A stretch of 64,000 bases of DNA from Candidatus Marinacidobacterium sp. (GTDB taxonomy: Bacteria > Acidobacteriota > Vicinamibacteria > Marinacidobacterales > Marinacidobacteraceae). The stretch spans positions 2,034,355-2,098,354 of the forward strand of contig OZ252286.1 of the NCBI GenBank assembly GCA_965250045.1. Direction: 5' to 3'. Of the stretch, positions 1 to 64,000 are shown in pieces. Below the pieces are notes generated by a model. It worked only from the letters and a program-made list of their open reading frames with translations. It was not told where the DNA came from and did not search any database. The position numbers and the translations under genes are program-made. Numbering within the stretch: the first letter of the stretch is position 1; each line of letters begins with the position of its first letter.

Positions 1-671
1 GCCCCACCCGCGAGCCGCTCGACCCGGTGCGCTACCTGACGAACCGCTCCTCCGGCCGGATGGGTGCGGCGCTCGCGGCGGCCGCCGCGGCGCGGGGCGC
101 CGAAGTCACCCTCATCCTCGGCCCCACAACGCTCGAACCCGAAAACACCACTCGAGTCGTCCGGGTCGAGACCGCCGTCGAGATGCGGGACGCCGCTTTC
201 GCCGCCGCCGCCACCGCCGACGCGCTGATCATGGCGGCCGCCGTCGCCGACTTCCGCCCCGCCTCCAACTCCTCAACCAAGATCAAATCCGCCGGCCTCC
301 GGTACCGCACGGCCGCCGGCTCCATCCCCCTCGTCCCGAACCCCGACATCCTCGCCGAACTCGGCGCCGCCCGCGCCGACAACCCCGCCGCCGGCCCGAG
401 GGTGCTGGTCGGCTTCGCCGCCGAGACCGGCGACCCCGAAGCCGAGGCCCGGAGAAAGCTCGAAGCGAAGCAATGCGACCTGGTCGTCGGCAACCGGGTG
501 GGGCAGGGCCGGGTCTTCGGCCTCGACCAAACCCAGGCGGTGCTCGTCGAGCGCCCGGTTGGCGCTGCTGCCGGCGACTCCCCGTCGGTCAGCCGCCGGG
601 AACCCGAATCGAAGCGCTCGCTCGCGGACGCCGTCTGCGACATCGTCGCCCGCCGCCTCGCATCCGGCTGA
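1..671 (+). CDS. coaBC: 3' portion of bifunctional phosphopantothenoylcysteine decarboxylase / phosphopantothenate-cysteine ligase (CoaB domain); the 5' end lies before the window
   Basis: ORF 27..671 carries CoaB-like motifs (AAVADFRP, KIKS, NPDIL) and reads open to position 1; the start is outside the window. Confidence 0.65.
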   Translation, partial: PTREPLDPVRYLTNRSSGRMGAALAAAAAARGAEVTLILGPTTLEPENTTRVVRVETAVEMRDAAFAAAATADALIMAAAVADFRPASNSSTKIKSAGLRYRTAAGSIPLVPNPDILAELGAARADNPAAGPRVLVGFAAETGDPEAEARRKLEAKQCDLVVGNRVGQGRVFGLDQTQAVLVERPVGAAAGDSPSVSRREPESKRSLADAVCDIVARRLASG

Positions 672-709
672 CCACCCCGGGAAACGGAACCGCGCCCGCG
701 CCAAAAGCC

Positions 710-1426
710 ATGCCGCCACCGGGAAGCGACCTCCGCGCCCAGCTCGCGGCCCGCCTCCGCCTCCTCAAGAGCTACACCGACTTCCTCCCCACTCCCGCTC
801 CCCCGCCCCCCGCCGAGACTCCCGCCGAGTCCCCCGCCGAAACCCTCGACGCCATCTGGGCGGACCTCGACGGCTGCACCCGCTGCCGCCTTTCGGAAAA
901 GCGGCGCAACATCGTGTTCGGCGTCGGCCGGCCGGACGCCGACCTCATGTTCATCGGCGAAGGCCCCGGCGACAAAGAAGACCTCCAGGGCGAACCCTTC
1001 GTGGGCCGCGCCGGCGGGCTGCTGACCGAGATGATCGAGAAGTGCTTCGAGCGCCGCCGGTCCGACGTCTACATCGCGAACATCGTGAAGTGCCGCCCCC
1101 CAAAAAACCGCAACCCGCACGCCGACGAGGTCGCCACCTGCCTCCCGTTCCTGGAGCGGCAGATCGCCTCGATCCGCCCCCGGGTCATCTGCCTGCTCGG
1201 GAGCGTCGCGGTGAAGGCGCTCTTCCCCGGCGTCCGGGGCATCACGGCGGCCCGCGGGACGGTGTACGAGTTCGCCGGGATCCCGGTGGTGCCGACCTTC
1301 CACCCCGCCTACCTGCTCCGCGCCGACGGCGAGCGGCTCCAGAAGCTGAAGCGCCAGGTCCTCGACGACTCCCGCGTCGCGCTTGAGATCCTGGGGCGTC
1401 CGCGTCCGCCGGCGCCGGGCCCGTGA
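710..1426 (+). CDS. Uracil-DNA glycosylase, family 4 (UdgX-like)
   Basis: Motifs DGCTRC, GEGPG, HPAY and VKCRPP within ORF 473..1426; start moved to in-frame ATG 710 to avoid overlap with coaBC. Confidence 0.8.
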   Translation: MPPPGSDLRAQLAARLRLLKSYTDFLPTPAPPPPAETPAESPAETLDAIWADLDGCTRCRLSEKRRNIVFGVGRPDADLMFIGEGPGDKEDLQGEPFVGRAGGLLTEMIEKCFERRRSDVYIANIVKCRPPKNRNPHADEVATCLPFLERQIASIRPRVICLLGSVAVKALFPGVRGITAARGTVYEFAGIPVVPTFHPAYLLRADGERLQKLKRQVLDDSRVALEILGRPRPPAPGP

Positions 1427-1511
1427 AGGCCCCCACCGGAAGAACTGTGGCCGGCGGTTCCGCACCCCCGCGGCCACCGTGCCGGTGTGAACACCGGCGC
1501 TCCCACCTGAA

Positions 1512-3836
1512 TTGATTGCCGTTGAGGTCGCGGTTCCGCGCCCGCTGCCGGCCACCTTCACCTATGAGGCGCCGGCCTCCCTGCTGCACCCCGGCGAAAC
1601 CACGCTGCCCCCCGGCACCCGCGTGCGGGTCCCCTTCGGCCCCGGCGAGCTGACGGGCGTGGTGCTCGGCCCCGCCGACCCCCAAAAAACCAAACCCGGA
1701 GCCACCAACAAACTCACCCTCAAACCCATCCGCTCGCGCTTCGACGACCCGCTCCCGCCCCTCCCCGAAGACCTCCTCGCCCTCGCCCGCCGCCTCGCCG
1801 ACGCGACGGTCTGCCCGCTCGGCCTCGTCCTCCGGGCCATGCTCCCGGCCTCCCAGCCTCCCGGCCGAACCCTCCAGACCGCCCGGATCACCGCGGAGGG
1901 CTCCGCGCGCCTCGGCGAACCCGACGACCAACCCACCAAACACCTCCCCCGCCTGAGCCAGGACGACCGGCGCATCCTCACGCTGCTCGCCGTCTCCGGC
2001 GGCCCGGTGCCGCTGGTCCGGATCCGCCGCGAACTCGACCTCTCCCCCCGCCGGAGCTTCGCCCGCCTCGAGCGCGAGAGTTTCCTCGCCATCGCCGCCG
2101 AGCGCCTCTCCCCGGAGGTCAGAGATTCCACCCCCCCGACCACCGGACCCACCACCCCGCCGCCGCTCACCGCCCCCCAGCAAAAAGCGGCCGGCGCCCT
2201 CCGAAAAGCCCTCGCCGCCCGCACCTTCGGCGCCTTCCTGCTCGACGGGGTCACCGGCAGCGGCAAGACCGAGGTTTACTTCCAGGCGATCGCCGCCTGC
2301 CTCGAGACCGGCCGCAGCGCCCTCCTGCTCGTCCCCGAGATCGCGCTCGCCTCCCAGCAGGAAGCGCTCCTCCGCGCCCGCTTCGGCCCCGGCCCAACCA
2401 GCCCCGACACCCCCACCCCAACGACCACCACCCCCACCCCCGGCATCGCCGTCTTCCACAGCGGACTCGGCGCCGCCGAGCGCCGCACCGCCTTCTGGCG
2501 GATCCGCCGGGGCGAGGCGCGGATCGTGCTCGGGGCCCGCTCGGCGGTGCTCGCCCCCATCGACAACCTCGGGCTCGTGATCCTCGACGAGGAGCACGAC
2601 GCCGCCTACAAACAGGACGAGGCGCCGCGCTACCACGCCCGCCAAGCCGCCTGGCTCCGCGCCCGCGCCGCCGGCGCGACCATGATCCTCGGCTCGGCCA
2701 CCCCCTCGCTCGAAGCGGCCCACGCCGCCGACTCCGGCGCCCTCACCCGGCTCCGCCTCCCGGAACGAATCGCCGGCCGCCGGCTGCCCGAAGTCGAAAT
2801 CGTGGACATGCGCCCCCTCTTCCACGAGCACTACAAAAACCCCGCCCGCCGCGGGCCGCTGATCCTCTCCCCCGACCTCGAAACCGCGCTCAAGGAAACC
2901 GTCGCCGCCGGCCGGCAGGCGCTCGTCCTCCTGAACCGGCGCGGCTACGGAGGGCGGATGGCATGCCTGCGCTGCGGCGAGATCGTCGAATGCCGCCGCT
3001 GCGGCGTCGCGCTCACCCTCCACCGGCGCGGGAGCCTCGCCGTCTGTCACGCCTGCGGGGTTGGGATGGCGCCGCCCGAGGAATGCCCGGCCTGCGGCGG
3101 TGACGTGCTCCGCTCCGAGGGCTTCGGAACCGAGCGCGTGGAGGAGGAGGTGTCCCGTCTCCTCCCCGACGTCCGGGTCGAGCGCTTCGACCGGGACACC
3201 ACCCGCGCCCGCGGCAGCCACGCCCGGACGCTCGACGCCTTCCGGCGGGGCGAGACCCGGGTGCTGGTGGGGACGCAGATGATCGCGAAGGGTCACGACT
3301 TCCCCGCCGTCACCTTGGTCGGGGTGGTGGCCGCCGACGGAGGGCTCGGCGCGCCCGATTTCCGGGCCGCCGAACGCACCTTCCAGCTCCTCACCCAAGT
3401 GGCGGGGCGGGCGGGCCGCGGGGAGAGCCCCGGCCGGGTCCTGATCCAGACGATGAAGCCCGACCACTACGCGGTCGCCGCCGCCGCCCGGCAGGATTAC
3501 CCGGCGTTCTTCGCCGTCGAGCGGGAGATGCGGCGCCGCTTCCGCTACCCCCCGTTCGTGCGCCTCGCGAGCCTCACGGTGACCGCGCGCACCTCGCGCC
3601 GCGCCGAGGCCGCGGCCGCCGAACTCGCCGAAAACCTCGCCACTCCGGACGCTCCCGCGTCGATCGAAATCGTCGGGCCGGCGCCCGCTCCGGGGCCCCG
3701 TCCGGAGGAGTTTTCACGCTGGCAGATGCTCGTCAAGGCGGCGCCCGCGGAACACCCTGCGCTTCGTCGGCGTCTTCGCCGCCTTCTGGAGGTCCCGGCG
3801 CTCGCCCGCGGACTTACCATCAACGACGATCCCTAG
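1512..3836 (+). CDS. priA: Primosomal protein N' (PriA helicase)
   Basis: Walker A GVTGSGKTEVY, DExH region and Cys4 zinc fingers (CLRCGEIVECRRCG, CHACG..CPACG); TTG start; 774 aa. Confidence 0.9.
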   Translation: MIAVEVAVPRPLPATFTYEAPASLLHPGETTLPPGTRVRVPFGPGELTGVVLGPADPQKTKPGATNKLTLKPIRSRFDDPLPPLPEDLLALARRLADATVCPLGLVLRAMLPASQPPGRTLQTARITAEGSARLGEPDDQPTKHLPRLSQDDRRILTLLAVSGGPVPLVRIRRELDLSPRRSFARLERESFLAIAAERLSPEVRDSTPPTTGPTTPPPLTAPQQKAAGALRKALAARTFGAFLLDGVTGSGKTEVYFQAIAACLETGRSALLLVPEIALASQQEALLRARFGPGPTSPDTPTPTTTTPTPGIAVFHSGLGAAERRTAFWRIRRGEARIVLGARSAVLAPIDNLGLVILDEEHDAAYKQDEAPRYHARQAAWLRARAAGATMILGSATPSLEAAHAADSGALTRLRLPERIAGRRLPEVEIVDMRPLFHEHYKNPARRGPLILSPDLETALKETVAAGRQALVLLNRRGYGGRMACLRCGEIVECRRCGVALTLHRRGSLAVCHACGVGMAPPEECPACGGDVLRSEGFGTERVEEEVSRLLPDVRVERFDRDTTRARGSHARTLDAFRRGETRVLVGTQMIAKGHDFPAVTLVGVVAADGGLGAPDFRAAERTFQLLTQVAGRAGRGESPGRVLIQTMKPDHYAVAAAARQDYPAFFAVEREMRRRFRYPPFVRLASLTVTARTSRRAEAAAAELAENLATPDAPASIEIVGPAPAPGPRPEEFSRWQMLVKAAPAEHPALRRRLRRLLEVPALARGLTINDDP

Positions 3837-3934
3837 GAAATGCCGGGCCTCCGTCCCGCCCTGCCGCTAAGAAGCGCCGAACCCTGCGGAGAGTCAGACC
3901 CTTGGAAATGGCGTTGCGCGCTCCGTACCGGAGG

Positions 3935-3950
3935 AATTACAAACGTAATT
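3935..3950. promoter_or_regulatory. Perfect palindrome AATTACaaacGTAATT in an AT-rich spacer upstream of the HU gene
   Basis: Read directly; 16-bp dyad ~90 bp upstream of ATG 4042 in an otherwise GC-rich genome. Confidence 0.35.
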
Positions 3951-4041
3951 TACGGTGCTCATCCATTGCCCTGCCGACACCTTTTCATGCTTGGGATCGC
4001 ATGCGACAGGCATGCTGCGTTTCGCATACCATGCCGCCGCC

Positions 4042-4311
4042 ATGGTGAAGGCAGACCTTATCAATCGGGCGATGGCGGTCACGGATTTGTCGGCCCAGGA
4101 CGCCCGCGACGCCGTAGAGGCGCTCTTCGAGGGACTCCGGGCGGGTCTTGAACGCGGTGAGCGCGTTGTGCTGCGGAGGTTCGGCGTGTTCTACGCCGCT
4201 CCGCGCAAGACGGGGGTGGCGCGAAATCCGCGCACTGGCGAACCGGTGGGCATCCCCCGGGGACGGGTGGTGCGCTTCCGTCCCAGTCAGAACCTCCGCG
4301 GAGGTTCCTGA
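4042..4311 (+). CDS. HU/IHF-family DNA-binding protein
   Basis: MVKADLINRAMAVTDLS...RNPRTGEPVGIP..VRFRPSQ matches the HU fold signature; in-frame ATG 4042 gives the canonical ~90 aa. Confidence 0.8.
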   Translation: MVKADLINRAMAVTDLSAQDARDAVEALFEGLRAGLERGERVVLRRFGVFYAAPRKTGVARNPRTGEPVGIPRGRVVRFRPSQNLRGGS

Positions 4312-4473
4312 CCCCCAGTCGGGGGAAGACCGGGGGAACGACCGGGGGAAACCGGGGCGAAAGTGTGAGGGGGGCTTGTCCCCCGTTTCACGACACCGGG
4401 GCGCTACTGTCCACGCGCTTCAGTGCCTGACTACGAACCTCCTGGCGTGCCCCCGGCCCGGACCGCGCGACGC

Positions 4474-5820
4474 ATGAAAACCGCGACGCTGTTCGGGCGG
4501 CCGAACGTCGGGAAGTCCACCCTCTTCAACCGCATCGTCGGCGGGCGCCCCGCCATCGTCCATGCCCGGCCCGGCTCCACTCGTGATGGCCGGCTGGAGC
4601 CGGTCGATTGGTGCGGCGTCACCTTCCGTCTCCACGACACCGGCGGGGCGGGGGCGCCGGACGCCTCGCCCTTCGCCCGCGAGATCCGGGCCCTCGCCGA
4701 GAGCACGGCGGCCCGGAGCGACATCGTTGTCTTTATGGTGGACGCCCGCGCGGGCCTGACTCCCGCGGACGAGGAACTCGCCGACGCGCTCCGCCGGGAA
4801 CCGGGCGGCCCCCCGGTGGTGCTCGTCGCGAACAAGGCCGAGGGGGTCCACGAGGCGGGAGCGGTCGAGTTCCACGCGCTCGGGCTCGGGGACCCGTTCC
4901 CGATCTCCGCCGAGCACGGCCTCGGGATCGCCGAGGTGCTCGACCGCATCGTCGAGATCCTCGCCCCGGCTTCCGAGGACTCCGCCGCGGAGGACGAGGA
5001 GGCCCTCCGGGTGGCGATCGTCGGCCGCGCGAACGTCGGGAAGTCCACGCTGCTGAACCGCTTCGTCGGCTACGAGCGCGCCCTGGTCTCGGCCGTCGCC
5101 GGCACTACCCGCGACCCAGTGGACGAGCGGCTCGAGGTCGGCGGCCGCGAAGTCGTGCTGGTGGACACCGCCGGTATCCGCCGGAGCGCCCGCCGCCGGC
5201 CGGTCGAGGGATTCGAGGAGGCGGACGCTCTCGCCGTGCTGATGTCGGAGAAGGCCATCCGCCGCGCGGGGGTGTCCTTATTAATTGCTGATGCGGTGAA
5301 AGGCCCCACCGCACGGGATGCCCAGATCGCCCGGCTGATCGAGGACGCCGGCGGTGCGGTGGTGATCCTGCTGAACCGGTGGGACCTCGTGACCTCCCGT
5401 GCGGCCCGCTGGGCGGAACTCGGTCTCGACGTGCGGGAGCGTCTCCGGCACATCGGCCACGCGCCCATGCTGCGCATGTCGGCGATGACCGGGCAGGGGG
5501 TGGACGCGATCTGGAAGTCGGTCTTCCGCGTCGCGGCGGAGGGAACGAAGCGCATCTCCACCCCGGAGGTGAACCGGTTCCTGGCCCGCGCCTCGCAGCG
5601 CTTCGCCCCCCGTTCGCGCCGGGGCAAGGAGGTGAAGCTCCTCTACGGCTTCCAGTCGGGCGTGACGCCGCCCCGGTTCCGGGTGTTCACGAACTGCCGC
5701 CGCGCGGACATCCTGCCCACCTACCCGCGCTTCCTCATCGGCGAACTCCGCCGCCGCTACGGCTTCGCCGGCACCCCGGTCCGCCTCACCCTCGAGTACA
5801 AGAAAAAACTCTCCCGTTAG
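4474..5820 (+). CDS. der: Ribosome-biogenesis GTPase Der (EngA), two G domains
   Basis: Two P-loops (GRPNVGKSTLFN, GRANVGKSTLLN), DTAG motifs and a KH-like C-terminus; ATG 4474 (MKTATLFG) preferred over GTG 4423. Confidence 0.9.
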   Translation: MKTATLFGRPNVGKSTLFNRIVGGRPAIVHARPGSTRDGRLEPVDWCGVTFRLHDTGGAGAPDASPFAREIRALAESTAARSDIVVFMVDARAGLTPADEELADALRREPGGPPVVLVANKAEGVHEAGAVEFHALGLGDPFPISAEHGLGIAEVLDRIVEILAPASEDSAAEDEEALRVAIVGRANVGKSTLLNRFVGYERALVSAVAGTTRDPVDERLEVGGREVVLVDTAGIRRSARRRPVEGFEEADALAVLMSEKAIRRAGVSLLIADAVKGPTARDAQIARLIEDAGGAVVILLNRWDLVTSRAARWAELGLDVRERLRHIGHAPMLRMSAMTGQGVDAIWKSVFRVAAEGTKRISTPEVNRFLARASQRFAPRSRRGKEVKLLYGFQSGVTPPRFRVFTNCRRADILPTYPRFLIGELRRRYGFAGTPVRLTLEYKKKLSR

Positions 5821-5825
5821 GCGCA

Positions 5826-5853
5826 GGGAACGCCGGTCTTCAGACCGGCACGC
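5826..5853. repeat. Family-A hairpin motif (GGGAACGCC-GGTCttcaGACC-GGCAC variant)
   Basis: Matches the 25-bp family-A motif seen at >=10 loci in this window. Confidence 0.5.
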
Positions 5854-6035
5854 GTGGTCCGCAGGACCGCGCAACGGGCGTACAGCCGTCCTCTTTCACG
5901 GCGCACCGGGAGGTAACGCCGCCCCCCCCGCGGCCCGGTGGGACGCGGGGGGAGGTAACGCCGTCTTCACTGCCGTACAATTCGTGAAGTCCCCCTCCCC
6001 CCCACAAGAAAGGAAGGGCGGAACGGATTTCAACA

Positions 6036-6314
6036 TTGAACAAGGCGGATCTGGCAGCGGCCGTCCGAAGCTTCCACGGCGGCGTTACCGGCGCCGAGGC
6101 CCTCCGGATCGTGGACACCATCTTCCAAAGCGCGGCGGACGGCCTGGCCACCGGCAACACGCTCCGAATCCGGCGGTTCGGATCGCTCGAGGTCCGCTCG
6201 CGCCGTCCCCGGCGGGGCGGTGATCTCCGCACCGGGCGTGTTTTCGTCTCCGCGGCCCACCGGACGCCGTTCTTCCGCCCCGCCCGCGAGCTCCTGAGGA
6301 ATCTTCAATCGTGA
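6036..6314 (+). CDS. IHF/HU-family DNA-binding protein (IHF-alpha-like)
   Basis: MNKADLAAAV...GDLRTGRVF..HRTPFFRPARELL; TTG start; followed by a MerR-family gene as in ihfA neighbourhoods. Confidence 0.75.
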   Translation: MNKADLAAAVRSFHGGVTGAEALRIVDTIFQSAADGLATGNTLRIRRFGSLEVRSRRPRRGGDLRTGRVFVSAAHRTPFFRPARELLRNLQS

Positions 6315-6730
6315 TGGCGGCGAGGGACGGCGGGCTCCAGATTCCGAACAAGCTCTACTTCCGGATCGGCGAGGTCAGCGAGATCACCGGGGTGCAGCCA
6401 TACACCCTCCGTCACTGGGAGATGGAGTTCCCGACGCTGAGCCCCAAGAAGAACGATTCGGGCCAGCGTCTCTACCGCAAGGAAGACATCGAGATGGTGA
6501 ACACCATCCAGCGGCTCCTGCACAGCGAGGGATACACCACCGCGGGCGCCCGTCGCCTGTTGAGTGCGAAGCGCGGAACGCGTCCGGCGGTCCCGAAGCC
6601 TCCTCCCCCGCCCCCGAAACCCGACCCACCGCGCCTCTCGCCGGCCGCGCTCGAAGCGGTGACCGCGGCTCTCGAATTGATGGACCGGAACGACGAGCGG
6701 ATCGCCCGCCTGGAGGCCCCGGAGGACTAG
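6311..6730 (+). CDS. MerR-family transcriptional regulator
   Basis: HTH YFRIGEVSEITGVQPYTLRHWE; 4-nt overlap with the upstream IHF gene. Confidence 0.8.
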   Translation: MMAARDGGLQIPNKLYFRIGEVSEITGVQPYTLRHWEMEFPTLSPKKNDSGQRLYRKEDIEMVNTIQRLLHSEGYTTAGARRLLSAKRGTRPAVPKPPPPPPKPDPPRLSPAALEAVTAALELMDRNDERIARLEAPED

Positions 6731-6746
6731 AATCCGAACGATCCGT

Positions 6747-6823
6747 CGGGACGTGGCGCAGTCTGGTAGCGCACTTGCTTGGGGTGCAAGTGGTCGTCGG
6801 TTCAAATCCGGCCGTCCCGACCA
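6747..6823 (+). tRNA. tRNA-Pro (anticodon GGG)
   Basis: Hand-folded cloverleaf: acceptor CGGGACG/CGTCCCG, anticodon stem CTTGC/GCAAG with loop TTGGGGT, T-loop GGTTCAAATCC, encoded CCA. Confidence 0.85.
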
Positions 6824-6901
6824 CCAAGCGGTTCGGGAGTGGGGGCACTGTCTGGAGTGGCCTCGGATTGTGAAGGCAACCGGCGTTGAGCCCCCACTCC
6901 C

Positions 6902-7069
6902 CCGAACCGCCCGGCGCTTCGCGCCGGGAATCGCAAATCCCTTGCGCGCCGTAGGCGCGCGGCGGCGAGTTCCGATTCGTATTGCCTTTTTGTGAAAGGG
7001 GGGCGGTGGCCCCCCTTTCACACTTTCCCCCCGGTCACGCCGGCGGCGAACCGGAGGTTCGCCGCCTTT
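6902..7069 (+). repeat. Family-C structured repeat (copy 1): four hairpins ending in a GC hairpin plus T-run (terminator-like)
   Basis: Near-identical to 61470..61643 and to the 5' part at 39288..39362; ends GCGGCGAACCggagGTTCGCCGCC + TTTGTTTTTTT. Confidence 0.6.
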
Positions 7070-7279
7070 GTTTTTTTGGCGCGGTCGGCCAAGCCGGATT
7101 TCTCATACTCACGGTCGCAGGAAGGGTTCAACTTGCCGCAACTTGTTGACAATCCGAACAGTTCTTCGTGAAGCTCAGACTCCCGAACGGCGCGCTGGTC
7201 AGGGACCGCCGACCTTGGGCAGTTGCTGTGAAAATGCAGTTGCGCCTAGCCCCCGAAAGAGCGGGTGGCGCGCAGGCAC

Positions 7280-7304
7280 GGGAACGCCGACTTCTGGTCG
7301 GCAC
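7280..7304. repeat. Family-A 25-bp hairpin motif
   Basis: GGGAACGCCGACTTCTGGTCGGCAC. Confidence 0.6.
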
Positions 7305-7496
7305 GCGCGGGAGCGCGAAACCAGCGCCGATGACGCTGCGCCTTACCAACCTGAGGGCAGCACCCTCTTTCAACCCCGGATGGCGCAACCCCGCACTCGG
7401 TGAAGCTGCGCGGCGATCCTTGGTGCTGTCTGCGCCATGGGTGACAGCAGCATTGCGCCACTCGCCCGCCTCCGGCGGGCTGTGCCGGCCGCCACC

Positions 7497-7590
7497 GGGA
7501 GAACTGGCCGGAGGTCGGCGTTCCCTTGCCTGCGCGCCATCGTGCTGGCCGGAGGTCGGCGTTCCCTTGCCTGCGCGCCACCGTGCCGGC
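7497..7590. repeat. Two tandem inverted-orientation family-A units (41-bp period)
   Basis: CCGGAGGTCGGCGTTCCCTTGCCTGCGCGCCA repeated twice in tandem. Confidence 0.6.
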
Positions 7591-7802
7591 CCTCCCCGGG
7601 AGAACCGCCCGCGGCTCATCTTCGTTTCCATCCGTTGATTCCTCCCCGTGAATACCAAGCCTTCGCACCAGCTCGGCGCCCCCCCAAGCCCGGCGCAGAA
7701 GACAAAATCCGGCGCACCGCGGCGCGCCTTCTCCCACCCCCGACAGCTACGCCGACCCGCAATCCGGCGCTCCTTTTCCCCGCTACAATCCCACCCGGCC
7801 GC

Positions 7803-7876
7803 CGGGGCGTGGCTCAGTCTGGCAGAGCACCTGGTTCGGGATCAGGGGGTCGCAGGTTCAAATCCTGCCGCCCCGA
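7803..7876 (+). tRNA. tRNA-Pro (anticodon CGG)
   Basis: Acceptor CGGGGCG/CGCCCCG, D-arm GCTCAGTCTGGCAGAGC, anticodon loop TTCGGGA, T-loop GGTTCAAATCC; CCA not encoded; GC hairpin 7882..7898 follows. Confidence 0.85.
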
Positions 7877-8354
7877 CGCGGCCCGTCCCCCGGACGGGTT
7901 CCGGCCCCGAGGCGGCCACGGCATCCGGCTGGCTGCTTCGGACGCATTCTTTCCGCCCTTTCCCATCCCGGGATCGGGCACTCATTTCGGCACTCATCTA
8001 AGGACCAAAACATGTATATTCCGGCGTTCTTGCCGGAGACGGTTTGTCCCGGCGAGTGCACTTTATGTTGCCCTTGCTTCTTGACATTCCCAAATCGGAT
8101 GTGATGGAGTTAGCCCGCATGTTCGCCCCGAGCACCCCTGCCTATTCAACGGTCAGGGTGCGTTCGGAGGCTCACCTCGCTGGGTCCTTGCCCCTTGGTC
8201 CGACCGCGCATATACTTGCCGCGCGGTTGGCTGGTGCGGGAACGCGGCGGTTTGCCTTGTCCTACCAGAGGTGGGAATGAATACACGAGACGGTGCTTAG
8301 CCCCTTCGGGGCTTTGAACTTGTCCCCAACGACCTACTACAGGAGGTAGGCGAA

Positions 8355-10343
<1,989 letters not shown>

Positions 10344-10384
10344 TCGGAGCTTCTCGATAGTCAGCGATCTCCGCTGACTCTGGA

Positions 10385-10422
10385 CCCCGGGGCCTTCCGG
10401 CCCCGGGGTCCTCCTTTTATTG
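10385..10422 (+). terminator. Rho-independent terminator after the lipoprotein gene
   Basis: CCCCGGGGCCttccGGCCCCGGGG hairpin followed by TCCTCCTTTTATT. Confidence 0.7.
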
Positions 10423-10897
10423 GCGCAGTTGAAGACGACGGCGACGGGCCGAAAGGCCGATTTCTTCGCCCCCAGAAGTCATCGAGTCGGTTGGAGACAT
10501 GGCGGATCGGAGGGCGATGACGGCTTTGGCGCCGGAGACGGTCCGTTGCATTCCGCCGCCTTTCCGTCCGCCTTCGATGACGCTCTTGCAGCCGCCTTCC
10601 ACGACGCGGTGATGACACACAGACCTTGGCCCCGGAAGGCGGGGCGCCGCATTCTCCGGCGGTTGTTGCAGTCGAGGGACCTGCGCGCCTCTTCGGAGGA
10701 GTCGGCGCGCCCGTCGAGGGCGGCGAGGAGTTCGGGGGAGCGGTCCCGGTCAGTTCGTAGCGGACTTGCGCCGGCGTCCGGTGCCTCCGGTCTCGGGGTA
10801 GCGTTCCGACCCGCAAGGGTGCTAATCTCCCGCACACAGTTATGTCTACATGGGCCAAGACGTTGGTTCCATCGCACCGCACCGGGAGGTAGGTGGC

Positions 10898-13072
10898 ATG
10901 AAGTCACTCACTGGCAAGTTCGCATCCGTCCGCGGATGGGCTCTGTTGCTCGCGCTGCTGCTCGGCGCCGGCATCATGATTTCGGCCTGCGGGGACGAGG
11001 AGGTGCCGACTCCGACCACCCCGGAGCCCCCGACGGTGCCGCCGCCTCCAGCCCCCGAGCCGGACCCGGAGCCCGAGCCGGAGGGCCCCTCGGCGCCTGC
11101 CGTTGTGCAGGTGACAAACCGCGGCGCGGACTTCGTGGAGTGGACCTGGAGCGCGGTTGAGGGCGCGATCGGCTACAACGTTCAGTTCGGTCCGAATCCC
11201 TTCCTCTTTACCGACACGAGTCCACTGCCGCAGAACACGAGCCTCACCTTCTTTCGCGCGTCGAACCTGCAGGCGAACATGACCGTGCACCTGCGGGTTC
11301 GCACCGTTGCGGGCACCCTTCAGGAACAGGAGCTCGGTGAGTGGTCCGCCACGTTCTCGGGCACGACCACCGCTCCGCCACCGGCAGTGCCGCTTTCGGC
11401 TCCCGCCGGCCTCGAGGTCACGGACCGCGAAGAAGACTCGATCACGTTGGCGTGGGACGCGGTGAGCGGCGCCGACCACTACGAGGTGGAGCAGAGTGAA
11501 GACGGCGCCGTATGGGGGGACGCGAGCTGCGGCGGCGACGACAACGAAGTGGACGATGAGGAGTGCGCAGCCACCGGGCTCGCTGGCGGCACCGCCTACG
11601 AGTTCCGGGTCCGGGCCATCCCGGCCAGTGACGACATCTCACGCAGCGAGAGCGATTGGACCGAGACAACCTCGTCCGTTACCACGACCGGCGTTGGTCC
11701 GGTGTCGACCACCCCCGGCGGAACCGGGAGTCTGAACGTCCGCTGGCAGAACGGCGTCAAACTCACTGACAACTCCGACATCGTCTTTATCTGGGATCGG
11801 CAGGGCGATGCGACGTACGAGATTTCCCCTCTGCTTGCTGCAGCCATGACCGAGGACGACCCGTGTAAGGATCTGACGAATACGAACTACACAAATCAGG
11901 GTGCCGCGACATCGCTGAATGTGACGACGGCCGTTCCCGGGAGCGTCCACGGACTCTGTGTCCGGACGACGGGCGGTTCCGAAGTTTCCCTCGCCTGGGG
12001 AATCAATCCCCCGGAGGAGCCCGACGTCGGAACCCCGGAGGATGAGGAGGGTGTGACCAAAGAGCTTAACTGGGACGATGTGAATCTAGTTGGCGGGTTC
12101 GACTACGAGATTCGCCTCGCCGCGGATCCCGAGCGTCCGGCCGGCGACAACAAGATCGGTGACGGCTCTACGGCAATCGCCGAGGCTGTGCAGAAAGCGT
12201 GCGATGCGGGCACGCTTGTTGACGAACTCAACCCTGACATTAGTCTCGGTGACCTCAGCGTTTCCGTGGGCAGTGGATTAAAGCCACACACGGGATATCT
12301 GCTCTGTGTGCGGGCCTCCAACAGCGTCGGGGAATCGGCCTGGGCGGTGCCGGTGGCGACCGATACCGACAGCGTCACCTACGGCACTGGCGATGTCGTC
12401 GAGGTTTTCACGCGACCCGCCGCGCCACCGCGGCCTCAAGTTGTGAGTTCCAGGACGACTCCAGCGGCGAACTTGGCCAACGAGTTGGTGGCGCCCGATT
12501 GGGAAATTGCCACCCGAAGCGCCAACAACGTCCCGCGGACAGCGGCCGCTTTCGAACTGCGAGTTCTCACGTCGAATGCCGCCAGTGCCGCCAACCTCAA
12601 CGTCGCCGCCTGTGGCACGGCGGTGGACGGCTACACCGTAAGCAGCGACTTGGTCGGATCGGCGAAGGACACCCTTTCGGGGTTCGAGCTCCCAGGATCG
12701 CGCGTTCAACGCCTGGCGTTCACCATCAAGGTGTATCTGTGCGTCCAAGCCAACTCGGGGACGGACATTGGCCAGGGGGTAGGACCGTGGAGCATCAGTT
12801 CGGTGTTCAATGTGTCCAAGCCGAGTACTTCCCTAGCGGCTTCCGCCGTAACACATGCTGCAGCCACGCTCACCATCACGGGTTGGAACAAGGCTTGGTG
12901 GCACCAGACGGATGCGGCGGGCTGTACATCGGTTGCTGCCGGAACGGCGACAGACAGTCTCGGAAGCCTGACTCCCAGTACGCTCTACCGAGTGAGAGCG
13001 TGGGATGACGCCACCTGCGCAGCAAACCAGCTCGGTGGTTCGATCTCCTTCCGGACGGCAGCAGCTCCGTGA
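10898..13072 (+). CDS. Secreted lipoprotein with Pro-rich linker and fibronectin-III-like repeats (DFVEWTW family)
   Basis: Signal peptide with lipobox ISAC, PEPDPEPEPE linker, Fn3-like signatures (DFVEWTWSAVEGAIGYNVQ; ITLAWDAVSGADHYEVEQS..YEFRVRA); RBS GGGAGGTAGG. Confidence 0.8.
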   Translation: MKSLTGKFASVRGWALLLALLLGAGIMISACGDEEVPTPTTPEPPTVPPPPAPEPDPEPEPEGPSAPAVVQVTNRGADFVEWTWSAVEGAIGYNVQFGPNPFLFTDTSPLPQNTSLTFFRASNLQANMTVHLRVRTVAGTLQEQELGEWSATFSGTTTAPPPAVPLSAPAGLEVTDREEDSITLAWDAVSGADHYEVEQSEDGAVWGDASCGGDDNEVDDEECAATGLAGGTAYEFRVRAIPASDDISRSESDWTETTSSVTTTGVGPVSTTPGGTGSLNVRWQNGVKLTDNSDIVFIWDRQGDATYEISPLLAAAMTEDDPCKDLTNTNYTNQGAATSLNVTTAVPGSVHGLCVRTTGGSEVSLAWGINPPEEPDVGTPEDEEGVTKELNWDDVNLVGGFDYEIRLAADPERPAGDNKIGDGSTAIAEAVQKACDAGTLVDELNPDISLGDLSVSVGSGLKPHTGYLLCVRASNSVGESAWAVPVATDTDSVTYGTGDVVEVFTRPAAPPRPQVVSSRTTPAANLANELVAPDWEIATRSANNVPRTAAAFELRVLTSNAASAANLNVAACGTAVDGYTVSSDLVGSAKDTLSGFELPGSRVQRLAFTIKVYLCVQANSGTDIGQGVGPWSISSVFNVSKPSTSLAASAVTHAAATLTITGWNKAWWHQTDAAGCTSVAAGTATDSLGSLTPSTLYRVRAWDDATCAANQLGGSISFRTAAAP

Positions 13073-13078
13073 CCTGAG

Positions 13079-13110
13079 GCGGGGGCGGCTTCGGCCGCCC
13101 CCGTTTTTCA
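13079..13110 (+). terminator. Rho-independent terminator
   Basis: GGGGGCGGCttcgGCCGCCCCC hairpin then GTTTTT. Confidence 0.7.
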
Positions 13111-13228
13111 GTACCTGGACACCCCCCGGCATTCGCGTGTTGCTGACGTTCGGTCCCGATACAATACGGCCTCGTCTTTTCTTCCGGGCACCCCAGTTGC
13201 GGCGCCCAAGCACCCAAGGAGAACCCCG

Positions 13229-13564
13229 ATGAAGAAACTCCTCATCCTCGCCCTAGCGCTCCTCGCCTCCTGCGCGTTGGTGGCTTTTGCCGCCGCCGAG
13301 GACATGACCTATACCGGCTGGGTCGCTGACGAGGCCTGTGCGAAGGACTTCGCGAAGGCCGGCAACGAGGCCCACAAGGGCTGCGCGACCGGCTGCCTGA
13401 GCGGGGGCGGCGGCGTCGCCCTCGCGAGCCCGGACGGCTTCCACCTCCTCGACATCACGAACGAGGCGGCCCTGGAGCACCTCGGCATGGAGGTCATGGT
13501 GATGGGCACCCTCGACGAGGCGACCAACACCATCAAGGTGACCTCGATCAAGGCGTCGAGCTGA
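13229..13564 (+). CDS. Small secreted Cys-containing protein, unknown function (111 aa)
   Basis: RBS AAGGAGAA; N-terminal signal peptide MKKLLILALALLASCALVAFAAA; four Cys; hairpin 13577..13596 downstream. Confidence 0.65.
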   Translation: MKKLLILALALLASCALVAFAAAEDMTYTGWVADEACAKDFAKAGNEAHKGCATGCLSGGGGVALASPDGFHLLDITNEAALEHLGMEVMVMGTLDEATNTIKVTSIKASS

Positions 13565-13703
13565 CGAACGCCTGACCCCGGTCGTTCACGACCGGGCCTC
13601 CCGGGGAGCGCCAATCCCGGTGCTCCCCGCGACACCCGCCGTCGGGCGGGCTTTGTGTGTGTACGGGGGCGGGTGGCGGTCCTGACTCCGGGAGCGCGGA
13701 GTT

Positions 13704-13730
13704 TCCGTACGTTACGGGGGTTTACGTACG
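13704..13730. promoter_or_regulatory. Inverted repeat CCGTACGT-n11-ACGTACGG upstream of the S8 protease gene
   Basis: Perfect 8-bp arms read directly; candidate operator. Confidence 0.3.
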
Positions 13731-13893
13731 GCATTTCGCCCTCCTGCGGCGGACGATTGCCGGCCGGAGGCGGGCGGTTCCTCGCCGTCTGTGCCACGCC
13801 GCGGAGCGGCGGTACGTCCTCCCGCTGTCACGGGCATCCGCGTGGGGAGCCGGCGTTCCCGCGACGGGGCGGCATGCGTTAACGTGCGGTTCG

Positions 13894-16281
13894 ATGATCC
13901 GCTTCGCCTGTTCCTGCCTCATCGTCCTGTTCGCGCTTGGCGGGTGCTCCGCCAGATCGGGGTCGAACCCGGCTCCGCGAACGGCCACGCCGCCGCCGCC
14001 GGCTCCCCCGCCGGCGCCGGAGCCGCCGCCCCCGGTGAACGCACCCAACCCGCCACCCCGGCCGCCGGAGCCTCTGCCGGACGGCATCTGTATCCCCACC
14101 CATACCGGAGAGTGCATTCCGGCGCGGGAGTTTTTTTCCGCCGTTTGGGAACTTGCCAAGGAATACCGCCAGGACCGCAACTTCAAGGCGCAGTGGGGTC
14201 TTTTCGTGATCAACGCCCATCGGGCCTACGGGCACGTGAACCTGCTGGAGGGGCCGGACGTCGCGCCGGGAACCGGGGTGACCATCGGGGTGATCGACTC
14301 CGGCATCGACGTGGACCACCCGAGCTTCGAGGGCAAGACGATTCACCAGGAGTTCCTCTTCGGCGTCGAACAGGAGACCGGCGAGGACTTTTCCCACGGG
14401 ACCGCGGTGGCAAGCATCGCGGCGGGCGCGCAGATCGCCAACCCGAACGCCCCCCACGGGGTCGCTTGGGGCGCGGACCTCGCCGTGTGGGCGATCCCGC
14501 TGGGCGATCCCGACAACATCTACGATCCGATCACTCTCGAAGAGCTCGGCCAAGCGGACGCCGGGTTCGCCGAGATCTTCAAGCCGGTGTTCGCCTGGCG
14601 CGACGCGGGACGAGACCTCGACATCCTGAACCTGAGCTTCGGCTACGAGGGCATCATCAACGAATACAGCGAAGCGGGCCTCCGCGCGAACTTCGCGGAG
14701 ACGATCGCGACCCTGGCCCAGGCGGATGCCGATGAAAAGACGATCCTGGTCTGGGCGGCGGGAAACATGAATAACGACCGCTGCGCGGAAGGCATCTCGA
14801 ACTGCGAGAACGGCCGGATCAACGCCGTCTCCGTCGGCATCCTGCCGGGGCTCCTCGCCTACCTGGAGGAACTCCAGGGGCATTCCATCGCGGTGGTGGC
14901 GCTCAGCCCGGACGGCGGGAAGATCGCGGACTTCTCGAACCGCTGCGGCATCGCCTCCGAGTTCTGCATCGCGGCGCCGGGAGAAGAGGTCACGGTCGCC
15001 TACTTCGGGCCCGACGGCGAAGAGGACGGGGTGCGGGGTTACGCCGATGGCGGCGGGACCTCGTTCGCCGCCCCCATGGTCTCCGGCGGGCTCGCGGTGA
15101 TGAAGCACCTCTTCCGCGACCAGCTCTCGAACGAAGAGCTCGTGAGCCGGCTCCTGGTGACCGCCGATAACACCGGCATCTACGCCGACCGCGACGTCTA
15201 CGGCAACGGGCGGATGGACCTCGGCGCCGCCACCTCGCCGGTCGGGGTGCTGGACGTGCCCATCGACACCGGGATGGCGGCCATGGCGCACGCTTCGCTG
15301 AACTCCACCGGGCTCCGCCTCGGGGCGGCGTTCGGGGATGGGTTCGGGGAGGTTCTCGCGGACAGCGAGATCATGGCCCTCGACGACTTCGGGGCGCCGT
15401 TCTGGTACAGCCTGGGGAACTTCGCGGCCACCAGCGACGGCCCCTCGATGGGCGCGCGGCTCCGGACCTTTCTCGGGCCCGCGTCCGCATCGGGATCGGC
15501 GGTGGCCGGGACGGGAGGAGGCGGAGCGGGCTCGGGCCCCGCGGCTCTCGGGCTGAGCGCCTCGGTCCTGAGGATGCCGACCGCGACCGGGGGCGGGCAC
15601 CTCGCGCTCGCGGAGGGCGCGGTGATGGTGAGCGCCTTCGAGGAGGGAGGTCTTTCCGCGACCGCCTTCACCACCGCGACGATTCGGCCAAACCTGCCGG
15701 CGACCGGTGCGGTGCTGAGCTGGCGGCCGGGCGGGCTGCCGGTGGGCTTCCGGGTCGGCTGGGTCGAGGAGCCGGAGACCATGCTCGGGAGCATGGGGCA
15801 GGGGGCCTTCGGCAGCCTCTCGGCCGGGACCGCCTTCGTCGGCTTCGACGGCAACCTGAGCCTGGGGAGCTGGCGGTTCGGCGCGAGCGGGGAGTTCGGC
15901 GTCGTGAACCCCGAGACCCAGGGCGGGATCATCGGCGAAATCTCCCCGCTTTCGACCAGCACCTTTGCGCTCCACGCGACGACCGGATTCGCGGATTCGA
16001 GTTCCCTCAGCCTTTCGCTGTCCCAGCCGCTCCGGGTGGAAAACGGCTGGGCGTCGCTCACCGTGCCGTCGGCCCGGACGAAGCGGGGCGAGGTGCTGAA
16101 CCGATCGCTGCGGGCCGATCTGGCGCCCGGCGAGCGCCAGCTCGACGCTGCGGCGCAGTGGAACCGGCCCCTTCCGCTCGGCGAGTTCCGCCTGGGAGCG
16201 GTCTGGAGCCACTGGCCCGGCCACCGGGACGTCCTGGGGCCGCAGTTCGCGCTGCTCTCCGGCTGGCGCTGGACCTTCTGA
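13894..16281 (+). CDS. Subtilisin-like serine protease (S8) lipoprotein with probable C-terminal autotransporter beta-domain (SphB1-like)
   Basis: Lipobox LGGC and Pro-rich linker; catalytic motifs VIDSGID, HGTAVASI, GGTSFAAPMVSG; ~300-aa C-terminal region of alternating hydrophobics ending ...SGWRWTF (aromatic C-terminus typical of OM beta-barrels). Confidence 0.85.
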   Translation: MIRFACSCLIVLFALGGCSARSGSNPAPRTATPPPPAPPPAPEPPPPVNAPNPPPRPPEPLPDGICIPTHTGECIPAREFFSAVWELAKEYRQDRNFKAQWGLFVINAHRAYGHVNLLEGPDVAPGTGVTIGVIDSGIDVDHPSFEGKTIHQEFLFGVEQETGEDFSHGTAVASIAAGAQIANPNAPHGVAWGADLAVWAIPLGDPDNIYDPITLEELGQADAGFAEIFKPVFAWRDAGRDLDILNLSFGYEGIINEYSEAGLRANFAETIATLAQADADEKTILVWAAGNMNNDRCAEGISNCENGRINAVSVGILPGLLAYLEELQGHSIAVVALSPDGGKIADFSNRCGIASEFCIAAPGEEVTVAYFGPDGEEDGVRGYADGGGTSFAAPMVSGGLAVMKHLFRDQLSNEELVSRLLVTADNTGIYADRDVYGNGRMDLGAATSPVGVLDVPIDTGMAAMAHASLNSTGLRLGAAFGDGFGEVLADSEIMALDDFGAPFWYSLGNFAATSDGPSMGARLRTFLGPASASGSAVAGTGGGGAGSGPAALGLSASVLRMPTATGGGHLALAEGAVMVSAFEEGGLSATAFTTATIRPNLPATGAVLSWRPGGLPVGFRVGWVEEPETMLGSMGQGAFGSLSAGTAFVGFDGNLSLGSWRFGASGEFGVVNPETQGGIIGEISPLSTSTFALHATTGFADSSSLSLSLSQPLRVENGWASLTVPSARTKRGEVLNRSLRADLAPGERQLDAAAQWNRPLPLGEFRLGAVWSHWPGHRDVLGPQFALLSGWRWTF

Positions 16282-16351
16282 GCGATCCCGGGAACCGCCG
16301 ACGCCATCCGGCGCCACGGGGCCGGGATCCCGTGCGAGACTCCCGGCGCCC

Positions 16352-17608
16352 GTGATCCCTTCCACCGCCTTCCCGGTCGTCCGCTGGATCCTGCTTGCCG
16401 GGTCGTTCGTCGCCGCTGCGGCAGCGCCGGCCGCGACCGACGACCCGGCGGACGAACTCGCCGCCGCCGAGGCGGTGGGGTCGCAACTGCTCTTCGACTA
16501 CGACTTCGACCGCGCCCTCGACCACTACGCGCGGGTCAGCGAACGGTTTCCGGAACATCCCACCGGCCCCTACAACCTCGCCACCACGATATGGACCCGG
16601 CTCGCTCAGCGGAGCAACGGAATGCGCGGCTCGAGCCTCCGGAACGACCGCTTCTTCTCCCAGCAGGGCCGGCCGGAGACCACTCCGGAAGAGGAGACAG
16701 CCTTCCGGGAGCACCTCGAGGACGCCTACCGCCGCGCCGACCGGATGCTGGAGCGGAACCCGGACGACGTGGAGGGGCTCTACTACCGCGGCGCCACCGA
16801 GGGGCTCGAATCCGGTTGGGCGGTGATCGTGGACCGCGCCTGGTTCCGCGCCGCCCGCACAATCCGCCGCGGGGTGAGCCGCCACCGGCGGGTCCAGGAA
16901 CTCGATCCGGACTTCCGGGACGCTTACGCCGTTCCGGGGGCTTACGACTACGGGATCGCCACCCTGCCGCGGCCGCTCCGGATGCTCGCCTTCCTGGTCG
17001 GGGTGCGCGGCGACCGGCAGGGTGGCCTTCGCGGGGTGCAGATCACGGCGAACGAGGGCCGGCGGGCGCGCTGGGGAGGCCTTTGGACCTACGCGCTCCT
17101 GTTGCAGCGCGAGGAGCGGGAGGACGAAGCGCTCGACGCCGTCCGCCGACTGCGGCGGCAGTTTCCCAAGAATCCGGACTTCGCACTCGACGAAGTCAGC
17201 ATCCTGATTGCGCGGGGCGAGTTCGGGAAGGCGCGCGCGCTCGCCGAAGCCGTCCTGGAGCGCCGCGAGGCCGGTTACGGGAACTACCGCCTCGCGCTGC
17301 CCGGCCTCGCGGAAGCGCGGCTCGGGGAGGCGCTCCTGTTCGAGGAGCGCTGGGAGGAAGCGGAAACCATCCTGACCACCGGCCTGGAGGCCGGGCCGAA
17401 CGACGAGGTTCGGGCGGTCCTGCACTTCCGGCGCGGAAGCGCCCGGGACGGAGCGGGGAAGCGGCCGGAAGCGCTCTTCGACTACGGCCAGGTGATCCGG
17501 ACCGACGCGGACGACGTGCTGAGCGACTGGGCGAAGGAGTTGCGGCGGGCGCCGTGGCCGGAGGCCGTGCCGGACGGATCGCACCCCGGGAGGCCCGCGG
17601 AGCCGTAG
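16352..17608 (+). CDS. Secreted TPR-like repeat protein, unknown function
   Basis: N-terminal signal-like segment, helical repeat-rich composition; start codon uncertain. Confidence 0.55.
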   Translation: MIPSTAFPVVRWILLAGSFVAAAAAPAATDDPADELAAAEAVGSQLLFDYDFDRALDHYARVSERFPEHPTGPYNLATTIWTRLAQRSNGMRGSSLRNDRFFSQQGRPETTPEEETAFREHLEDAYRRADRMLERNPDDVEGLYYRGATEGLESGWAVIVDRAWFRAARTIRRGVSRHRRVQELDPDFRDAYAVPGAYDYGIATLPRPLRMLAFLVGVRGDRQGGLRGVQITANEGRRARWGGLWTYALLLQREEREDEALDAVRRLRRQFPKNPDFALDEVSILIARGEFGKARALAEAVLERREAGYGNYRLALPGLAEARLGEALLFEERWEEAETILTTGLEAGPNDEVRAVLHFRRGSARDGAGKRPEALFDYGQVIRTDADDVLSDWAKELRRAPWPEAVPDGSHPGRPAEP

Positions 17609-17659
17609 GGCGCGTTTTCGTGCCGCCCGGCGCGGGCGTTCGTTTCTATAATCGGCCGG

Positions 17660-18793
17660 ATGTCGCTCCGCCGCACCCCGCTCCACGGTCTCCACCAAGA
17701 ACTCGGCGGCCGGCTCGTTCCGTTCGCCGGTTGGGAGATGCCGGTGCAGTTTGCGGGAGTCGTCGCCGAGCACTTCGCGGTGCGGCAGGCGGCCGGGCTC
17801 TTCGACGTGAGCCACATGGGTGAGTTGCGGGTCACCGGACCGGGGGCGCTGCCGCTGCTCCAGTCGCTGACCCCGAACGACGTCTCCCGGCTGACGCCGG
17901 GACGGGCGCAATACTCGGCGCTCACCACCGACTCCGGCGGCTTCGTGGACGACATCATCGTGTACCGGCGCGGGGAGGAGTCCTTCCTCGTGGTCACGAA
18001 CGCGGCGAACACCGCGAGGGATCTCGCCTGGATCCGGGAACGGGGCGGCGGCGCCGCGGAAACGGTCGAGGACCTGAGCGACGAGACCGCGCTGCTCGCG
18101 CTCCAGGGGCCGCGCGCCCCGGCGATTCTCGAGCCGCTCACCGACCTCGACCTTGCGAAGATCCGCTACTACCGGTTCGCCGAGGGGCGGATCGCCGGCG
18201 TTCCCGGGACCGTCGCGCGGATGGGGTACACCGGGGAGGACGGCTTCGAGATCATGGTGCCGGCCGGCGAGGCGGAACGGGTCGCCCGGCGCCTCCTCGA
18301 AGTGGGCGCGTCCGAGGGGCTCATCCCCACCGGGCTCGGGGCGCGGGACACTCTGCGACTCGAGGCCAAGATGGCGCTCCACGGCCAGGACATCGACGCG
18401 GACCACTCCGTCGAAGAGGCGGATCTCGGCTGGATCGTGAAACCCGACAAGGGGGATTTCATCGGCCGCGCCGCGCTCGTGGCTCAGCGGGAGGGAGGCG
18501 TCTCCCGGAAGTTGGTCGGATTCGAGTTACGGGACCGTGGGGTGCCGCGGCACGGCTATCCCATCCGGGTGAACGGCGAGCCGTTCGGCGAGGTGACGAG
18601 CGGCGGCCACGCCCCCTTCCTGAAGAAGAGCATCGGCCTCGCGTATCTTCCCGCGGACGCCTGCGAACCCGGCCAGACGTTCGAGGTCGAGATCCGGGGC
18701 CGGGCGGTTCCCGCCGAAGTGGTGCCGACGCCGTTTTACGTGCGGCCGGGAAAGAAAAAGAAGAAGAAACCCGCAGCCGTGGCTGCCTCCTGA
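17660..18793 (+). CDS. gcvT: Glycine cleavage system T protein (aminomethyltransferase)
   Basis: N-terminus RTPLHGLHQELGGRLVPFAGWEMPVQF and overall GcvT architecture; unusual C-terminal KKKKKK tail. Confidence 0.9.
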   Translation: MSLRRTPLHGLHQELGGRLVPFAGWEMPVQFAGVVAEHFAVRQAAGLFDVSHMGELRVTGPGALPLLQSLTPNDVSRLTPGRAQYSALTTDSGGFVDDIIVYRRGEESFLVVTNAANTARDLAWIRERGGGAAETVEDLSDETALLALQGPRAPAILEPLTDLDLAKIRYYRFAEGRIAGVPGTVARMGYTGEDGFEIMVPAGEAERVARRLLEVGASEGLIPTGLGARDTLRLEAKMALHGQDIDADHSVEEADLGWIVKPDKGDFIGRAALVAQREGGVSRKLVGFELRDRGVPRHGYPIRVNGEPFGEVTSGGHAPFLKKSIGLAYLPADACEPGQTFEVEIRGRAVPAEVVPTPFYVRPGKKKKKKPAAVAAS

Positions 18794-18799
18794 TCGAAA

Positions 18800-19037
18800 A
18801 CAGCCTGTGGACAAAGCCACGAGGCCCAGTTCTCCCGGTGGGGGCTCGACTGGCGATGCATCCCGGCTGAACCGCGCCTCTGCGCGGCGCTCATCGTTGC
18901 GCTTCGGTCGAAATACACTCGGGTCAGTTCTCCCGGTGGGGGCTCCTCCCTTGCGCGCCTTGTCAGCCGGACCCCCACCGGGAGAACTGGGCCTCACCAG
19001 CCTCGACGCTCACGCCACTTTGTCCACCGGCTGTTAC
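18800..19037. mobile_element. Family-B MITE-like element (copy B1) with terminal inverted repeats CAGCCTGTGGACAAAG / CTTTGTCCACCGGCTG
   Basis: TIRs read directly; related copies at 34550..34732, 45775..46440 (array) and 52184..52372. Confidence 0.6.
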
Positions 19038-19051
19038 GCTCCGGAGACGCG

Positions 19052-19444
19052 ATGATTCCTGACGATCTTTACTACAGCAAAGAGCACGAATGGCTGCGCC
19101 TCGAAGGGGACGGCACCGCGACCATCGGAATCACCGACCACGCCCAGCAGGAACTCGGCGACATCGTCTACGTGGAGCTTCCCGACCCGGAAAGTGCTCT
19201 GGAGGCCGACGAGGTGATGGGCAGCGTGGAATCGGTGAAGGCCGTCTCCGAGATCTTCTGCCCGGTCGGCGGCGCCGTGGTCGAGATCAACGAGGCCCTC
19301 GAAGACGCCCCCGAGCAGGTCAACTCCGGCCCCTACGGAGACGGCTGGCTCATCCGGCTGCGCCTGGACGATGCCGGATCCCCTGCCGCGACCATGCTCT
19401 CCCCCGCACAGTACGAGCAGCACGTCGCCAGCGAGGCGGACTGA
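19052..19444 (+). CDS. gcvH: Glycine cleavage system H protein
   Basis: YSKEHEWLRLEGD...SVESVKAVSEIFCPV (lipoyl-lysine motif SVKA). Confidence 0.9.
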   Translation: MIPDDLYYSKEHEWLRLEGDGTATIGITDHAQQELGDIVYVELPDPESALEADEVMGSVESVKAVSEIFCPVGGAVVEINEALEDAPEQVNSGPYGDGWLIRLRLDDAGSPAATMLSPAQYEQHVASEAD

Positions 19445-19446
19445 TA

Positions 19447-19740
19447 GGGAGCTCGGAGCCGCTGATCTGAGAACGCCGGTGTTCACACCGGCACCGCTGC
19501 GCGAAGCGCAGCGAGTTCGCGCAATGCTGCTTTCTTTCACGGGACGCAGCCCAGGGAACGCCGCTCTTCTGGTCGGCACACCCGCGCGGAGCGGGGCGCA
19601 CTGCGTACGGCTGTTTTCTCTGGTGGCGTTCCCGTGCCTGCGTCCCATGAAAGCGGTCAGCGATGAACCGTTCGCGACCCTGCGGGCCGCGGTGCCGGTC
19701 TGAAGGCCCCCACCGGGAGGAACTGGCCGGCGTTCCCAGC
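19447..19740. repeat. Family-A repeat cluster (several units) between gcvH and gcvP
   Basis: GAGAACGCCGGTGttcaCACCGGCACCGCTGCGCGAAGCGCAGCG... plus inverted partner units. Confidence 0.55.
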
Positions 19741-19894
19741 CGTCCCGGCGCTTCTTCTCCGTCGGCCGTGTGCCGTTTCGCGCCCCCGCCGCTCCTTCGC
19801 CAACCACACTCCCCGGGCGCCTTCCCGACCCCTCCCCCCTCCCCCCGCCCTGATAAAATCCCGGGTCCCACTGGGTGGGAGACGGACGGGACGA

Positions 19895-22800
19895 TTGCCG
19901 GCGGTCAGCCCGACCGGTCGGAGTTTCCCCGCCCCGTTCCGGCGCCGCGTTGACTTCAGCCTCCCCCCAGATTCCTTGACTTCCACTCCCGCTACTCTCA
20001 AATCGACTGCCGCCGCGCCCGCCCGCGCCCTCCCTCGCGGCGCCGCGCCCTTCGTGCGGCGACACGTCGGCCCCAGCCTGACCCAGCAGGCAGGAATGCT
20101 GCATGAGCTGGGTCTGTCCTCGCGGGACGAGCTGATCGCGGAGACGATTCCCGACGACATCCGCATCCGCCACACCCTCGACCTGCCCGCCGCGCTCGCG
20201 GAGGGGGAGCTGCTCGAGGAACTGCGGCAGATCGCCGAGCGGAACCGGACGCTCCGGAACTTCATCGGCCGCGGCTACTACGGCACGATCACCCCGCCGG
20301 TCATCCTCCGGAACATTCTCGAGGACCCGGGCTGGTACACCCAGTACACCCCCTACCAATCCGAGATTTCCCAGGGGCGGCTGGAGATCCTGCTCAACTT
20401 CCAGACCATGGTCGCGGATCTCACCGGGCTCCCGGTCGCGGGCGCCTCGCTGCTCGATGAAGGGACGGCGGCGGCCGAGGCGATGGCGATGTGCCACCGG
20501 TCGGCGAAGCGGCGCTCCGTCTTCCTCGCCGACCGCTACCTCCATCCACAGACACTCGCGGTCATGGAAACCCGCGCCCGGGCGGCGGGCATCCGCCTCG
20601 AGGTCCGTGACCTGAGCGATCCCGGGGAGCAGATATCGAAGGACGTCTCCGGAGTCATCGTTCAGTACCCCGACACTCGGGGCCGGATCCGCGAATGGCG
20701 GCCTCTCGTCGAAAAGGCCCAGGGCGCGGGCGCCCGCGTCGTGATCGCCACCGACCTGCTGGCGCTGACCCTGCTCGATCCGCCGGGCGCGTTCGGCGCC
20801 GATGTCGCGGTCGGCTCGACCCAGCGCTTCGGCATGCCTATCGGCGGAGGCGGCCCGCACGCCGCATTCCTCGCCACCACCTCCGCGCACGCCCGCCGGA
20901 CCCCCGGACGGGTGGTGGGCGTCTCCCGGGACTCCTCCGGGCGGATCGGCTTCCGGCTGGCCCTCCAGACCCGCGAACAGCACATCCGGCGGGACCGCGC
21001 CACCAGCAACATCTGCACTGCGCAGGTGCTGCCTGCGCTGGTCGCGTCCGCGTACGCCGCCTGGCACGGACCGGAGGGACTCATGCGGATCGCCCGCCGG
21101 GTGCGTTCGCTCACCCTCGCGCTCCGCGAGGGGCTCTCGCAACGCGGCTACTCCACGGGCTCCGAGCCGGTCTTCGACACCCTCACGGTGGAGACCGAAG
21201 ACGACGACACGTCGCGGATCCTGGCCGCCGCCGAAGCGCGGGGCATCAACCTGGGCCGGCAGGAGGGTGGGGGCGTCGGCATCTCCCTCGATGAGACCGC
21301 GAACTTCGATGATCTCGACGGCATCCTCGCCGCCTTTGCCGGGGATCGGGCGGCGCCGGGCGCCGAAACGCTTCTCGCCGCAGAGGGGGCCGAGCCGGGC
21401 CTCCCCCCAAAGCTGCGGCGGCGGACCATCTTCCTCGATCACGAGGTCTTCCACGTCCACCGCTCGGAGCACGAGATGCTCCGTTACCTCCACAAGCTCA
21501 AGGAGCGCGACCTCTCGCTCACCACCTCGATGATCCCGCTCGGCTCCTGCACCATGAAGCTCAACGCGACCGCCGAGATGCTGCCGGTGACCTGGCCGGA
21601 GTTCGCGAACATCCACCCCTTCGCGCCGGCCGAGCAGCAGCAGGGCTTCGCCCGCATCGCGGCCGATCTCGAGGAACAGCTCGCCGAAATGACCGGCTTC
21701 CAGGCTGTGAGCCTCCAGCCGAACGCCGGCTCCCAGGGAGAGTTCACCGGCCTGCTGATGATCCGGGCGTACCACGAGAGCCGGGGTGAGGGACGGCGGA
21801 ACATCTGCCTGATCCCACTGTCGGCGCACGGGACGAACCCGGCGAGCGCCGCCATGGCCGGGCTCCAGGTCGTTCCGGTGACGACCACGGAGGCCGGTGA
21901 CGTGGACGTGGAGGACCTCGGCTGGAAGATCGAGGCCTATCCGGACCAGATCGCCGCGCTGATGATCACCTACCCCTCCACGCATGGGGTCTTCGAGGAG
22001 CGGGTGCGCGAGGTCTGCGAGATGGTGCGCGAGGCCGGCGGGCTCGTCTATCTCGACGGCGCCAACCTGAACGCTCAGGTGGGTCTCACGAGTCCCGGCG
22101 AGATCGGCGCCGATGTCTGCCACATCAATCTGCACAAGACCTTCTGCATTCCCCACGGCGGCGGAGGGCCCGGGATGGGACCGGTCGCCGCGACCGCGGA
22201 GCTCGCGCCGTTCCTGCCCGGCCACCCCTACGGCCCCCGGGACCCCCAGCGGATCGGCGCCATTTCCGCGGCGCCCTGGGGGAGCCCCGCGATCCTGCCC
22301 ATCTCCTGGGCCTACATCCGGATGATGGGCGCTGCCGGCCTCAAGGAGGCCAGCGAGGTCGCCATCCTCTCGGCGAACTACATGGCGCACCGCCTGAAGG
22401 ACTACTACCCGCTGCTCTACGTGGGAAAGCAGGGGCGGGTGGCCCACGAGTTCATCCTGGACTGCCGGTCGTTCAAGAAGACGGCGGGAGTCGAGGCGAA
22501 CGACATCGCGAAGCGGCTCATGGATTACGGGTTCCACGCGCCGACCATGTCCTTCCCGGTGGCGGGCACCTTGATGATCGAACCCACCGAGAGCGAGTCT
22601 CGCGAGGAGCTGGACCGCTTCTGCGAGGCGATGATCCGGATCCGCGCCGAGATCCGCGAGATCGAAGAGGGGCGCGCCGACCCGGAGCGGAACCCGCTCC
22701 GCCTCGCGCCGCACACGGCCGAGGACGTAGTCGCGGACGACTGGGACCGGCCCTACACGCGCCGGCAGGCCGCGTTCCCGGCCCCCTGGCTCGTGGGGCA

Positions 22801-22924
22801 CAAGTACTGGCCGCCGGTCGGCCGGGTGGACAACACGCGAGGCGACCGGAACCTGATCTGCAGTTGTCCGGACGACTGGAAGTCCGGCGGCGGCCACCCG
22901 CATCACGAACCCCAGGACCACTGA
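19895..22924 (+). CDS. gcvP: Glycine dehydrogenase (decarboxylating), single-chain P protein
   Basis: FVRRHVGP N-terminal motif and PLP-domain composition over ~980 aa; start is TTG 19895 or in-frame TTG 19976 (uncertain). Confidence 0.9.
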   Translation: MPAVSPTGRSFPAPFRRRVDFSLPPDSLTSTPATLKSTAAAPARALPRGAAPFVRRHVGPSLTQQAGMLHELGLSSRDELIAETIPDDIRIRHTLDLPAALAEGELLEELRQIAERNRTLRNFIGRGYYGTITPPVILRNILEDPGWYTQYTPYQSEISQGRLEILLNFQTMVADLTGLPVAGASLLDEGTAAAEAMAMCHRSAKRRSVFLADRYLHPQTLAVMETRARAAGIRLEVRDLSDPGEQISKDVSGVIVQYPDTRGRIREWRPLVEKAQGAGARVVIATDLLALTLLDPPGAFGADVAVGSTQRFGMPIGGGGPHAAFLATTSAHARRTPGRVVGVSRDSSGRIGFRLALQTREQHIRRDRATSNICTAQVLPALVASAYAAWHGPEGLMRIARRVRSLTLALREGLSQRGYSTGSEPVFDTLTVETEDDDTSRILAAAEARGINLGRQEGGGVGISLDETANFDDLDGILAAFAGDRAAPGAETLLAAEGAEPGLPPKLRRRTIFLDHEVFHVHRSEHEMLRYLHKLKERDLSLTTSMIPLGSCTMKLNATAEMLPVTWPEFANIHPFAPAEQQQGFARIAADLEEQLAEMTGFQAVSLQPNAGSQGEFTGLLMIRAYHESRGEGRRNICLIPLSAHGTNPASAAMAGLQVVPVTTTEAGDVDVEDLGWKIEAYPDQIAALMITYPSTHGVFEERVREVCEMVREAGGLVYLDGANLNAQVGLTSPGEIGADVCHINLHKTFCIPHGGGGPGMGPVAATAELAPFLPGHPYGPRDPQRIGAISAAPWGSPAILPISWAYIRMMGAAGLKEASEVAILSANYMAHRLKDYYPLLYVGKQGRVAHEFILDCRSFKKTAGVEANDIAKRLMDYGFHAPTMSFPVAGTLMIEPTESESREELDRFCEAMIRIRAEIREIEEGRADPERNPLRLAPHTAEDVVADDWDRPYTRRQAAFPAPWLVGHKYWPPVGRVDNTRGDRNLICSCPDDWKSGGGHPHHEPQDH

Positions 22925-23184
22925 CCCCGTGGAGAAAGCGCCCCGCACCAGCCCCGGGACGGCAACTCCGCCGAATCTGGCGGTTCTTGCGCGTGCGGGG
23001 CGCTTCCCCCACGGGGTGATGGTGCAAATCGCTACGCGATTCGCACCATCTTTTCCTGTGAGGAGGGGAAACCCCTCCCCACGCCCCTCCCCCGCGGCGC
23101 TGCGCGCTGCGAATGGATGCCGTCCGGGTTTCATCACCGGCCGCTAACGGTCCAACCACCGAGAACCCCTCGAGGCGCCCCACA

Positions 23185-24552
23185 TTGACGAAAAAGAGAA
23201 ACCTGCGCGCCTGCGCGGCCCAGATCAGTCCTGTCTTCATGGACAAGAAGGCGAGCGTCGAGAAATACGCCGAGACGATCCGCGAGGCGGGGCGGCAGGG
23301 AGTGGACCTCATCGTGACCCCGGAGACCGGGATCCCCGTCTATCCCTACTGGCGGAACAACTTCGGCTATACCGACCCCGAGTCGGCGCGCCTCTGGAAG
23401 GAGACCGTGGTCCGCTTCTACGACGAGGCGGTGCGCATCCCGGGGCCGGAGACCGACGAACTCGGACGCGCTGCCAAGGCCGCCGGACTCACGGCAGTGA
23501 TCGGCCTCAACGAGCAGGACGACCGGCCGGGCTCGCGCACGCTCTACAACACGATGCTGTTCATCGGTCCCGACGGCGAAATCATGGGCCGGCACCGGAA
23601 GCTCATGCCGACCCACCAGGAGCGGATCTTCTGGGGCCGGGGGGACGCGAGCGATCTCAGGGTCTTCGACACCCCGTTCGGGGTGCTGGGCGGACTCATC
23701 TGCTTCGAGAACCACATGACGCTGCTGAAGGCGGCGATGGCGGTGAAGGGTGAAGAGGTCCACGCCGCCTGCTGGCCGGGCTACTGGGCCTACGGCGGGC
23801 CGGGGAACACCGTCCGCGATATGACCGGGAGCCACTATCCGCTCCACCACTCGGATCAGGACTGCGCGGTGCGCGAGTACGCCTTCGAGACCCAGACGTT
23901 CGTGGTCTCGGCGTCGCTGTTCCTGACGGAAGATGACGTGCCGGACGACTTCCCCTACAAGAAGACGACGAACTGGAAATGGGCGATGGGCGGCAGCGCG
24001 ATCGCCACGCCCTTCGGGACCTACGCGGCGGAGCCGCTCTTTGGCAAGGAGGGGCTGGTGATCGCCGATCTCGACCTCGCCGACCGGATCGTCGCGAAGA
24101 ACGTCTTCGACTGCATGGGTCACTACACCCGCTGGGACGTGACCCAGTTGCGCCTGAAGCGCGAAGCAGTCGGCCCCGAGCCCGGGCGGGACGGTTTTCC
24201 GGCCGCGCGGGCTTCGCGGGTGGTGGAAGTCCCCGCGCCGCCGATGGGTCCGGAACCGGGGGACGAGGAAGAGCGCGAGGCGGTGGGCGCCCCTCCGAAG
24301 GCCATCATGGGCGCGCTCCCCGAGAGCCTGGCGAAACCACTACTCGCCGCGCTCAGCGAAAAATACGGCCCCGGGGCGGTCTCCGCCGCCCGCGCCGAGC
24401 TCGACAGCGACGACCTCGAGGAACTGGCCCGGTCGCACGGCCTCTCGCAGGACGAAGTGGTGTCGTTCATTCACGACTTTATCGACCTGATCCGCCGCCG
24501 CAGCGAATTCGTGGTGCCGGATCTGGTCGTTGAAGAGCCAACGGACGCCTGA
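23185..24552 (+). CDS. Nitrilase / C-N hydrolase family protein with an uncharacterised ~120-aa C-terminal extension
   Basis: MTKKRNLRACAAQISPVF start (TTG 23185), catalytic-region motifs FENHMT and CWPGYW; the extension has no recognisable motif. Confidence 0.75.
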   Translation: MTKKRNLRACAAQISPVFMDKKASVEKYAETIREAGRQGVDLIVTPETGIPVYPYWRNNFGYTDPESARLWKETVVRFYDEAVRIPGPETDELGRAAKAAGLTAVIGLNEQDDRPGSRTLYNTMLFIGPDGEIMGRHRKLMPTHQERIFWGRGDASDLRVFDTPFGVLGGLICFENHMTLLKAAMAVKGEEVHAACWPGYWAYGGPGNTVRDMTGSHYPLHHSDQDCAVREYAFETQTFVVSASLFLTEDDVPDDFPYKKTTNWKWAMGGSAIATPFGTYAAEPLFGKEGLVIADLDLADRIVAKNVFDCMGHYTRWDVTQLRLKREAVGPEPGRDGFPAARASRVVEVPAPPMGPEPGDEEEREAVGAPPKAIMGALPESLAKPLLAALSEKYGPGAVSAARAELDSDDLEELARSHGLSQDEVVSFIHDFIDLIRRRSEFVVPDLVVEEPTDA

Positions 24553-24588
24553 CAGGGCGTCACCTCTATCGGGGACGCCCGGCCGGAA

Positions 24589-25092
24589 ATGGTCCTCGGT
24601 CTCCTGACCGTCCATCTGGCCGGGTTGGCCGTCTTCGCCTACACCTGCTTCGGGGTGGGCTCCGGGACGCTCGCGTTCCACATCGGCGCCGGGCTCATCG
24701 CGGTGATGCTGGTGGTGTTCGCCCACACCATGAGCTACTTCTACCTGGTCGCCATGACCAGCATGATGCGCAAGGCGCTCGCGGGGGAGAGCGGGCCGCC
24801 GGTGCTCGTGGACGACCCGCGGGGACCGGAGCTGCTGGCGCGGAGCCGCCGGCTGAAGTCGAGCGCGGTGGCCTGGGCGATGGGGGGCATGGTCCTGCCG
24901 ATGGTCGCCTTCATTCTGGGGGGCGGCGCCCACACCCGGGCATTCCCGGCCGTCATCCACACCGCCGCCGGATACCTGGTGTTCGCCTTTGCCGCCCTGG
25001 CGATGGTGATGATTGGTCTGGCGCTCCTCCGCCAGAACCGCATCGTCGAAGCCTTCCAGAGCGCGGGCGGGGAAACGCGCACAGCTGACTGA
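24589..25092 (+). CDS. Small integral membrane protein (4 predicted TM), unknown function
   Basis: Hydrophobic segments; no recognisable motif. Confidence 0.55.
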   Translation: MVLGLLTVHLAGLAVFAYTCFGVGSGTLAFHIGAGLIAVMLVVFAHTMSYFYLVAMTSMMRKALAGESGPPVLVDDPRGPELLARSRRLKSSAVAWAMGGMVLPMVAFILGGGAHTRAFPAVIHTAAGYLVFAFAALAMVMIGLALLRQNRIVEAFQSAGGETRTAD

Positions 25093-25117
25093 GTAGAAGC
25101 GCGGCCAGGGCAGGGAA

Positions 25118-25300
25118 CGCCAGTGTTCTACACCGGCACCGTTGCGCGACAGCGCAGCAAAGGCGCGCATCGCCGACCGCGAAGAAGCGCGGGGACGACT
25201 TGGGACGCCGACCTGCGGTCGGCACCGCCCGCCGGAGGCGGGCGGAAGCGCGTACGGCCGATTTGCGGGATGTTCTCGTGCCTGCGCGCTCCTTCTCCTT
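25118..25300. repeat. Family-A repeat cluster
   Basis: CAGGGAACGCCAGTGTTCTACACCGGCACCG... and GGGACGCCGACCTGCGGTCGGCACCGCCCGCCGGAGGCGGGCGG. Confidence 0.55.
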
Positions 25301-25362
25301 CGGCAGGGCGTCTCTTGCAGCCCTTCGGGCCTCCCCCTCCGCCGTTGTACGATCCGACCGCC

Positions 25363-26214
25363 ATGCCCCGACCCCTGAACGCACTCATCCTCCTCCTCGC
25401 CGCGACCCTCCTCGCGCCCGCAGCCCCCGCCCAGGAGACCGTTCCCGCCCCCGCGGACGCCTCCACCGGCCCGGACACCGTGTTCGTCCAGGAACTCACC
25501 TGGACCGAGGTGGCCGCCCGGGTCCGCGCCGGTACCCGCTCGGTGATCGTGCCCACCGGCGGCACCGAGCAGAACGGACCCCACATGGTGCTCGGGAAGC
25601 ACAACTTCATCATCCGGGAGGCTTCCGAGCGAATCGCCCGCGAGCTCGGGGACACGCTCGTCGCCCCGGTCGTCGCCTACGTGCCCGAGGGCGGGATCTC
25701 GCCGCCGACCGGCCACATGCGTTACGCGGGCGCGATCACCCTCCCCCAGGAGCACTTCGAGGCGCTCCTCGAATACACGGCGCGCGGTTTCGCGCTCCAC
25801 GGGTTCGAGAACATCATCTTTATTGGTGACAGCGGCGGGAACCAACGGGGCATGGAGGCGGTGGCCACGAAGCTCAACACGGAATGGCAAACCTCCGGTG
25901 GAAAGTCCCGGGTGCTCTACGTCCCCGAGTACTACCGCGGGAACGGCTTTCGCGAGTGGCTGCTGGAGCAGGGGGTTCCCGACGACGCCATCGGACGCCA
26001 CGCCGGAGTGACCGATACCTCGCAGCTCTGGTACGTCGCGCCGGAACAGATCCGGCCGGACGCGCGGGTCAAGAACGGCGGCTTCGAGGGAAGCGGCGTC
26101 AACGGCGACCCCACGCTCGCCTCGCGGGAGTTCGGCGAAAAGGGCATCGAGCTCAAGGTCGAGACCGCGGTCCGCCGGGTGCGCGAGATGCTCGCCGCGC
26201 GCTCCCGCGAATAA
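25363..26214 (+). CDS. Creatininase-family amidohydrolase with Sec signal peptide
   Basis: PTGGTEQNGPHMVLGKH motif; N-terminus MPRPLNALILLLAATLLAPAAPAQ. Confidence 0.8.
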   Translation: MPRPLNALILLLAATLLAPAAPAQETVPAPADASTGPDTVFVQELTWTEVAARVRAGTRSVIVPTGGTEQNGPHMVLGKHNFIIREASERIARELGDTLVAPVVAYVPEGGISPPTGHMRYAGAITLPQEHFEALLEYTARGFALHGFENIIFIGDSGGNQRGMEAVATKLNTEWQTSGGKSRVLYVPEYYRGNGFREWLLEQGVPDDAIGRHAGVTDTSQLWYVAPEQIRPDARVKNGGFEGSGVNGDPTLASREFGEKGIELKVETAVRRVREMLAARSRE

Positions 26215-26236
26215 CGCCGGCTCTTCCTCCCGTCCC

Positions 26237-27382
26237 GTGATCCCGTCCCAGCGCCATCTCTTCGACATCCCGCGGGACATCGCCTATCTGAACTGCGCCT
26301 ACATGTCGCCGCTGCTTCACAGCGTGGTGGAGGCGGGGACCGCCGGCCTGCGGCGGAAGGCGCGGCCCTGGGAGATCACCGTCGACGACTTCTTCGACGA
26401 ATCGGAGGCGCTCCGCGCCGCCTGGGCGGAGCTGCTCGGGGCCGGACCCGACGCGCTGGCCATCACCCCCTCGGCGGGTTACGGCCTGTCGCTCGCGGCG
26501 AACAACGTGGCGCTCGGGGCGGGGCAGACGGTCCTGCTCGCCGCCGAGCAGTTCCCCTCGAACGTCTATCCCTGGACCGACAGGGCGCAGCGCGCGGGCG
26601 GCGAGGTCCGGTTCGTTCCACGTCCCGAGGACGGCGACTGGACCCGCGCGGTGCTCGCCGAGCTCGACGAGCGGGTGGCGATCGTCGCCCTGCCGAATGT
26701 CCACTGGACCGACGGCGGGATCTTCGACCTGATGCGGATCGGCGCGCGGGCCCGGGAGACGGGCGCGGCGCTGGTGGTGGACGCCACCCAGTCGCTCGGG
26801 GTGCTGCCGATCGACGTGGACGCCGTCCAGCCGGACTTCGTGGCCGGCGCGGGTTACAAGTGGCTCATGGGGCCCTATGCGCTCGGCTACCTCTATGCCG
26901 CGCCCCACCGCCGGGAAGCCGCCCCCATCGAGCACAACTGGATCCAGCGCGCCAACGCCCGCGAGTTCTCGCGGCTCGTGGACTACACCGAGGACTGGCA
27001 GCCGGGCGCCCGCCGCCTCGACTGCGGGGAACGCTCCAACTTCGCGCTCGTCCCCGCCGCGCTCGCGGCGGCCCGCCAGGTGCTCGCCTGGGGCCCCGGG
27101 AACATCGCCGCGACGCTCGGTCCGATGACCCGCCGCCTCGCGGCGGCCGCGGCGGAACTCGGTTTCACGACCGGACACGACGAGTACCGCGCGCCGCACT
27201 ACCTGGCGCTCGGGCTGCCGCCGGGAAGCGGCCCGGAAGACCTCTCCCGGGTCCGCGCCGCGCTCTCCGAGCGGCGGGTGTTCGTGAGCATCCGCGGAGA
27301 CAGCGTCCGGGTGACCCCGCATCTCTACAACGACGAGCAGGACCTCGACGCGTTCATCGGCGCGCTCGGTTCCGCGCTTTGA
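26237..27382 (+). CDS. Aminotransferase class V-fold PLP-dependent enzyme
   Basis: Fold-type I class V signatures (DATQSLG, GAGYKWLMGP); GTG start. Confidence 0.75.
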   Translation: MIPSQRHLFDIPRDIAYLNCAYMSPLLHSVVEAGTAGLRRKARPWEITVDDFFDESEALRAAWAELLGAGPDALAITPSAGYGLSLAANNVALGAGQTVLLAAEQFPSNVYPWTDRAQRAGGEVRFVPRPEDGDWTRAVLAELDERVAIVALPNVHWTDGGIFDLMRIGARARETGAALVVDATQSLGVLPIDVDAVQPDFVAGAGYKWLMGPYALGYLYAAPHRREAAPIEHNWIQRANAREFSRLVDYTEDWQPGARRLDCGERSNFALVPAALAAARQVLAWGPGNIAATLGPMTRRLAAAAAELGFTTGHDEYRAPHYLALGLPPGSGPEDLSRVRAALSERRVFVSIRGDSVRVTPHLYNDEQDLDAFIGALGSAL

Positions 27383-28245
27383 AGGTCTATCTCGACACCG
27401 TCCGCCGGGTGCTCGAGACCGGGACCCGGCGGCCGAACCGCACCGGGGTGGACACCATCTCCACCTTCAACGTGAATTCGGTGATCCCGATGGACGAGGG
27501 CTTTCCGCTCCTCACCACCAAGAAGATCAGTTGGAAGAACATCGTCGTCGAAAACCTCTGGTTCCTCTCCGGCGAGCCGACCATCGCGCTGCTCAAGAAG
27601 CACAAGTGCCGGTTCTGGGATCCCTGGGCGGACGAGAACGGCGCGGTGCCGAGCCCCTACGGCAACCTGTGGCGGGAGCATCCGGGCTCGGCCGGGCCGG
27701 CGGACCAGGTCCGGTGGATCCTCGAGGAGATCCAGCGAAACCCCACTTCGCGGCGGCTGGTGATCAGCGCCTGGTCACCGGAGAACGCCCATCACAGTTC
27801 GCTGCCGCCCTGCCACTTCGCCTTCGTGTTCAACGTGCAGTACGACGAATCGGGCGAGCCGCGGCTCAACCTGCACCTGACCCAGCGTAGCTGCGACGTC
27901 GCGCTCGGCCTTCCCTACAACATCGCCGGTTACGCGCTGCTGCTCCACCTCTTCTCGCGCTGGTCCGGGCTGAAGCCCGGGGTGATGGGGCACACCCTGG
28001 TGGACGCTCACATCTACACCAAGAAAGGGGACGGCTCGATGGCGGAATACGACCACGTGCCGGGGCTCCGGGAGCAGCTCGAGCGCGAGCCGCGGCCGCT
28101 ACCCCGGCTGACGCTTTCGGACACGGTGTCGTCGCTGGACGGGACGATGTCGCTCCTCGACCAGGACACCGCCGAGATCATGTCCCACTTCCAGCTCGAC
28201 GGGTACGACCCCCACCCAGGCATCCGGTTCGCGGTCGCGGTATGA
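27379..28245 (+). CDS. thyA: Thymidylate synthase
   Basis: LKVYLDTVRRVLETG.., RRLVISAWSP, catalytic SLPPCH, DVALGLPYNIA; TTG start overlaps the upstream stop (TTGA). Confidence 0.9.
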   Translation: MKVYLDTVRRVLETGTRRPNRTGVDTISTFNVNSVIPMDEGFPLLTTKKISWKNIVVENLWFLSGEPTIALLKKHKCRFWDPWADENGAVPSPYGNLWREHPGSAGPADQVRWILEEIQRNPTSRRLVISAWSPENAHHSSLPPCHFAFVFNVQYDESGEPRLNLHLTQRSCDVALGLPYNIAGYALLLHLFSRWSGLKPGVMGHTLVDAHIYTKKGDGSMAEYDHVPGLREQLEREPRPLPRLTLSDTVSSLDGTMSLLDQDTAEIMSHFQLDGYDPHPGIRFAVAV

Positions 28246-28775
28246 GTGCCGGCTGGCTCGAGGATCCCGCGGTGCTTCCACCGGCCCCTTTCCGGGCCAG
28301 CATGGCGGCGGTCTCGCCGGAGGGGATCATCGGGGTGGACGGCGGGATCCCCTGGGACTACCCGGGGGACCGGAAGCGGCTCTGGCGGCTGACCCGGGGT
28401 TCGACCATCATCCTCGGCCGGCTCACCTGGGATTCGCTGCCGCGGCGGCCGATGCGGCGGCGGCGGAACGTCGTGATCAGCTCGCGGCCGGTGGAGGGTG
28501 CGGAGTCCTTCCGTTCGCTCGGCGAGGCGCTCGAGGCATGCGACGGGGCCGTGTGGTTCCTGGGCGGCGCCCGCATTTACGAGGAAGCCATGCACTACGC
28601 CGACTTCCTCGATATGACCTACGTTCCCGACCGCATCCGGCTCCAGCCGGGGCAGAGCGCGGTCTACTTCCCGAAGATTGACGGGGCCCGCTGGCTCGCG
28701 GGTCCCCCGCACCCCGACCCCGACGACACCGGGGTCGTGCGGCGCCGGTTCGTAAGGCGCCGAACGGAGACATGA
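28242..28775 (+). CDS. folA: Dihydrofolate reductase
   Basis: IIGVDGGIPW, TIILGRLTWDSLP, RRNVVISSR; ATGA overlap with thyA; true start may be ATG 28302. Confidence 0.8.
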   Translation: MSAGWLEDPAVLPPAPFRASMAAVSPEGIIGVDGGIPWDYPGDRKRLWRLTRGSTIILGRLTWDSLPRRPMRRRRNVVISSRPVEGAESFRSLGEALEACDGAVWFLGGARIYEEAMHYADFLDMTYVPDRIRLQPGQSAVYFPKIDGARWLAGPPHPDPDDTGVVRRRFVRRRTET

Positions 28776-28776
28776 G

Positions 28777-29163
28777 ATGAGCGACGAGATCACCCTGATC
28801 GCCGGCAAAGGCCTGCCGAAGCCGGCCGGCCCCTACAGCCCCGCCACCAGGGTGGGGAACCTGGTGTTCGTTTCCGGTCAGGTCGGGGTGGACCCGAAGA
28901 CCGGACTCACGCCCCACGGGGTCGCCGCCCAGACGGAGCAGGTGTTTCGGAACATCGCCTCCATCCTGGAGGCCGCGGGGTCGAGCCTCGACCGCGTGGT
29001 CCGCTGCGGGGTCTTCGTGGCGGACATGGGCGAGTTCGGGGCGATGAACGAGGTCTACGAGCGCATGTTCGACGGCCACCGCCCCGCCCGCAGCACCATC
29101 CAGCCCGAACGCCTCCCGGGAAGCGACTTCCTGGTGGAGATCGACGCCATCGCGGTCTGCTAG
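28777..29163 (+). CDS. ridA: RidA (YjgF/TdcF) family reactive-intermediate deaminase
   Basis: GPYSPA..GNLVFVSGQ, conserved C-terminal RSTIQ..LP.....EID. Confidence 0.85.
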   Translation: MSDEITLIAGKGLPKPAGPYSPATRVGNLVFVSGQVGVDPKTGLTPHGVAAQTEQVFRNIASILEAAGSSLDRVVRCGVFVADMGEFGAMNEVYERMFDGHRPARSTIQPERLPGSDFLVEIDAIAVC

Positions 29164-29230
29164 GTGTGGTCTCCCGGTAGGTTGTTCATGCGGGCCCTAT
29201 GCCCGCTTCATAGGGTAGAGTCTGAACGCG

Positions 29231-30283
29231 ATGAGAAACGTCCGACTTTGGGGCACCGTCGGATGCGCAGTCCTGACGATCGGGACGATTGCCAGCGCCT
29301 ATCGCTTCATCGGTCCCGGACGCAGCGCTATTGTCGGGTCGAAGGACGCCATCCGCTGGGACGAGTCCGCTTTCCCGCTCCGATTCCGGATGCTGGAGAA
29401 CGACCTTCTGCCGACCGACATCCAGGTTTCACGGGAGCTCTGGAGTGAGATCGTCGAGCGGGCGCTGAAGCGCCTGACAGACATCCCGACCTCCACCGCC
29501 CAAGTCATCCTCGAGGGGCCTCCCGTCGCCGGAGATCAAGTGGATCTCCAAAACGGGATCAACACGATCGGGTTTACCGCGGATGAGAGATTCCGGGATG
29601 AGTGGTGGACCGCTTATGCCCGAATTACCGTAGAGAAGGGAATCGTAGCCTGCGATGTCGCAGTGAGCCCCTACTTCGTCAAGAACTGGTCCCCTCAGGA
29701 CTACGAGCAGCTGCTTGAGGTGGTCGTCGTGCATGAGGTCGGGCACTGTCTCGGACTCCAACATACCGAGCCGCATCCTCTGCCACTGTGGACCGATCTG
29801 CCGGTGACCAAGGAAGCGGCCTTTCTTCCCGACCCCGTGATGTCTTACGCCAACTCGTACGGCCTCGATGTTCCGGCTGACGACGCCATGGCGATTTCGC
29901 TTCTGTATCCGGCCGGGGGGTTCCTCGAGTCGCACGGGGCGGTGAAGGGGACCGTCACCTCGGAAGGGGAACCGGCTCCTCACGCGTACGTGCAAACGGT
30001 ACAACCGGGAGGAACCGATGCACCGGGCCGCCCGGGTCCCGGGGCATTCACCAACCGGGACGGAGAGTTCGTTGTCGAAGGGCTTTCGCCCGGAAACTGG
30101 CTGCTGTGGGTCCATCCCATGCTCGTGGTCCGCCGGAACGCCCACGGGTCGATGTTGCAAACGGCGCACGAAGCCAATGCCCTGGCCTTCCTCGACCAGT
30201 GGAGTTGGGTGCCGGTCCGGGCGGGTAGGGTCACGGAGCATGTCGAGATCACGGTGCGGCATGGACGCGAGCTATCCGAGTGA
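29231..30283 (+). CDS. Secreted metzincin-type zinc metalloprotease
   Basis: HEVGHCLGLQH (HExxHxxGxxH); signal/TM N-terminus; gene GC ~60%, visibly below background. Confidence 0.8.
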   Translation: MRNVRLWGTVGCAVLTIGTIASAYRFIGPGRSAIVGSKDAIRWDESAFPLRFRMLENDLLPTDIQVSRELWSEIVERALKRLTDIPTSTAQVILEGPPVAGDQVDLQNGINTIGFTADERFRDEWWTAYARITVEKGIVACDVAVSPYFVKNWSPQDYEQLLEVVVVHEVGHCLGLQHTEPHPLPLWTDLPVTKEAAFLPDPVMSYANSYGLDVPADDAMAISLLYPAGGFLESHGAVKGTVTSEGEPAPHAYVQTVQPGGTDAPGRPGPGAFTNRDGEFVVEGLSPGNWLLWVHPMLVVRRNAHGSMLQTAHEANALAFLDQWSWVPVRAGRVTEHVEITVRHGRELSE

Positions 30284-30335
30284 GTGCGCCGTCCCAGCCC
30301 GCATGGACAGCGTCGTGCCGCCGCCCCGCCCCCGA

Positions 30336-31115
30336 ATGCTCGGCGGCGATCGCGGGATTCTTGTTGGTGCTCCGGTCGTTGGGATGGTGTTCCTTCTGTC
30401 GGCCTGCGACGGCATATCCTCCACGCCACCCCCGGCGCTGCCTCCGCTGCCCCCGCCGCCGGAACCGCCGGAAGCTCCAACCGGTGTGCGAGCTTCGGAC
30501 CGCGGCCAGGACTTCGTGGAGTGGACCTGGAACCCCGCGGAAGGCGCGACCGGCTACGAGGGAGAGGCTTTCCTCGAAAGCTCGCCTAACCAGGTAACCC
30601 GCATCCTGACCCGACAGCCGACCTACCGATGGGAGGGTCTCCCCGCTGACAAGATCGCGTCGATATTCCTGCGTTCCGTGCGGGACACGGTCGGTGGTCG
30701 GGCATATAGTCCGTGGGTAGGACGGTTCTCCGTCTCCACCCTGCCGCTACCACCCCAAGACTGCAGTGACCTGTTGAATGTGGAGTTTCTGGACCGCAAC
30801 GACGCTGCCGGAACGGCGCGGGGGAGACTCAGCCTCGCGGCGTGGGACGGATACGGTGCGACACTCGACTTCGTCCGCCCGTACACGATCCTGATTCCCG
30901 ACGGCGGAGAGAATCTGGACGTTCCCGGACTGTTCCCCACCACGGGGACTTTCGTGTCCGACCTGCGGTTCGCGCAGGAAGACGGACGGTTTCGGCAAAC
31001 AGCCGTGCTCGAGTGGGTGGCCGACTTGGAGATCAGGGCCACGGCCGCAGGATGTGACTCTGTCGTCGTTTCCTGCGACATGTTCGGTTGCGAGAAGCTC
31101 GACTCAGGGAGCTGA
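30336..31115 (+). CDS. Secreted lipoprotein with Pro-rich linker and Fn3-like domain (DFVEWTW family, third paralog)
   Basis: Lipobox LSAC, PPLPPPPEPPEAP linker, QDFVEWTWNPAEGATGYEGE; alternative start ATG 30303. Confidence 0.7.
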   Translation: MLGGDRGILVGAPVVGMVFLLSACDGISSTPPPALPPLPPPPEPPEAPTGVRASDRGQDFVEWTWNPAEGATGYEGEAFLESSPNQVTRILTRQPTYRWEGLPADKIASIFLRSVRDTVGGRAYSPWVGRFSVSTLPLPPQDCSDLLNVEFLDRNDAAGTARGRLSLAAWDGYGATLDFVRPYTILIPDGGENLDVPGLFPTTGTFVSDLRFAQEDGRFRQTAVLEWVADLEIRATAAGCDSVVVSCDMFGCEKLDSGS

Positions 31116-31124
31116 GGGTTCGCC

Positions 31125-31149
31125 GGGAAAAGAGGGCGCCCTCTTTCCC
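31125..31149. terminator. Bidirectional terminator palindrome between convergent genes
   Basis: GGGAAAAGAGGGCGCCCTCTTTCCC. Confidence 0.65.
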
Positions 31150-31238
31150 TGCCGCGCCGCCGGCTTCGTTGGGGTGAGGGGACTGCGAGGGCTCAGTGCG
31201 CCTTTCCCGGGTGAACCGGCCCGCGTTCCCTTCCGCCG

Positions 31239-32753
31239 TTACTGGCCCTCCCGGACCACCTCCAGGGTGAGCGGGTCGCGCTCCGGCAGGTGAGTAACGT
31301 CGCCGTTCAGGATGTCCGCCATCCTCGCCCGGCCCTCGGGGTCTCCGGGGCCGATGTCGTCCCAGATTCCGACCACCAGCATCACCATCTCGTCCGGCCG
31401 CAGGTACTTCTGCGCGACGGCCATCACGTCCTCGGCGGTCACCGCCTCGATCTGCTCGCGCCAGCGCGTCCAGTAGCCGTGATCGCGCTCCAGGAAGGCG
31501 TCGTTCGCGAAGATGCCGGCGCGGGCCTGGGCGCTCTCGAAGCGGCGGGGGAAGGTGTCCACGAGGGAACGCTTGGCGAGTTCGAGCTCGTCCGCGGACA
31601 CCGGCTCGTCGCGCATCCGCTCCACTTCCTCGAGCGCGATCGCGGCGGCGAGCGCTACCGTGGGGCTCTTCGACTGGTACCCCATCGTGTAGGCGCTGGG
31701 GCCGAGCGGGTTGAAGCCGAACCGGCCGCCGGCGCCGTAGGCGAGCCCCTCGTCCGAGCGCACCCGGCGCATGATCCGCGAGGTGAAGCCGCTCGCTCCG
31801 AGGATGTGGTCCATCACCTGGATCGCGGCGCGCTCCGGGTTCTCCCAATCGTCCCAGCGGGGCGCCAGGTTGCCGATGCGCACCTTGCCCTGGGGGATGT
31901 CCTTTTCGACGTGGTAGATGCCCGGGGCCGGGTTCCGCATCTCGTGCGGGGGGGGCCAGTCCACCGCCGCGGCGTCCCCGGCCGCCGGCCAATCCGCGAG
32001 TCGGGCCTCCAGAGTCTCCAGGATTTCAGACGTCTCCACATCTCCGGACACCGACCACACCATGTGCTCCGGCCTCCAGTAGCGGCGGTGGAAGTCCCGG
32101 AGATCTTCCGGAGTGATCGCATCCAGGTGGGCGGCCTTCATCCGCCGCCCGAGGTAGTGGTCCTCGCCGTAGACGAGGAAATCCCACTCGCGGCCGAGCA
32201 GGCTGTCCGCATCGTCGTTCCGCTGTTTGAGGTCCTCCCGGACGTTCTCCTTGCGCACCGAGAACCGCGCCTCGTCGAACCGCGGGTGGGTCAGCACGTC
32301 GAAGAAGAGGTCGAGGCTCTCCTCGAACACCGGGGTGATGGTGCGGAGCGAGGCCCGGGCCTCGGTATCGCGGGAGGAGGCGGAGATCTGGGCGGCGAGG
32401 AAGTCGATCCGCTCGTCCAACTCCTCCGGGTCGCGCTCGCCGGCCCCACCGTCGCGCATCATCGTCGCGGTCAGCGAGGAAAGCCCCACCCGGTCCGCGG
32501 GGTCCAGGAAGCTCCCGATGCGGAGCGTCACCCCGATGCGGATCAGTGGCAGGGTGTGATCCTCCACCACGATGACCGGGATGCCGCTGCTCAGCGTGCG
32601 GTGGTAGTCCCCCCCGTCCGGCGTCTCGAAGACGAAATCGGGAAAGACCAGCTCCTCGGGCCGGTCGGGAATGTCCTGCGCGGCCGCCGGAAGGGCCGCC
32701 GCCAAGAGCCCGGCCAAAAGGGCCGGAAGGAAGAAAATCCTGCTTCCGTTCAT
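31239..32753 (-). CDS. M16-family peptidase, likely non-catalytic partner subunit
   Basis: M16 fold composition with signal peptide; no HxxEH motif. Confidence 0.8.
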   Translation of the reverse strand: MNGSRIFFLPALLAGLLAAALPAAAQDIPDRPEELVFPDFVFETPDGGDYHRTLSSGIPVIVVEDHTLPLIRIGVTLRIGSFLDPADRVGLSSLTATMMRDGGAGERDPEELDERIDFLAAQISASSRDTEARASLRTITPVFEESLDLFFDVLTHPRFDEARFSVRKENVREDLKQRNDDADSLLGREWDFLVYGEDHYLGRRMKAAHLDAITPEDLRDFHRRYWRPEHMVWSVSGDVETSEILETLEARLADWPAAGDAAAVDWPPPHEMRNPAPGIYHVEKDIPQGKVRIGNLAPRWDDWENPERAAIQVMDHILGASGFTSRIMRRVRSDEGLAYGAGGRFGFNPLGPSAYTMGYQSKSPTVALAAAIALEEVERMRDEPVSADELELAKRSLVDTFPRRFESAQARAGIFANDAFLERDHGYWTRWREQIEAVTAEDVMAVAQKYLRPDEMVMLVVGIWDDIGPGDPEGRARMADILNGDVTHLPERDPLTLEVVREGQ

Positions 32754-34510
32754 CGTGCGTCCTCCCCGGACGGCGGCAGCTCGGCGAGCCGCTCCCGGAT
32801 CACCTGCTCCACGTACTGGAGCGCGCCCTGCATCTGGGGCGGCGCCTGGCCCATCATCTGGCTGAACTGGGCGAGCGCCGCTTCGAGGCTCTCCCGGTCC
32901 GAAGAAGTCCGGATCTGCCGGATCTGCGCCACGATCTGGCGCTGCACCGGCTCGGGCAGCCCCGCGAGTTCGGTCGGCACTTCTTCGGCGGTCGAGCCCG
33001 CCTTGCGGGTGTAGTGGGCGACCGCCCGGTTCGTGGGCGTCAGGTAGTCCTGTGCAACCTGCTTGATGTCCTCCTCGGTGACCGCGAGGGTCGCGTCCGC
33101 CCAGGTGTTCAGGTATTCCCAGTCGCCGAGCGTGTCGTACACGAGGAGCTGGATCAGGAGGAAAAAGCCGCTGTCCAGCCGCTCGAAGGCGGCCGCCGCG
33201 ACCTGGTTCTTGACCTTCTGGATTTCCTCCGCGGGGATCTCCTCGTCCACCAGCCTCTGGAGTTCCCGCTCGATCGCGGCCTCCAGATCATCGGGGGTCG
33301 CCTCGCCCTTGGCCTCCGCGCTGATCTCGAGGAGCCCGGCCCACTTGCGGTTGTCCTGGAACGCGGCCGCCGAGCTGGCGATCTCGTCCCCGAGCACCAT
33401 GCTCTTGTAGAGACGTCCGGTCCGTCCGTTCAGCAGGCCGGCCAGCACGTCGAGCGCGTACTGGTCGCGGTGCCGGAAGGGCACCGTGTGGTAGCGGATC
33501 GCGACCTGCGGCTGGCAGTCACAGGACGCATCGAGCCGCTTCGCGGCGTTTTGCTCCATCTCCAGGGTGACCACGTCCGGCGCCTCGGGGCCCGGCTCCA
33601 GCCGGCCGAAGTAGCGCTCGGCCAACTCCTTCGCCTCTTCGAGGTCGAAGTTGCCGACCAGGGCGCCGGTGAGGTTCCCGGGCGCGTAGTAGGTGTCGTA
33701 GTACTCGTGGGCCTGGGCGAGGGTGAAGACCCGCAGGTCGGACGGCCAGCCGACCACCGGCCAGGAGTAGGGGTGCGACTGCCAGAACATGGCGTCGAAG
33801 GCCTCGTCGAACTCGCCGGTCGGGGTGGACTCGGTGCGGAGCCGCCGCTCCTCGTGGACCACATCGCGCTCCGCGTAGAACTCGCGGAAGACCGGGCGCA
33901 GGAGGCGTTCGGACTCCATCCAGAACCAGAGTTCCAGGCGGTTCTGAGGCACGGTGATGAAGTACACGGTCTGGTCGTTCGAGGTGAACGCGTTCATCCC
34001 GCTGGCGCCGTTCTCGGTGTAGATGCGGTCGAACTCGTCCTTGACCATGAGCGCCCGCTGCTCTTCGACGAGCGCATCGAACTCGCCCCGCAAAGCGACG
34101 AGCTCCTCGGGAAGGTCCGTCTCGCCGAAGGGATCGTCAATCAAACCGAGCCGGCTCACCTCCCGCCGATCCCGGTAGATGCCCCGGATCTTTTCCTGAA
34201 CGGCCTCCTGCTCCTCGATGATGGCCTGGTCCCGCTCGGCGTCGGTGGTGCCGACGGTCGGGGTGCCCTTGAACATCATGTGTTCGAAGAAATGGCTCAT
34301 CCCGGTGATCCCCGGGCGTTCGTTGGCCGATCCCACGTGGGCCGCCCAGCCGGCGGACACAGTGGTCATCTCGGGGCGGACGACGGCGAGAAAGCGCATC
34401 CCGTTCGAGAGGGTGAACTCCTCCACGGGGACCTTCGCCTGCCCGAACAGGGGGGCGGGGGCCGCGAGCGCGAGGACGAGCGCCGCGAGCCGGAGGGTCG
34501 GATGTTTCAT
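32750..34510 (-). CDS. M16-family zinc peptidase, catalytic subunit
   Basis: Inverted zinc motif HFFEH (GMSHFFEHMMFKGT); start trimmed to internal ATG MKHPTLRLAALVLALAAP (signal peptide); ATGA overlap with the downstream M16 gene. Confidence 0.85.
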   Translation of the reverse strand: MKHPTLRLAALVLALAAPAPLFGQAKVPVEEFTLSNGMRFLAVVRPEMTTVSAGWAAHVGSANERPGITGMSHFFEHMMFKGTPTVGTTDAERDQAIIEEQEAVQEKIRGIYRDRREVSRLGLIDDPFGETDLPEELVALRGEFDALVEEQRALMVKDEFDRIYTENGASGMNAFTSNDQTVYFITVPQNRLELWFWMESERLLRPVFREFYAERDVVHEERRLRTESTPTGEFDEAFDAMFWQSHPYSWPVVGWPSDLRVFTLAQAHEYYDTYYAPGNLTGALVGNFDLEEAKELAERYFGRLEPGPEAPDVVTLEMEQNAAKRLDASCDCQPQVAIRYHTVPFRHRDQYALDVLAGLLNGRTGRLYKSMVLGDEIASSAAAFQDNRKWAGLLEISAEAKGEATPDDLEAAIERELQRLVDEEIPAEEIQKVKNQVAAAAFERLDSGFFLLIQLLVYDTLGDWEYLNTWADATLAVTEEDIKQVAQDYLTPTNRAVAHYTRKAGSTAEEVPTELAGLPEPVQRQIVAQIRQIRTSSDRESLEAALAQFSQMMGQAPPQMQGALQYVEQVIRERLAELPPSGEDAR

Positions 34511-34549
34511 GGGCAGGGATGGTAGCGGCGGACGCCAAAGGCGCACCGG

Positions 34550-34732
34550 AGTGGACGGCCCGTGAACAAAGCGGCGCGGTGTTCGATCGGCGATGCATCC
34601 CGACTGGACCGCTTCGCTCATCGTTGCGCTCCAGTCGGCATACGCTCGGTATGCCTCCCGAACCGCGCCTTGCCAGTCGGGCGCCTCGCCGATCTCGGCG
34701 CTCACGCCACTTTGTCCAAGGACTGTCAAGAG
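34550..34732. mobile_element. Family-B MITE-like element (copy B2, left end truncated)
   Basis: Shares internal sequence and right TIR CTTTGTCCAAGGACTG with B1/B3/B4. Confidence 0.5.
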
Positions 34733-34790
34733 ATAGCGACTGTTACGATATCCGGCTAACCCAGGTTCTCCGGGACGGGAGAAATCGGAC

Positions 34791-36533
34791 ATGAATTGGA
34801 CGCTCCAGAACCCCGAGCGCCTCCGCATTCCGGCGGCGCTCCTGCCGGCGCTGCTGCTCCTCGCGCCGCTCTCCGCGAGCCTCGCCGGGGCGGAAAGCGC
34901 CGCGATCCGCGCCCGCCAGGGCATGGTGGTGTCGCAGAGCGCGATCGCTTCCGAGGTCGGTGCCCAGGTGCTGCGCGACGGCGGGAACGCGGTGGACGCC
35001 GCGGTGGCGACCGCCTTCGCGCTCGCGGTGACCCATCCCACCGCCGGCAACATCGGCGGCGGCGGGTTCCTCGTCTGGCGCCCGGCCAGCGGGGAGCCGC
35101 TCGCCTACGACTTCCGGGAGAAGGCCCCGGCGGCCGCGACCCCGGACATGTGGCTCGACGACAACGGGGAGTACAGCTTCCAGATCCACCATCTGAGCCA
35201 CAAGGCGGTGGGAGTCCCCGGGACGGTCGCGGGCCTCCGCCTCGCCTGGGAACAGCAGGGCTCGCTGCCCTGGGAGCGCCTCGTGCGGCCGGCAGTGGAG
35301 CTGGCGAGCGACGGATTCCCCATCTCCCACGGACTCGCCGGCTCGCTCGCGCGGGTGCTCGAACGGATGGCCCAGTATCCGGCCTCGGTGGCCCAGTTCT
35401 CGAAGGACGGCACGCCCTACGGGCCTGGTGAAATCCTCCGTCAGCCCGATCTGGCGGGAAGCCTGGAGCGGATCCTCGAGAACGGGACCGCCGGCTTCTA
35501 CGAGGGTGAGACCGCCGAGCTGCTGGCCAGGGAGATGGAGGCGCGAGGCGGCCTCATCACGCTCGAGGACCTGAAGAACTACCGGGCGGTGGTCCGGGCG
35601 CCGATCCGGGGCGAGTACCGCGGCTACGAGATCATCTCGATGCCGCCGCCGAGTTCGGGCGGCACCGCGATGGTCCAGATGCTGAACATCCTGGAAGGCT
35701 TCGACGTCGCCGGGAACGGGTTCGGATCGGCCGCCAACATCCACCTGATGGCCGAGGCGATGCGCCGGGCCTACTCGGACCGCGCCCTCCATCTGGGCGA
35801 CCCCGACTTCAACCCCGAGATCCCCATCTCCCGTTTGACCTCGAAGGACTACGCGGAGGAACTGCGGGGCACGATCGACGAGGAGCGGGCCTCGGTTTCC
35901 TCGCCCTCCAGCTTCGAGTGGACCACCGAGAGCAGCGAGACCACCCACTTCTCGGTGGTGGACAAGGACAGAAACGCCGTGTCCCTCACCTACACGCTGG
36001 AGTTCGGCTTCGGCTCCGGGATCGTGGTTCCGGGCGCCGGCTTCTTGCTGAACAACGAGATGGGAGACTTCAACGGGGCGCCGGGACTGACCAACGAGCG
36101 AGGGCTGATCGGCACCGATCCGAACCTTGCGGAGCCGAACAAGCGGATGCTCTCCAGCATGAGCCCGACGATCGTGGCGAAGGACGGGGAGCTGTTCATG
36201 GTGACCGGCACCCCCGGGGGACGGACCATCATCAACACCGTGATGCAGACCATCCTGAACGTGGTGGACCACGGCATGAACGCCCAGGAAGCGGTGGACG
36301 CCGGCCGGGTGCACCACCAGTGGCTCCCCGACCGGATCAACCACGAAAAGCAGATGTTCTCGCCGGACACCCTCTCCATTCTGGAGGCCTACGGCCACCA
36401 GTTGAACGAGATCGGGGCCCAGGGCGCCGCCGAGGTGATCGTCAACCTCGTCGAGGAGGGCGTCCTCGAGGGCGGCGTGGACCAGCGCCGCGCCGACGGC
36501 GGGATCGCCATCCACGACGAGAACCCCCAGTAG
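34791..36533 (+). CDS. ggt: Gamma-glutamyltranspeptidase
   Basis: GNIGGGGFLV, autocatalytic TTHFSVVD, signal peptide. Confidence 0.9.
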   Translation: MNWTLQNPERLRIPAALLPALLLLAPLSASLAGAESAAIRARQGMVVSQSAIASEVGAQVLRDGGNAVDAAVATAFALAVTHPTAGNIGGGGFLVWRPASGEPLAYDFREKAPAAATPDMWLDDNGEYSFQIHHLSHKAVGVPGTVAGLRLAWEQQGSLPWERLVRPAVELASDGFPISHGLAGSLARVLERMAQYPASVAQFSKDGTPYGPGEILRQPDLAGSLERILENGTAGFYEGETAELLAREMEARGGLITLEDLKNYRAVVRAPIRGEYRGYEIISMPPPSSGGTAMVQMLNILEGFDVAGNGFGSAANIHLMAEAMRRAYSDRALHLGDPDFNPEIPISRLTSKDYAEELRGTIDEERASVSSPSSFEWTTESSETTHFSVVDKDRNAVSLTYTLEFGFGSGIVVPGAGFLLNNEMGDFNGAPGLTNERGLIGTDPNLAEPNKRMLSSMSPTIVAKDGELFMVTGTPGGRTIINTVMQTILNVVDHGMNAQEAVDAGRVHHQWLPDRINHEKQMFSPDTLSILEAYGHQLNEIGAQGAAEVIVNLVEEGVLEGGVDQRRADGGIAIHDENPQ

Positions 36534-36552
36534 AACCCCCAGTAGAACTGAG

Positions 36553-36575
36553 CCTTCCGGCCGCGGCCGGAAAGG
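36553..36575 (+). terminator. Hairpin after ggt (CCTTCCGGCCGCGGCCGGAAAGG) merging into the RBS of the next gene
   Basis: Read directly. Confidence 0.4.
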
Positions 36576-36585
36576 AGGTCACAGC

Positions 36586-37131
36586 ATGTCTCGATCGCAC
36601 CCGCAGCTCGCGGCTCTCGCGCTCATCGCTGCTCTCGGCGGCGCGGGCGTCGCCGCATCCCAGGAAGCGGATTTCTCCGGGGTCTACAACTTCGTGAAGA
36701 TCTCCGACCAGCTCTCCACCTCGGGCCAGATCTCCCTGGACGACATCGAGGCGGTGGACACCGCGGGTTTCGACGTGGTGGTGAACCTCGCCCCCGCCCG
36801 CTGGGAGCGCAACTTCGAGGAGGGCTTCCGGGTCACGCAGGCCGGGATGACCTATATCCAGATCCCGGTGGACTGGGGGAACCCCGCGCTCCGGGACCTC
36901 GAACTCTTCTTCGACGTGATGGAGGCGAACGAGGACCGCGACGTGTACGTCCACTGCTTCGCCAACATGCGGGTCTCGGTCTTCGTATACCTCTACCGCA
37001 CGCTCCGCAAGGGAGTCCCCGAGACCGAAGCCTGGCAGGACGTCCTGAAGGTCTGGGACCCGGAAACGAACCCCGACACCCCCCAATGGCCCCGCTTCAT
37101 CACGGCTGCGAAGAAGCAATTCGGCAGCTAG
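36586..37131 (+). CDS. Secreted hypothetical protein with Cys-based HCxxxxR motif (possible phosphatase/rhodanese-like fold)
   Basis: Signal peptide; motif VHCFANMRVS; RBS AGGAGG. Confidence 0.55.
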   Translation: MSRSHPQLAALALIAALGGAGVAASQEADFSGVYNFVKISDQLSTSGQISLDDIEAVDTAGFDVVVNLAPARWERNFEEGFRVTQAGMTYIQIPVDWGNPALRDLELFFDVMEANEDRDVYVHCFANMRVSVFVYLYRTLRKGVPETEAWQDVLKVWDPETNPDTPQWPRFITAAKKQFGS

Positions 37132-37149
37132 GACCACCCGGAGCGGCAC

Positions 37150-37350
37150 GCAGGTCAGGGAACACCGCCGCGCGGCATGGCACCGCTGGCTTGGAACGCC
37201 GACCTCCGGTCGGCACCGCTGCGCGCAGCGCCGCGAAACCGCGAATCGCTGATCGGGAAGAATCGCGGGGACGGCTTGGAACGCCGACCTCCGGTCGGCA
37301 CAGCGGCGCGTAGCGCCGCGGGCGGTTCATCGCCGACCGCTCTGACGGGA
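37150..37350. repeat. Family-A composite: two direct 25-bp hairpin motifs ~95 bp apart
   Basis: GGAACGCCGACCTCCGGTCGGCAC twice with a conserved internal segment GAAACCGCGAATCGCTG..AATCGCGGGGACGGCTT. Confidence 0.6.
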
Positions 37351-37528
37351 CGCAGGCAATCAGCCGCGTAGCAGGACCGTCGTCAGCGTCCCCAGGAAGG
37401 TTCCGAGCAGAAGAATCAGGTTCGGCTCCGTCCCAATGCCCGGTCGGCGGCCCGCACTACCCGGCCTCCCCGCGCCACTGGCACAATCCCCACCATCGCA
37501 CCGGGAACCCGGTGGAGGGGGGCACGCC

Positions 37529-39250
37529 ATGCGCGACGGCAAGGCACTCACCGCGGCTTGGCCGCTGGCCCTGATCGCGGCGCTCGCCGCGTTCGGCTGT
37601 CGAGGGCCCGGAGGGGCCGCGTTCTCGGTGACGTTCGGCGCCGACCGGAGTCCCGAGCCCCTGGACGGTCGGCTGGTCCTCATGCTCTCCCAGGACGACG
37701 CGGCGGAGCCGCGCTTCCAGATCGTGGACGGCCCGGACAGCCAGTTGGCGTTCGGGGTGGACGTCGAGGGGTGGGCGCCGGGAGAGCCGGTGATGGTGGA
37801 CGGCGGGGCTTTCGGCTACCCGATCCGCAGCCTGGCCGAGGTTCCGGCCGGGGAGTACCGGGTTCAGGCGCTGCTGAACCGCTATCAGACCTACCAGCGG
37901 GCCGACGGCCACACCGTCAAGCTTCCGCCCGACCGGGGTGAAGGACAGCAGTGGAACCGCAAGCCCGGGAACCTGCTCTCCACCCCGCAGACGGTCTCGC
38001 TGGGGCCGGGAGGATCGGCCCGCATCGACATCGTGCTCGACCAGGAGATCCCCCCGCTGGCGGTGCCGCCCGAGTCGGAATACGTGAAGCACGTCAGGAT
38101 CGAGAGCGAGCTCCTCACCGCCTTTTGGGGGACTCCCACCGAACTCGGGGCCTGGGTGCTCCTCCCGCACGGCTTCGACGAGCATCCGGAGGCGCGCTAT
38201 CCGATCGCCGTCAACCACGGCCATTTCCCCTACACCTTCGGCAACTGGCGGGAAGAGCCCCCGGACCCCGACCTGGAGTGCGAGTACTCCGCCCGCTTCG
38301 ACCTCCCCTGCTACAACCGGATCCAGCAGGAACACGCATGGCAGCTCTATCAGGACTGGACCGGCGACGACTTCCCCCGGATGCTGGTGGTGGAGATCCA
38401 GCACGCCAATCCGTTCTACGACGATTCCTACGCGGTGAATTCGGAGAACGTCGGCCCCTACGGCGACGCCATTACCTACGAGCTCATTCCCGAGATCGAA
38501 CGCCGGTTCCGCGGGATCGGGGAGGGGTGGGCGCGCTTCCTCTACGGCGGCTCCACCGGGGGCTGGGAGGCGATGGCCGCGCAGGTGTTCTATCCCGAGG
38601 AGTACAACGGGGCGTGGATCGCCTGCCCGGACCCCATCGACTTCCGGGCGTTCACCGTGGTCAACCTCTACGAAGACGAAAACGCCTACCACCTCGACAG
38701 CCCGTTCAAGCGGACACCGAGGCCCGGGCGGCGGGACGGGCAGGGACACGTCCTGGCGACTCTCGAGGAGATGAACCACCGGGAGCTGGTCCTGGGAACC
38801 CGCACCCGGTCGGGTCAGCAGTGGGATGTGTGGGAAGCGGTCTACTCACCGGTCGGCGAGGACGGGTATCCCCGCCGCATCTGGGACAAGGTCACCGGGG
38901 AGATCGACCCGGAGGTGGCCGCCTACTGGCGGGAGAATTACGACCTCAGCTTCATCCTGCGCCGCGACTGGGAGACCCTGGGGCCCCGGATCGCCGGCAA
39001 ACTCCACATCTACGTGGGGGACATGGACAACTACTACCTGAACAACGCGGTCAAGCTCACCGAGGACTTCCTGGAGGCCACCTCGGATCCCCCCTACGGC
39101 GGGGAAGTGGACTACGGGGACGGCGACGAGCACTGCTGGAACGGCGACCACACCCGCGGCAACGGGTTTTCCCGCCTCCGGTACATCCAGATGTTCGCCC
39201 CCCGCATTCAGGGTCGAGCGGTCCCCGGACGGGGCCACGAGCGGGAGTAG
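37529..39250 (+). CDS. Lipoprotein esterase-family alpha/beta hydrolase
   Basis: Lipobox-like AAFGC; nucleophile-elbow-like GGSTGGW; RBS GGTGGAGGGGGG. Confidence 0.7.
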   Translation: MRDGKALTAAWPLALIAALAAFGCRGPGGAAFSVTFGADRSPEPLDGRLVLMLSQDDAAEPRFQIVDGPDSQLAFGVDVEGWAPGEPVMVDGGAFGYPIRSLAEVPAGEYRVQALLNRYQTYQRADGHTVKLPPDRGEGQQWNRKPGNLLSTPQTVSLGPGGSARIDIVLDQEIPPLAVPPESEYVKHVRIESELLTAFWGTPTELGAWVLLPHGFDEHPEARYPIAVNHGHFPYTFGNWREEPPDPDLECEYSARFDLPCYNRIQQEHAWQLYQDWTGDDFPRMLVVEIQHANPFYDDSYAVNSENVGPYGDAITYELIPEIERRFRGIGEGWARFLYGGSTGGWEAMAAQVFYPEEYNGAWIACPDPIDFRAFTVVNLYEDENAYHLDSPFKRTPRPGRRDGQGHVLATLEEMNHRELVLGTRTRSGQQWDVWEAVYSPVGEDGYPRRIWDKVTGEIDPEVAAYWRENYDLSFILRRDWETLGPRIAGKLHIYVGDMDNYYLNNAVKLTEDFLEATSDPPYGGEVDYGDGDEHCWNGDHTRGNGFSRLRYIQMFAPRIQGRAVPGRGHERE

Positions 39251-39287
39251 GTCTGTTCCTCCGTTCTGATTGCGACGGGGCCCCGTC

Positions 39288-39362
39288 CGGGAACCGCCCG
39301 GCGCTTCGCGCCGGCAATCGAAACTCCCTTGCGCGCCTTCGGCCCGCGGCGGCGAGTGGTGG
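39288..39362 (+). repeat. Family-C repeat (copy 2, 5' part only)
   Basis: CGGGAACCGCCCGGCGCTTCGCGCCGGCAATCGAAACTCCCTTGCGCGCCTTCGGC... Confidence 0.5.
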
Positions 39363-39375
39363 GGCTGCGCCGTGT

Positions 39376-39700
39376 GCTCTTGCGGCACGCAGGCACGGGA
39401 ACGCCGACCTCCGGTCGGCACCGCTGGGCGAAGCCCAGGGAAACCGCGTATCGCTGTTTGAGAAAAATCGCGGGGACGGCTTGGAACGCCGACCTCCGGT
39501 CGGCACAGCCCGCCGCAGGCGGGCGGAACGGCGGGCTGCCAATCGGCATGAAGCGCGGATGCGAAAGCCATCCGGGGTGGAGAGACGGTGCGGAACCCAC
39601 GCTGGCTCGGGCACAGCGTCATCGGCGCCGGTTTCGCGCTCCCGCGCGATGCCGGCCGGAGGCCGGCGGTCCGTTTCCTGCAGCGCCACCGCGTGGGGGA
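39376..39700. repeat. Family-A composite cluster
   Basis: Same two-motif unit as 37150..37350 plus an inverted partial unit. Confidence 0.55.
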
Positions 39701-39707
39701 ATCTCCC

Positions 39708-40655
39708 CTACAACCCGCTTCTCAGCGTCCGCTCCGCCCCCGAGAGCCCCGAAAGGTCCGGCACCACCAGGGTGCCCAGGCCCTCCGGGGTAAAGACCTC
39801 CAGCAGCAGGCTGTCGGGTGTTCCGGCGGGCAGCACATGGGCGCGCGCCACTCCCCCCTGTAGTGCGTTCCGGATGCAGGCCGCCTTGGGGAGCATCCCG
39901 GTGCGAATGGCGCCGGACTCCCGCATCCGATCGAGATCCGCGAGGTCGAGGAAGGAAACCAGGCTCTCCGGATCGCCGGGATCCGCGAGCAATCCCGGCG
40001 CCTCCCCGAGCAGGATCAGCTTCTCCGCGCCGAGCGCTACCGAAAGCGCCGAGGCGACGGTGTCCGCGTTGATGTTCAGCAGGGTCCCGGCCTCATCCGC
40101 CGAGATCGGGCTCACCACCGGCAGCGCGCCGATGCCGAGCAGCCGCTCCAGCAGCCCGCTGTCCACGCGGTCGATGTCTCCGACGTAGCCGTAGTCCACC
40201 GTCTCCTCGGCGGCCCCCTCGCCCACCCTCACCGGGGGCCGGCGGTGGGCCCGAATCAACCCGGCATCCACCCCGGAAAGCCCGATCGCCGGAAGGTCGA
40301 AGTCGCGGCAGGCGGCCAGGATGCGGGTATTGATCTCGCCGTTCAGCACCATGGTGGTGACCCGGAGCGCCTCGGAATCGGTGACCCGGCGCCCGTCCAC
40401 GAACCGGGAGCGGACCCCGAGCTTCCGGGCGAGTTCCGTGGACTGCGGGCCGCCGCCGTGGACCAGCACCACCCGGATGCCGAGTTCAAAGAGCAGCGCC
40501 ACCTGCTCCACGAGGTCGTGGATGCCCTCCTCCGCGGCGAGCACCGCGCCCCCGGTCTTGATGACGAACGTCTTTCCCCCGAAGCGCTTCAGGTAGGGGA
40601 CCGCATGCTTGAGCGCCCGAATCCGGATCTGCCGTTCGGCGGCGGTGCTCCTCAT
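39708..40655 (-). CDS. argB: Acetylglutamate kinase
   Basis: FVIKTGG.., VLVHGGGPQ, amino-acid-kinase fold; start trimmed to ATG MRSTAAE. Confidence 0.9.
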   Translation of the reverse strand: MRSTAAERQIRIRALKHAVPYLKRFGGKTFVIKTGGAVLAAEEGIHDLVEQVALLFELGIRVVLVHGGGPQSTELARKLGVRSRFVDGRRVTDSEALRVTTMVLNGEINTRILAACRDFDLPAIGLSGVDAGLIRAHRRPPVRVGEGAAEETVDYGYVGDIDRVDSGLLERLLGIGALPVVSPISADEAGTLLNINADTVASALSVALGAEKLILLGEAPGLLADPGDPESLVSFLDLADLDRMRESGAIRTGMLPKAACIRNALQGGVARAHVLPAGTPDSLLLEVFTPEGLGTLVVPDLSGLSGAERTLRSGL

Positions 40656-41650
40656 GCCAGCATCCGGTGAAGCGCCGCCATCTGGGCCCACATGCGGTTC
40701 TCCGCCTGCCGGACCACCGCGCTTCGCGGTCCGTCGAGAACCTCGCCCCGGACCACGACTCCCCGCCGCACCGGCAGGCAATGCAGGAACCGGCATTCGT
40801 CCCGGGCGCCGCCGAACCAGCCCTCGTCCACCGTCCAGCCGCCGAGCCCCGCACGCAGCGCCAAGTCGGCCTCGCGGTCCCCGTAGTGCCGCGTCGAGGC
40901 CCAGGATTTCGCGTAGAGCGCGTGCGCCCCCACCATCGCCTCGGCGGGATCGTCGCTCTCCCGCACCGATCCCCCCGACTCCCCGGCGAGGCGGCCGGCC
41001 TCCCCCATCACGCTCGCCGGCAGCTTGTAGCCCTCGGGCCGCACCACGGTGACCTCCATCCCCCGCATCGCCGCCATCCGCAGCGTGTCCGAAGGCACCG
41101 CGAGCGGCAGCGGGTCCGGGTGGTTCGCCCACGACAACACGAAACGCCCGCCCCGGGCGGGGATCCCCAGATCGTCGAGGGTACGCCAGTCGGAAATCGC
41201 CTGGCAGGGATGGCGCGCCGCCGACTCCATGTTCAGGAAGGGCTTGGAACAGAGCCCCCGGATCGTCTCGAAGCGCTCGTCGGCGAGATCCTGGGCGAGG
41301 TCGCGCTGCGCCGCGAACATCCGCACGCCGAGCGCGTCGCCGTAGGAAGCGAGCACCGGCACCGCCTCGGCGATGTTCTCGGCGGTCTCCCCGTCCATCA
41401 CCGCGTCCGGATCGAATTCCAGCTTGTGAATGAACCGGTCGGGGGCGATCACGAACGACCCGCCGCCGAGCCGGGTCATCGCCGCCTGGAAGGACGCCTG
41501 GGTGCGCAACGACGGATTCAGGAACAGCAGGGCGAGGACCTTCCCCGCGAGCGCCCGGGGTTCCGGCCGCTCCCGGAGCCGGGCGGCGAGCGCCACGATC
41601 TCGCGGATCCCGGCCGCCCCCAGGTCCTCCAGCTTGTGGATCTCACGCAT
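40652..41650 (-). CDS. argF: Ornithine / N-acetylornithine carbamoyltransferase family
   Basis: SLRT carbamoyl-phosphate motif and HCLP; start trimmed to MREIHKL; ATGA overlap with argB. Confidence 0.8.
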   Translation of the reverse strand: MREIHKLEDLGAAGIREIVALAARLRERPEPRALAGKVLALLFLNPSLRTQASFQAAMTRLGGGSFVIAPDRFIHKLEFDPDAVMDGETAENIAEAVPVLASYGDALGVRMFAAQRDLAQDLADERFETIRGLCSKPFLNMESAARHPCQAISDWRTLDDLGIPARGGRFVLSWANHPDPLPLAVPSDTLRMAAMRGMEVTVVRPEGYKLPASVMGEAGRLAGESGGSVRESDDPAEAMVGAHALYAKSWASTRHYGDREADLALRAGLGGWTVDEGWFGGARDECRFLHCLPVRRGVVVRGEVLDGPRSAVVRQAENRMWAQMAALHRMLA

Positions 41651-41661
41651 CGCCACGTCCC

Positions 41662-42822
41662 TCAACCCGGGATGTCCGCGAGCGCCGCGACCAGCGCATC
41701 CACGTGCTCGTCCTCCAGCACCAGCGGGGGCATGAGGCGGAGCGCCGCCGGGTCGGTCGAGACCCCGGCGAAGATTCCCCGCTCGAGGAGCGCGTCCCGC
41801 ACTTCCTTCGCGGGCCGGGAGCAGATCAGCCCGAGCAGGAATCCGCGGCCCTGCACCCGGCGGACCGGTCCCACCACCGCCTCGGCCCGGATCCGGTCCG
41901 AGAGCCGACGTACCCGCGAGAGCAGATCCTGCTCCCGGATCACCCGGATCACCGTGGCGATCAGCGCGCTCGCCACCGGAGCGCCGCCAAAGGTGGTGCC
42001 GAAGGACCCCATCGGAAGGCCTCCAGCCAGAGCCTCGCTCGCGAGCACCGCCCCCGCGGGAAAGCCGCCCGCGAGCGCCTTGGCGGTGGTCAGCAGATCC
42101 GGCCGGACCCCCGACCACTCGCAGGCGAAGGGCTTCCCGCTCCGGCCCATGCCGCACTGGACCTCGTCGAAGATGAGGAGGGCCCCGGCGGCGTCGCACG
42201 CCGCCCGCGCCGCGCGCAGAAAGCCGTCCGAAAGGTCCACGGCGCCGGCCATCCCGAGCACCGGCTCCATGATCACCGCCGCCACCCGGGAGTCCACCGC
42301 CGCGGTGAGCGCCGCCGCGTCCTCCCGCGGGACGGTGCGCACCCGGAACGGGGTCGCGGGGAAGGCGTACCACTTCGACGACCCGTCGGTCACCGCCGAC
42401 GCGGCGGAAGTCCGTCCGTGGAATCCGCCGGTGAGCGCAACCACCGTGTCCCGTCCCGGTGCGTCGCCCCTTTCTTGGGTGCGGAAGGCGAGTCGCAGCG
42501 CGTTCTCATTCGCCTCGGCGCCGCTGTTCACGAAGAAGGCGCGGTCGAGGCCGTCGGGAGCGAAATCCACGAGCGCCTCGGCGGCCGCGGCGCGCTCGGG
42601 ACTCGGAATCGCGGTGGTCTGGAAGAAGAGCCGCGAGGCGGTGGCCTCGAGACACTCCAGGATCTCGGGATGGCGGTAGCCCAGCCCGGCGACCGCGTGT
42701 CCTCCGTAGAAGTCGATGAGCGTCCGCCCGTCCTTGGTCTTCAGGCAGACGCCCTCTCCCGAAACCACCTCCAGCGGCAGCTGGGGGTACACCGGAAAAA
42801 GCGCGGGGGATTCGGAAGACAT
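41662..42822 (-). CDS. argD: Acetylornithine aminotransferase
   Basis: Class III aminotransferase (DEVQCGMGRSGK PLP-lysine region); start trimmed to MSSESPALF. Confidence 0.9.
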   Translation of the reverse strand: MSSESPALFPVYPQLPLEVVSGEGVCLKTKDGRTLIDFYGGHAVAGLGYRHPEILECLEATASRLFFQTTAIPSPERAAAAEALVDFAPDGLDRAFFVNSGAEANENALRLAFRTQERGDAPGRDTVVALTGGFHGRTSAASAVTDGSSKWYAFPATPFRVRTVPREDAAALTAAVDSRVAAVIMEPVLGMAGAVDLSDGFLRAARAACDAAGALLIFDEVQCGMGRSGKPFACEWSGVRPDLLTTAKALAGGFPAGAVLASEALAGGLPMGSFGTTFGGAPVASALIATVIRVIREQDLLSRVRRLSDRIRAEAVVGPVRRVQGRGFLLGLICSRPAKEVRDALLERGIFAGVSTDPAALRLMPPLVLEDEHVDALVAALADIPG

Positions 42823-42836
42823 GGGATTCAGGCGCT

Positions 42837-43928
42837 TCAGAGCCAGGCGGGAGCGGGCACCGTGAGCCCTATCTCTTCGGGAAAGCCCAGCAGCCGGTTC
42901 ATCCACTGGACGCCGCCGCTCGCGGCGCCCTTGCCGAGGTTGTCGAGGGCGGCGAAGGCGACGATGGTCTCGCCGTCGGTGGTGGCGCCCACCACGGTGG
43001 TCGCCGATCCCACGGTCTCCTTGAGCCGGGGAGCGGAAGCGATCCGCACGAGCGGCGCGCCTGCATAAAAATCCCGGTAACGGGCCTCGAGTTCGGCGCC
43101 GGTGACCGGAGCAAGACTCCGCAGAAAGACGGTGGCGTGGATGCCGCGGGCGAAGGGGCCGGAATGGGGGACGAAATGGACCCGGGCTCCGGGCTCGCCG
43201 GGGACCGCGAGCAGATCTTCCATCTCCGGAGCGTGCCGATGGGTGAGCGGCTTGTAGGAGAAGAGGTTGGCGTGCCGCAGCGGGTGGTGCGTCGTCTCCT
43301 TGGGCATGCCGCCCGAGCCGGTGCTCCCGGTGATGGCGGAGACCTGCAGATCGCGCTCGACGAGACCCCCACGCGCCAGGGGAGCGGCGGCCAGGGCCAC
43401 CGCGGTGGCGAAACAGCCCGGATGGGCGACCCGGCCGGGCGCTTTCCCGGTTGCGCCGCCGTTCAGTTCGGGGAGTCCGCAGGAGAACTCCCCGAGGAGA
43501 TCCGGCGCCGGATGCGGGATGCCGTAGATCTCGCGGTAGCGGTCCGGATCGGAGTGGCGGAAGTCGGCGGAGAGGTCCACCACCGGAAGCTCGCACGCGA
43601 TCGCCGCGGCGGCGTCGAGGAGCGCGGCCACCTGGGGCGCCGAGGTCTTGTGCGGGGCCGCGGAAAACGCCGCGAGGCCGGAGTGTTCGCCGGCGGCGCG
43701 CCGGAGGAACTCTCCGAGTTCGCTCGGCGCGGTGAACGTTTCTTCCGGGAAAACGGCGGCCAGGTTCGGGAACGACTCGGCGACCGCGAGGCCGGCGTGG
43801 CTCGCCGAGACCGCTCCCGCGAGCCGCATCCGGGGGTGTCCGGCGATCCAGCGGAGGAGTTCCCCGGCCACGTAGCCCGAGGCGCCGAGCACCACGGCCC
43901 CGATGGAGCGCTGGCCGTCCGCGGTCAC
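42837..43928 (-). CDS. argC: N-acetyl-gamma-glutamyl-phosphate reductase
   Basis: AVVLGASGYVAGEL NAD motif and catalytic PGCFAT; GTG start 43928 (no ATG available). Confidence 0.85.
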   Translation of the reverse strand: MTADGQRSIGAVVLGASGYVAGELLRWIAGHPRMRLAGAVSASHAGLAVAESFPNLAAVFPEETFTAPSELGEFLRRAAGEHSGLAAFSAAPHKTSAPQVAALLDAAAAIACELPVVDLSADFRHSDPDRYREIYGIPHPAPDLLGEFSCGLPELNGGATGKAPGRVAHPGCFATAVALAAAPLARGGLVERDLQVSAITGSTGSGGMPKETTHHPLRHANLFSYKPLTHRHAPEMEDLLAVPGEPGARVHFVPHSGPFARGIHATVFLRSLAPVTGAELEARYRDFYAGAPLVRIASAPRLKETVGSATTVVGATTDGETIVAFAALDNLGKGAASGGVQWMNRLLGFPEEIGLTVPAPAWL

Positions 43929-44401
43929 GCCCCGTTCCCTCCCAAACCGTTTGATCCGATCGCCGCCCGTAGCCGGTCGATGATGCCGCCCTGTCCCGAC
44001 TTGGTGTGGCTCGCGACGAAGATGGTGTCGTCGCCGGCCACCGAACCCGCCGCCTCCGGCCACCCCTCGGTGTCGATGGCGTGCGCAACCCGCTGCGCGC
44101 CGCCGGGAAGCGTGCGCACAACGACCAGGTGCGGTCCGGCAGCGGCGAAGCTCTCCACGAGTCCGGCCAGCCCGGGCAGCCCCGGCCGGCGGTCGGGTGC
44201 GATCCGGTAGTGGCCGCCGATCTTCCGGGCGCCGATGTCGCGGAGGTCCCGGCTCACGCAGGACTGGGTCACGGAGTGGCCGAACGCCTCCAGATGCGCG
44301 ACGAGTTCGGCCTGGGTACGCACCTGCGCCTCGAGCAGCGCGGCGCGCACCAGGGCCCGCCGCTCGGCGGCCTCGTCCGGCCGGGCGGTTCGTGTCGACA
44401 T
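43925..44401 (-). CDS. argR: Arginine repressor
   Basis: Winged-helix N-domain (QAELVAHLEAFGHSVTQSCVSRDLRDIG) and arginine-binding C-domain (GDDTIFV); 4-nt overlap with argC. Confidence 0.85.
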   Translation of the reverse strand: MSTRTARPDEAAERRALVRAALLEAQVRTQAELVAHLEAFGHSVTQSCVSRDLRDIGARKIGGHYRIAPDRRPGLPGLAGLVESFAAAGPHLVVVRTLPGGAQRVAHAIDTEGWPEAAGSVAGDDTIFVASHTKSGQGGIIDRLRAAIGSNGLGGNGA

Positions 44402-44432
44402 AATATGAGCAAGTTATACCATAAAGCGCGCA
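44402..44432 (-). promoter_or_regulatory. AT-rich operator/promoter immediately upstream of argR (ARG-box-like imperfect dyad)
   Basis: On the coding strand: TATGGTATAACTTGCTCATATT directly before the ATG; conspicuously AT-rich in a ~70% GC genome. Confidence 0.45.
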
Positions 44433-44579
44433 GGCTCGGGAACGCCGGCCAGTCCTCCCGGTGGGGGTCTTCCGACCGGTCCCGCGGCCCGCAGGGCCGC
44501 GAATCGCGAACCGCCACTCCCCGTGGGGCGTCGCGCTCCGCACCCCCCAACCCCCTCGCTATCCTCCCCTCCGTTCCCC

Positions 44580-45113
44580 GTGTCCGACGCCGACCGCGCC
44601 TCCGCCCGCCGCATCGTCCGCACCGCCTTCTTCATCGGCGGGGCGATCTTCGCCTTCATCATCTGGCAGCTCTACCTGCGGCCTCCCGCGACCTCGGTCC
44701 CCGAGTGGACCGCGTCGCTGCCCGCGCTGAACGCCGCCTTCAACGCGACAACCACCACGCTCATCTGCCTGGGGGTGCTCGCGATCAAGAACGGCCGGCG
44801 CCGGCTCCACGCCGGGTTCCAGATCACCGCGCTGGTGTCCGCCGGTCTCTTCCTCGCCGGCTATCTCACCTACCACCACTTCCAGGGCGATACCCCCTAT
44901 CCGGGGACCGGCTTTTTGCGCCCCATCTACTTCTTCTGCCTGATCACCCACGTCATGGCTTCCGCCGTCTCCGTGCCGCTCATCCTCACGACGGTGTCGT
45001 TCGCCGCGACACGCCGGTTTTCCTGGCACCGCCGCTGGGCGCGGGTTACGGTCCCCGTCTGGCTCTACGCGTCGCTGACCGGCCTCGTCGTCTACGCGAT
45101 GCTCCACGGTTGA
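44580..45113 (+). CDS. DUF420-family membrane protein (tentatively CtaM-like)
   Basis: Four hydrophobic helices; GTG start; divergent from argR. Confidence 0.65.
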   Translation: MSDADRASARRIVRTAFFIGGAIFAFIIWQLYLRPPATSVPEWTASLPALNAAFNATTTTLICLGVLAIKNGRRRLHAGFQITALVSAGLFLAGYLTYHHFQGDTPYPGTGFLRPIYFFCLITHVMASAVSVPLILTTVSFAATRRFSWHRRWARVTVPVWLYASLTGLVVYAMLHG

Positions 45114-45154
45114 ACGCCGTCCCCGCCCCCGAGCCCCACCCCAAGGAGTTCCCG

Positions 45155-45739
45155 ATGTTCCGATCCCTGTTTCCCGCGGCCCTGCTCGCCGCCCTGCTCG
45201 CCGCCCTGATCGCACTGCCGGCGGCCGCCCAGAGCCCGCAACCGCGAGGCGCCATAGCTGCGGAAGTCGGCGGCGCCACCGTCAAGATCGACTTCGGCCG
45301 TCCCGACCTCGGAGACCGGATGCTTTCCGAGCTGCTCACGATGCTCCCGGAGGACCGCGTGTGGAGGGCCGGCGAGAACCAGGTCACCATCCTCGAAACG
45401 TCGGAGCCCGTGATGATCGGAGGCGAAACCGTCCCGGCGGGCCGCTACAGCCTCTATCTCCATGTTCCCGCGTCGGGCGACTGGTCCTTGCTCGTGAACC
45501 GGAACCAGGGCATCCGGCTCGGCGATCTCTCGTCCCAGGCGCCGGAGGCCATGCACGACGAGATCTGGCCGATGGTCGCCAGATACGGCGCCATCGAGGA
45601 CGAGGAGCAGGCCCGGATCCCGCTCCAGGAGGCTACGGCCTCCGCCGACGGCAACATCTTCGAGATCGCCGTCGATGACGGAATGATCCGGTTCGACTGG
45701 GGCGGCACCGCCTACCAGACGACCTTCCGGTCTCCCTGA
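45155..45739 (+). CDS. DUF2911-like secreted protein
   Basis: Signal peptide MFRSLFPAALLAALLAAL; paralog at 46553..47125 (~75% identity). Confidence 0.75.
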   Translation: MFRSLFPAALLAALLAALIALPAAAQSPQPRGAIAAEVGGATVKIDFGRPDLGDRMLSELLTMLPEDRVWRAGENQVTILETSEPVMIGGETVPAGRYSLYLHVPASGDWSLLVNRNQGIRLGDLSSQAPEAMHDEIWPMVARYGAIEDEEQARIPLQEATASADGNIFEIAVDDGMIRFDWGGTAYQTTFRSP

Positions 45740-45774
45740 CGCCGTCCGCGGCGTTTCTGGCACCACCGTCAGGC

Positions 45775-46440
45775 GCGGGCTGAGCAGCCTGTGCACAAAG
45801 TCATGCGGCCCAGTTCTCCCGGTGGGGGCTCGGCCGGCGATCCATCCCGGCCAAACAGCCGGTGGTGAAACCCACGCGGCCCAGTTCTCCCGGTGGGGGC
45901 TCGACCGGCGATCCATCCCGGCCAAACAGCCGGTGATGAAACCCACGCGGCGTTCGACCGGCGATCCATCCCGGCCAAACAGCCGGTGATGAAACCCACG
46001 CGGCGTTCGACCGGCGATCCATCCCGGCTGAACCGAGTCGCTTCGCGCCGCTCGTCGTTGCGTTTCGGTCGGAATACACCAAGTATTCCTCCCTCACGCG
46101 CCTTGTCAGCCGGGCGCCTCCCCGGCCTCGGCGCTCACGTGGGTTCCACCACCGGCTGAACCGAGTCGCTTCGCGCCGCTCGTCGTTGCGTTTCGGTCGG
46201 AATACACCCGGGCCAGTTCTCCCGGTGGGGGCTCCTCCCTCACGCGCCTTGTCAGCCGGGCGCCTCCCCGGCCTCGGCGCTCACGTGGGTTCCACCACCG
46301 GCTGTTCACCGCGTCGCTTCGCGCCGCTCGTCGTTGCGTTTCGGTCGAAATACACTCGGTATTCCTCCCTCACGCGCCTTGTCAGCCGGGCGCCTCGCCG
46401 ACCTCGGCGCTCACGCCACTTTGTCCACAGGCTGCTAAGT
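45775..46440. repeat. Tandem array of family-B MITE fragments (3 x ~60-70 bp subrepeats then 3 x ~150 bp subrepeats)
   Basis: Repeated CCCAGTTCTCCCGGTGGGGGCTCG..., CGACCGGCGATCCATCCCGGCCAAACAGCCGGTGATGAAACCCACGCGG and GCTGAACCGAGTCGCTTCGCGCCGCTCGTCGTTGCGTTTCGGTCGGAATACAC blocks. Confidence 0.65.
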
Positions 46441-46441
46441 T

Positions 46442-46502
46442 TCCCGTCTGGCTTTGCGCATCCGTAGCCGGCCTCGCCGTCTACCGGGTGCTGGAGGCCT
46501 GA
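46442..46502 (+). pseudogene. Remnant of a DUF420 gene 3' end (duplicate of 45050..45113)
   Basis: Encodes ...PVWLCASVAGLAVYRVLEA* versus intact ...PVWLYASLTGLVVYAMLHG*; ~70% nt identity; followed by the DUF2911 paralog with the same spacing. Confidence 0.5.
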
Positions 46503-46552
46503 TCCGCAGTTCCGTCGCTCCAGACGGTCTCCCGGAAACCAAGGAGTTCTTG

Positions 46553-47125
46553 ATGTCCCGTATTTCCCTTCCAGCCGTTTTGCTTGCCGCCGCCATCGCG
46601 TTGCCGGCGGCCGCCCAGGACCCGAACCCCCGAGGTGCGGTGAAAGCCGATGTCGGCAGCGCCATGGTCTCGATCGACTACGGCCGCCCCGCGCTCGGCG
46701 ACCGGATGCTCGGCGACCTGCTCAGCATGCTCCCGGGAGATCGCGTCTGGCGAGCCGGCGAGAACCAGGTCACCATCCTCGAGACCTCGGCGCCGGTGAA
46801 GATCGGCAGCGAGACCGTTCCGGCGGGCCGCTACAGCCTCTATCTCCATGTCCCGGAGAGCGGCGATTGGCAGCTGCTGGTCAACCGGCACCAGGGCATC
46901 GCACTCGGCGAGCTCTGGTCCGAGGCGCCCGAGGCGATGCGCGCCGAGCCCTGGCCCATGCTCAGCGGATACGGCCAGATCGAGGATCAGGAGACGGCCC
47001 GCATCGGGCTGCAATCGGCGGACGCCTCCGGTGACGGGAACGTCTTCGAGATCAGCGCCGGAGACGGGATGATCCGCTTCTCCTGGGGCGGAACCGCCTA
47101 CCAGACGACGCTCGGCTCTCCCTGA
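46553..47125 (+). CDS. DUF2911-like secreted protein (paralog)
   Basis: Signal peptide; collinear identity to 45155..45739. Confidence 0.75.
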   Translation: MSRISLPAVLLAAAIALPAAAQDPNPRGAVKADVGSAMVSIDYGRPALGDRMLGDLLSMLPGDRVWRAGENQVTILETSAPVKIGSETVPAGRYSLYLHVPESGDWQLLVNRHQGIALGELWSEAPEAMRAEPWPMLSGYGQIEDQETARIGLQSADASGDGNVFEISAGDGMIRFSWGGTAYQTTLGSP

Positions 47126-47201
47126 CGGCGCGGCGCGGCTCGCTCCTCGGCCGCGTTCGGGAACGGATCGTGCGACAGCGCGTTTTGTCTTCCCGAAGCG
47201 C

Positions 47202-47846
47202 ATGGCGACTCTGAATCCCGCGATCCCCTTCGCCGCCTCCGGCCCGGGCGCCAGGGCGTTGGACTCGGACGCCGCGCTCATGGCGCGGGTCCAGGCCGGT
47301 GACCTCGACGCGTTCGAGCCCCTGGTCCACCGCTACGAGAAACGTCTGTTCGGGTATTTCGTGCACCTCGTCGAGGATCCGGCGACGGCCGCCGATCTGG
47401 CGCAGGAGACTTTCATCCGGGTCTACCGGGCCGCTCCGCGCTACCAGGAGTCCGGCCGATTCGAGTCCTGGCTCTTCCGGATCGCCGCCAATCTGGTGAA
47501 GAGCCGGCAGCGCCGTCCCGACCAGCGGATACCCCACCTGTCGCTCGAAGAGACGCCGGCCGCGGAGCGGGAACTTGCGGGCCGCAGCCCCGAGGGCCGT
47601 CCGGATGAAGCCGCCTGGCGGGCGGAACTCCGGGACGCCCTTCGAAAAGCGCTGCCCCGGGTGCCGCTCGTGTTCCGCGAGGCCGTGCTGCTCCGGGACG
47701 TGGAGGGATGGACCTACCGCGAGATCGCGGAGATGCTGGGCGTCGAGGAAGGAACCGTGAAGTCCCGCGCCCACCGGGGCCGGCAGCGCCTCAAGGAGTT
47801 GCTGGCCCCCATGTTCGACAAGAGCTGTTTCGAGGGAGTTTCCTGA
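47202..47846 (+). CDS. RNA polymerase ECF-type sigma-70 factor
   Basis: Region 2 (FEPLVHRYEKRLFGYFVHLV, ETFIRVY) and region 4 (REIAEMLGVEEGTVKSR). Confidence 0.85.
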   Translation: MATLNPAIPFAASGPGARALDSDAALMARVQAGDLDAFEPLVHRYEKRLFGYFVHLVEDPATAADLAQETFIRVYRAAPRYQESGRFESWLFRIAANLVKSRQRRPDQRIPHLSLEETPAAERELAGRSPEGRPDEAAWRAELRDALRKALPRVPLVFREAVLLRDVEGWTYREIAEMLGVEEGTVKSRAHRGRQRLKELLAPMFDKSCFEGVS

Positions 47847-48367
47847 TGTCCGGAAGACCCACCGATGACGAGCTGCGCGAGATGCTGCGAGCGCTGCCGC
47901 GTCCCGAACCGCCTCCCGGCTTCGCCGAGGAGGTCATGGCCCGCGTGCGGGCGGAAGGGCGGAGCCGCCGCTTCCGGCCCTGGCTGCTCGCCGCCGCCGC
48001 GGCGGCGCTGGTCGCCTCGGGACTTCTGGTCCGCTCCGTTTGGGACGGGGCAGGATCCGGGAACGAGGAAACGCTGGTAGCGACCGCCCCCGCGCCGGAG
48101 GCGGCGCTGGACGCGTTGGATGCGTTGGATGCCGCCGATCCCGACCGCCAGGAGTTCGAGGCGATCCTCGAGGAATACCGGCTCCTGGCCGAGGAACTCG
48201 AGGCGCTCCGGCAACTGGGTGGCGACTCCCCGAACGGACCGCTGATCCGGGTCGGCGGCAACGAGGACCTGGACCTGTTCCTGGATCTCGAGTCGTATCT
48301 CGGCCGCCCGTCCCGTCCTCCGGGCGCGTCTCTCGTGGTCCCCGCCGCAAACCGTCCCCGGCGGTGA
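47846..48367 (+). CDS. Putative anti-sigma factor (single TM)
   Basis: ATGA-type overlap (TGATG) with the sigma gene, short cytoplasmic N-terminus and TM segment WLLAAAAAALVASGLLV; position-based call. Confidence 0.55.
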   Translation: MSGRPTDDELREMLRALPRPEPPPGFAEEVMARVRAEGRSRRFRPWLLAAAAAALVASGLLVRSVWDGAGSGNEETLVATAPAPEAALDALDALDAADPDRQEFEAILEEYRLLAEELEALRQLGGDSPNGPLIRVGGNEDLDLFLDLESYLGRPSRPPGASLVVPAANRPRR

Positions 48368-48393
48368 CCGGCACCCTTCCAAAGGAGAAATCA

Positions 48394-49116
48394 ATGATGA
48401 CGACGAACCGCAAATCCTTCCGCGCTGCCGGTCTGGCGCTCGCCGCCGCGCTCGCGGTGCCGGCGTTCACCGCGGCCGCATCCTGGCCGGTGGGCGGAAG
48501 CCGCTACCAGATCCGCGTGCGCACCCCGCTCAAGACCCGGGTGGTGATGGGCCCGGTGGGACGCGGGTACCTGGGCGTCCAGATGCTGGACCTCACCGAG
48601 GAACTCCGCGAGTTCTACGGCGCCCCGAAGGACGCCGGCATCCTCGTGTCGCGGGTGGCCGACGATAGTCCGGCGGCCGCCGCCGGGTTCGAAGTCGGTG
48701 ACGTGATCATCGGGGTCGGCGGCGAACCGACGCATAACTCCCGGGATGTCATGCGCGAGGTGGCCCGGTTCGAGCCGGAAGACCAGGTCACGGTGGAGGT
48801 CATCCGCGCGGGTGCTCCCCTCACCGTGGACGCCACGCTCGGCGAACGGGAGGGAGGCGTGTGGTTCAGCCGTGGCTTCGAAGGGCCCGAATTCCGGGAA
48901 TTCCACTTCGAGATGCCTGAGATGCAGGGCCTCGAGGTGCTGCGGGACCTCCCGAGCACCATCAACGAGGAAACGCAGGAGGCGGTGCGGCAGGCGATCG
49001 AGGCAGCCCGCGAGCGCATGAGCGAAATCGATTTCGAGGGGCTTACGGAGCGCCTCGCGGCGACCGAAGCGCGCCTCCGCGAACTGGAAAAGAAACTCGC
49101 CGAACGCGAGCGCTGA
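48394..49116 (+). CDS. Periplasmic PDZ-domain protein
   Basis: Signal peptide; PDZ-like GYLGVQMLDLTEEL...GDVIIGVGG; RBS AAAGGAGAAA. Confidence 0.7.
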   Translation: MMTTNRKSFRAAGLALAAALAVPAFTAAASWPVGGSRYQIRVRTPLKTRVVMGPVGRGYLGVQMLDLTEELREFYGAPKDAGILVSRVADDSPAAAAGFEVGDVIIGVGGEPTHNSRDVMREVARFEPEDQVTVEVIRAGAPLTVDATLGEREGGVWFSRGFEGPEFREFHFEMPEMQGLEVLRDLPSTINEETQEAVRQAIEAARERMSEIDFEGLTERLAATEARLRELEKKLAERER

Positions 49117-49158
49117 GCAACCGCGGATCGCTGACTGGTGCAGTGGTCCGGGAGGCAA

Positions 49159-49340
49159 GGGAACGCCGACCTCCGGTCGGCACAGCCCGCCGAAGGCGGG
49201 CGGCAGGGAAGGACCCCGAGTTCAGGGGTGGTTCACCTCTCGGCCGGAACCCGGGCGTTCAGCGCCATCCAGACGGTTGCGCGGTACACGCCTTTCGCTG
49301 CGCTCCGCGCAGCGGTGCCGACCGGAGGTCGGCGTTCCCG
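49159..49340. mobile_element. Family-A MITE, full copy with 25-bp terminal inverted repeats GGGAACGCCGACCTCCGGTCGGCAC
   Basis: Left TIR 49159..49183 and right TIR 49316..49340 are exact reverse complements; near-identical copy at 61735..61923. Confidence 0.7.
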
Positions 49341-49573
49341 TGCCTGCACGTCGCTCCGCCCGGTGGCCGGGGCGCCGAGACCTGCACCATCCCGGAACTG
49401 CAACTTCGTGCCCAGGCGGGGTGTACGGGAAGACCCGATCATGAGGGTTTCTCCCGGTGGGGCCCGGCACCGCCCCGCGCAGCGGGGCGAAACCGCGCCG
49501 CGCCGCCCCTCCGGATGGCACCCCGCAAACGGAAGGCTTACCCTCCGCCCTACGCCCACCCCGGGAGGTTCCC

Positions 49574-50827
49574 ATGTCCGGCACCCCGTTCTCCCCTCTC
49601 TCCCGTCCCCTCGGCTTCGAGTGCTACCCCTCCGGTCTCGGCCCCAGCCGCCGGGCCTTCCTGCGCGCCGTCGCCAGCACCGCGGCGGGCGCCGCGACCG
49701 CTGGCGCCCTCCCCGGATGTGACACCGCGCCCGGCGCACCGGACGCCGCCCCGGAACCGGCCCCCGCGGCCAGCGCCGCGGATGCGCTGAGTTCCGTCCC
49801 GACCTTCCCCGAAGGAGGCTTCGCCGAGGGCGCCGTCCGCATCGGCTTCAACGAGAACCCGCTCGGGCCGTCACCCAAGGCGCTCGCCGCCATCGCGGCC
49901 GACGGCCTCGCTGCCGGGAACCGCTACAACTACCCCGACACCGTCCGCGACCAGATCGCGGCCCACCACGGCACGACCCGCGAACACGTCCTCGTCGGCT
50001 GCGGCTCGACGGAGTTCCTGCAATTTCTGCCCTGGGGCTTCCTGAAGCCGGGCACGACCAGCCTCGTCCTGCCCGAGATCACCTACGGCTGGTGCGGCGG
50101 GGTGGCGGCGGCGATCGGCGCCGAAGTAATTCACACCCCGATGGGGGCGGAAGGACGACTCGACGTCGCGGCGATGCGGGCCGCCATCCGTCCCGACACC
50201 CGGATCGTGTACGTCGCGAACCCCAACAACCCGACCGGGGCGCCGGTGGCCCACGACGAGATCGTTGCGCTGGCGGAGGCCGTGCCCGAGGGCGGGATCC
50301 TCATCGTGGACGAGGCCTACGCCGAGTTCCTGGCCGAAGGGGGAGATGCGGTATCGCTGGCGCTCGCGGGCGGACCCGTGATCGTGGCCCGGACCTTCTC
50401 CAAGGCGTACGGCATGGCCGGCCTCCGCATCGGTTACGTCGTGGGCTCCGGCCCGATGCTCGAGAAGGCGACCGGCGTCTGGTGGGGCGACTTCGGGCTG
50501 AACACCGCGGCGGCGGTGGCCTGCGGGCCGGCGCTCGCCGACCGGGAGCATGTCGACAACTACGTGCGGACGGTGGACGATGGCCTCGCCGAACTGCGCG
50601 CCGGACTCGGCGAACTCGGCTGCGTTTCCTGGCCGCACCGGGCGCCGTTCCTGATGACGGATCTGGGAAGCGAGGCCCTCCCGGTGGTCCGGGAGCTCTT
50701 CCGGCGCGGGATCTACGTGCAGGACGGCGCCGGCTGGGGTCTCCCGACCTTCCTCCGGATCTCGGTGGGCCTCTCGGAGCACCACCAGGCGCTCCTCGGC
50801 GCCCTCCGGGAGATCCGCATCGCCTGA
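49574..50827 (+). CDS. Class I/II (HisC-like) aminotransferase with twin-arginine signal and lipobox-like Cys
   Basis: SRRAFLRAVASTAAGAATAGALPGC Tat motif; NPNNPTG and SKAYGMAGLRIGY (PLP-lysine) motifs. Confidence 0.8.
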   Translation: MSGTPFSPLSRPLGFECYPSGLGPSRRAFLRAVASTAAGAATAGALPGCDTAPGAPDAAPEPAPAASAADALSSVPTFPEGGFAEGAVRIGFNENPLGPSPKALAAIAADGLAAGNRYNYPDTVRDQIAAHHGTTREHVLVGCGSTEFLQFLPWGFLKPGTTSLVLPEITYGWCGGVAAAIGAEVIHTPMGAEGRLDVAAMRAAIRPDTRIVYVANPNNPTGAPVAHDEIVALAEAVPEGGILIVDEAYAEFLAEGGDAVSLALAGGPVIVARTFSKAYGMAGLRIGYVVGSGPMLEKATGVWWGDFGLNTAAAVACGPALADREHVDNYVRTVDDGLAELRAGLGELGCVSWPHRAPFLMTDLGSEALPVVRELFRRGIYVQDGAGWGLPTFLRISVGLSEHHQALLGALREIRIA

Positions 50828-50949
50828 CGGTAGGAGCCCGGCCTGATCGCCTTCTGTGGAATATCCGCTACGCGAGCTATGGCGTGCATCGACATCCCTT
50901 CGCACAGCATGGCGAAGACCTGAGTTGGGTAGCTTGTTCATGGCGATTA

Positions 50950-51034
50950 GGTTGACAATCTCCCGGATATGGTTGACAATTATGCTACAATAGATTTCCA
51001 GCGTCAACAGTAAGGTTGTCAAAAGGAGAGAACG
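50950..51034 (+). promoter_or_regulatory. Promoter/operator: two direct GGTTGACAAT motifs 21 bp apart, an inverted GGTTGTCAAA copy over the RBS, -10-like GACAAT/TACAAT
   Basis: Read directly; motifs at 50950..50959, 50971..50980, 51014..51023; ~45% GC. Confidence 0.5.
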
Positions 51035-52069
51035 GTGACTGGAGTCCGCGCCCGAGGCGAGAAGATCAGGCGCTTCATTCTTGAGCGTGTGGAGAAATCT
51101 CCGGGCGATGTGGCGAAAGCAACATCCGCGGAGTTTGGGATCACCCGACAAGCGGTCAACAAACACCTTCGGCGACTTCGTGCCAAAGGTGTCCTTCGTC
51201 GATCAGGTAACACCCGCGCCAGCGCTTATCAGCTGGCTCCATTATCGCAATGGCGTCACATCTGCCAGATTGAGCCAGGTCTGGCGGAGGATGTTGTATG
51301 GATGCGTGAGGTTAGAGACGCTCTGGGCGACTTGCCAGACAACGTTCTAGAAATCTGGCAGTATGGTTTCACCGAGATGTTTAACAATGCAATTGATCAC
51401 GCGGATGGCACGCATATTGGGGTTCAGATCAGAAAGACCGCCGCTACCACAGAAATGATGATTACTGACGATGGATACGGCATCTTCAAGAAGATTCAAA
51501 CTGCAATGGGCTTGTTGGATGCACGACACTCGATCTTGGAGCTTTCAAAGGGGAAGCTAACAACCGACCCGACGCATCATACCGGTGAAGGCATTTTCTT
51601 CTCCTCCAGGATGTTTGATCTCTTCGACATCGTTTCCGAAGGGGTTTACTTTTCTCACAGATTCGAAGGTGCAGAAGACTGGATCATGGAAGAAGACTGG
51701 AAGTCCAAGGGAACAGCTGTGTGGATGAGGCTGAATAACCACACGGCAAGAACAACCGATAAGATTTTTGACCAATACAGTTCCGGTGATGACTACGGAT
51801 TCACAAAAACAGTTGTTCCGGTGAGAATGGCCCAATACGGGGAAGACAAGCTTATTTCCCGCTCGCAAGCAAGACGAGTACTGGCACGCATAGAGTTATT
51901 CAAGACCGTTCTATTCGACTTCACAGAAGTTAAGACCATCGGCCAAGCTTTTGCAGATGAGATATTCCGCGTATTTGCCATGCAGCATCCAGAGATCCAG
52001 TTGGTTCCGATTCACGCGAACTCGGAGACAAAGAGGATGATTGCAAGGGCAACACGAGGGAGCGAGTGA
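51035..52069 (+). CDS. Three-domain fusion protein: N-terminal winged HTH + RsbW/SpoIIAB-like GHKL ATPase (HATPase_c) + C-terminal STAS-like domain (DUF4325-like)
   Basis: HTH (GITRQAVNKHLRRLRAKGVL), N-box EMFNNAIDHA, G1 ITDDGYGI, G2-like HTGEGIFF; C-terminal ~90 aa alpha/beta STAS-like; GTG start after RBS AAAGGAGAG; gene GC ~50% vs ~70% background. Confidence 0.7.
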   Translation: MTGVRARGEKIRRFILERVEKSPGDVAKATSAEFGITRQAVNKHLRRLRAKGVLRRSGNTRASAYQLAPLSQWRHICQIEPGLAEDVVWMREVRDALGDLPDNVLEIWQYGFTEMFNNAIDHADGTHIGVQIRKTAATTEMMITDDGYGIFKKIQTAMGLLDARHSILELSKGKLTTDPTHHTGEGIFFSSRMFDLFDIVSEGVYFSHRFEGAEDWIMEEDWKSKGTAVWMRLNNHTARTTDKIFDQYSSGDDYGFTKTVVPVRMAQYGEDKLISRSQARRVLARIELFKTVLFDFTEVKTIGQAFADEIFRVFAMQHPEIQLVPIHANSETKRMIARATRGSE

Positions 52070-52183
52070 CGATAGGGAAACGCGATCCCAATCGTGTGCG
52101 CGCGGCTTTTGGCGGCGGGAGAAAAGCGCGGTCGGCAGCTCAGGTGCGGGCTCATCGCGGCGCGTTCGACTACTGTCCTTGAC

Positions 52184-52372
52184 AGCCTGTGGCAAAATCC
52201 ACGCGGCGTTCGACCGGCGATCCATCCCGGCTGAACCACTCCGCTTCGCTACGTTCTGCGTTGCGTTTCGGTCGAAATACACCCGGTATTCCTCCCTCAC
52301 GCGCCTTGTCAGCCGGGCGCCTCACCGGCCTCGGCGCTCACGCGGGTTTCACCACAGGCTGTTAACGGTTGC
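52184..52372. mobile_element. Family-B MITE-like element (copy B4) with TIR CAGCCTGTGG / CCACAGGCTG
   Basis: Read directly. Confidence 0.6.
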
Positions 52373-53103
52373 AGCATCCCTCCCTTGGATCGCGTCTCGG
52401 AGCGGCACTATCTGTCCCGTCGTCTGCTGGACGATGTGGAAGGCGCGCTGATTCCGGTCGCGCGGTCGGGATGGAGCTCGTGACACACCGGCACCGTGGC
52501 AGGGTCCGTAGGTCACGTCAACCCCCGCAGAATTCAAACTGAGCCACTAACTTCTACTCCACTTTCTTTCCCTCAGAGCCGTCGAAGGTAGATGAAGGAC
52601 AGAAGGAGAGCTAGCGAAAGCGGAACCAGGTTTCCGCCGATCATCCACCGCTCCATCCTCTCCAGCGGCTATTTCGGAAAGGCCCACCACAACGCGAGGT
52701 TGAAGCAAAGTGATCTGGCCGCGGCGGCAACCATGAACCACCCTGACGCGCGATTGGTCGGATACCAGACCTCCGGAGACGAAAGGGTTCTTGGCGTCCG
52801 GAAGCCAAGTATGCGGTTGGGCGACCTTGCCCAGGATCATCGGTATGGACGACGCCAAGACCACTAACGGAACGACGTAGCCGAGCAGGTGTTGGCCGTA
52901 TTCCCTCCAGGTGAACCAGCGTGGCCGGGGGCGTGCTCCGCTTCAGCCCTCGTCTCCGGCTGCCACCGGACACGAGCAATGGTATTCGACGACCCCGACA
53001 GTTGACAGGGGAGGCAGCCACGCAACATCCCGCAGCCAATTCAGCGCCGACATGCTCCGCTGCCAAGATCTGGAGCGCCTGAAGCCGGCTACTAAACGAA
53101 CGT

Positions 53104-54351
53104 TCAGTTCGTCCAAATCTCGCTAACCGGCGCCGCCAGCATCCGGGGATCGCCCATTGGCAGGACGTCCCGTCCCGTATGGAACAGGACCCCGCCGGCG
53201 AAGTCCGATCCGCAACGCTCCGCCAACCGGACGAGCCCGCGCCCGTCGCGAGCGGCAAACGACGAGGAAGCCTTGATCTCGAACCCCCAGGTTCGAGCGC
53301 CGCGGGTCATCACCAGATCCACTTCGACCTGGTCCTTGTCCCGGTAATGCCAGAACTCGAGGTCCGGATCCGTCCAGGCCGCCTGGGCGATGAGCTGCTG
53401 CACGACAAAGGATTCCAGCAGGTGTCCCTGGAGATCCCGGTTCCCGAGCAGGTCGGGGGCGGTTAACGATGCAAGCGTCGCGGCGAGACCGCTGTCCACG
53501 AGATGCGTTTTCGGCGAACGGATGAGGCGTCGGCCCGGGCTGCGGTGCCAGGCCGGCAGGCGGCGAGCCAGAAACAGGCGTTCCAGAACCGCCACGTAGT
53601 GCTCCACGGTGCTGCGGTGGAGATCGGCGTCGCCGGCCAGGCTGGCGGCCCGGAAGAGCCGGCCCTTGCGATTCGCGAGGAGCGCCAGAAGCCGCCCCAA
53701 CTCGCTGGCGTCCCGGATCCGGGCCACATCCCGGACATCGCGTTCGATAACGGTCCGAAGGTATTGGCGGTGCCACGCACGCGTCGTCGCAGGAGTCAGG
53801 GGCAGCACGGAGGGGTAGCCACCCGCCACGATCCGCTCCTCGAGGGTCGGGCCGGCTTCTGCCGAACCGCCTCCGATGCGAGGCCGGAGTCCCCCATCCA
53901 GCAGGAGTCGTAGAAATTGCCCCGGGCGACCTTCTTTCTCGGCCTCCGTCAGCGGTTGGAGGTCCGCGATTGCCATCCGCCCGGCCAGCGACTCGGTGAC
54001 CCGTGGCAGGAGCAGCAGGTTCGCAGATCCGGTCAGCAGGAAGCGGCCAGGCTCGCGGTCTTGATCGACGGACCGTTTGATCGCGGGTAGGAGTTGCGGA
54101 ACTCGCTGTACTTCGTCCAGTGTCACCCGGCGTGGCAAGGCGGCCACGAAGCGCACCGGATCCAGGGCTGCGGCACGCTCGGCCGGGTCGTCATCGAAGC
54201 TGACGTACGCCCGATCACTTGCCAGGCGCTGGACGAGAGTGGTCTTTCCGCTCTGCCGTGGCCCAATGACGGCGACCACCGGCATGTAGGAGAGGTCTCT
54301 CTCGATCGCTGTCGATAGCAGGCGCGGGACGAAGGAGGGTTGGGTGGCCAT
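53104..54351 (-). CDS. AAA+ ATPase of the AAA_14 / DUF4143 family
   Basis: Walker A GPRQSGKTTL, Walker B region LDEVQ, ~415 aa architecture typical of this family. Confidence 0.8.
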   Translation of the reverse strand: MATQPSFVPRLLSTAIERDLSYMPVVAVIGPRQSGKTTLVQRLASDRAYVSFDDDPAERAAALDPVRFVAALPRRVTLDEVQRVPQLLPAIKRSVDQDREPGRFLLTGSANLLLLPRVTESLAGRMAIADLQPLTEAEKEGRPGQFLRLLLDGGLRPRIGGGSAEAGPTLEERIVAGGYPSVLPLTPATTRAWHRQYLRTVIERDVRDVARIRDASELGRLLALLANRKGRLFRAASLAGDADLHRSTVEHYVAVLERLFLARRLPAWHRSPGRRLIRSPKTHLVDSGLAATLASLTAPDLLGNRDLQGHLLESFVVQQLIAQAAWTDPDLEFWHYRDKDQVEVDLVMTRGARTWGFEIKASSSFAARDGRGLVRLAERCGSDFAGGVLFHTGRDVLPMGDPRMLAAPVSEIWTN

Positions 54352-54383
54352 TTGCCGGTCATTCTAGCGGCCAAGTGTCGATT

Positions 54384-54513
54384 ATTGGAGCGTCCATCTG
54401 TCGGTTAGCTGGACAATAAACCCACGATGCCCGCAATTGTTCAATGACTTGCGTATCGGACAAAGTGTCAGTCAAGACAGCGTCCATCTGTCGATTACCG
54501 GAACCCAAAGTGA
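54384..54513. promoter_or_regulatory. Iteron-like direct repeats (core AGCGTCCATCTGTCGRTTA x2; TGTCRRTYA x4) upstream of the AAA ATPase gene
   Basis: Read directly; ~50% GC spacer. Confidence 0.4.
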
Positions 54514-54595
54514 AGCGGTGACCTTTCCACCTCTCCGAGTCAAGGCCGCAATCGTCCTCCGGCGCCAGCCCCGACGGCCCCGGCATCCGGAGTTA

Positions 54596-54631
54596 GCCAT
54601 CCCGAGATAATTATCTTGAAATGGCTAAACG
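54596..54631. promoter_or_regulatory. Nested palindrome TTAGCCATcccgaGATAATTATCttgaaATGGCTAA just downstream of the beta-lactamase stop
   Basis: Outer 8-bp arms and inner perfect 10-bp palindrome GATAATTATC. Confidence 0.4.
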
Positions 54632-54656
54632 TGGCTAATTCGGAGCCGCCCGGACC

Positions 54657-55667
54657 TCAGCGCACGAACAGGAAGTAGTCGTGGGCGGCGCGGGCGGCCT
54701 CGGCGATGGCCCGCTCGCGGTCCGATACCGGATCGTCCGATTCCTTCACGAAGGCGACCATCACCACGTGCCCGGCGTCTGACGGCAGGTAGATGATCCC
54801 CACGTCGTTCGTGGTGCGTCCGATGGTCCCGGTCTTGTGGGCCACCACCGTTCCCTCCGGCAGGCGGCCCTTCAGCCGGCCAGCGCCGGTCTCGCACCGC
54901 TCCATGACGTCGATCAGCAGGTCCCGGCTCGCCTGGGAGAGGCCTTCTCCGTTCCAGATCTTCACCAGCAGGTCCGCCATCCCCCGCGGGGTGGCGTTGT
55001 CCCGGGGGTCGGCTTCGAAGCTGTCCCGGGCCTCTCTGCGGTCCTCCTCGGAAACCTCGCCGTAGTACTCGGTGTAGGTGGCGCGGGTCCGTTCGCTACG
55101 GGGCGGCAGCCCCTCGGCGCCTATGTAGTCGGTGATCAGATCCGCCGTGGAGCGGGCCACCCGGACCCCTTCGACTCCCAGTTCGGCCATCCGGGCGGTC
55201 ACCCGCTCGCCCCCTCCCGCGGCCTTCAGGCAGAGATCGGTCGCGGAGTTGTCGCTGATCAGCAGCATCAACTCCATCAGGTTGAGGATGGACAGCGATA
55301 CGCCGGGATCGTTGAACAGCCGGCTGAGCGTCCCGCTCCCCGGGGAGAGGTCGGACAGCTCCAGGTCGATCATGTGATCGAGCCCGAACTCCCCCTCGTC
55401 CACCCGGCGGAGGAGTTCCACCGCGATGGGGACCTTGTAGGTGCTCGCCATCGGGAACGGATCGTCGGGATGGAGGTAGGCGGTCCGTCCGGTCTCGAGG
55501 TGGACGGCGGCCAGCCCCAGCGCTCCGCCCGACAGCGGTTCGAGACGCGCCCACTCCGCTTCGAGGGCCGTTTCGCTGCCGGTCTGGGCGAGGGCGAGCG
55601 GCGCGAAGACCAGCGCGGCGAGCGCGGTGGCCGTGATCCGGCCGGGAATCGAAGTGCGGTTTGGCAT
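54657..55667 (-). CDS. bla: Class A beta-lactamase (signal peptide)
   Basis: S-x-x-K (MASTYKV), SDN (LISDNSAT), KTG (AHKTGT), E-loop region; start trimmed to MPNRTSIP. Confidence 0.85.
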   Translation of the reverse strand: MPNRTSIPGRITATALAALVFAPLALAQTGSETALEAEWARLEPLSGGALGLAAVHLETGRTAYLHPDDPFPMASTYKVPIAVELLRRVDEGEFGLDHMIDLELSDLSPGSGTLSRLFNDPGVSLSILNLMELMLLISDNSATDLCLKAAGGGERVTARMAELGVEGVRVARSTADLITDYIGAEGLPPRSERTRATYTEYYGEVSEEDRREARDSFEADPRDNATPRGMADLLVKIWNGEGLSQASRDLLIDVMERCETGAGRLKGRLPEGTVVAHKTGTIGRTTNDVGIIYLPSDAGHVVMVAFVKESDDPVSDRERAIAEAARAAHDYFLFVR

Positions 55668-55769
55668 GGTGCAGGCGCCTCCGTTACGCGCTTGAGGGAA
55701 GGGCAAGAGTACCGCTCTCCTGCTATCGCGCCGTCCGGGTTCACGAGTCGGTGAGGCACTCACGCTGGC

Positions 55770-55920
55770 CGGAGGCGGGCCATGAGCGCGGGTTTCGCGC
55801 TCCCGCGCGATGCCGGCCGGAGGCCGGCGTTCCAAGCCGTCCCCGCGCTTTTTTGCTGGCGGCGATTTGCGGTTTCGCGGCCCTGCAGGCCGCGGCGCCG
55901 GTGTGAACACCGGCGGTCCC
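55770..55920. repeat. Family-A composite (inverted orientation)
   Basis: GTGCCGGCCGGAGGCCGGCGTTCCAAGCCGTCCCCGCG...GGTGTGAACACCGGCGGTCCC is the reverse complement of the 37150/39376 unit. Confidence 0.55.
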
Positions 55921-56711
55921 TTCTCCGACGCCTCACCCGGCACGGGGATTGCTTGCCACAACAGCGAGATGCGGGGTTCGGTTTTGCTGGCTCTCGGCCT
56001 GCTTGCGGTGTCCACTACGGCGGTAGCGCAGGAAACCCCGCGCGTCCTCGAGGTCACGCTTGCCGACCTCGACGAAGACGCCCTCGACTTCCTGATCGGC
56101 TGGGAACGCTGGAAGGGAGACATTCTGGACCTCGCGTCCGAGGGTTATGCGCGGTTCACGTTCGTGCCGCTGCTGGCGGTCGAACCGGGCCTGCCGCTGA
56201 ACGCGCGGTTCTCCGGGCGCGTCTTTGCGGCTTCCGGGCAGCGGGCGGCGCGCCGCCCGACCCGGACATCCCGCCCGACCCGGACATCCCATTTGCCCCG
56301 CCGCCCCATCCGGACCGCCCGCGCCCCGCGCGACGGAGCGTCCGACCGGGGGCGCCCCCGTCCTCCGCACGGGCTGGCTCCGCTCGGCAAGCTGCCCCGC
56401 TTCGGCCGGCGCCCCCCGCCCAGGCCCCGGAACACGGGACGCGCTCCGGCGCGGGGACCTCGCGAACTCGGAGCGCCGGCGCCGCGAAACGGCAGCCGGG
56501 GAGGCGCCGCCGGCGCCTCCACCGGAGGAGCCCCCACCGGAAGAGCGAAACCGCGCGGCGGCGCATCCGGGCCGCGGCGCGGGGCCGCCTCCGGCATGCG
56601 GAACGGCGGAACCGGAAAACCGCGCCAGCACCGGTAAAATCACGCGTTCCCCGCTCCCGGCGGGGAGAAGCGACCGGATTCCCCGGTCCTGAGCTTCCGG
56701 AGGCACGTGCG

Positions 56712-59700
56712 ATGCGCAGGCGATTCCTTTCCTACCCCCTTCTCTTCCTCGCGGCGGCGCTGATGGCGGCCCCCGCCGCCGCCCAGCCCGACCCCGACGT
56801 GCTGGCGGCGATGCAATACCGCATGGTCGGCCCCTCGCGGGGCGGCCGGGTCACCGCGGTGGCGGGCCACCGCTCCCATCCCGGGACCTTCTACATGGGC
56901 GCTACCGGCGGCGGCGTCTGGAAGACCACGGACTACGGTCACAACTGGCGCCCGATCTCCGACGGCAACTTCAAGAGCCCCTCCATCGGCGCCATCGCGG
57001 TGGCGGACAGCGATCCGAACATCGTCTATGTGACGACCGGCTCCGACGGCCTGCGCAGCAACGTCATCATGGGGAAGGGGGTCTACCGGTCCGACGACGC
57101 CGGTAAGACCTGGCGGAGCCTCGGCCTCGAAGACACCGGCAACTCCGGCGCCGTCCTCATCCATCCGGAAGATCCCGATACCGCCTGGGTGGCGCAAATC
57201 GGGAATCCCTTCGCGGCGAACCCCGAGCGCGGGGTCTACCGCACGAAGGACGGCGGGGAGAACTGGGAGCTCGTGCTCTTCGTATCCGAGCAGACCGGGG
57301 CCGTGGACCTCGAGTTCAAGCCCGGCGACCCGAACACCATCTATGCCTCCACGTGGGAGGTCGAGAGGAAGCCCTGGACCATCCGCTCGGGGGGCATGGA
57401 AGGCGGCGTGCAGCGTTCGCGGGACGGCGGGGACACCTGGGAGAAGCTCGAGAACGGGCTCCCGCAAGGACTCCGCGGCAAATCGGACCTCGCGGTCTCG
57501 GCGGCCGATCCCTCCCGGGTCTACGTGCTCATCGAGGCGCCGGGCAACGAAGGCGGGGTGTTCCGCTCGGATGACGAGGGGGACACCTGGCGGCAGGTGA
57601 GCGACTTCCAGCCGATCCGGAACCGCCCCTTCTACTACAACAACCTCCACGCCGATCCGACCGATGCGGACACGCTGTGGGGCCTGGCCGAGGGCTACTT
57701 CAAGTCCACCGACGGCGGCGTCACCTGGGAGCGGAAGTTCACGCCCCACGGCGACAACCACGACCTCTGGGTCAACCCCGACAACCCGGACATCCAGATC
57801 CAGTCGAACGACGGCGGCGCGAACGTGACGATCGACGGCGGCGAAACCTGGTCCACCCAGGAAAACCAGCCGACCGCCGAGCTCTACCAGGTGGACGTGA
57901 GCGACGCCTTCCCCTACCGGCTCTACGCCGGCCAGCAGGACAACTCCACGATCTCGGTGCCGAGCTATCCGCCCCACTCCCGCCCCGGCGGCCACACCGC
58001 GCACTGGGAGGCGATCGGCGGCTGCGAGACCGGCCCCGCGGTCCCGAAGCCGGGAGATCCGGACGTGGTCTACGCGAACTGCAAGGGCCGTTTCGGCCTC
58101 TACAACATGCGGACCGGGCAGGAAGAGCAGTACTACGTCGGCTTCTGGAACATCTATGGGCATAACCCCAAGGACCTCCAGTACCGCTTCCAGCGGACGG
58201 TCCCGATCCACGTCTCGCCGCACGACCCCAACCGGGTCTTCCATGCCTCGCAATACGTCCACGTCACCGAAAACGGGGGACGCACCTGGCGCACCATTTC
58301 ACCCGATCTCACCGCCTTCACCGCGGAAACGCAGGTGGTTTCCGGCGACCCGATCACCCTCGACGTGACCGGTGAGGAGCACTTTGCGGTGCTCTACGAC
58401 GTCCAGGAATCCCCCCACGAGGAGGGAGTCGTCTGGGCGGGCGCGAACGACGGCCCCATCCACGTGACCCGCGACGGCGGCCGGACCTGGAAAGAGGTCA
58501 CCCCGCCCGAGCTCGGCCCCTACGGCAGGGTGCAGAACATCGAGGTTTCGCCCCACGACCCGGCGAAGGCGTACGCGGCGGTCCTGCGCTACCAGCTCGG
58601 CGACTCCACCCCGCACGCCTACCGGACGAACGACTACGGCGAGACCTGGACCCGCATCACCGACGGGACGAACGGGGTGCCGAACGACCACCCGGTGCGG
58701 GTGGTTCGCGAGGACCCGGACCGCGAGGGGCTGCTCTACCTCGGGACCGAGTGGGGCATGTTCATCTCGTTCGACGACGGTGCGAGCTGGACCTCCTTCC
58801 AGCAGAACCTTCCCCTGACCCCGATCACCGACATCAAGGTCGTCCAGCAGGACCTCGCCATCTCGACGATGGGGCGCAGCTTCTGGATCCTGGACGACGT
58901 CACCCCGCTGCACGAGGCGCCGCCCGCCGGCGAGACGCACCTCTTCCAGCCGCGCGACGAGATCCGGTTCCGCGCCGGGGGACGGGGCTTCGGCGCCCCG
59001 GCGCCGGCGGACCCCGAGTATCCGACGCCCGGCCCCCGGGTCACCTACCGGCTGGCCGCGGACGTGGACAGCGTGCGGATCGACGTCCGCGACGAGAACG
59101 GTGACCTGGTGCGGAGCTTCGAGAGCGCGGGTTCCGGTGAGGAGACCGCGATGACCCAGGAAATGCGCGCCCCCGGCATGATGAGGAGCGGCGCGCCGGC
59201 GGTGCCGGCGGGCGCCGGGGTCCACCGGTTCACCTGGGACATGCGGCACGACGGCGCCAGGGACGGCGAAGGCAACGTCTCGGGACGGGGCCCGCTGGCG
59301 GCGCCCGGCCGCTACACCGTGGAGCTGACCGCCGGCGGCAACACCATGGCCCGCAGCTTCCGGCTACGCATGGATCCCCGGATGGTGCAGGAAGGCTGGG
59401 TCACCGCGGAACACGTCCGCGACCAGGTCGCCCTCGCGCTGAAGGCCCGGGACGCGCTCTCGGAGGCCCGGATGGCGGCCGCCCGGCTGGAAGCGGCGAT
59501 GGAGAGCGGAAGCAGCGACGAACTCCAGGCGATCGACGAAGACCTGGTCACCCGCCCGGTCCGCTATTCGCAGCCGATGCTGGTGGACCAGCTCAGCTAT
59601 CTCGCCTCGAACCTGGATGGCGCCGACCAGCCACCCGGGCGGGACGCGATGGAGCGCTACGACGAGCTGCGCGGGCAGCTTGACGACATCCTGAAGCGCT

Positions 59701-59729
59701 TGTCCGACGCCGGCGTGGCCGGGGAGTAA
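56712..59729 (+). CDS. Secreted BNR/Asp-box repeat protein (sortilin/VPS10-like beta-propeller; glycosyl-hydrolase-like)
   Basis: Many S-x-D-x-G-x-T-W Asp-boxes (SDDAGKTW, TKDGGENW, SRDGGDTW, SDDEGDTW, STDGGVTW, TRDGGRTW, FDDGASW); signal peptide. Confidence 0.85.
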   Translation: MRRRFLSYPLLFLAAALMAAPAAAQPDPDVLAAMQYRMVGPSRGGRVTAVAGHRSHPGTFYMGATGGGVWKTTDYGHNWRPISDGNFKSPSIGAIAVADSDPNIVYVTTGSDGLRSNVIMGKGVYRSDDAGKTWRSLGLEDTGNSGAVLIHPEDPDTAWVAQIGNPFAANPERGVYRTKDGGENWELVLFVSEQTGAVDLEFKPGDPNTIYASTWEVERKPWTIRSGGMEGGVQRSRDGGDTWEKLENGLPQGLRGKSDLAVSAADPSRVYVLIEAPGNEGGVFRSDDEGDTWRQVSDFQPIRNRPFYYNNLHADPTDADTLWGLAEGYFKSTDGGVTWERKFTPHGDNHDLWVNPDNPDIQIQSNDGGANVTIDGGETWSTQENQPTAELYQVDVSDAFPYRLYAGQQDNSTISVPSYPPHSRPGGHTAHWEAIGGCETGPAVPKPGDPDVVYANCKGRFGLYNMRTGQEEQYYVGFWNIYGHNPKDLQYRFQRTVPIHVSPHDPNRVFHASQYVHVTENGGRTWRTISPDLTAFTAETQVVSGDPITLDVTGEEHFAVLYDVQESPHEEGVVWAGANDGPIHVTRDGGRTWKEVTPPELGPYGRVQNIEVSPHDPAKAYAAVLRYQLGDSTPHAYRTNDYGETWTRITDGTNGVPNDHPVRVVREDPDREGLLYLGTEWGMFISFDDGASWTSFQQNLPLTPITDIKVVQQDLAISTMGRSFWILDDVTPLHEAPPAGETHLFQPRDEIRFRAGGRGFGAPAPADPEYPTPGPRVTYRLAADVDSVRIDVRDENGDLVRSFESAGSGEETAMTQEMRAPGMMRSGAPAVPAGAGVHRFTWDMRHDGARDGEGNVSGRGPLAAPGRYTVELTAGGNTMARSFRLRMDPRMVQEGWVTAEHVRDQVALALKARDALSEARMAAARLEAAMESGSSDELQAIDEDLVTRPVRYSQPMLVDQLSYLASNLDGADQPPGRDAMERYDELRGQLDDILKRLSDAGVAGE

Positions 59730-59739
59730 GCGGGTCCCG

Positions 59740-60984
59740 ATGAACAGCGGCGAGCCGCAGCTCCGTATCAACGGTCCCCGCCTGCTGGACTCGCTCGCCC
59801 GGCTCGCGGAAATCGGCGCCACCCCCGAGGGTGGCGCCGAGCGGCTGGCCTTTACGGCCGAGGACGGTGCGGGCCGCGATCTGGTCCGCTCGTGGATGGA
59901 AGACACCGGGCTCCAGGTCCGGGTGGACGGGATCGGGAACATCATCGGCCGGCGGGCCGGGGACGATCCGGACGCTGCCCCGGTGATGCTCGGATCCCAC
60001 ATCGACACGGTCGGGAACGGCGGCCGCTACGACGGGAACCTGGGAGTGCTGGCGGCGCTCGAGGTCGCGCGCACGCTGAACGATGGGGGCGTCCGCACCC
60101 GCCGTCCCCTGGAGGTCGCGATCTTTTCCAACGAAGAGGGCTCGCGCTACCACCCCGACATGCTGGGGAGCCTCGTCTATTCCGGTGGGCTCGACCTCGA
60201 GACCGCCTGGGCGCTCCGGAGCCCCGACGGGACGCGGACGCTCAAGGAGGAGCTGGAGGCCATCGGTTACCTCGGGGATGCACCGTTGCCTGGCCCGGTT
60301 CCGGCGGCCTACGCCGAACTCCATATCGAGCAGGGGCCCGTGCTCGAGGCGGAAAGTATCGACTTCGGCGCGGTGACCGGCGTCCAGGGCATCCTGTGGG
60401 AGGAGATCACCCTCACCGGGGCGTCGAATCATGCCGGGACGACCCCCATGAAATTCCGCCACGACACGGGGGTGGTCGCGGCGGAAGCCGTGCTGTTGGC
60501 CAGGAAGCTGACCCGGGAAATACCAGGCCAGGTAGCGACCGTCGGCCGGATGTCGTTCGCCCCCGGCCTCACGAACGTGGTGCCCGGCCGGGCGGTGCTC
60601 ACGTTGGACATCCGAAATCCCGATCCCTCCCGGCTCCTCCGCGCCGAGGAGGAGTTCTTCGCCGGGCTCGGCGCGGCGGCCGAGCGTGAGGGAGTCCGGG
60701 TGGCGCGGCGGGAACTCGCCCGCTTCGGCCCCGCGGTGTTCGACGAACGCGTCATCTCGCTCGTCGAGGGGGCGGCCGCAGCGCTCGGAGGATCCTGCCG
60801 AAGGATGCCCTCGGGTGCCGGACACGACGCCCAGATGCTCTCCCGGGTCTGCCCCACGGGGATGATCTTCGTGCCGTCGGTGGACGGGATCAGCCACAGC
60901 CCGAAGGAGTTCACCCGCGACGAGCACGTCGCCGCCGGCGGGAACGCTCTGCTGCTGGTCGCCCTAAAACTCCTGAAGTCATAG
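59740..60984 (+). CDS. M20-family Zn-dependent amidohydrolase (allantoate amidohydrolase / N-carbamoyl-L-amino-acid hydrolase type)
   Basis: GSHIDTV, FSNEEGSRY, GAGHDAQ motifs. Confidence 0.85.
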   Translation: MNSGEPQLRINGPRLLDSLARLAEIGATPEGGAERLAFTAEDGAGRDLVRSWMEDTGLQVRVDGIGNIIGRRAGDDPDAAPVMLGSHIDTVGNGGRYDGNLGVLAALEVARTLNDGGVRTRRPLEVAIFSNEEGSRYHPDMLGSLVYSGGLDLETAWALRSPDGTRTLKEELEAIGYLGDAPLPGPVPAAYAELHIEQGPVLEAESIDFGAVTGVQGILWEEITLTGASNHAGTTPMKFRHDTGVVAAEAVLLARKLTREIPGQVATVGRMSFAPGLTNVVPGRAVLTLDIRNPDPSRLLRAEEEFFAGLGAAAEREGVRVARRELARFGPAVFDERVISLVEGAAAALGGSCRRMPSGAGHDAQMLSRVCPTGMIFVPSVDGISHSPKEFTRDEHVAAGGNALLLVALKLLKS

Positions 60985-61098
60985 TTTTCCGGTGTTGTTA
61001 GATCCCATTGCGACTCGCAACCCGGCGTTCACGAAATAGCAACCATGTGATAGCGTTTCTTTGCCAATTGAGGCGCCAGGAGGCTTAGAGGGGGGACC

Positions 61099-61392
61099 AT
61101 GGCAGGCAAGATAGATGTTGCCAAAGCGCTCGCCGTGAAACACGGCGTCAAGTACAACCGTGGGAAGGGTCCCGACATCCGGACGGACAAGATCACCATC
61201 AACGTCGAGACGGCGCGCACCCTGCGTACCGCGTGCGGCAGGCTCCGTGGTTTCCGGGGTCCCGTGTACGTGGCTTGCGCAAACGACGCCGACATCGAAA
61301 ACGCCAAGGGCATCATCGTGGGAAAGACCGTCGGCCTCATGAACAACAAGGGCCGCATCCTCAAGAAATCCACCCGCGGCCGCTGGCCCTGA
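61099..61392 (+). CDS. Small basic hypothetical protein (97 aa)
   Basis: Good RBS CCAGGAGG and ATG; no recognisable motif; GC ~60%. Confidence 0.45.
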   Translation: MAGKIDVAKALAVKHGVKYNRGKGPDIRTDKITINVETARTLRTACGRLRGFRGPVYVACANDADIENAKGIIVGKTVGLMNNKGRILKKSTRGRWP

Positions 61393-61469
61393 CGTCGAGC
61401 GGTCCGGAAGGGGGGCGCCGATCCCCTTTGGTGGTTCGTTATTCGTTTGTTCGAAGGTGAGCCCCCCTT

Positions 61470-61643
61470 CCGAACCGCCCGGCGCTTCGCGCCGGCAATC
61501 GAAACTCCCTTGCGCGCCTTCGGCGCGCGGCGGCGAGTTCCGATTGGTCGCTGCCTTTTTGTGAAAGGGGGGCGGTAGCCCCCCTTTCACACTTTCCCCC
61601 CGAACACGCGGGCAGCGAACGGAGTTCGCTGCCATTGTTTTTT
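61470..61643 (+). repeat. Family-C structured repeat (copy 3)
   Basis: Near-identical to 6902..7069, including TGTGAAAGGGGGGCGGTAGCCCCCCTTTCACAC and the terminal hairpin + T-run. Confidence 0.6.
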
Positions 61644-61734
61644 ACGCGCTCGGCTAACCGCCGCCCACACAAGGTGGCGCCGTCGGTACGGGAACGCCGC
61701 CCCAGACCGATACGGTGGCGCGTAGGCGCGGGAA

Positions 61735-61923
61735 CGCCGCCCTCCGGGCAGTTCTCCCGGTGGGGCCCGGCACAGCCCGCCGCAGGCGGGCGGCAGGGAG
61801 GGACCCCGAGTTCGGGGGTGGCTCGCCTCTCGGCCGGGACCCCGGCGTTCAGCGTCATCCGGACGGCTGCGTGGTACACGCCTTTCGCTGCGCTTCGCGC
61901 AGCGGTGCCGACCGGAGGTCGGC
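61735..61923. mobile_element. Family-A MITE (copy near-identical to 49159..49340), preceded by a partial unit at 61695..61734
   Basis: Shared ~170-bp internal sequence and right TIR GTGCCGACCGGAGGTCGGCGTTCCC. Confidence 0.65.
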
Positions 61924-61990
61924 GTTCCCTTGCCCGGCCGCCACCCCCGGGCCCCGCTTGGTAGATTCCCACCCTGGCGGGGCGGCACCT

Positions 61991-64000
61991 TTGGCGAGCG
62001 ATACGGCAGCGGACGCACGCGGCCGGCTCTGGGTCTTCGGCCCGGCACAGGACCTCCTGCTGCTGATCGCCACCCCGATCCTGATCCTGCCTCTCGCCCT
62101 GCTCCTCGGGGGCAGGGAGACCGCTTACACGGTGGGACTCCTCGTCGCCGGATTCGGCGCCCTCGGCCACCACCTGCCCGGGATGATGCGGGCCTACGGG
62201 GACCGGGCGCTCTTTTCCCGCTTCCGCACGCGGTTCCTGGTCTCACCGCTGGTCTTCGCGGCGGTGGCCGTCGGCTTCGCCCTGAACGGGCTGAACGGCG
62301 TCTCCCTCATCGTGCTCCTCTGGGGGATCTGGCACGGAGCGCTGCAGGTCTACGGATTCCTCCGGATCTACGACGCCCGCGTTGGCGCGACCGAGCGCCT
62401 CACGGCGCGGCTCGACTTCGCCATGTGCGTCGGGTGGTTCGCCTTCGGGGTGCTCCACTCCCCCGGCCGGCTCGGAGAGCTGCTCGAACTCGGGTACGCG
62501 CTCGGCGCGCCCCTCCTCTCACCCGCCGTGTTCTTCGGTCTCCGGGACGCCTTCGACCTCGGCCTCTGGACCCTCAGTGCGGTCTTCGTTTTCCGCGCCG
62601 GCAGGGATCTGTTCGCGGGAAAGGGCCAGCACCCGATCAAGCTCCTCGTGGCCGCCATGTCCTTCGGTTTCTGGTGGTGGTGCTCGGTCCACGTGCCCTA
62701 CGCGGTGCTCGGCGTGGCCCTCTTCGAGGTCTTCCACGACGTCCAGTACCTCTCCATCGTCTGGGTGTTCAATCGGCGGCGGGCGCGGGAGCAGGACGCG
62801 GGCTTCTTCACCCGGGCCCTCTTCGGCGGCGGGCGCGCCATGCTGTTCGTCTACGTCGGGCTCGTGCTCGGCTACGGCCTCTTCCGGTTCATCCCCGAGG
62901 TGGCCGCGAGCCCCGCCGTGCAGCGCGGCGTGCTCGCGCTGGTGGCCGCCTCGACGATGCTCCACTTCTACTTCGACGGCTTCATCTGGAAGATCCGCGA
63001 GCAGAAGACCGGAGCGGCGCTTGGAATCCGGCGAGCTTCGGAGGCGGCGCCCGTCCAACCGGCCCCGAACCCCTGGCTCACGCCCCATGCGGTCAAGTGG
63101 ATCGGCCTCTTTTTCCTGCCCCTCGCGGTGCTCTTCGGCCTCGAACGCCGCGCCGCGGCCGCTCCCCTCCAGGAGCGCTACGAAAACCTCGCGACCCTCG
63201 TCCCGGAGAGCGCGGAGTTCCAGCACAACCTCGGCTTCGCCTACCGCGAGGCCGGCGACCTGGAGGCCGCCGAATCCCGCTACCGGCGCGCCATCGAAAT
63301 CGATCCCGAGTATCCGCGGGCCCACGCAAACCTCGGGATCGCGCTGCTTTCGCAGGGGGAGTGGGAGGCGGCGGCGGGCGCCCTGCGGCGCGCTCTCGCC
63401 CTCGACGACGAATACGCCGCCGCCCACCACAACCTCGGGTTCATTCAGGAACGGGTGGGGGCGCGCCTGGAGGCGGAACGCCACTACCGCCGCGCCATCG
63501 AGCTGGACCCCTCCCTGGTGGAACCGCGGCTGGGCCATGCACGCATGCTGCTCGCCGCGGATGACGGCGCGGGCGCCGAGGCGGTCCTCAGGCAAGCGCT
63601 CGAAGTGGACCCACGCCTCGCGGAGGCGCACCGCAACCTCGGCCTGATCCTGGCCGGGCGCGGGGAGCACGCCGAGGCGGTTGCCCATCTCGACATCTCC
63701 CTCGCAGCCGTCCCCGACGATCCGGCGGCGCTCGAGACCGCCGGCTGGATCCTCGCGGTCTCCACCGAGGTGCGGGATCCCGGACGCGCGGTCCGCTACG
63801 CCGGCCGGGCCTCCGAGTTGGCGCGGCATATGAACCCTTCGGCCGCCGACACCCTGGGGGCGGCGCTCGCCGCCGCCGGAGATTTCGAGGCAGCGCTCAC
63901 CGCTGCGCGAACCGCCGAGGCCCTGGCCCTCGATGCGGGGAATCCGGGCCTCGCGCGCGAGATCGCCGGCCGGATCGCGCTCTACGAGGCGGGCCGTGCC
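61991..64000 (+). CDS. Polytopic membrane protein with C-terminal TPR repeats (3'-partial; runs off the window)
   Basis: Frame 2 is open from ~61958 to the window end and so is absent from the ORF track; N-terminal ~330 aa hydrophobic (LLLIATPILILPLALLLGG...), C-terminus has >=6 TPR-like units (AHANLGIALLSQGEWEAA, AHHNLGFIQERVG, AHRNLGLILAGRGEHAEA); TTG 61991 start uncertain. Confidence 0.6.
   Translation, partial: MASDTAADARGRLWVFGPAQDLLLLIATPILILPLALLLGGRETAYTVGLLVAGFGALGHHLPGMMRAYGDRALFSRFRTRFLVSPLVFAAVAVGFALNGLNGVSLIVLLWGIWHGALQVYGFLRIYDARVGATERLTARLDFAMCVGWFAFGVLHSPGRLGELLELGYALGAPLLSPAVFFGLRDAFDLGLWTLSAVFVFRAGRDLFAGKGQHPIKLLVAAMSFGFWWWCSVHVPYAVLGVALFEVFHDVQYLSIVWVFNRRRAREQDAGFFTRALFGGGRAMLFVYVGLVLGYGLFRFIPEVAASPAVQRGVLALVAASTMLHFYFDGFIWKIREQKTGAALGIRRASEAAPVQPAPNPWLTPHAVKWIGLFFLPLAVLFGLERRAAAAPLQERYENLATLVPESAEFQHNLGFAYREAGDLEAAESRYRRAIEIDPEYPRAHANLGIALLSQGEWEAAAGALRRALALDDEYAAAHHNLGFIQERVGARLEAERHYRRAIELDPSLVEPRLGHARMLLAADDGAGAEAVLRQALEVDPRLAEAHRNLGLILAGRGEHAEAVAHLDISLAAVPDDPAALETAGWILAVSTEVRDPGRAVRYAGRASELARHMNPSAADTLGAALAAAGDFEAALTAARTAEALALDAGNPGLAREIAGRIALYEAGRA

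Follow-up and report, generated by a model that had tools for sequence, protein, structure and literature searches.

Family C, a clade-specific mosaic repeat of Candidatus Marinacidobacterium and related Acidobacteriota that may act as a portable 3'-UTR and terminator cassette

In a stretch of 64,000 nucleotides from contig OZ252286.1 of Candidatus Marinacidobacterium sp., which was analysed as a whole and is referred to here as the window, a hairpin-rich sequence recurs three times, each time behind a gene on the same strand. What kind of element sits at such positions? A sequence-only reading had offered a structured small RNA, a terminator-carrying MITE or an orientation-specific insertion element. 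We consider it slightly more probable than the contrary (about 55%) that this repeat, family C, is a clade-specific, non-coding, non-autonomous mosaic repeat acting as a portable 3'-UTR/terminator cassette. Most likely, it represents a new family within an established class of bacterial repeats.

The three copies were indeed found where they had been noticed, all on the + strand (Table 1). The four stem-loops originally named fold together with the T-run as described (z = -4.9 and -6.3 against dinucleotide shuffles), and a terminator scan calls the intrinsic terminator claimed for the end of the element as GGCGGCGAACCGGAGGTTCGCCGCC+TTTGTTTTTT. A mutual identity of ~90% was slightly generous, as counting gaps as differences gives 86% for copies 1 and 3, 90% for copies 2 and 3 and 83% for copies 2 and 1. 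The extent of ~170 nt had to be corrected: alignment of the copies with their flanks shows that a full copy consists of five helices, H0 to H4, over ~250 nt, starting ~80 nt further 5' with H0 as a fifth hairpin. The folds of the extended element reach z = -6.7 for copy 1 (6824-7080) and z = -7.1 for copy 3.

Table 1. Positions of family-C copies, their modules and neighbouring features in the window
Feature	Position	Strand	Evidence or remark
Solo degenerate H3-like hairpin + C-tract	4349..4395	-	nhmmer model positions 92-139, E = 7.8e-5; sequence
tRNA-Pro(GGG)	6747..6823	+	ARAGORN; Rfam tRNA
Copy 1, full length	6827..7077	+	Sequence; fold; terminator scan; nhmmer E = 1.5e-49
Copy 1, H0 5' arm	6828-6846	+	
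Copy 1, H0 variable tip	6847-6889	+	
Copy 1, H0 3' arm	6890-6910	+	
Copy 1, H1	6910-6928	+	
Copy 1, H2	6928-6978	+	
Copy 1, H3	6991-7022	+	
Copy 1, C-tract CTTTCCCCCC	7022-7031	+	
Copy 1, H4 terminator stem	7042-7066	+	Terminator scan
Copy 1, T-run	7067-7077	+	
Family-A (REP-like) hairpin unit after copy 1	7274..7316	+	Repeat search, families D5 and D6; inverted partner at ~7490-7582
604-aa ORF upstream of copy 2	37436..39250	+	Gene call; stop codon TAG 39248-39250
Copy 2, internally deleted	39212..39357	+	Sequence; nhmmer model positions 7-73; fold; leader CAGGGTCG, H0, H1, 5' half of H2
Copy 2, H0 5' arm	39218-39236	+	
Copy 2, H0 3' arm	39278-39297	+	
Family-A unit after copy 2 breakpoint	39391..39433	+	Second unit at 39476-39518
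97-aa ORF upstream of copy 3	61099..61392	+	Gene call; no Pfam match; stop codon TGA 61390-61392
Copy 3, full length	61393..61643	+	Sequence; fold; nhmmer E = 1.1e-55; leader CGTCG from 61393, AGCGGT at 61398, T-run end 61643
Copy 3, H0 3' arm	61461-61478	+	
Degenerate family-A unit after copy 3	61724..61766	+	Inverted partner at 61905-61945

All three copies lie downstream of + strand genes, as had been stated, and the junctions are tight. Three nucleotides separate the CCA end of tRNA-Pro from copy 1, and the stop codon of the 97-aa ORF directly abuts the leader of copy 3, a copy that has positional orthologs in loci L076 and L061. The 604-aa ORF in front of copy 2 had been called an esterase, for which a Pfam search gave zero matches. 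The leader and H0 of copy 2 supply its last ~14 codons, and its stop codon falls in the H0 tip; the orthologous ORF in L091, the positional ortholog of copy 2, retains its own C-terminus and is followed by a full element. Copy 2 had been described as a 5' part only. The 5' modules are what remains, H0 included, and H3, H4 and the terminator are missing; after half of H2, the sequence switches to what follows the T-run in the L025 copy. A solo fragment on the opposite strand (Table 1) lies beyond the end, at 4311, of a small + strand ORF.

Each of the five helices has its own character. H0 combines a conserved base (AGCGGT...ACCGC) with a covarying stem of 19-20 bp and a fast-evolving tip of ~45 nt, which carries a small hairpin of its own and differs among subfamilies. 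H1 (CCGGCGC-TTC-GCGCCGG) is near-constant in sequence, H2 is a covarying, extended helix whose loop is mostly C(UNCG)G, and H3 is again near-constant (GTGAAAGGGGGG/CCCCCCTTTCAC) and is followed by a C-tract that is conserved and unpaired. H4, with a GC-rich stem of 10-11 bp, a loop of 3-5 nt and a U-tract, has the sequence form that defines an intrinsic terminator. The U-tract is also the 3' boundary of the family, because copies without a common downstream linker diverge straight after the T-run. ORFs of 80-240 aa are called across family C, and a coding reading is ruled out by indels of 1-2 nt among the copies. An anti-terminator pairing of H0 with H4 was likewise rejected on inspection, as it comes down to a 6-nt match present in some subfamilies only.

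The structure is maintained by compensatory base changes, whose absence had been named beforehand as an argument against it. In an RNAalifold alignment of 45 diverse copies with 62 predicted pairs, both sides have changed in 24 pairs, compared with 12.3 expected, and 97.6% of the cells in paired columns are paired, as opposed to 91.1% in column shuffles, none of which (0/500) reaches the observed value. All of these measures collapse once the 3' partners are slid by 1-3 columns. Covariation is found in H0 (11/18 pairs), H2 (8/18) and H4 (5/9), and is zero in H1 and H3, the sequences of which are almost invariant. Single mismatches are rare in the stems and show no excess of G-U on the + strand (~17 G-U versus ~27 A-C), so that covariation alone fits RNA and single-stranded DNA hairpins alike; the minus strand of family C folds equally well. 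Among the H2 loops found by a search pattern, 46 of 71 read C(UUCG/UGCG/UCCG)G, varying only at N, and this bias is a hint, specific to one strand, in favour of RNA.

CBDHFO010000017.1 and CAXXLQ010000004.1 share synteny with the window at ~93% identity, so that the window stems from a close relative and can be compared with them by positional orthologs. Their H1-H4 cores are 85-98% identical, about the same as 900 nt of upstream flank (83-97%). For H0, identity is 73-98% (73-87% in 10 of 11 pairs), and for 300 nt downstream 65-84%. This pattern would fit purifying selection, or homogenisation via gene conversion.

Family C is specific to a small clade within the Vicinamibacteria, made up of Ca. 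Marinacidobacterium and relatives. A seed search with the near-constant 21-mer CCGCCCGGCGCTTCGCGCCGG, with one genome per species, returned 100 stretches, to which BLAST and nhmmer were then applied. Across the window and 62 loci, nhmmer identified 121 copies, frequently with several in 8 kb; 69 are close to full length. These loci come from about seven related assemblies of Vicinamibacteria and Ca. Marinacidobacterium: the 59 loci with tabulated contigs belong to five assemblies, and L032 and L095 to two more Acidobacteriota MAGs. Full elements are carried by CBDHFO01 and OZ244986 (Ca. Marinacidobacterium), CAXXLQ01, OY729431 and OZ219816 (Vicinamibacteria), RHO1_bin_67 and one more Acidobacteria bin; names such as RHO1_bin_67 suggest sponge-associated hosts. 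In other phyla (Puniceicoccales, Streptomyces, Sorangium and others), matches to the 21-mer span 21-36 nt around H1, with no full element. A 22-mer covering H3 and the C-tract had no match in viral contigs and matched eight metagenome contigs, five of which hold clear copies. Against Rfam (release 15), tRNAs alone pass the gathering thresholds, and in E-value mode the best non-tRNA matches stay at or below 22 bits, with thresholds of 35-100. By either mode, family C has no Rfam relative, and the candidates of a group II intron fragment or a ribozyme were discarded because no such signal appeared on either strand.

The positions of the copies tie the element to the 3' ends of transcription units. 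Genes were called with a crude ORF filter based on GC3. By these calls, 49 of the 71 copies that come first in their cluster share the orientation of their nearest upstream gene, as do 27 of 32 (27 versus 5) when this gene lies within 130 nt. Stop-to-core distances concentrate at 67-89 nt, matching the length of H0, and downstream genes are randomly oriented (31 versus 30). Ninety-seven copies that keep the 5' core were assigned by their junctions. In 16, a co-oriented ORF stops 2-12 nt before AGCGGT (in five of these, the TGA shares the first A of the element); in four, a co-oriented ORF reads into H0; and in eight, the element follows a tRNA (Pro, Val, Leu or His) at a distance of 2-8 nt. 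A family-A hairpin lies within 120 nt in 18 copies and a fragment of another family-C copy within 120 nt in 10, the 5' arm of H0 is absent in 16, and 25 are unclassified, including several evident ORF ends below the thresholds. Between tandem genes, 19 clusters are co-oriented, 6 anti-oriented and 2 mixed. The proposed link of orientation to the upstream gene usually holds (27 versus 5), but it is not absolute: antisense arrays stand between co-directional genes in L055, L081 and L014.

These junctions make a free-standing small RNA gene, one of the kinds first considered, unlikely, as the 0-12 nt that separate the element from the preceding stop codon or tRNA leave no room for a promoter of its own. 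A scan of 6500-8000 found no sigma-70-like site, with the proviso that the scanned consensus may differ from acidobacterial promoters. We propose instead that family C would form the transcribed 3' UTR or trailer of the preceding gene or tRNA, that H4 and its U-tract would end the transcript, and that the helices stacked 5' of H4 may shield the 3' end or serve as a structured 3' UTR. A conserved GC-rich stem with a U-tract, and a co-oriented unit upstream in 27 of the 32 copies with a gene within 130 nt and at the eight tRNA trailers, are what is expected of intrinsic terminators. Because a terminating ribosome would cover the start of H0, this hairpin should be opened transiently as the upstream gene is translated. 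In E. coli, REP hairpins within ~15 nt of a stop codon reportedly lower translation.

Family C is also modular and turns over quickly. Truncated copies break at helix boundaries, either starting at H2 or ending after H1, after H3 and the C-tract, or within H2, and orthologous sites in different genomes often hold different H0 subfamilies. Two haplotypes of one MAG, with flanks 98-99.6% identical, have H0 and H1 in common and are wholly different thereafter: one continues with the canonical remainder and family A, and the other with an unrelated module of ~90 nt, H2-H3 and the start of a new H0, without terminator. Where the window has a 43-nt spacer (45110-45154), L075 has 860 nt of repeats, C and A among them, and the last codon of the upstream gene differs between the two; at 49106-49512, the window has an inverted family-A pair where L025 has A-C-A. 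No clean pair of filled and empty sites was seen, every polymorphic site examined being a block replacement. Copies thus appear and disappear, are cut short at helix boundaries and are exchanged among sites, probably when they recombine with or convert one another, or through a candidate trans-acting enzyme. Cut-and-paste insertion agrees less well with the data than recombination or gene conversion does.

The REP-like family A appears to be part of the same system. As had been noticed, every copy in the window is followed by family A, ~208 nt after copy 1, 45 nt after the breakpoint of copy 2 and ~90 nt after copy 3. Among the 82 copies with a 3' end in related genomes, 28 lie within 250 nt of a perfect, like-oriented A hairpin, in 20 of these 28 at a spacing of 38-53 nt (mode 48), with a background of 0.23 per kb. 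We place families C and A in one mosaic repeat system.

As is typical of MITEs, family C is short, non-coding and multi-copy (~250 nt, indels of 1-2 nt, 121 copies). A terminator-carrying MITE in the strict sense was nevertheless ruled out by the absence of terminal inverted repeats and target-site duplications: the 5' end (AGCGGTYCSGG...) is unrelated to the reverse complement of the 3' end (AAAAAAACAATGGCAGCGAAC), and in 42 copies inspected (three more were unparsable) no direct repeat pairs the 5' with the 3' flank.

The same absence is shared with hairpin-ended single-strand transposons, and the strands of the copies along whole chromosomes add to this resemblance. Family-C copies form long same-strand runs (runs tests, z ~ -3.6 and -2.4). 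On CBDHFO010000017.1, nine loci from 0.09 to 2.25 Mb are all on the minus strand and are followed by blocks on plus, minus, plus and minus; CAXXLQ010000004.1 shows a similar pattern, and all five loci of OY729431.1 are on the minus strand. In two of the CBDHFO blocks, 14 called genes are co-oriented with the elements and 30 anti-oriented, as against 46 and 20 in the other blocks. The runs are not accounted for by the strand of local genes and point to a DNA-level or replication-linked determinant. Family C might accordingly be a mobile element at the DNA level, in which the hairpins are single-stranded DNA recognition structures for a trans-acting, strand-specific enzyme (e.g. an HUH/Y1 transposase of IS200/IS605 or RAYT type), insertion is coupled to replication, and the terminator is incidental or limits harm. 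The near-constant H1 and H3, next to covarying H0, H2 and H4, could then mark recognition sites for a mobilising protein; stems without a bias for G-U over A-C and the association with family A, which forms inverted pairs, would fit as well. We nonetheless regard this explanation, the main rival, as rather unlikely. It predicts neither that copies closely abut stop codons and tRNA ends nor that their 3' boundary is the U-tract, and the comparisons of filled with empty sites gave block replacements, not clean insertions. GC3 skew is the same for genes co-oriented and anti-oriented with the local element (-0.101 and -0.104), so that the strand of the element does not track measurable replication asymmetry, and around the strand switch at ~2.26 Mb of CBDHFO010000017.1, where origin markers were sought, only housekeeping genes turned up. 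The left flanks vary (TCG, CCA, CTG, CAG, CGG, GTG), with no conserved target motif of 4-5 nt 5' of the element such as an IS200/IS605 PATE would have. In an unsystematic look that sampled ~13% of one genome, with 30 ORFs scanned against Pfam, no HUH or RAYT gene was seen.

The opposite emphasis, on RNA, leads to a multi-copy functional RNA of ~250 nt, freed as a discrete molecule from co-transcripts by tRNA 3' processing or RNase E. It might act in trans, for instance as a protein or RNA sponge through its C-rich single strand, or else regulate in cis, coupled to the termination of translation by the overlap of H0 with the footprint of the terminating ribosome. 3'ETS-leuZ of E. coli is such a sponge RNA, derived from a tRNA trailer. 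Five helices with a strongly covarying fold, the preference for UNCG loops in H2, the conserved and unpaired CTTTCCCCCC and an end at a terminator would all suit an RNA of this kind, and where it starts 2-8 nt after one of four different tRNAs, its 5' end would be fixed by tRNA 3' processing. The core is moreover as conserved between orthologs as the mostly coding upstream flank, but this conservation could stem from gene conversion, not selection. Many copies are truncated, devoid of a terminator or arranged in tandem arrays, unlike a selected gene family, and antisense copies occur. Together with the lack of a promoter-like site and of an Rfam relative, this renders a functional RNA doubtful.

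Family C could also be a new kind of non-autonomous element that specifically settles at transcript 3' ends, with stop codons and tRNA 3' ends as its 5' edge and the terminator U-tract as its 3' edge. Such an element would have its strand set chromosome-wide, which implies an insertion route guided by RNA ends or coupled to replication as single-stranded DNA, by a candidate enzyme; the H3 G-tract hairpin and the C-tract, which form a 23-nt mirror repeat (CCCCCCTTTCACACTTTCCCCCC), would fold into a triplex protecting the 3' end. We hold this combination to be improbable. The triplex itself was rejected, as TTT is changed to ATT in 17 copies and to ATA in five with the stem unchanged, and the lengths of the C-runs correlate weakly. 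Chance similarity or an assembly artefact is scarcely conceivable, for although the genome is GC-rich (68.7%) and hairpin-rich and long-read MAG assemblies can mis-join at repeats, nhmmer E-values go down to 1e-55 and the element recurs in independent short-read and long-read assemblies of several species and at orthologous positions in at least three genomes.

If the density in the window (three copies per 64 kb) holds genome-wide, the portable cassette that we favour would mean that many unrelated genes, and several tRNAs as well, owe their 3' ends to one repeat family, a natural example of a repeat that spreads terminators and 3' UTRs. Family C could provide a handle for mapping the ends of transcription units in these uncultured Acidobacteria, explains mis-called ORFs and altered C-termini of real genes and, owing to its fast turnover, may be useful as a strain marker. 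The split between covarying and constant helices and the polarity on the chromosome scale offer leads on how hairpin repeats without terminal inverted repeats spread.

Family C behaves like the REP/BIME, ERIC/YPAL, Correia, NIME, RIME, BOX and MIRU repeats, yet differs from each of them, as it does from elements of other classes. Its two ends are set by a stop codon or tRNA end on the 5' side and by a U-tract on the 3' side. Ordinary Rho-independent terminators resemble H4 in stem, loop, U-tract and location after co-oriented genes and tRNAs, but the terminator of family C is the last module of a repeated cassette of ~250 nt common to many unrelated genes. Integron attC sites were ruled out: their R''/R' core sites (RYYYAAC...GTTRRRY) are absent, the base of H0 reads AGCGGT...ACCGC, many subfamilies have no GTT, and the copies follow housekeeping genes and tRNAs scattered over the chromosome. 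The hairpin-ended single-strand transposon derivatives of IS200/IS605 (PATEs) share with family C the lack of terminal inverted repeats and target-site duplications, subterminal hairpins and strand polarity along the chromosome; family C differs in having neither a conserved left-end target nor a correlation with GC3 skew, and a cognate TnpA was not found.

Among the intergenic repeats, ERIC/IRU (YPAL), Correia/NEMIS, the NIME of Neisseria and the RIME of Rhizobium are structured and clade-specific, as family C is. Such elements are 100-170 nt long and co-transcribed in 3' UTRs; their orientation affects mRNA stability or termination, and they sometimes extend ORFs. They have terminal inverted repeats (Correia also a TA duplication), form one long imperfect palindrome and occur in both orientations, whereas family C, without inverted repeats or duplications, has two unlike ends and is polar. 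MIRU are oriented with the flanking genes, and upstream stop codons overlap or abut the repeat. Family C is like them in both respects, but MIRU are direct-repeat units of 40-100 bp inside operons, carry small ORFs and have no hairpin array ending in a terminator. REP/BIME of Enterobacteria and REPIN of Pseudomonas are extragenic, high-copy hairpin modules that are combined, truncated and reshuffled and lie at the 3' ends of genes, as in family C. They are transcribed together with those genes and reportedly stabilise upstream mRNA and attenuate transcription. In contrast to the REP palindrome of 20-40 nt, family C is a fixed, ordered array of five different helices over ~250 nt; it is unidirectional, has a canonical U-tract terminator and is devoid of the GTAG motif. 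It is family A that resembles the REP part here. An IS was observed inserted into the loop of a family-A hairpin, much as IS1397 is in BIMEs.

Two copies of an IS element, 98% identical to each other, were found in the database loci L076 and L088. They encode a transposase of 639 aa, assigned to DDE_Tnp_1 (Pfam E = 3.4e-6), and are bounded by the terminal inverted repeats CCCAACTTCGCCA...TGGCGAAGTTGGG. The insertion point is exactly the TTCA loop of the REP-like family-A hairpin (GCGCCGGTC-TTCA-GACCGGC), and TTCA flanks the inserted element on either side, so that it looks like an IS that targets REP loops. In the window, family-A hairpins (GGGAACGCCGACCTCCGGTCGGCAC) also occur as inverted pairs spaced 150-250 nt apart, an arrangement in which they resemble REPIN doublets. 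One family-A unit in L025 and one in L091 begin with TAGG, and the gene upstream of the unit in L025 uses that TAG as its stop codon.

A repeat of the terminator-ended family C likewise contributes coding sequence: a 604-aa ORF takes its final ~14 codons, together with its stop codon, from the leader and H0 hairpin of copy 2, the second copy in the window. In L091 the orthologous ORF ends differently, with a longer C-terminus, after which come TGA and a full family-C element. On a larger scale, family-C copies form same-strand runs of megabase length on the related contigs CBDHFO010000017.1, CAXXLQ010000004.1 and OY729431.1 (loci L003-L100), and on these three contigs the runs were explained neither by the orientation of nearby genes nor by GC3 skew.

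Family C also contains a perfect mirror repeat, 23 nt long, at its H3 hairpin. The tract 3' of H3, CTTTCCCCCC, matches what a parallel pyrimidine third strand on the GAAAGGGGGG/CCCCCCTTTC stem would need, and because of this fit the stem and tract could possibly form a triplex or H-DNA. Tract variants ATT and ATA arise with the stem unaltered, and such a triplex therefore receives no support from covariation. Outside this setting, the 22-mer CCGCCCGGCGCTTCGCGCCGGG is repeated on at least 12 contigs from several Puniceicoccales MAGs (loci L001, L008, L010, L018, L028, L042, L054, L068, L072, L084, L085, L093 and L099), where the rest of family C is absent; it probably belongs to these MAGs themselves, as a repeat or a terminator hairpin unrelated to family C.

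Features located in the window and in database loci
Feature	Location	Strand
IS element copy	L076 ~1527-3780 (CBDHFO010000017.1 ~2.4015-2.4038 Mb)	
IS element, second copy	L088 3653-6150	
Family-A inverted pairs	window 7274-7582, 49153-49345, 61724-61945	
604-aa ORF	window 37436-39250	
Perfect 23-nt mirror repeat, CCCCCCTTTCACACTTTCCCCCC	window 7010-7032, 61579-61601	
Unrelated repeat families	window 45780-46440, 52180-52370, 18800-19040, 34580-34730	
Small ORF (MVKADLINRAM...)	window 4044-4311	+

Additional, unrelated repeat families, such as GGCCAGTTCTCCCGGTGGGGG and CGGCGATCCATCCCGGC, occupy intergenic space in the window in tandem and dispersed copies, and in L075 are found together with family-C and family-A blocks. 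About 29 of the 31 genes called in window 1-64000 lie on the + strand. In CBDHFO010000017.1 the syntenic stretch (2.26-2.41 Mb) covers ~144 kb, as against 64 kb here, and this relative therefore holds much additional sequence. Judging from its translation alone, the product of the small ORF looks like an HU/IHF-type DNA-binding protein; G/C-tract repeats and a minus-strand, H3-like family-C fragment lie 3' of it.

Follow-up and report, generated by a model that had tools for sequence, protein, structure and literature searches.

The 25-mer GGGAACGCCGACCTCCGGTCGGCAC, which recurs through a 64,000-nucleotide stretch of DNA from Candidatus Marinacidobacterium sp. (the window), is probably, at roughly 80%, the REP of a REP/RAYT system in a marine and sponge-associated clade of Acidobacteriota.

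A compensated hairpin between genes

We found the 25-mer at ten positions of the window with up to 3 mismatches (7280+, 7542-, 25201+, 37192+, 37277+, 39397+, 39482+, 49159+, 49315- and 61905-), against 0.00 expected from 100 shuffles, so the repeat with an internal hairpin that an earlier note had read from this DNA is real. A covariance model of the hairpin, whose source was 45 variants, detected 18 copies at E<0.05, and four more are split by an insert of 18-19 nt (7490-7525-, 19692-19737-, 44438-44482+ and 61730-61772+). In total, the window holds about 22 copies of the hairpin and its stem variants at 12 intergenic loci (chance expectation 0), or about one copy per 3 kb, in DNA of about 70% G+C. 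The hairpin reads GGAAC-GCCGACC-TCC-GGTCGGC-AC, plus stem variants. At 5826, 19470, 25114 and 55895, among the positions at which the earlier note had placed the 25-mer, the same flanks enclose another stem and loop (GGTC-TTCA-GACC or GGTG-TTCA-CACC), and two loci, 1479-1509 and 44438-44482, are additional to that list. The copies and the units that they form are as follows.

1479-1509, minus strand: single REP, GGTG-TTCA-CACC, between udg and priA (36.6 bits)
5821-5851, plus strand: single REP, variant GGTC-TTCA-GACC (43.6 bits)
7275-7571, unstranded: plus-strand REP at 7275-7304 and two minus-strand REPs with a 41-bp period, 7490-7525 (18-nt module inside) and 7542-7571
19464-19737, unstranded: cluster of a GGTG-TTCA-CACC REP (19464-19494, plus), a degenerate REP (19549-19579, plus) and a TTCA-type REP with the 18-nt module (19692-19737, minus)
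25108-25225, plus strand: tandem pair, TTC(T)A-loop variant at 25108-25139, then GACC-TGC-GGTC copy at 25196-25225
37187-37301, plus strand: BIME-like tandem pair of ~85-bp units, each a REP with hairpins B and C (42.6 and 45.6 bits)
39392-39678, unstranded: tandem pair 39392-39421 and 39477-39506 (both plus) and an inverted GGCC-stem variant REP at 39649-39678 (minus)
44438-44482, plus strand: TTCA-type REP split by the 18-nt module
49153-49345, unstranded: REPIN-like inverted doublet (left REP, hairpin B, 131-bp spacer, hairpin B', right REP), from inverted arms and fold
49159-49183, plus strand: its left REP (hairpin A), exact 25-mer with GGGAAC tag, GCCGACC/GGTCGGC stem, TCC loop and AC tail (42.7 bits, E=1.6e-6)
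49185-49203, plus strand: hairpin B of the left unit, GCCCGCC-GAA-GGCGGGC, a sequence-variable second hairpin
49293-49314, minus strand: hairpin B of the right unit, on the plus strand CGCTGCGC-TCC-GCGCAGCG, unlike the left one in sequence
49315-49339, minus strand: right REP, exact 25-mer inverted (42.4 bits)
55810-55925, minus strand: tandem pair, GGCC-TCC-GGCC at 55810-55839 and GGTG-TTCA-CACC with degenerate tag at 55895-55925 (46.3 and 22.1 bits)
61730-61934, unstranded: second doublet of the same spacer family, with an orthologue at L073 1723-1899 (repeat match 89%)
61730-61772, 61905-61929 and 61672-61695: parts of the second doublet, respectively left REP with 19-nt insert, exact right REP (minus) and degenerate copy

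Every one of these loci lies between tRNA genes or ORFs with Pfam matches, in agreement with the earlier claim that the copies are intergenic. The flanking genes are der, gcvP (with the 19464-19737 cluster upstream of it), creatininase-family, PDZ protein, aminotransferase, amino-acid kinase and beta-lactamase-family genes, udg and priA; the 7275-7571 cluster sits between two tRNA genes. A direct two-copy arrangement with a GAAACCGCG...CGGGGACGGCTT core, also described earlier, was found at 37187-37301, 39392-39506 and 25108-25225 and, reversed, at 55810-55925. Rfam, at gathering and permissive thresholds, returned only two tRNAs and one chance match from the window, leaving the repeat unmatched.

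When 214 copies, of the window and of related genomes, are aligned, the core is sharply bounded and has a fixed order: a 5' extension (CGGCTT in ~70% of copies, GGCA[A/C]G in ~27%), GGAAC, the stem strand GCC-NNNN, the loop, the stem strand NNNN-GGC, and AC. With 24-25 nt, a 7-bp stem and a loop of 3-4 nt, the core has the size and the palindromic form of a REP; its DNA fold is predicted at -8.1 kcal/mol (z -2.7 and -3.7). The fixed flanks, GGAAC on the 5' side and AC on the 3' side (GT...GTTCC on the other strand), are unpaired.

The related-genome DNA (~0.85 Mb) was chosen by the exact 24-mer, which biases the counts of variants. Among 478 matches found by the flanks only, 348 have four perfectly complementary variable stem pairs, and these fall into five main stem types: GACC/GGTC (156 with loop TCC and 20 with TCT), GGTG/CACC (48), GGTC/GACC with loop TTCA (44) or TCC (31), and GGCC/GGCC (22). 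Since the stem differences are compensatory changes on both sides, it is the structure of the hairpin that is conserved, and not its sequence. Directly after the core follows a second GC-rich hairpin, whose stem pairs perfectly over 5 bp or more in 277 of the 337 distinct units, compared with 27 of 337 shuffled tails. This second hairpin is hypervariable (133 sequences among the 337 units), and its loop is mostly of the form C-GNA-G (131/240), a very stable type of DNA triloop.

A RAYT gene flanked by the hairpin in related genomes

A tblastn search with E. coli RayT (MG1655) led to one locus, L002, which belongs to a sponge MAG with the exact 24-mer. The ORF, of 235 aa and preceded by a Shine-Dalgarno sequence, has six plus-strand units upstream and five minus-strand units downstream. 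Its protein scores 89.1 bits on the NCBIfam equivalog model NF047646, 'REP-associated tyrosine transposase' (curated cut-off 80), and 16.7 bits on the IS200 model, below the cut-off of 55; it also matches Pfam Y1_Tnp (1.2e-7) and the E. coli TnpA-REP structure PDB 4ER8 (1.6e-4). In the alignment to 4ER8 the HUH motif reads PNHVHV vs PEHMHC and the catalytic tyrosine lies in VYIENNPV vs DYIYINPV. Judged by its sequence, the gene is a Y1/HUH transposase of the RAYT type.

The protein search yielded 5130 sequences at E <= 1e-10, with 58-98% identity among the nearest. Many of these homologues are on contigs of ~1 kb, as expected if the repeats break assemblies. We inspected homologues of 58-87% identity at nine more loci. 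At seven of the ten loci, in five contig lineages, the gene lies between convergent hairpin arrays; the transposase has the same hairpin on both sides in these related genomes. The units upstream/downstream number 6/5 at L002, 6/10 at L099, 9/11 at L100, 4/4 at L101, 3/3 at L102, 8/2 at L104, 3/2 at L105 and 2/5 at L106; flanking is partial at L103 (2/1), L098 and L107. Across the five contig lineages the stem variant at the RAYT changes with the lineage of the gene. Tracking of gene lineage by stem type is the argument that first tied REPs to RAYTs. No TnpB-like gene is adjacent to the RAYT at the loci inspected. The gene occupies two conserved sites, RidA-RAYT-M16 peptidase, with TTCA-loop REPs, and gmk-RAYT-coaBC-udg-priA, with TCC-loop REPs.

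These sites bear on a different reading of the gene and its flanks, in which the hairpins terminate an autonomous IS200-like element (a 'TIRtron') whose own movement left the dispersed copies behind as solo ends, instead of forming a REP population that replicates separately. TIR-flanked Y1 transposases have been described in Acidobacteria (PMC3733652), the gene contexts differ between genomes, and the gene at L107 is bracketed by IS110-family genes. However, the same two syntenic sites are occupied across genomes whose proteins are only 71-87% identical, which argues for vertical descent and not hopping; the protein scores far under the IS200 cut-off; and the repeats greatly outnumber the gene, with 22 repeats and no gene in the 64-kb window. 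We therefore regard solo ends of such an element as very unlikely.

The window itself gave no RAYT by tblastn with either E. coli RayT or the acidobacterial RAYT. Its RidA-M16 site (28777-31239) has a metalloprotease-like gene in the place of the RAYT. Window positions 3-569 are the end of coaBC, so the gmk-coaBC site is cut by the window start, and the RAYT of this organism, if present at that site, would lie ~1 kb before it, at an expected 0.8-1.6 kb. An exact 35-mer for the DNA upstream of the window start is absent from metagenome contigs, and exact-protein look-ups with udg and priA of the window gave no match. Because the window is without RAYT and its RidA-M16 site is otherwise occupied, the RAYT is linked to this genome by homology of the repeat only.

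Inverted doublets, arrays and a small module

Of the clusters in the ~0.85 Mb sample, 80 consist of one copy, 33 are isolated doublets and ~56 are tandem or composite arrays. All 33 isolated doublets are oriented '+-' and 0 are '-+', and among neighbouring pairs 38 are '+-' vs 3. The transposase gene is likewise placed between plus and minus copies, with the topology of the '+-' doublets. The arrays have tandem periods of 40-42, 80-86 and 114-122 bp with conserved linkers, and the tandem units at 37187-37301 and 39392-39506 are of the BIME kind. We also considered a CRISPR-like reading of the regular arrays and rejected it because their 'spacers' are conserved between loci. REP orientation has no clear association with local GC skew, a proxy for the replication strand (43/37 vs 26/37).

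Doublets are non-coding units of 160-235 bp that fall into families with unrelated interiors and common ends; their spacings cluster near 135, 167 and 209 bp, the spacers being family-specific (110-185 bp) and only some of them self-complementary. Two doublets in one MAG (L028 and L089) share 98% identity across 174 bp (ACGGCTT to GCCGT), differing at 3 positions; their flanks are unrelated and not duplicated. The fixed inverted orientation, 33 vs 0, and the 174-bp doublet at two sites are what is expected of a REPIN, two REPs that replicate as one unit.

The element at 49153-49345 is of this kind. Its inverted repeat, 49153-49186 / 49312-49345, spans 34 nt at 94% complementarity and extends 6 nt beyond the 25-mers on each side. 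In the predicted fold of the whole element the REPs are paired (DNA z = -10.4, RNA z = -9.4), the interior forms local hairpins, and pairing across the element is made by the REP arms only. The spacer of 131 bp departs from the short spacer and single long hairpin of a REPIN. This 131-bp interior recurs at 61774-61904 (90.8%) and in L073 (88.5%), and nine further loci carry it in more distant or partial form. Of the two full elements that the earlier note had bounded by exact inverted 25-mers, the first has them (49159-49183 and 49315-49339) and shares its interior with the second at 90.8% over 131 bp, but the left repeat of the second, at 61730, is inexact. Given that a RAYT in related genomes has convergent arrays of this hairpin on either side, the 49159-49339 element is a REPIN-like inverted doublet.

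The earlier note had called these elements MITEs with TIRs. As far as description goes this was apt, since dispersed, multi-copy, non-coding, discrete units bounded by inverted repeats exist, with dispersed copies 98% identical; the label is what fails. In a classical MITE, the units would be deletion derivatives of an IS, and a DDE transposase (IS630/Tc1, IS5 or similar) would bind the 25-bp TIRs in trans. Their size of 160-235 bp, the lack of coding sequence, the inverted boundaries and the near-identity of dispersed copies all suit such a derivation, and these genomes have DDE transposases (IS1182/IS5-like in L066, IS21-like in L013). Against it, target-site duplications, which the earlier note had suggested looking for, are absent at 31 doublets: with k = 3-8 bp and offsets of 0-25 nt outside the repeat, matches equalled the shuffled control. 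The IS1182/IS5-like element that adjoins a copy in L066, the one IS beside a copy whose ends were compared, has unrelated ends and was rejected as an autonomous partner. No DDE gene was found between inverted copies in the ~0.85 Mb sample, and the Y1 transposase is the only gene found there repeatedly. Further, the 'TIR' is a hairpin with compensatory stem changes, unexpected for a double-strand binding site, and 80 singles and more than 50 arrays stand against 33 doublets. The classical MITE is thus largely refuted, and we hold it to be highly improbable; the IS630/Tc1 or IS5-type mobiliser proposed with it falls on the missing duplications, the unrelated IS ends and the Y1 gene that is flanked instead. 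The earlier note's side remark on 'REP/BIME-like' roles had named the right family, given the RAYT flanked by hairpin arrays.

The motif extends well beyond the window, as a genome search that the earlier note had called for made clear. The exact 24-mer occurs in more than 96 stretches among the matches listed, from Acidobacteriota genomes (Vicinamibacteria, Ca. Marinacidobacterium and sponge MAGs); all matches listed are Acidobacteriota MAGs, and several species-level genomes among them have the 24-mer in common. Viral contigs and plasmids gave no match. An orthologue of the 61730-61934 doublet lies in CBDHFO01 (L073 1723-1899), beside genes 91% identical. The repeat family is thus old and lineage-bound. 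Orthologous sites also turn over: the tandem TCC units at window 37187-37301 correspond to one TTCA-type doublet in OY821641, and strains from a single sample (L099 vs L100) have RAYT-flanking arrays of unequal length. Among genomes 78-92% identical, the search for clean filled and empty orthologous sites of whole doublets gave only ambiguous cases. Literature searches for either sequence or for Marinacidobacterium found nothing.

The insert that splits some hairpins, the module CCAGTTCTCCCGGTGGGG, is itself repeated, with 12 copies in the window vs 0.68 expected and 125 in the ~0.85 Mb sample. In the left repeat at 61730 it is a clean 19-nt insertion relative to both the L073 orthologue and the 49159 paralogue. 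The 18-mer lies within REPs of both loop classes, always after CCGG, and also in a second repeat family, whose 71-bp and 53-bp units differ by exactly the 18-mer; a 36-nt double insert of the module separates two genomes. Otherwise identical sequences may have or lack the module, which stands in many different left and right contexts, shows no target-site duplication and does not fold on its own. By fold prediction, the 18-nt module destroys the TTCA-type hairpin. It is conceivable, if rather doubtful, that it represents an inserting module of very small size, or a scar of strand joining, for which the RAYT or a different single-strand enzyme acting at CCGG-containing sites would be responsible. 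If so, it would be far smaller than any described mobile DNA and would inactivate REP hairpins.

Position relative to genes suggests another origin for the repeat, namely selection by the host for mRNA 3'-end stabilisers, terminators or protein-binding sites, with spread by recombination or slippage and the RAYT incidental. The REP at 5821-5851 begins 1 nt past the stop codon of der (4423-5820), and copies lie 22-62 nt past the stop codons of five other genes; yet orientation relative to the upstream gene is unbiased (50 vs 47), and copies also lie in divergent promoter regions (55810-55925 and 61730-61934). Convergent gene pairs are enriched at intergenic regions with the repeat (33/80 vs 62/276; these context counts, like those of orientation, use crude, GC3-based gene calls), the structure is kept by compensation, and the difference in array length between L099 and L100 is such as slippage would give. 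However, the hairpins match nothing in Rfam, and no T-tract follows them, a scan for intrinsic terminators having found no site at any REP locus. Without T-tract or orientation bias relative to genes, the copies are not canonical terminators. As host selection also leaves the strict '+-' rule and the recurring association with the transposase unexplained, we consider it quite unlikely as the origin of the repeat. A host-selected function is plausible as a secondary role within a REP/RAYT system: the hairpins probably act on mRNA 3' ends, because copies lie in transcribed intergenic DNA.

Proposed mechanism and relation to known systems

By analogy with E. coli TnpA-REP and the biochemistry of IS200/IS605 elements, a presumably single-copy Y1/HUH RAYT would recognise the hairpin in single-stranded DNA. 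As with TnpA-REP and IS608 TnpA, it may read the unpaired tag, cleave beside the hairpin within the conserved tag and rejoin the strands. The rejoining, on the same analogy, would copy or reshuffle units without target-site duplication, giving singles, inverted dimers and arrays. The sharp limits of conservation around the 24-25 nt core are compatible with cleavage and joining there, as is the way in which neighbouring modules combine freely. A candidate single-stranded substrate, from either strand, is CGGCTTGGAACGCCGACCTCCGGTCGGCAC, with the cut predicted near CT of CGGCTT. The system is known here from its sequence, from which we infer mobility, and the flanking arrays of up to 11 units could in principle represent ordinary satellite expansion beside the gene.

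The closest known relatives are the REP/BIME systems with a RAYT (E. coli TnpA-REP and the Pseudomonas REPtrons; Nunvar 2010, Ton-Hoang 2012, Di Nocera 2013, PMC3733652). Common to both are the short extragenic imperfect palindrome with a conserved unpaired tag, the high copy number, the occurrence as singles, inverted dimers and clusters, mostly after genes, the Y1/HUH gene flanked by inverted copies and the lack of target-site duplication. Here, however, the tag is GGAAC with the CGGCTT/GGCAAG extension, in place of the GTAG or CGTC of the described superfamilies (PMC3733652); each unit of 80-120 bp has a hypervariable second hairpin; the flanking arrays reach 11 units instead of one or two REPs; and the host is in the Acidobacteriota (Vicinamibacteria) instead of the Proteobacteria. 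The doublets resemble REPINs (Bertels & Rainey 2011, PMC3116915) in that two REPs in fixed inverted orientation form one unit, near-identical doublets are dispersed, copies persist at orthologous sites and the transposase is apparently vertically inherited; but their spacers, 110-185 bp, are far longer and of several unrelated families, only some doublets are long hairpins throughout, and no doublet was seen to be excised or duplicated as a unit.

TIRtrons with their TIRYTs form moderately abundant families in Koribacter versatilis and other Acidobacteria of the soil Terriglobia (PMC3733652). Compared by description only, they are alike in the RAYT-like gene and in non-GTAG inverted repeats, some self-complementary or 'double palindromic', that belong to a family dispersed in dimers and clusters; the repeat here is dense, at ~one copy per 3 kb. 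Bacterial MITEs (Correia/NEMIS, ERIC, RUP, Nezha) are similar in being non-coding, intergenic units of 160-235 bp, bounded by inverted repeats and strongly folding when transcribed. They differ in that the units here lack both target-site duplications and a matching DDE insertion sequence, and are bounded by a hairpin that is autonomous and is also found singly or in direct arrays.

The system described here is therefore of the REP/BIME/REPIN kind with a RAYT, having most of the defining features except for the tag and the short-spacer, single-hairpin form. Its unusual traits are the bipartite unit with a hypervariable second hairpin, the long units, the great size of the flanking arrays, and the correspondence of two loop classes to two RAYT sites.

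To our knowledge, work on REP/RAYT systems has dealt almost exclusively with Proteobacteria. The present one, of a kind already known but new to marine and sponge Acidobacteria, places a dense and well-organised REP/RAYT system in uncultured members of that phylum. It has a different recognition tag, lineage-specific compensatory stem variants and unusually large flanking arrays, and its transposase/hairpin pairs offer a natural series for testing what a RAYT reads. The arrays break metagenome assemblies and yield spurious ORF calls, and their recognition would improve the annotation of these genomes.

The hairpin that follows each REP

We noted a second hairpin 3′ of each REP (for example at window 49185-49203, 37218-37236 and 39423-39441). 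Its perfect stem of 7-9 bp is maintained across units, although 133 distinct sequences are found in 337 units; most of the loops are C-GNA-G. Within a single doublet, the second hairpins at the two ends differ in version. The variability might reflect a large number of subfamilies, rapid compensatory change or the capture of target hairpins.

An insert of 18-19 nt

A module of 18-19 nt, CCAGTTCTCCCGGTGGGG, is present in 12 copies in the window, against 0.68 expected.

Copies of the module in the window
61749-61765, 44450-44466, 45811-45827, 45882-45898, 46214-46230, 18827-18843, 18925-18941, 49446-49462
7490-7506, 19708-19722, 18973-18989, 1431-1447 (strand -)

The module acts like a clean insert, either present or absent at the sequences compared. 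It interrupts REP hairpins, whereas the ortholog in a related genome (L073) and the paralog at 49159 are without it, and it also accounts for the 71-bp versus 53-bp units of a second repeat family. Likewise, a 36-nt indel between L079 and L090, both stretches of related Acidobacteriota genomes, corresponds to two modules. No target-site duplication accompanies the module, which alone has no fold of its own, and the sequences to its left and right are shuffled among copies.

The second family is intergenic and unrelated to REPs, with tandem units of 53/71 bp and ~130-148 bp; it was found too in five stretches of related genomes (L059, L062, L067, L081 and L090).

Second repeat family in the window (repeat-search families D1, D3, D9, D10, D12-D14)
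18798-19040, 34578-34730, 45782-46440, 52182-52366

RAYT sites relative to the window

Window 28777-31239 is syntenic with the RAYT site between RidA and M16 peptidases of OY821641 and one other genome. In the window, a metalloprotease-like gene (29231-30283) occupies the place of the RAYT, and the REP array is absent from 28777-31239. A speculative reading is thus that the window's TTCA-loop REPs are orphans whose RAYT has been lost. As for the main REP class, the window opens within coaBC (3-569), and udg and priA come next (region 1-1736). The other RAYT lies immediately upstream of coaBC at five related loci; thus, the cognate transposase of this class may lie ~1 kb upstream of the window start.

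Several public gene calls of 229-403 aa fall wholly on REP arrays adjoining RAYT genes. None of them has a Pfam match, and they are probably spurious ORFs arising from GC-rich repeats.

Gene calls on REP arrays in related genomes
L099: 3615-4481
L100: 1932-2846 and 3615-4481
L101: 3675-4886
L106: 3197-3886
L107: 3141-4004

Multi-copy elements of OZ244986, a lower-GC island and a REP-bracketed ORF

The Ca. Marinacidobacterium genome OZ244986 carries two multi-copy elements whose copies are identical; the REP family is unrelated to either. In the window, 50000-54600 forms an island of lower GC (0.59-0.64).

Elements of OZ244986 and genes of the window
L066 2234-3897, and L091: IS1182/IS5-like insertion sequence, 1664 bp
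L013 54-2078, and L016: segment of >2 kb, large serine recombinase adjoining IS21-like transposase
Window 51035-52069: HATPase/DUF4325 (STAS-like) protein, in the lower-GC island
Window 53104-54351, strand -: AAA_14/DUF4143 ATPase, match to PADLOC candidate defence family PDC-S01 (3e-144), likewise in the lower-GC island

A 604-aa ORF (37436-39250, strand +) lies between the REP clusters 37187-37301 and 39392-39678 and matches nothing in Pfam, NCBIfam or PADLOC. The syntenic site in OY821641 lacks it (comparison with L084 6640-7120), and an unlike, small ORF sits there between that genome's own REPs. Sites flanked by REPs may be hot spots of gene replacement.

Follow-up and report, generated by a model that had tools for sequence, protein, structure and literature searches.

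In order to establish what an orphan regulatory gene of unusually low GC content is doing in a high-GC acidobacterial chromosome, and what it might regulate, we analyzed the gene at 51035-52069, its surroundings in the window (the whole 64-kb stretch of DNA under analysis) and 87 related loci. The gene has a GC content of 0.505 (GC3 0.554), compared with 0.687 for the whole window and 0.733 (GC3 0.891) for the adjacent aminotransferase gene, which confirms the low GC that had been noted from the sequence alone. Our main reading, to which we give a probability of roughly 0.6, is that this passenger gene encodes an ATP-dependent, autoregulatory repressor that also represses the transposase on an IS1-family transporter IS (tIS), and that it has been orphaned in the window; the DNA binding, the repression and the kind of signal are what we infer. 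The term tIS denotes insertion sequences with a passenger gene (PMC9330008). The gene and the approximate domains of its product lie as follows:

51035-52069, plus strand: passenger gene, 344 aa, with a GTG start and AGGAG 7 nt upstream
51035-51259, plus strand: wHTH domain (residues 1-75, approximate)
51287-51784, plus strand: RsbW/SpoIIAB-class GHKL domain (residues 85-250, approximate)
51818-52066, plus strand: DUF4325 STAS-like domain (residues 262-344, approximate)

Pfam searches of the passenger protein resulted in a match to DUF4325 over residues 278-332 (56.7 bits against a cut-off of 23, E 1.9e-15), a match to HATPase_c_2 over residues 96-200 (28.3 bits against a cut-off of 27.4), and matches to several wHTH models over residues 6-69, all below their own cut-offs, which bears out the HTH-GHKL-STAS layout that the sequence-only reading had deduced. 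The two motifs which it quoted are present as well, as part of an N-box (FNNAIDHA), G1 (DDGYG) and G2 (HTGEGIFF). Under the criteria ExxxNxxD for the N-box, DxGxG for G1 and GxG for G2, the Bergerat-fold residues are E114-N118-D121, D145xG147xG149 and G184xG186, and these boxes are kept in 111-120 of 120 close homologues and in 134-150 of 150 cluster representatives. The GHKL fold is nearest to the anti-sigma serine kinases SpoIIAB and RsbW, not to histidine kinases or GHL ATPases, and the wHTH recognition helix, RQAVNKHL, is invariant across homologues. By these features the passenger is a single-chain regulator that joins a wHTH domain, a GHKL ATP-binding domain of the kinase type and a VapS-like DUF4325 STAS domain, with activities that are predicted from them. 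The family is very large, with at least 856 clusters at 50% identity (E<=1e-30) and roughly 2,800 clusters in all, and databases name it only "DUF4325 domain-containing protein". An exact-protein lookup of the product returned no record, a sequence search of solved structures gave only weak matches to ArsR and DesK, and searches of PADLOC, PHROGs and NCBIfam matched no functional family.

The horizontal origin proposed earlier is supported by the relatives, since in 78 of 86 loci, whose hosts are unrelated, the GC content of the gene is at least 3 points below that of its flanks. The earlier picture of a single-gene island flanked by MITEs has to be replaced, as the locus is instead the truncated remnant of an IS1-family transposon with its passenger, and the bounds then given as 50830-52100 move to about 50864-52551. 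In addition to the passenger gene, the remnant comprises:

50864-50941, minus strand: 5' remnant of an IS1-family DDE transposase gene, with ATG at 50941-50939, cut off at about 50864 and non-functional
52174-52372, no strand assigned: family-B host MITE in the 3' tail of the element, a later insertion foreign to the original element
52411-52551, plus strand: conserved 3' tail of the element, terminating in the right inverted repeat, with the same terminal sequence as complete elements
52530-52551, plus strand: right terminal inverted repeat, GAATTCAAACTGAGCCACTAAC, the left one being absent from the window

The family-B MITE, which has 25-nt inverted ends and at least five more copies in the window, thus lies inside the island, between the gene and the terminal repeat at 52551, rather than at its flank, and a whole aminotransferase gene stands between the island and the family-A MITE (49159-49340) that had been taken for the other flank. 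DNA homology of the window to the related loci L004-6 begins at 50864 and, L004-6 being without the family-B MITE, picks up again at 52411. The transposase stub reads MNKLPNS, followed by a frameshift or a deletion of about 8 nt and then FAMLCEGMSMHAIARVAD; the L004-6 loci read MNKLPGSKRAQILAILCEGMSMRAVARVVD... The stretch 50864-52551 is what is left of the right-hand side of a decayed IS1-family tIS with its passenger gene; the left end and the transposase gene have been deleted in the window, leaving an immobile relic.

Intact elements are ordered as left inverted repeat, transposase gene on the minus strand, three to five direct repeats at 21-22 bp, passenger gene on the plus strand and right inverted repeat. 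Inverted repeats of the IS1 family have GGnnnTG ends, and the target-site duplication is 8-9 bp. In our elements the left inverted repeat reads GGTAGTG-N3-CAGTTTGAAA and the right one, ...AATTCAAACTGAG(A/C)CACTACC, is located 56-665 bp past the stop codon, both in the window and in about 13 further loci, the consensus having been derived from a single 21-bp pair in L081. L064, L081, L031 and L087-L090 have an inverted repeat at each end. L064 is a complete element of 4250 bp with the 8-bp duplication AGAAAAGG on both sides, and L081 (1333 bp) and L031 (1521 bp) are complete elements without a transposase gene. Target duplications of 8 bp are perfect in L064, L087, L088 and L089, and agree at 7 of 8 positions in L031 and 6 of 8 in L081. 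The full-length transposases of L037 and L064 match the Pfam model DDE_Tnp_IS1 at 6e-8 and 1e-9, the relatives' transposase matches NCBIfam transpos_IS1 at 9e-18, yet below the cut-off of that model, and plasmid homologues of 54-59% identity are named "IS1 family transposase" by PGAP. Transposase genes or fragments were found by tblastn in 15 of the 87 loci, always adjacent and divergent to the passenger gene, and traces of the transposase start codon are visible in several further loci. About 70 of the 87 loci, which as the best full-length matches are biased towards intact genes, have neither a transposase nor recognizable inverted repeats and still hold an intact gene and repeat array; a transposon-independent function, or other vehicles, are therefore possible. 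Additionally, plasmids of Mesorhizobium, Acidiphilium, Hoeflea and Methylocapsa carry sister elements whose inverted repeats are the same and whose 8-bp duplications are perfect; the array is absent from these elements, and the passenger slot is occupied by an XRE-HTH plus Peptidase_M78 protein (three of the four) or by a ClpP-like protease. The array goes with the passenger and not with the transposase.

In the window, the array and the promoter-like sites that overlap it are arranged as follows:

50950-50959, plus strand: operator-like direct repeat 1, GGTTGACAAT, whose TTGACA doubles as a -35 hexamer
50971-50980, plus strand: operator-like direct repeat 2, GGTTGACAAT, with the sigma-70-like -10 hexamer GACAAT 17 nt past the TTGACA of repeat 1
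51014-51023, plus strand: direct repeat 3, the variant GGTTGTCAAA with 2 mismatches, abutting the RBS, 44 bp (two periods) after repeat 2
50979-51007, minus strand: promoter-like site towards the transposase stub (TTGACG, 17 nt, CATAAT)

The two direct copies 21 bp apart that the sequence-only reading had seen upstream of the gene stand, and those at 50950 and 50971 are the only exact copies of GGTTGACAAT in the window, extendable to 15 nt at 13/15 identity. The supposed inverted copy is better read as a third direct one, which also scores as inverted because the core, TTGNCAA, is palindromic. The copy due near 50993 has degenerated, and the T-variant GTTGTCAA accounts for about 10% of the repeats family-wide. 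Across the family, the consensus is tAaGGTTGACAAT, with 13 conserved positions. Upstream of homologues from many phyla, at least two direct copies are present in 83 of 84 loci and at least three in 75 of the 84 (range 2-5), with spacings of 21 or 22 bp in 172 of 192 cases and mostly 43 or 44 bp in the remainder. The final copy is usually 20-34 nt upstream of the passenger start codon, the motif is enriched about 43-fold compared with the rest of the loci, and homologues of only 44-46% protein identity retain the array. This phased recurrence gives strong comparative support to the GGTTGACAAT-type repeats as a candidate operator, a role which had been suggested for them from the window alone. 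In relative loci, the transposase start codon is only 4-25 nt from repeat 1, and minus-strand promoter-like sites equivalent to that of the window are also found in the intact elements L037 and L064. Clustering of flanking ORFs also gave a spurious antisense ORF over the repeats.

We propose that protomers of the passenger would bind the repeats via the invariant helix and would oligomerize head-to-tail along one face of the DNA, in an array that would hold both the plus-strand promoter (TTGACA-17-GACAAT) and the minus-strand promoter of the transposase. Since both promoters lie inside the array, the bound passenger would repress its own gene and the transposase gene together. The GHKL and STAS domains would serve as the sensor, with ATP binding or turnover altering either oligomerization or DNA affinity such that the element becomes de-repressed. 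Purely by analogy with CapK and VapK, for which ssDNA is the stress signal (PMC13373217), a signal of that kind may be the trigger. The orphaned passenger in the window probably still regulates itself.

The alternative that survives best, although we consider it unlikely, is that the passenger is hitch-hiking cargo, with a host- or MGE-directed function unrelated to transposition (for example as a stress- or defence-linked kinase, or as an anti-sigma-like factor acting on host proteins), which autoregulates via the repeats and merely rides on mobile DNA. The many loci with an intact gene and array and no detectable transposase or inverted repeats are consistent with such cargo, as are the size of the family and the dN/dS of about 0.10 between lineages, indicative of strong purifying selection. 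Some copies are located in integrase or defence-rich islands, with restriction-modification, SIR2, GmrSD or AbiJ genes as neighbours, and the L064 element additionally holds a dCTP-deaminase-like gene. However, all-against-all clustering of flanking ORFs in the 87 loci gave no conserved partner or effector except the IS1-type transposase, tblastn of plasmid and phage collections with the passenger protein gave no match, and the neighbouring genes are mostly housekeeping genes, with those downstream unrelated to one another and often convergent. The lack of a functional match in PADLOC, PHROGs and NCBIfam weighs against cargo as well. Among immobilized Vicinamibacteria copies dN/dS reaches 0.3-1.0, but the ratio is inflated at very low divergence, so this apparent relaxation of selection was set aside and is not relied upon. 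In this lineage the insertion separates the aminotransferase gene from AAA/DUF4143 genes, and dS of the island is 2-15 times below that of the host gene next to it. The suggestion of a defence-type module falls on similar grounds, since the only PADLOC-DB matches were weak wHTH ones to Csa3/CARF regulators, at E 0.003 or worse, a conserved effector or partner is absent and the neighbours are mostly housekeeping genes; we accordingly rejected the passenger as a defence system. A CapKS-like control of a downstream operon was rejected because the downstream genes are unrelated and often convergent.

It is quite improbable that the repeats are a mere portable tandem promoter with no dedicated protein. 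The TTGACA...GACAAT units do recreate -35 and -10 hexamers, and in the window, as in L037 and L064, consecutive repeats match the sigma-70 consensus at 10 of 12 positions across spacers of 17-18 nt. Nevertheless, 13 conserved positions are far more than the hexamers, the three to five copies are phased strictly at 21-22 bp in different phyla and even where protein identity falls to 44%, the motif is absent elsewhere in the 6-kb flanks, and the array always occurs with a protein bearing the invariant recognition helix.

We give very little credence to a self-contained partner switch, the model of the sequence-only reading, in which the canonical serine of the STAS domain would be the target of the GHKL kinase in the same chain. 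The domain composition fits such a switch, with a GHKL domain nearest to SpoIIAB/RsbW and intact ATP-binding motifs. However, S48 of VapS, which corresponds to the phospho-serines of SpoIIAA and CapS at the start of STAS helix 2, aligns with Q304 of the passenger STAS domain, and that position is Q, P, R, H, K or E and never Ser/Thr in 119 of 120 close homologues and likewise never Ser/Thr in 139 of 150 representatives of 50%-identity clusters, these being the sequences whose STAS motif could be read. By this alignment the STAS domain has lost the phospho-acceptor serine, and the passenger is therefore not a canonical partner switch. Moreover, no sigma factor or PP2C phosphatase gene was found beside the passenger in the flanks of the 87 loci, so the locus is not the whole module that had been claimed; compared with SpoIIAB-SpoIIAA and RsbW-RsbV, the passenger lacks a phosphorylatable serine, a sigma factor and a phosphatase, and has a DNA-binding domain. 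Replication-origin iterons or transposase binding sites are very improbable explanations of the repeats, for while 21-22 bp phased direct repeats beside a winged-helix gene look like plasmid iterons and multiple phased binding sites are possible at transposon ends, the insertions are chromosomal, between housekeeping genes and without plasmid matches, there is one internal array rather than one per end, it is missing from sister elements that share the inverted repeats and have a transposase of 54-59% identity, and the array outlasts the loss of the transposase gene.

For the preferred reading of a repressor carried on an IS1-family tIS, the closest characterized systems are CapK/CapS and VapK/VapS, in which a GHKL kinase, a STAS domain and a wHTH domain make up a transcriptional switch that responds to DNA damage (Chambers et al., EMBO J 2026, PMC13373217). 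CapK is an HTH-STAS-GHKL protein, and CapS is a STAS-wHTH repressor with an invariant phospho-serine and palindromic sites that autoregulates its own promoter and can oligomerize along DNA; CapKS lies upstream of immune operons in the mobile or flexible genome (PMC13373217). The passenger has the same repertoire of HTH, STAS and anti-sigma-type GHKL kinase, also on mobile or flexible DNA, but in one chain ordered wHTH-GHKL-STAS instead of two proteins, with Gln, Pro or Arg in place of the phospho-serine, with three to five direct repeats in place of palindromes, and with no operon downstream but a divergent IS1-family transposase gene as neighbour. By sequence, CapK/CapS and the passenger family gave no significant match. 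VapK-VapS-VapC also has a GHKL kinase partner, and its VapS STAS domain belongs, like the C-terminal domain of the passenger, to DUF4325 (62.7 bits, 2.7e-17 in Pfam); in contrast, the passenger has its STAS domain fused to the kinase and the wHTH domain and has no VapC/PIN gene, no serine at the position of VapS S48 and no antitoxin C-terminal helix. Neither hhalign of the family profile against the single VapK and VapS sequences nor BLASTP gave an informative alignment, and homology to VapS is shown only through common membership of Pfam DUF4325.

The element itself resembles IS1-family tIS and mobile insertion cassettes in its IS1-type transposase, GGnnnTG-start inverted repeats, 8-bp duplications, a passenger within the inverted repeats and, in L081 and L031, transposase-less derivatives bounded by inverted repeats. 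IS1 itself encodes InsA, an HTH protein that represses expression of its transposase. The idea that the element brings its own HTH repressor of the transposase is common to both; InsA, however, is a short HTH protein acting on the inverted repeats, whereas the passenger is a 344-aa, sensor-type protein with a predicted multi-site operator of its own. Literature searches on ISMhu11, tIS and IS1 passenger regulators found no description of the passenger family. In sister elements with identical inverted repeats, the same slot is filled by the HTH plus M78-peptidase type of ImmR/ImmA, IrrE/DdrO and CapH/CapP, which differs in using metallopeptidase rather than GHKL/STAS chemistry and comes without GTTGACAAT repeats; its occurrence in the equivalent slot suggests interchangeable sensor-regulators.

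A broader and tentative extension, which we regard as possible and would not press, is that IS1-type transposons with interchangeable stress sensors beside the transposase are widespread, and that their transposition is licensed by DNA damage or other host stress. One sensor would be the single-chain, CapK/CapS-like wHTH-GHKL-STAS protein with its phased direct-repeat operator, and the other an ImmA/IrrE-type HTH-peptidase, both of which belong to classes that also gate bacterial immune operons. The STAS domain, with Gln for the phospho-serine, might then serve the kinase-like domain as a pseudo-substrate within the same chain.

Taken together, these results propose a specific function that can be tested, and a DNA target, for a family of uncharacterized proteins with at least 856 clusters. 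They would extend the GHKL-kinase/STAS/wHTH logic of CapK/CapS and VapK/VapS to a fused, serine-less architecture and to a new setting, in which a transposable element and not an immune operon is controlled. For annotation, the lesson is that what looks like a "low-GC orphan regulator" can be a transposon fossil left without its transposase. When insertion sequences become active is a long-debated question; if the sensor gates expression of the transposase, these elements would offer a tractable model of stress-induced transposition, and the passenger family may show how some transposons control the timing of their jumping.

The low-GC gene singled out by the sequence-only reading is real, an ORF on the plus strand (51035-52069) encoding 344 aa that starts with GTG and has AGGAG 7 nt upstream. 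GC drops from ~0.70-0.73 to 0.47-0.55 across roughly 50800-52150 of the window, and the gene itself has a GC of 0.505 and a GC3 of 0.554, compared with 0.733 and 0.891 for the adjacent aminotransferase gene. Pfam searches with the protein gave a DUF4325 (STAS-like) match (E 1.9e-15), a HATPase_c_2 match barely over the gathering score, and several winged-helix models matching residues 6-69 below their cut-offs, while NCBIfam, PADLOC and PHROGs returned no functional family. The proposed three-domain layout was borne out by an AlphaFold2 model (24 homologues as input; pLDDT 74, pTM 0.66), in which the N-terminus matches winged helices and the C-terminus was aligned by Foldseek to the prestin STAS domain. 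The nucleotide-binding motifs of the GHKL domain are intact here and retained in nearly all close and distant homologues (120 + 150 sequences), and the predicted recognition helix of the wHTH, RQAVNKHL, is invariant in the homologue alignment. Public gene calls for the close homologues P0041, P0056 and P0118 (255 aa) start at an internal Met90 and lose the whole wHTH; conservation of the N-terminus, together with the GTG start and its ribosome-binding site, shows that the true product is 344 aa long.

A word-indexed search resulted in more than 7,800 relatives, of which the best 120 are all full-length with 65-97% identity. Exhaustive searching of 50%-identity cluster representatives identified 2,805 clusters with E<=1e-3, of which 856 reached E<=1e-30, with the top 150 representatives all ~340-360 aa; the only name found for family members was 'DUF4325 domain-containing protein'. 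More than 532 copies were present in a scan with one genome per species. The closest (89-96% identity, same synteny) belong to Vicinamibacteria/Candidatus Marinacidobacterium MAGs, making that acidobacterial lineage the probable source of the window; the remainder belong to Gamma- and Betaproteobacteria, other Acidobacteriota, Legionellales and more. The gene lies at least 3 GC points under its flanks in 78 of 86 loci (median 13 points), a signature of repeated horizontal transfer that agrees with the acquisition initially proposed. Between lineages, a dN/dS of ~0.10 demonstrates purifying selection; within the Vicinamibacteria clade the ratio is 0.3-1.0, inflated by very low divergence. When window positions 51035-52069 and 49457-50827 were compared with five related loci (L001, L003, L007, L008 and L009; L numbers denote comparison loci from other genomes), dS was 0.017-0.13 for the gene versus 0.22-0.27 for the adjacent aminotransferase (dN/dS ~0.1) in the same genome pairs. 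By these substitution rates the island appears more recent than the sequence around it, suggesting that homologous recombination carried it between related Vicinamibacteria not long ago and that its descent was not simply vertical.

Among 87 loci, the sole recurrent neighbour of the gene was an IS1-type transposase gene, detected by tblastn whole or as fragments in 15 loci and always adjacent and divergent. It is full-length in L037 (276 aa) and L064 (282 aa), matches Pfam DDE_Tnp_IS1, and has plasmid homologues annotated 'IS1 family transposase'. On the window minus strand, upstream of the repeats, an ATG (50941) opens a stub reading MNKLPNS..., followed by a frameshift and then ...FAMLCEGMSMHAIARVAD; its counterpart in L004-6 is intact over a longer stretch. 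A downstream segment (52411-52544) is common to the window and L004-6 and ends ...GAATTCAAACTGAGCCACTAAC at 52551. This terminal sequence recurs 56-665 bp past the stop codon in ~14 loci, and its inverted copy, GGTAGTG-N3-CAGTTTGAA, lies beyond the transposase gene on the far side or, where that gene is deleted, directly precedes the repeats. In L037 the left inverted repeat comes immediately after the stop codon of the transposase gene, placing the minimal element at ~2.3 kb. These ends and target duplications were interpreted using the known properties of IS1 elements. Three loci hold complete elements.

Complete elements
L064:3466-7715, 4,250 bp: S4-domain ORF, dCTP-deaminase-like gene, transposase and passenger; perfect 8-bp target duplication, AGAAAAGG
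L081, 1,333 bp: passenger only, without transposase; imperfect 8-bp target duplication
L031, 1,521 bp: passenger only, without transposase; imperfect 8-bp target duplication

The L064 element also contains two small unknown ORFs, and its dCTP-deaminase-like gene matches Pfam DCD (5.5e-19); dCTP deaminases are known anti-phage effectors. Separately, L004/L005 carry a 273-bp inverted duplication (4194-4466 and 7490-7762, ~82% identity), one copy overlapping the decayed transposase region adjoining the GHKL-STAS gene and the other adjoining a Type ISP restriction-modification gene.

The two MITE-like repeat families of the window are real and multi-copy, and both recur in related MAG loci.

MITE copies in the window
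45979-46438: family B, tandem cluster of three
34554-34707: family B
18846-19036: family B
52174-52372: family B
49159-49340: family A
61768-61929: family A (plus fragments)

The family B copy at 52174-52372, a host MITE with at least five further copies in the window, is inserted in the tail of the element, which retains the right inverted repeat only. Of the single-gene island flanked by MITEs, therefore, the low-GC block stands but its identity changes: the stub, the terminal repeat and the complete relatives make it a truncated transporter IS (term defined in PMC9330008). Within an IS1-family transporter IS the gene is the conserved passenger, and the window copy is an immobile relic.

Beyond the element, window positions 52552-53103 (552 bp, GC ~0.60) had no Pfam match and no second copy in the window. 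L009 lacks this stretch, and L003 and L008 have different sequence in its place, so the position is an indel hotspot. The convergent gene that follows (53104-54351, minus strand) encodes an AAA_14 + DUF4143 ATPase (E 9e-25, 2.5e-43) and is fragmented or swapped for an ATPase_2 gene in the close relatives L001 and L003, so the downstream flank is also variable.

The four closest plasmid-borne transposases (54-59% identity) lie inside elements with the same inverted repeats, which current annotation does not mark as single mobile units.

Sister elements on plasmids
L087, 1296-4665: plasmid CP050295
L088, 1767-4400: plasmid NZ_CP041717
L089, 555-4778: plasmid NZ_CP011481
L090, 776-3900: plasmid NZ_CP136863

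Three of the four have perfect 8-bp target duplications. Beside the transposase gene, three encode an XRE-HTH + Peptidase_M78 (ImmA/IrrE-type) protein of 367-395 aa and one a ClpP/SDH-like protease. No GTTGACAA array adjoins the transposase gene in any of the four, which assigns the repeats to the wHTH-GHKL-STAS passenger and not to the transposase.

The two direct repeats 21 bp apart were correctly observed: no perfect GGTTGACAAT copy lies in the window apart from those at 50950 and 50971, the repeat unit can be extended to 15 nt, and a third unit at 51014 is the T-centre variant GTTGTCAA, a form found in ~10% of units (consensus tAaGGTTGACAAT). When GTTGACAA is counted over 160 bp with one mismatch allowed, 83 of 84 homologues have at least two direct copies upstream and 75 at least three, with five in some. 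Spacing is 21 or 22 bp in 172 of 192 cases and mostly 43 or 44 bp in the others, indicative of one degenerate unit in between; usually 20-34 nt separate the last copy from the start codon. Upstream of the gene the motif is ~43 times as dense as across the remainder of the loci; it was not found elsewhere within several kb of the arrays, and persists as 3-4 repeats at 21-22 bp in homologues of just 44-46% identity; gene and array have been transferred together. This comparison of sequences makes the repeats a cis-element conserved with the passenger gene. On the plus strand, consecutive repeats make sigma-70-like promoters (TTGACA-17-GACAAT), and minus-strand promoter-like sites also occur inside the array. 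With the transposase start codon 4-25 nt from the first repeat, the phased, operator-like array constitutes a shared, bidirectional control region of both genes.

Alternatively, the gene may have its own function or use other vehicles, independent of the transposon: gene and array are kept in most sampled loci without transposase or recognisable inverted repeats, and some copies reside in integrase or defence-rich islands.

Among known systems, CapK (HTH-STAS-GHKL), once activated by ssDNA, transfers phosphate to a conserved serine of CapS (STAS-wHTH), dissolving the CapS dimer and de-repressing its own and the adjacent immune operon; a toxin-antitoxin system of VapK, VapS and VapC works on the same principle (Chambers et al., EMBO J 2026, PMC13373217). 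VapS is a Pfam DUF4325 protein, which makes the C-terminal domain of the window protein VapS-like. However, the whole partner-switching module initially proposed did not hold up: Q304 aligns with VapS S48, the family signature at the phospho-serine position is DF..V..IG(Q/P/R)AFADE, and neither Ser nor Thr occupies it in close (119 of 120) or distant (139 of 150) homologues, so that the protein lacks what defines a partner switch. The sequence-only reading is thus confirmed in its observations and partly supported in its interpretation. CapK/CapS differs in the order of its domains, the number of genes, the type of operator and the genomic setting. The window protein belongs to neither system but is a fused, serine-less relative of GHKL/STAS/wHTH regulators, and by analogy it plausibly works like both.

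We propose that the wHTH would bind the repeats, with protomers oligomerising head-to-tail at two-turn spacing and repressing both promoters. In response to a signal, which may be ssDNA or DNA damage, the GHKL domain would switch DNA binding by binding or turning over ATP, and the serine-less STAS domain may be its built-in partner or pseudo-substrate. As the transposase is gone in the window, only autoregulation can remain there. The alternative regulators of the sister elements indicate that this transposon lineage has a slot for interchangeable HTH-sensor regulators.
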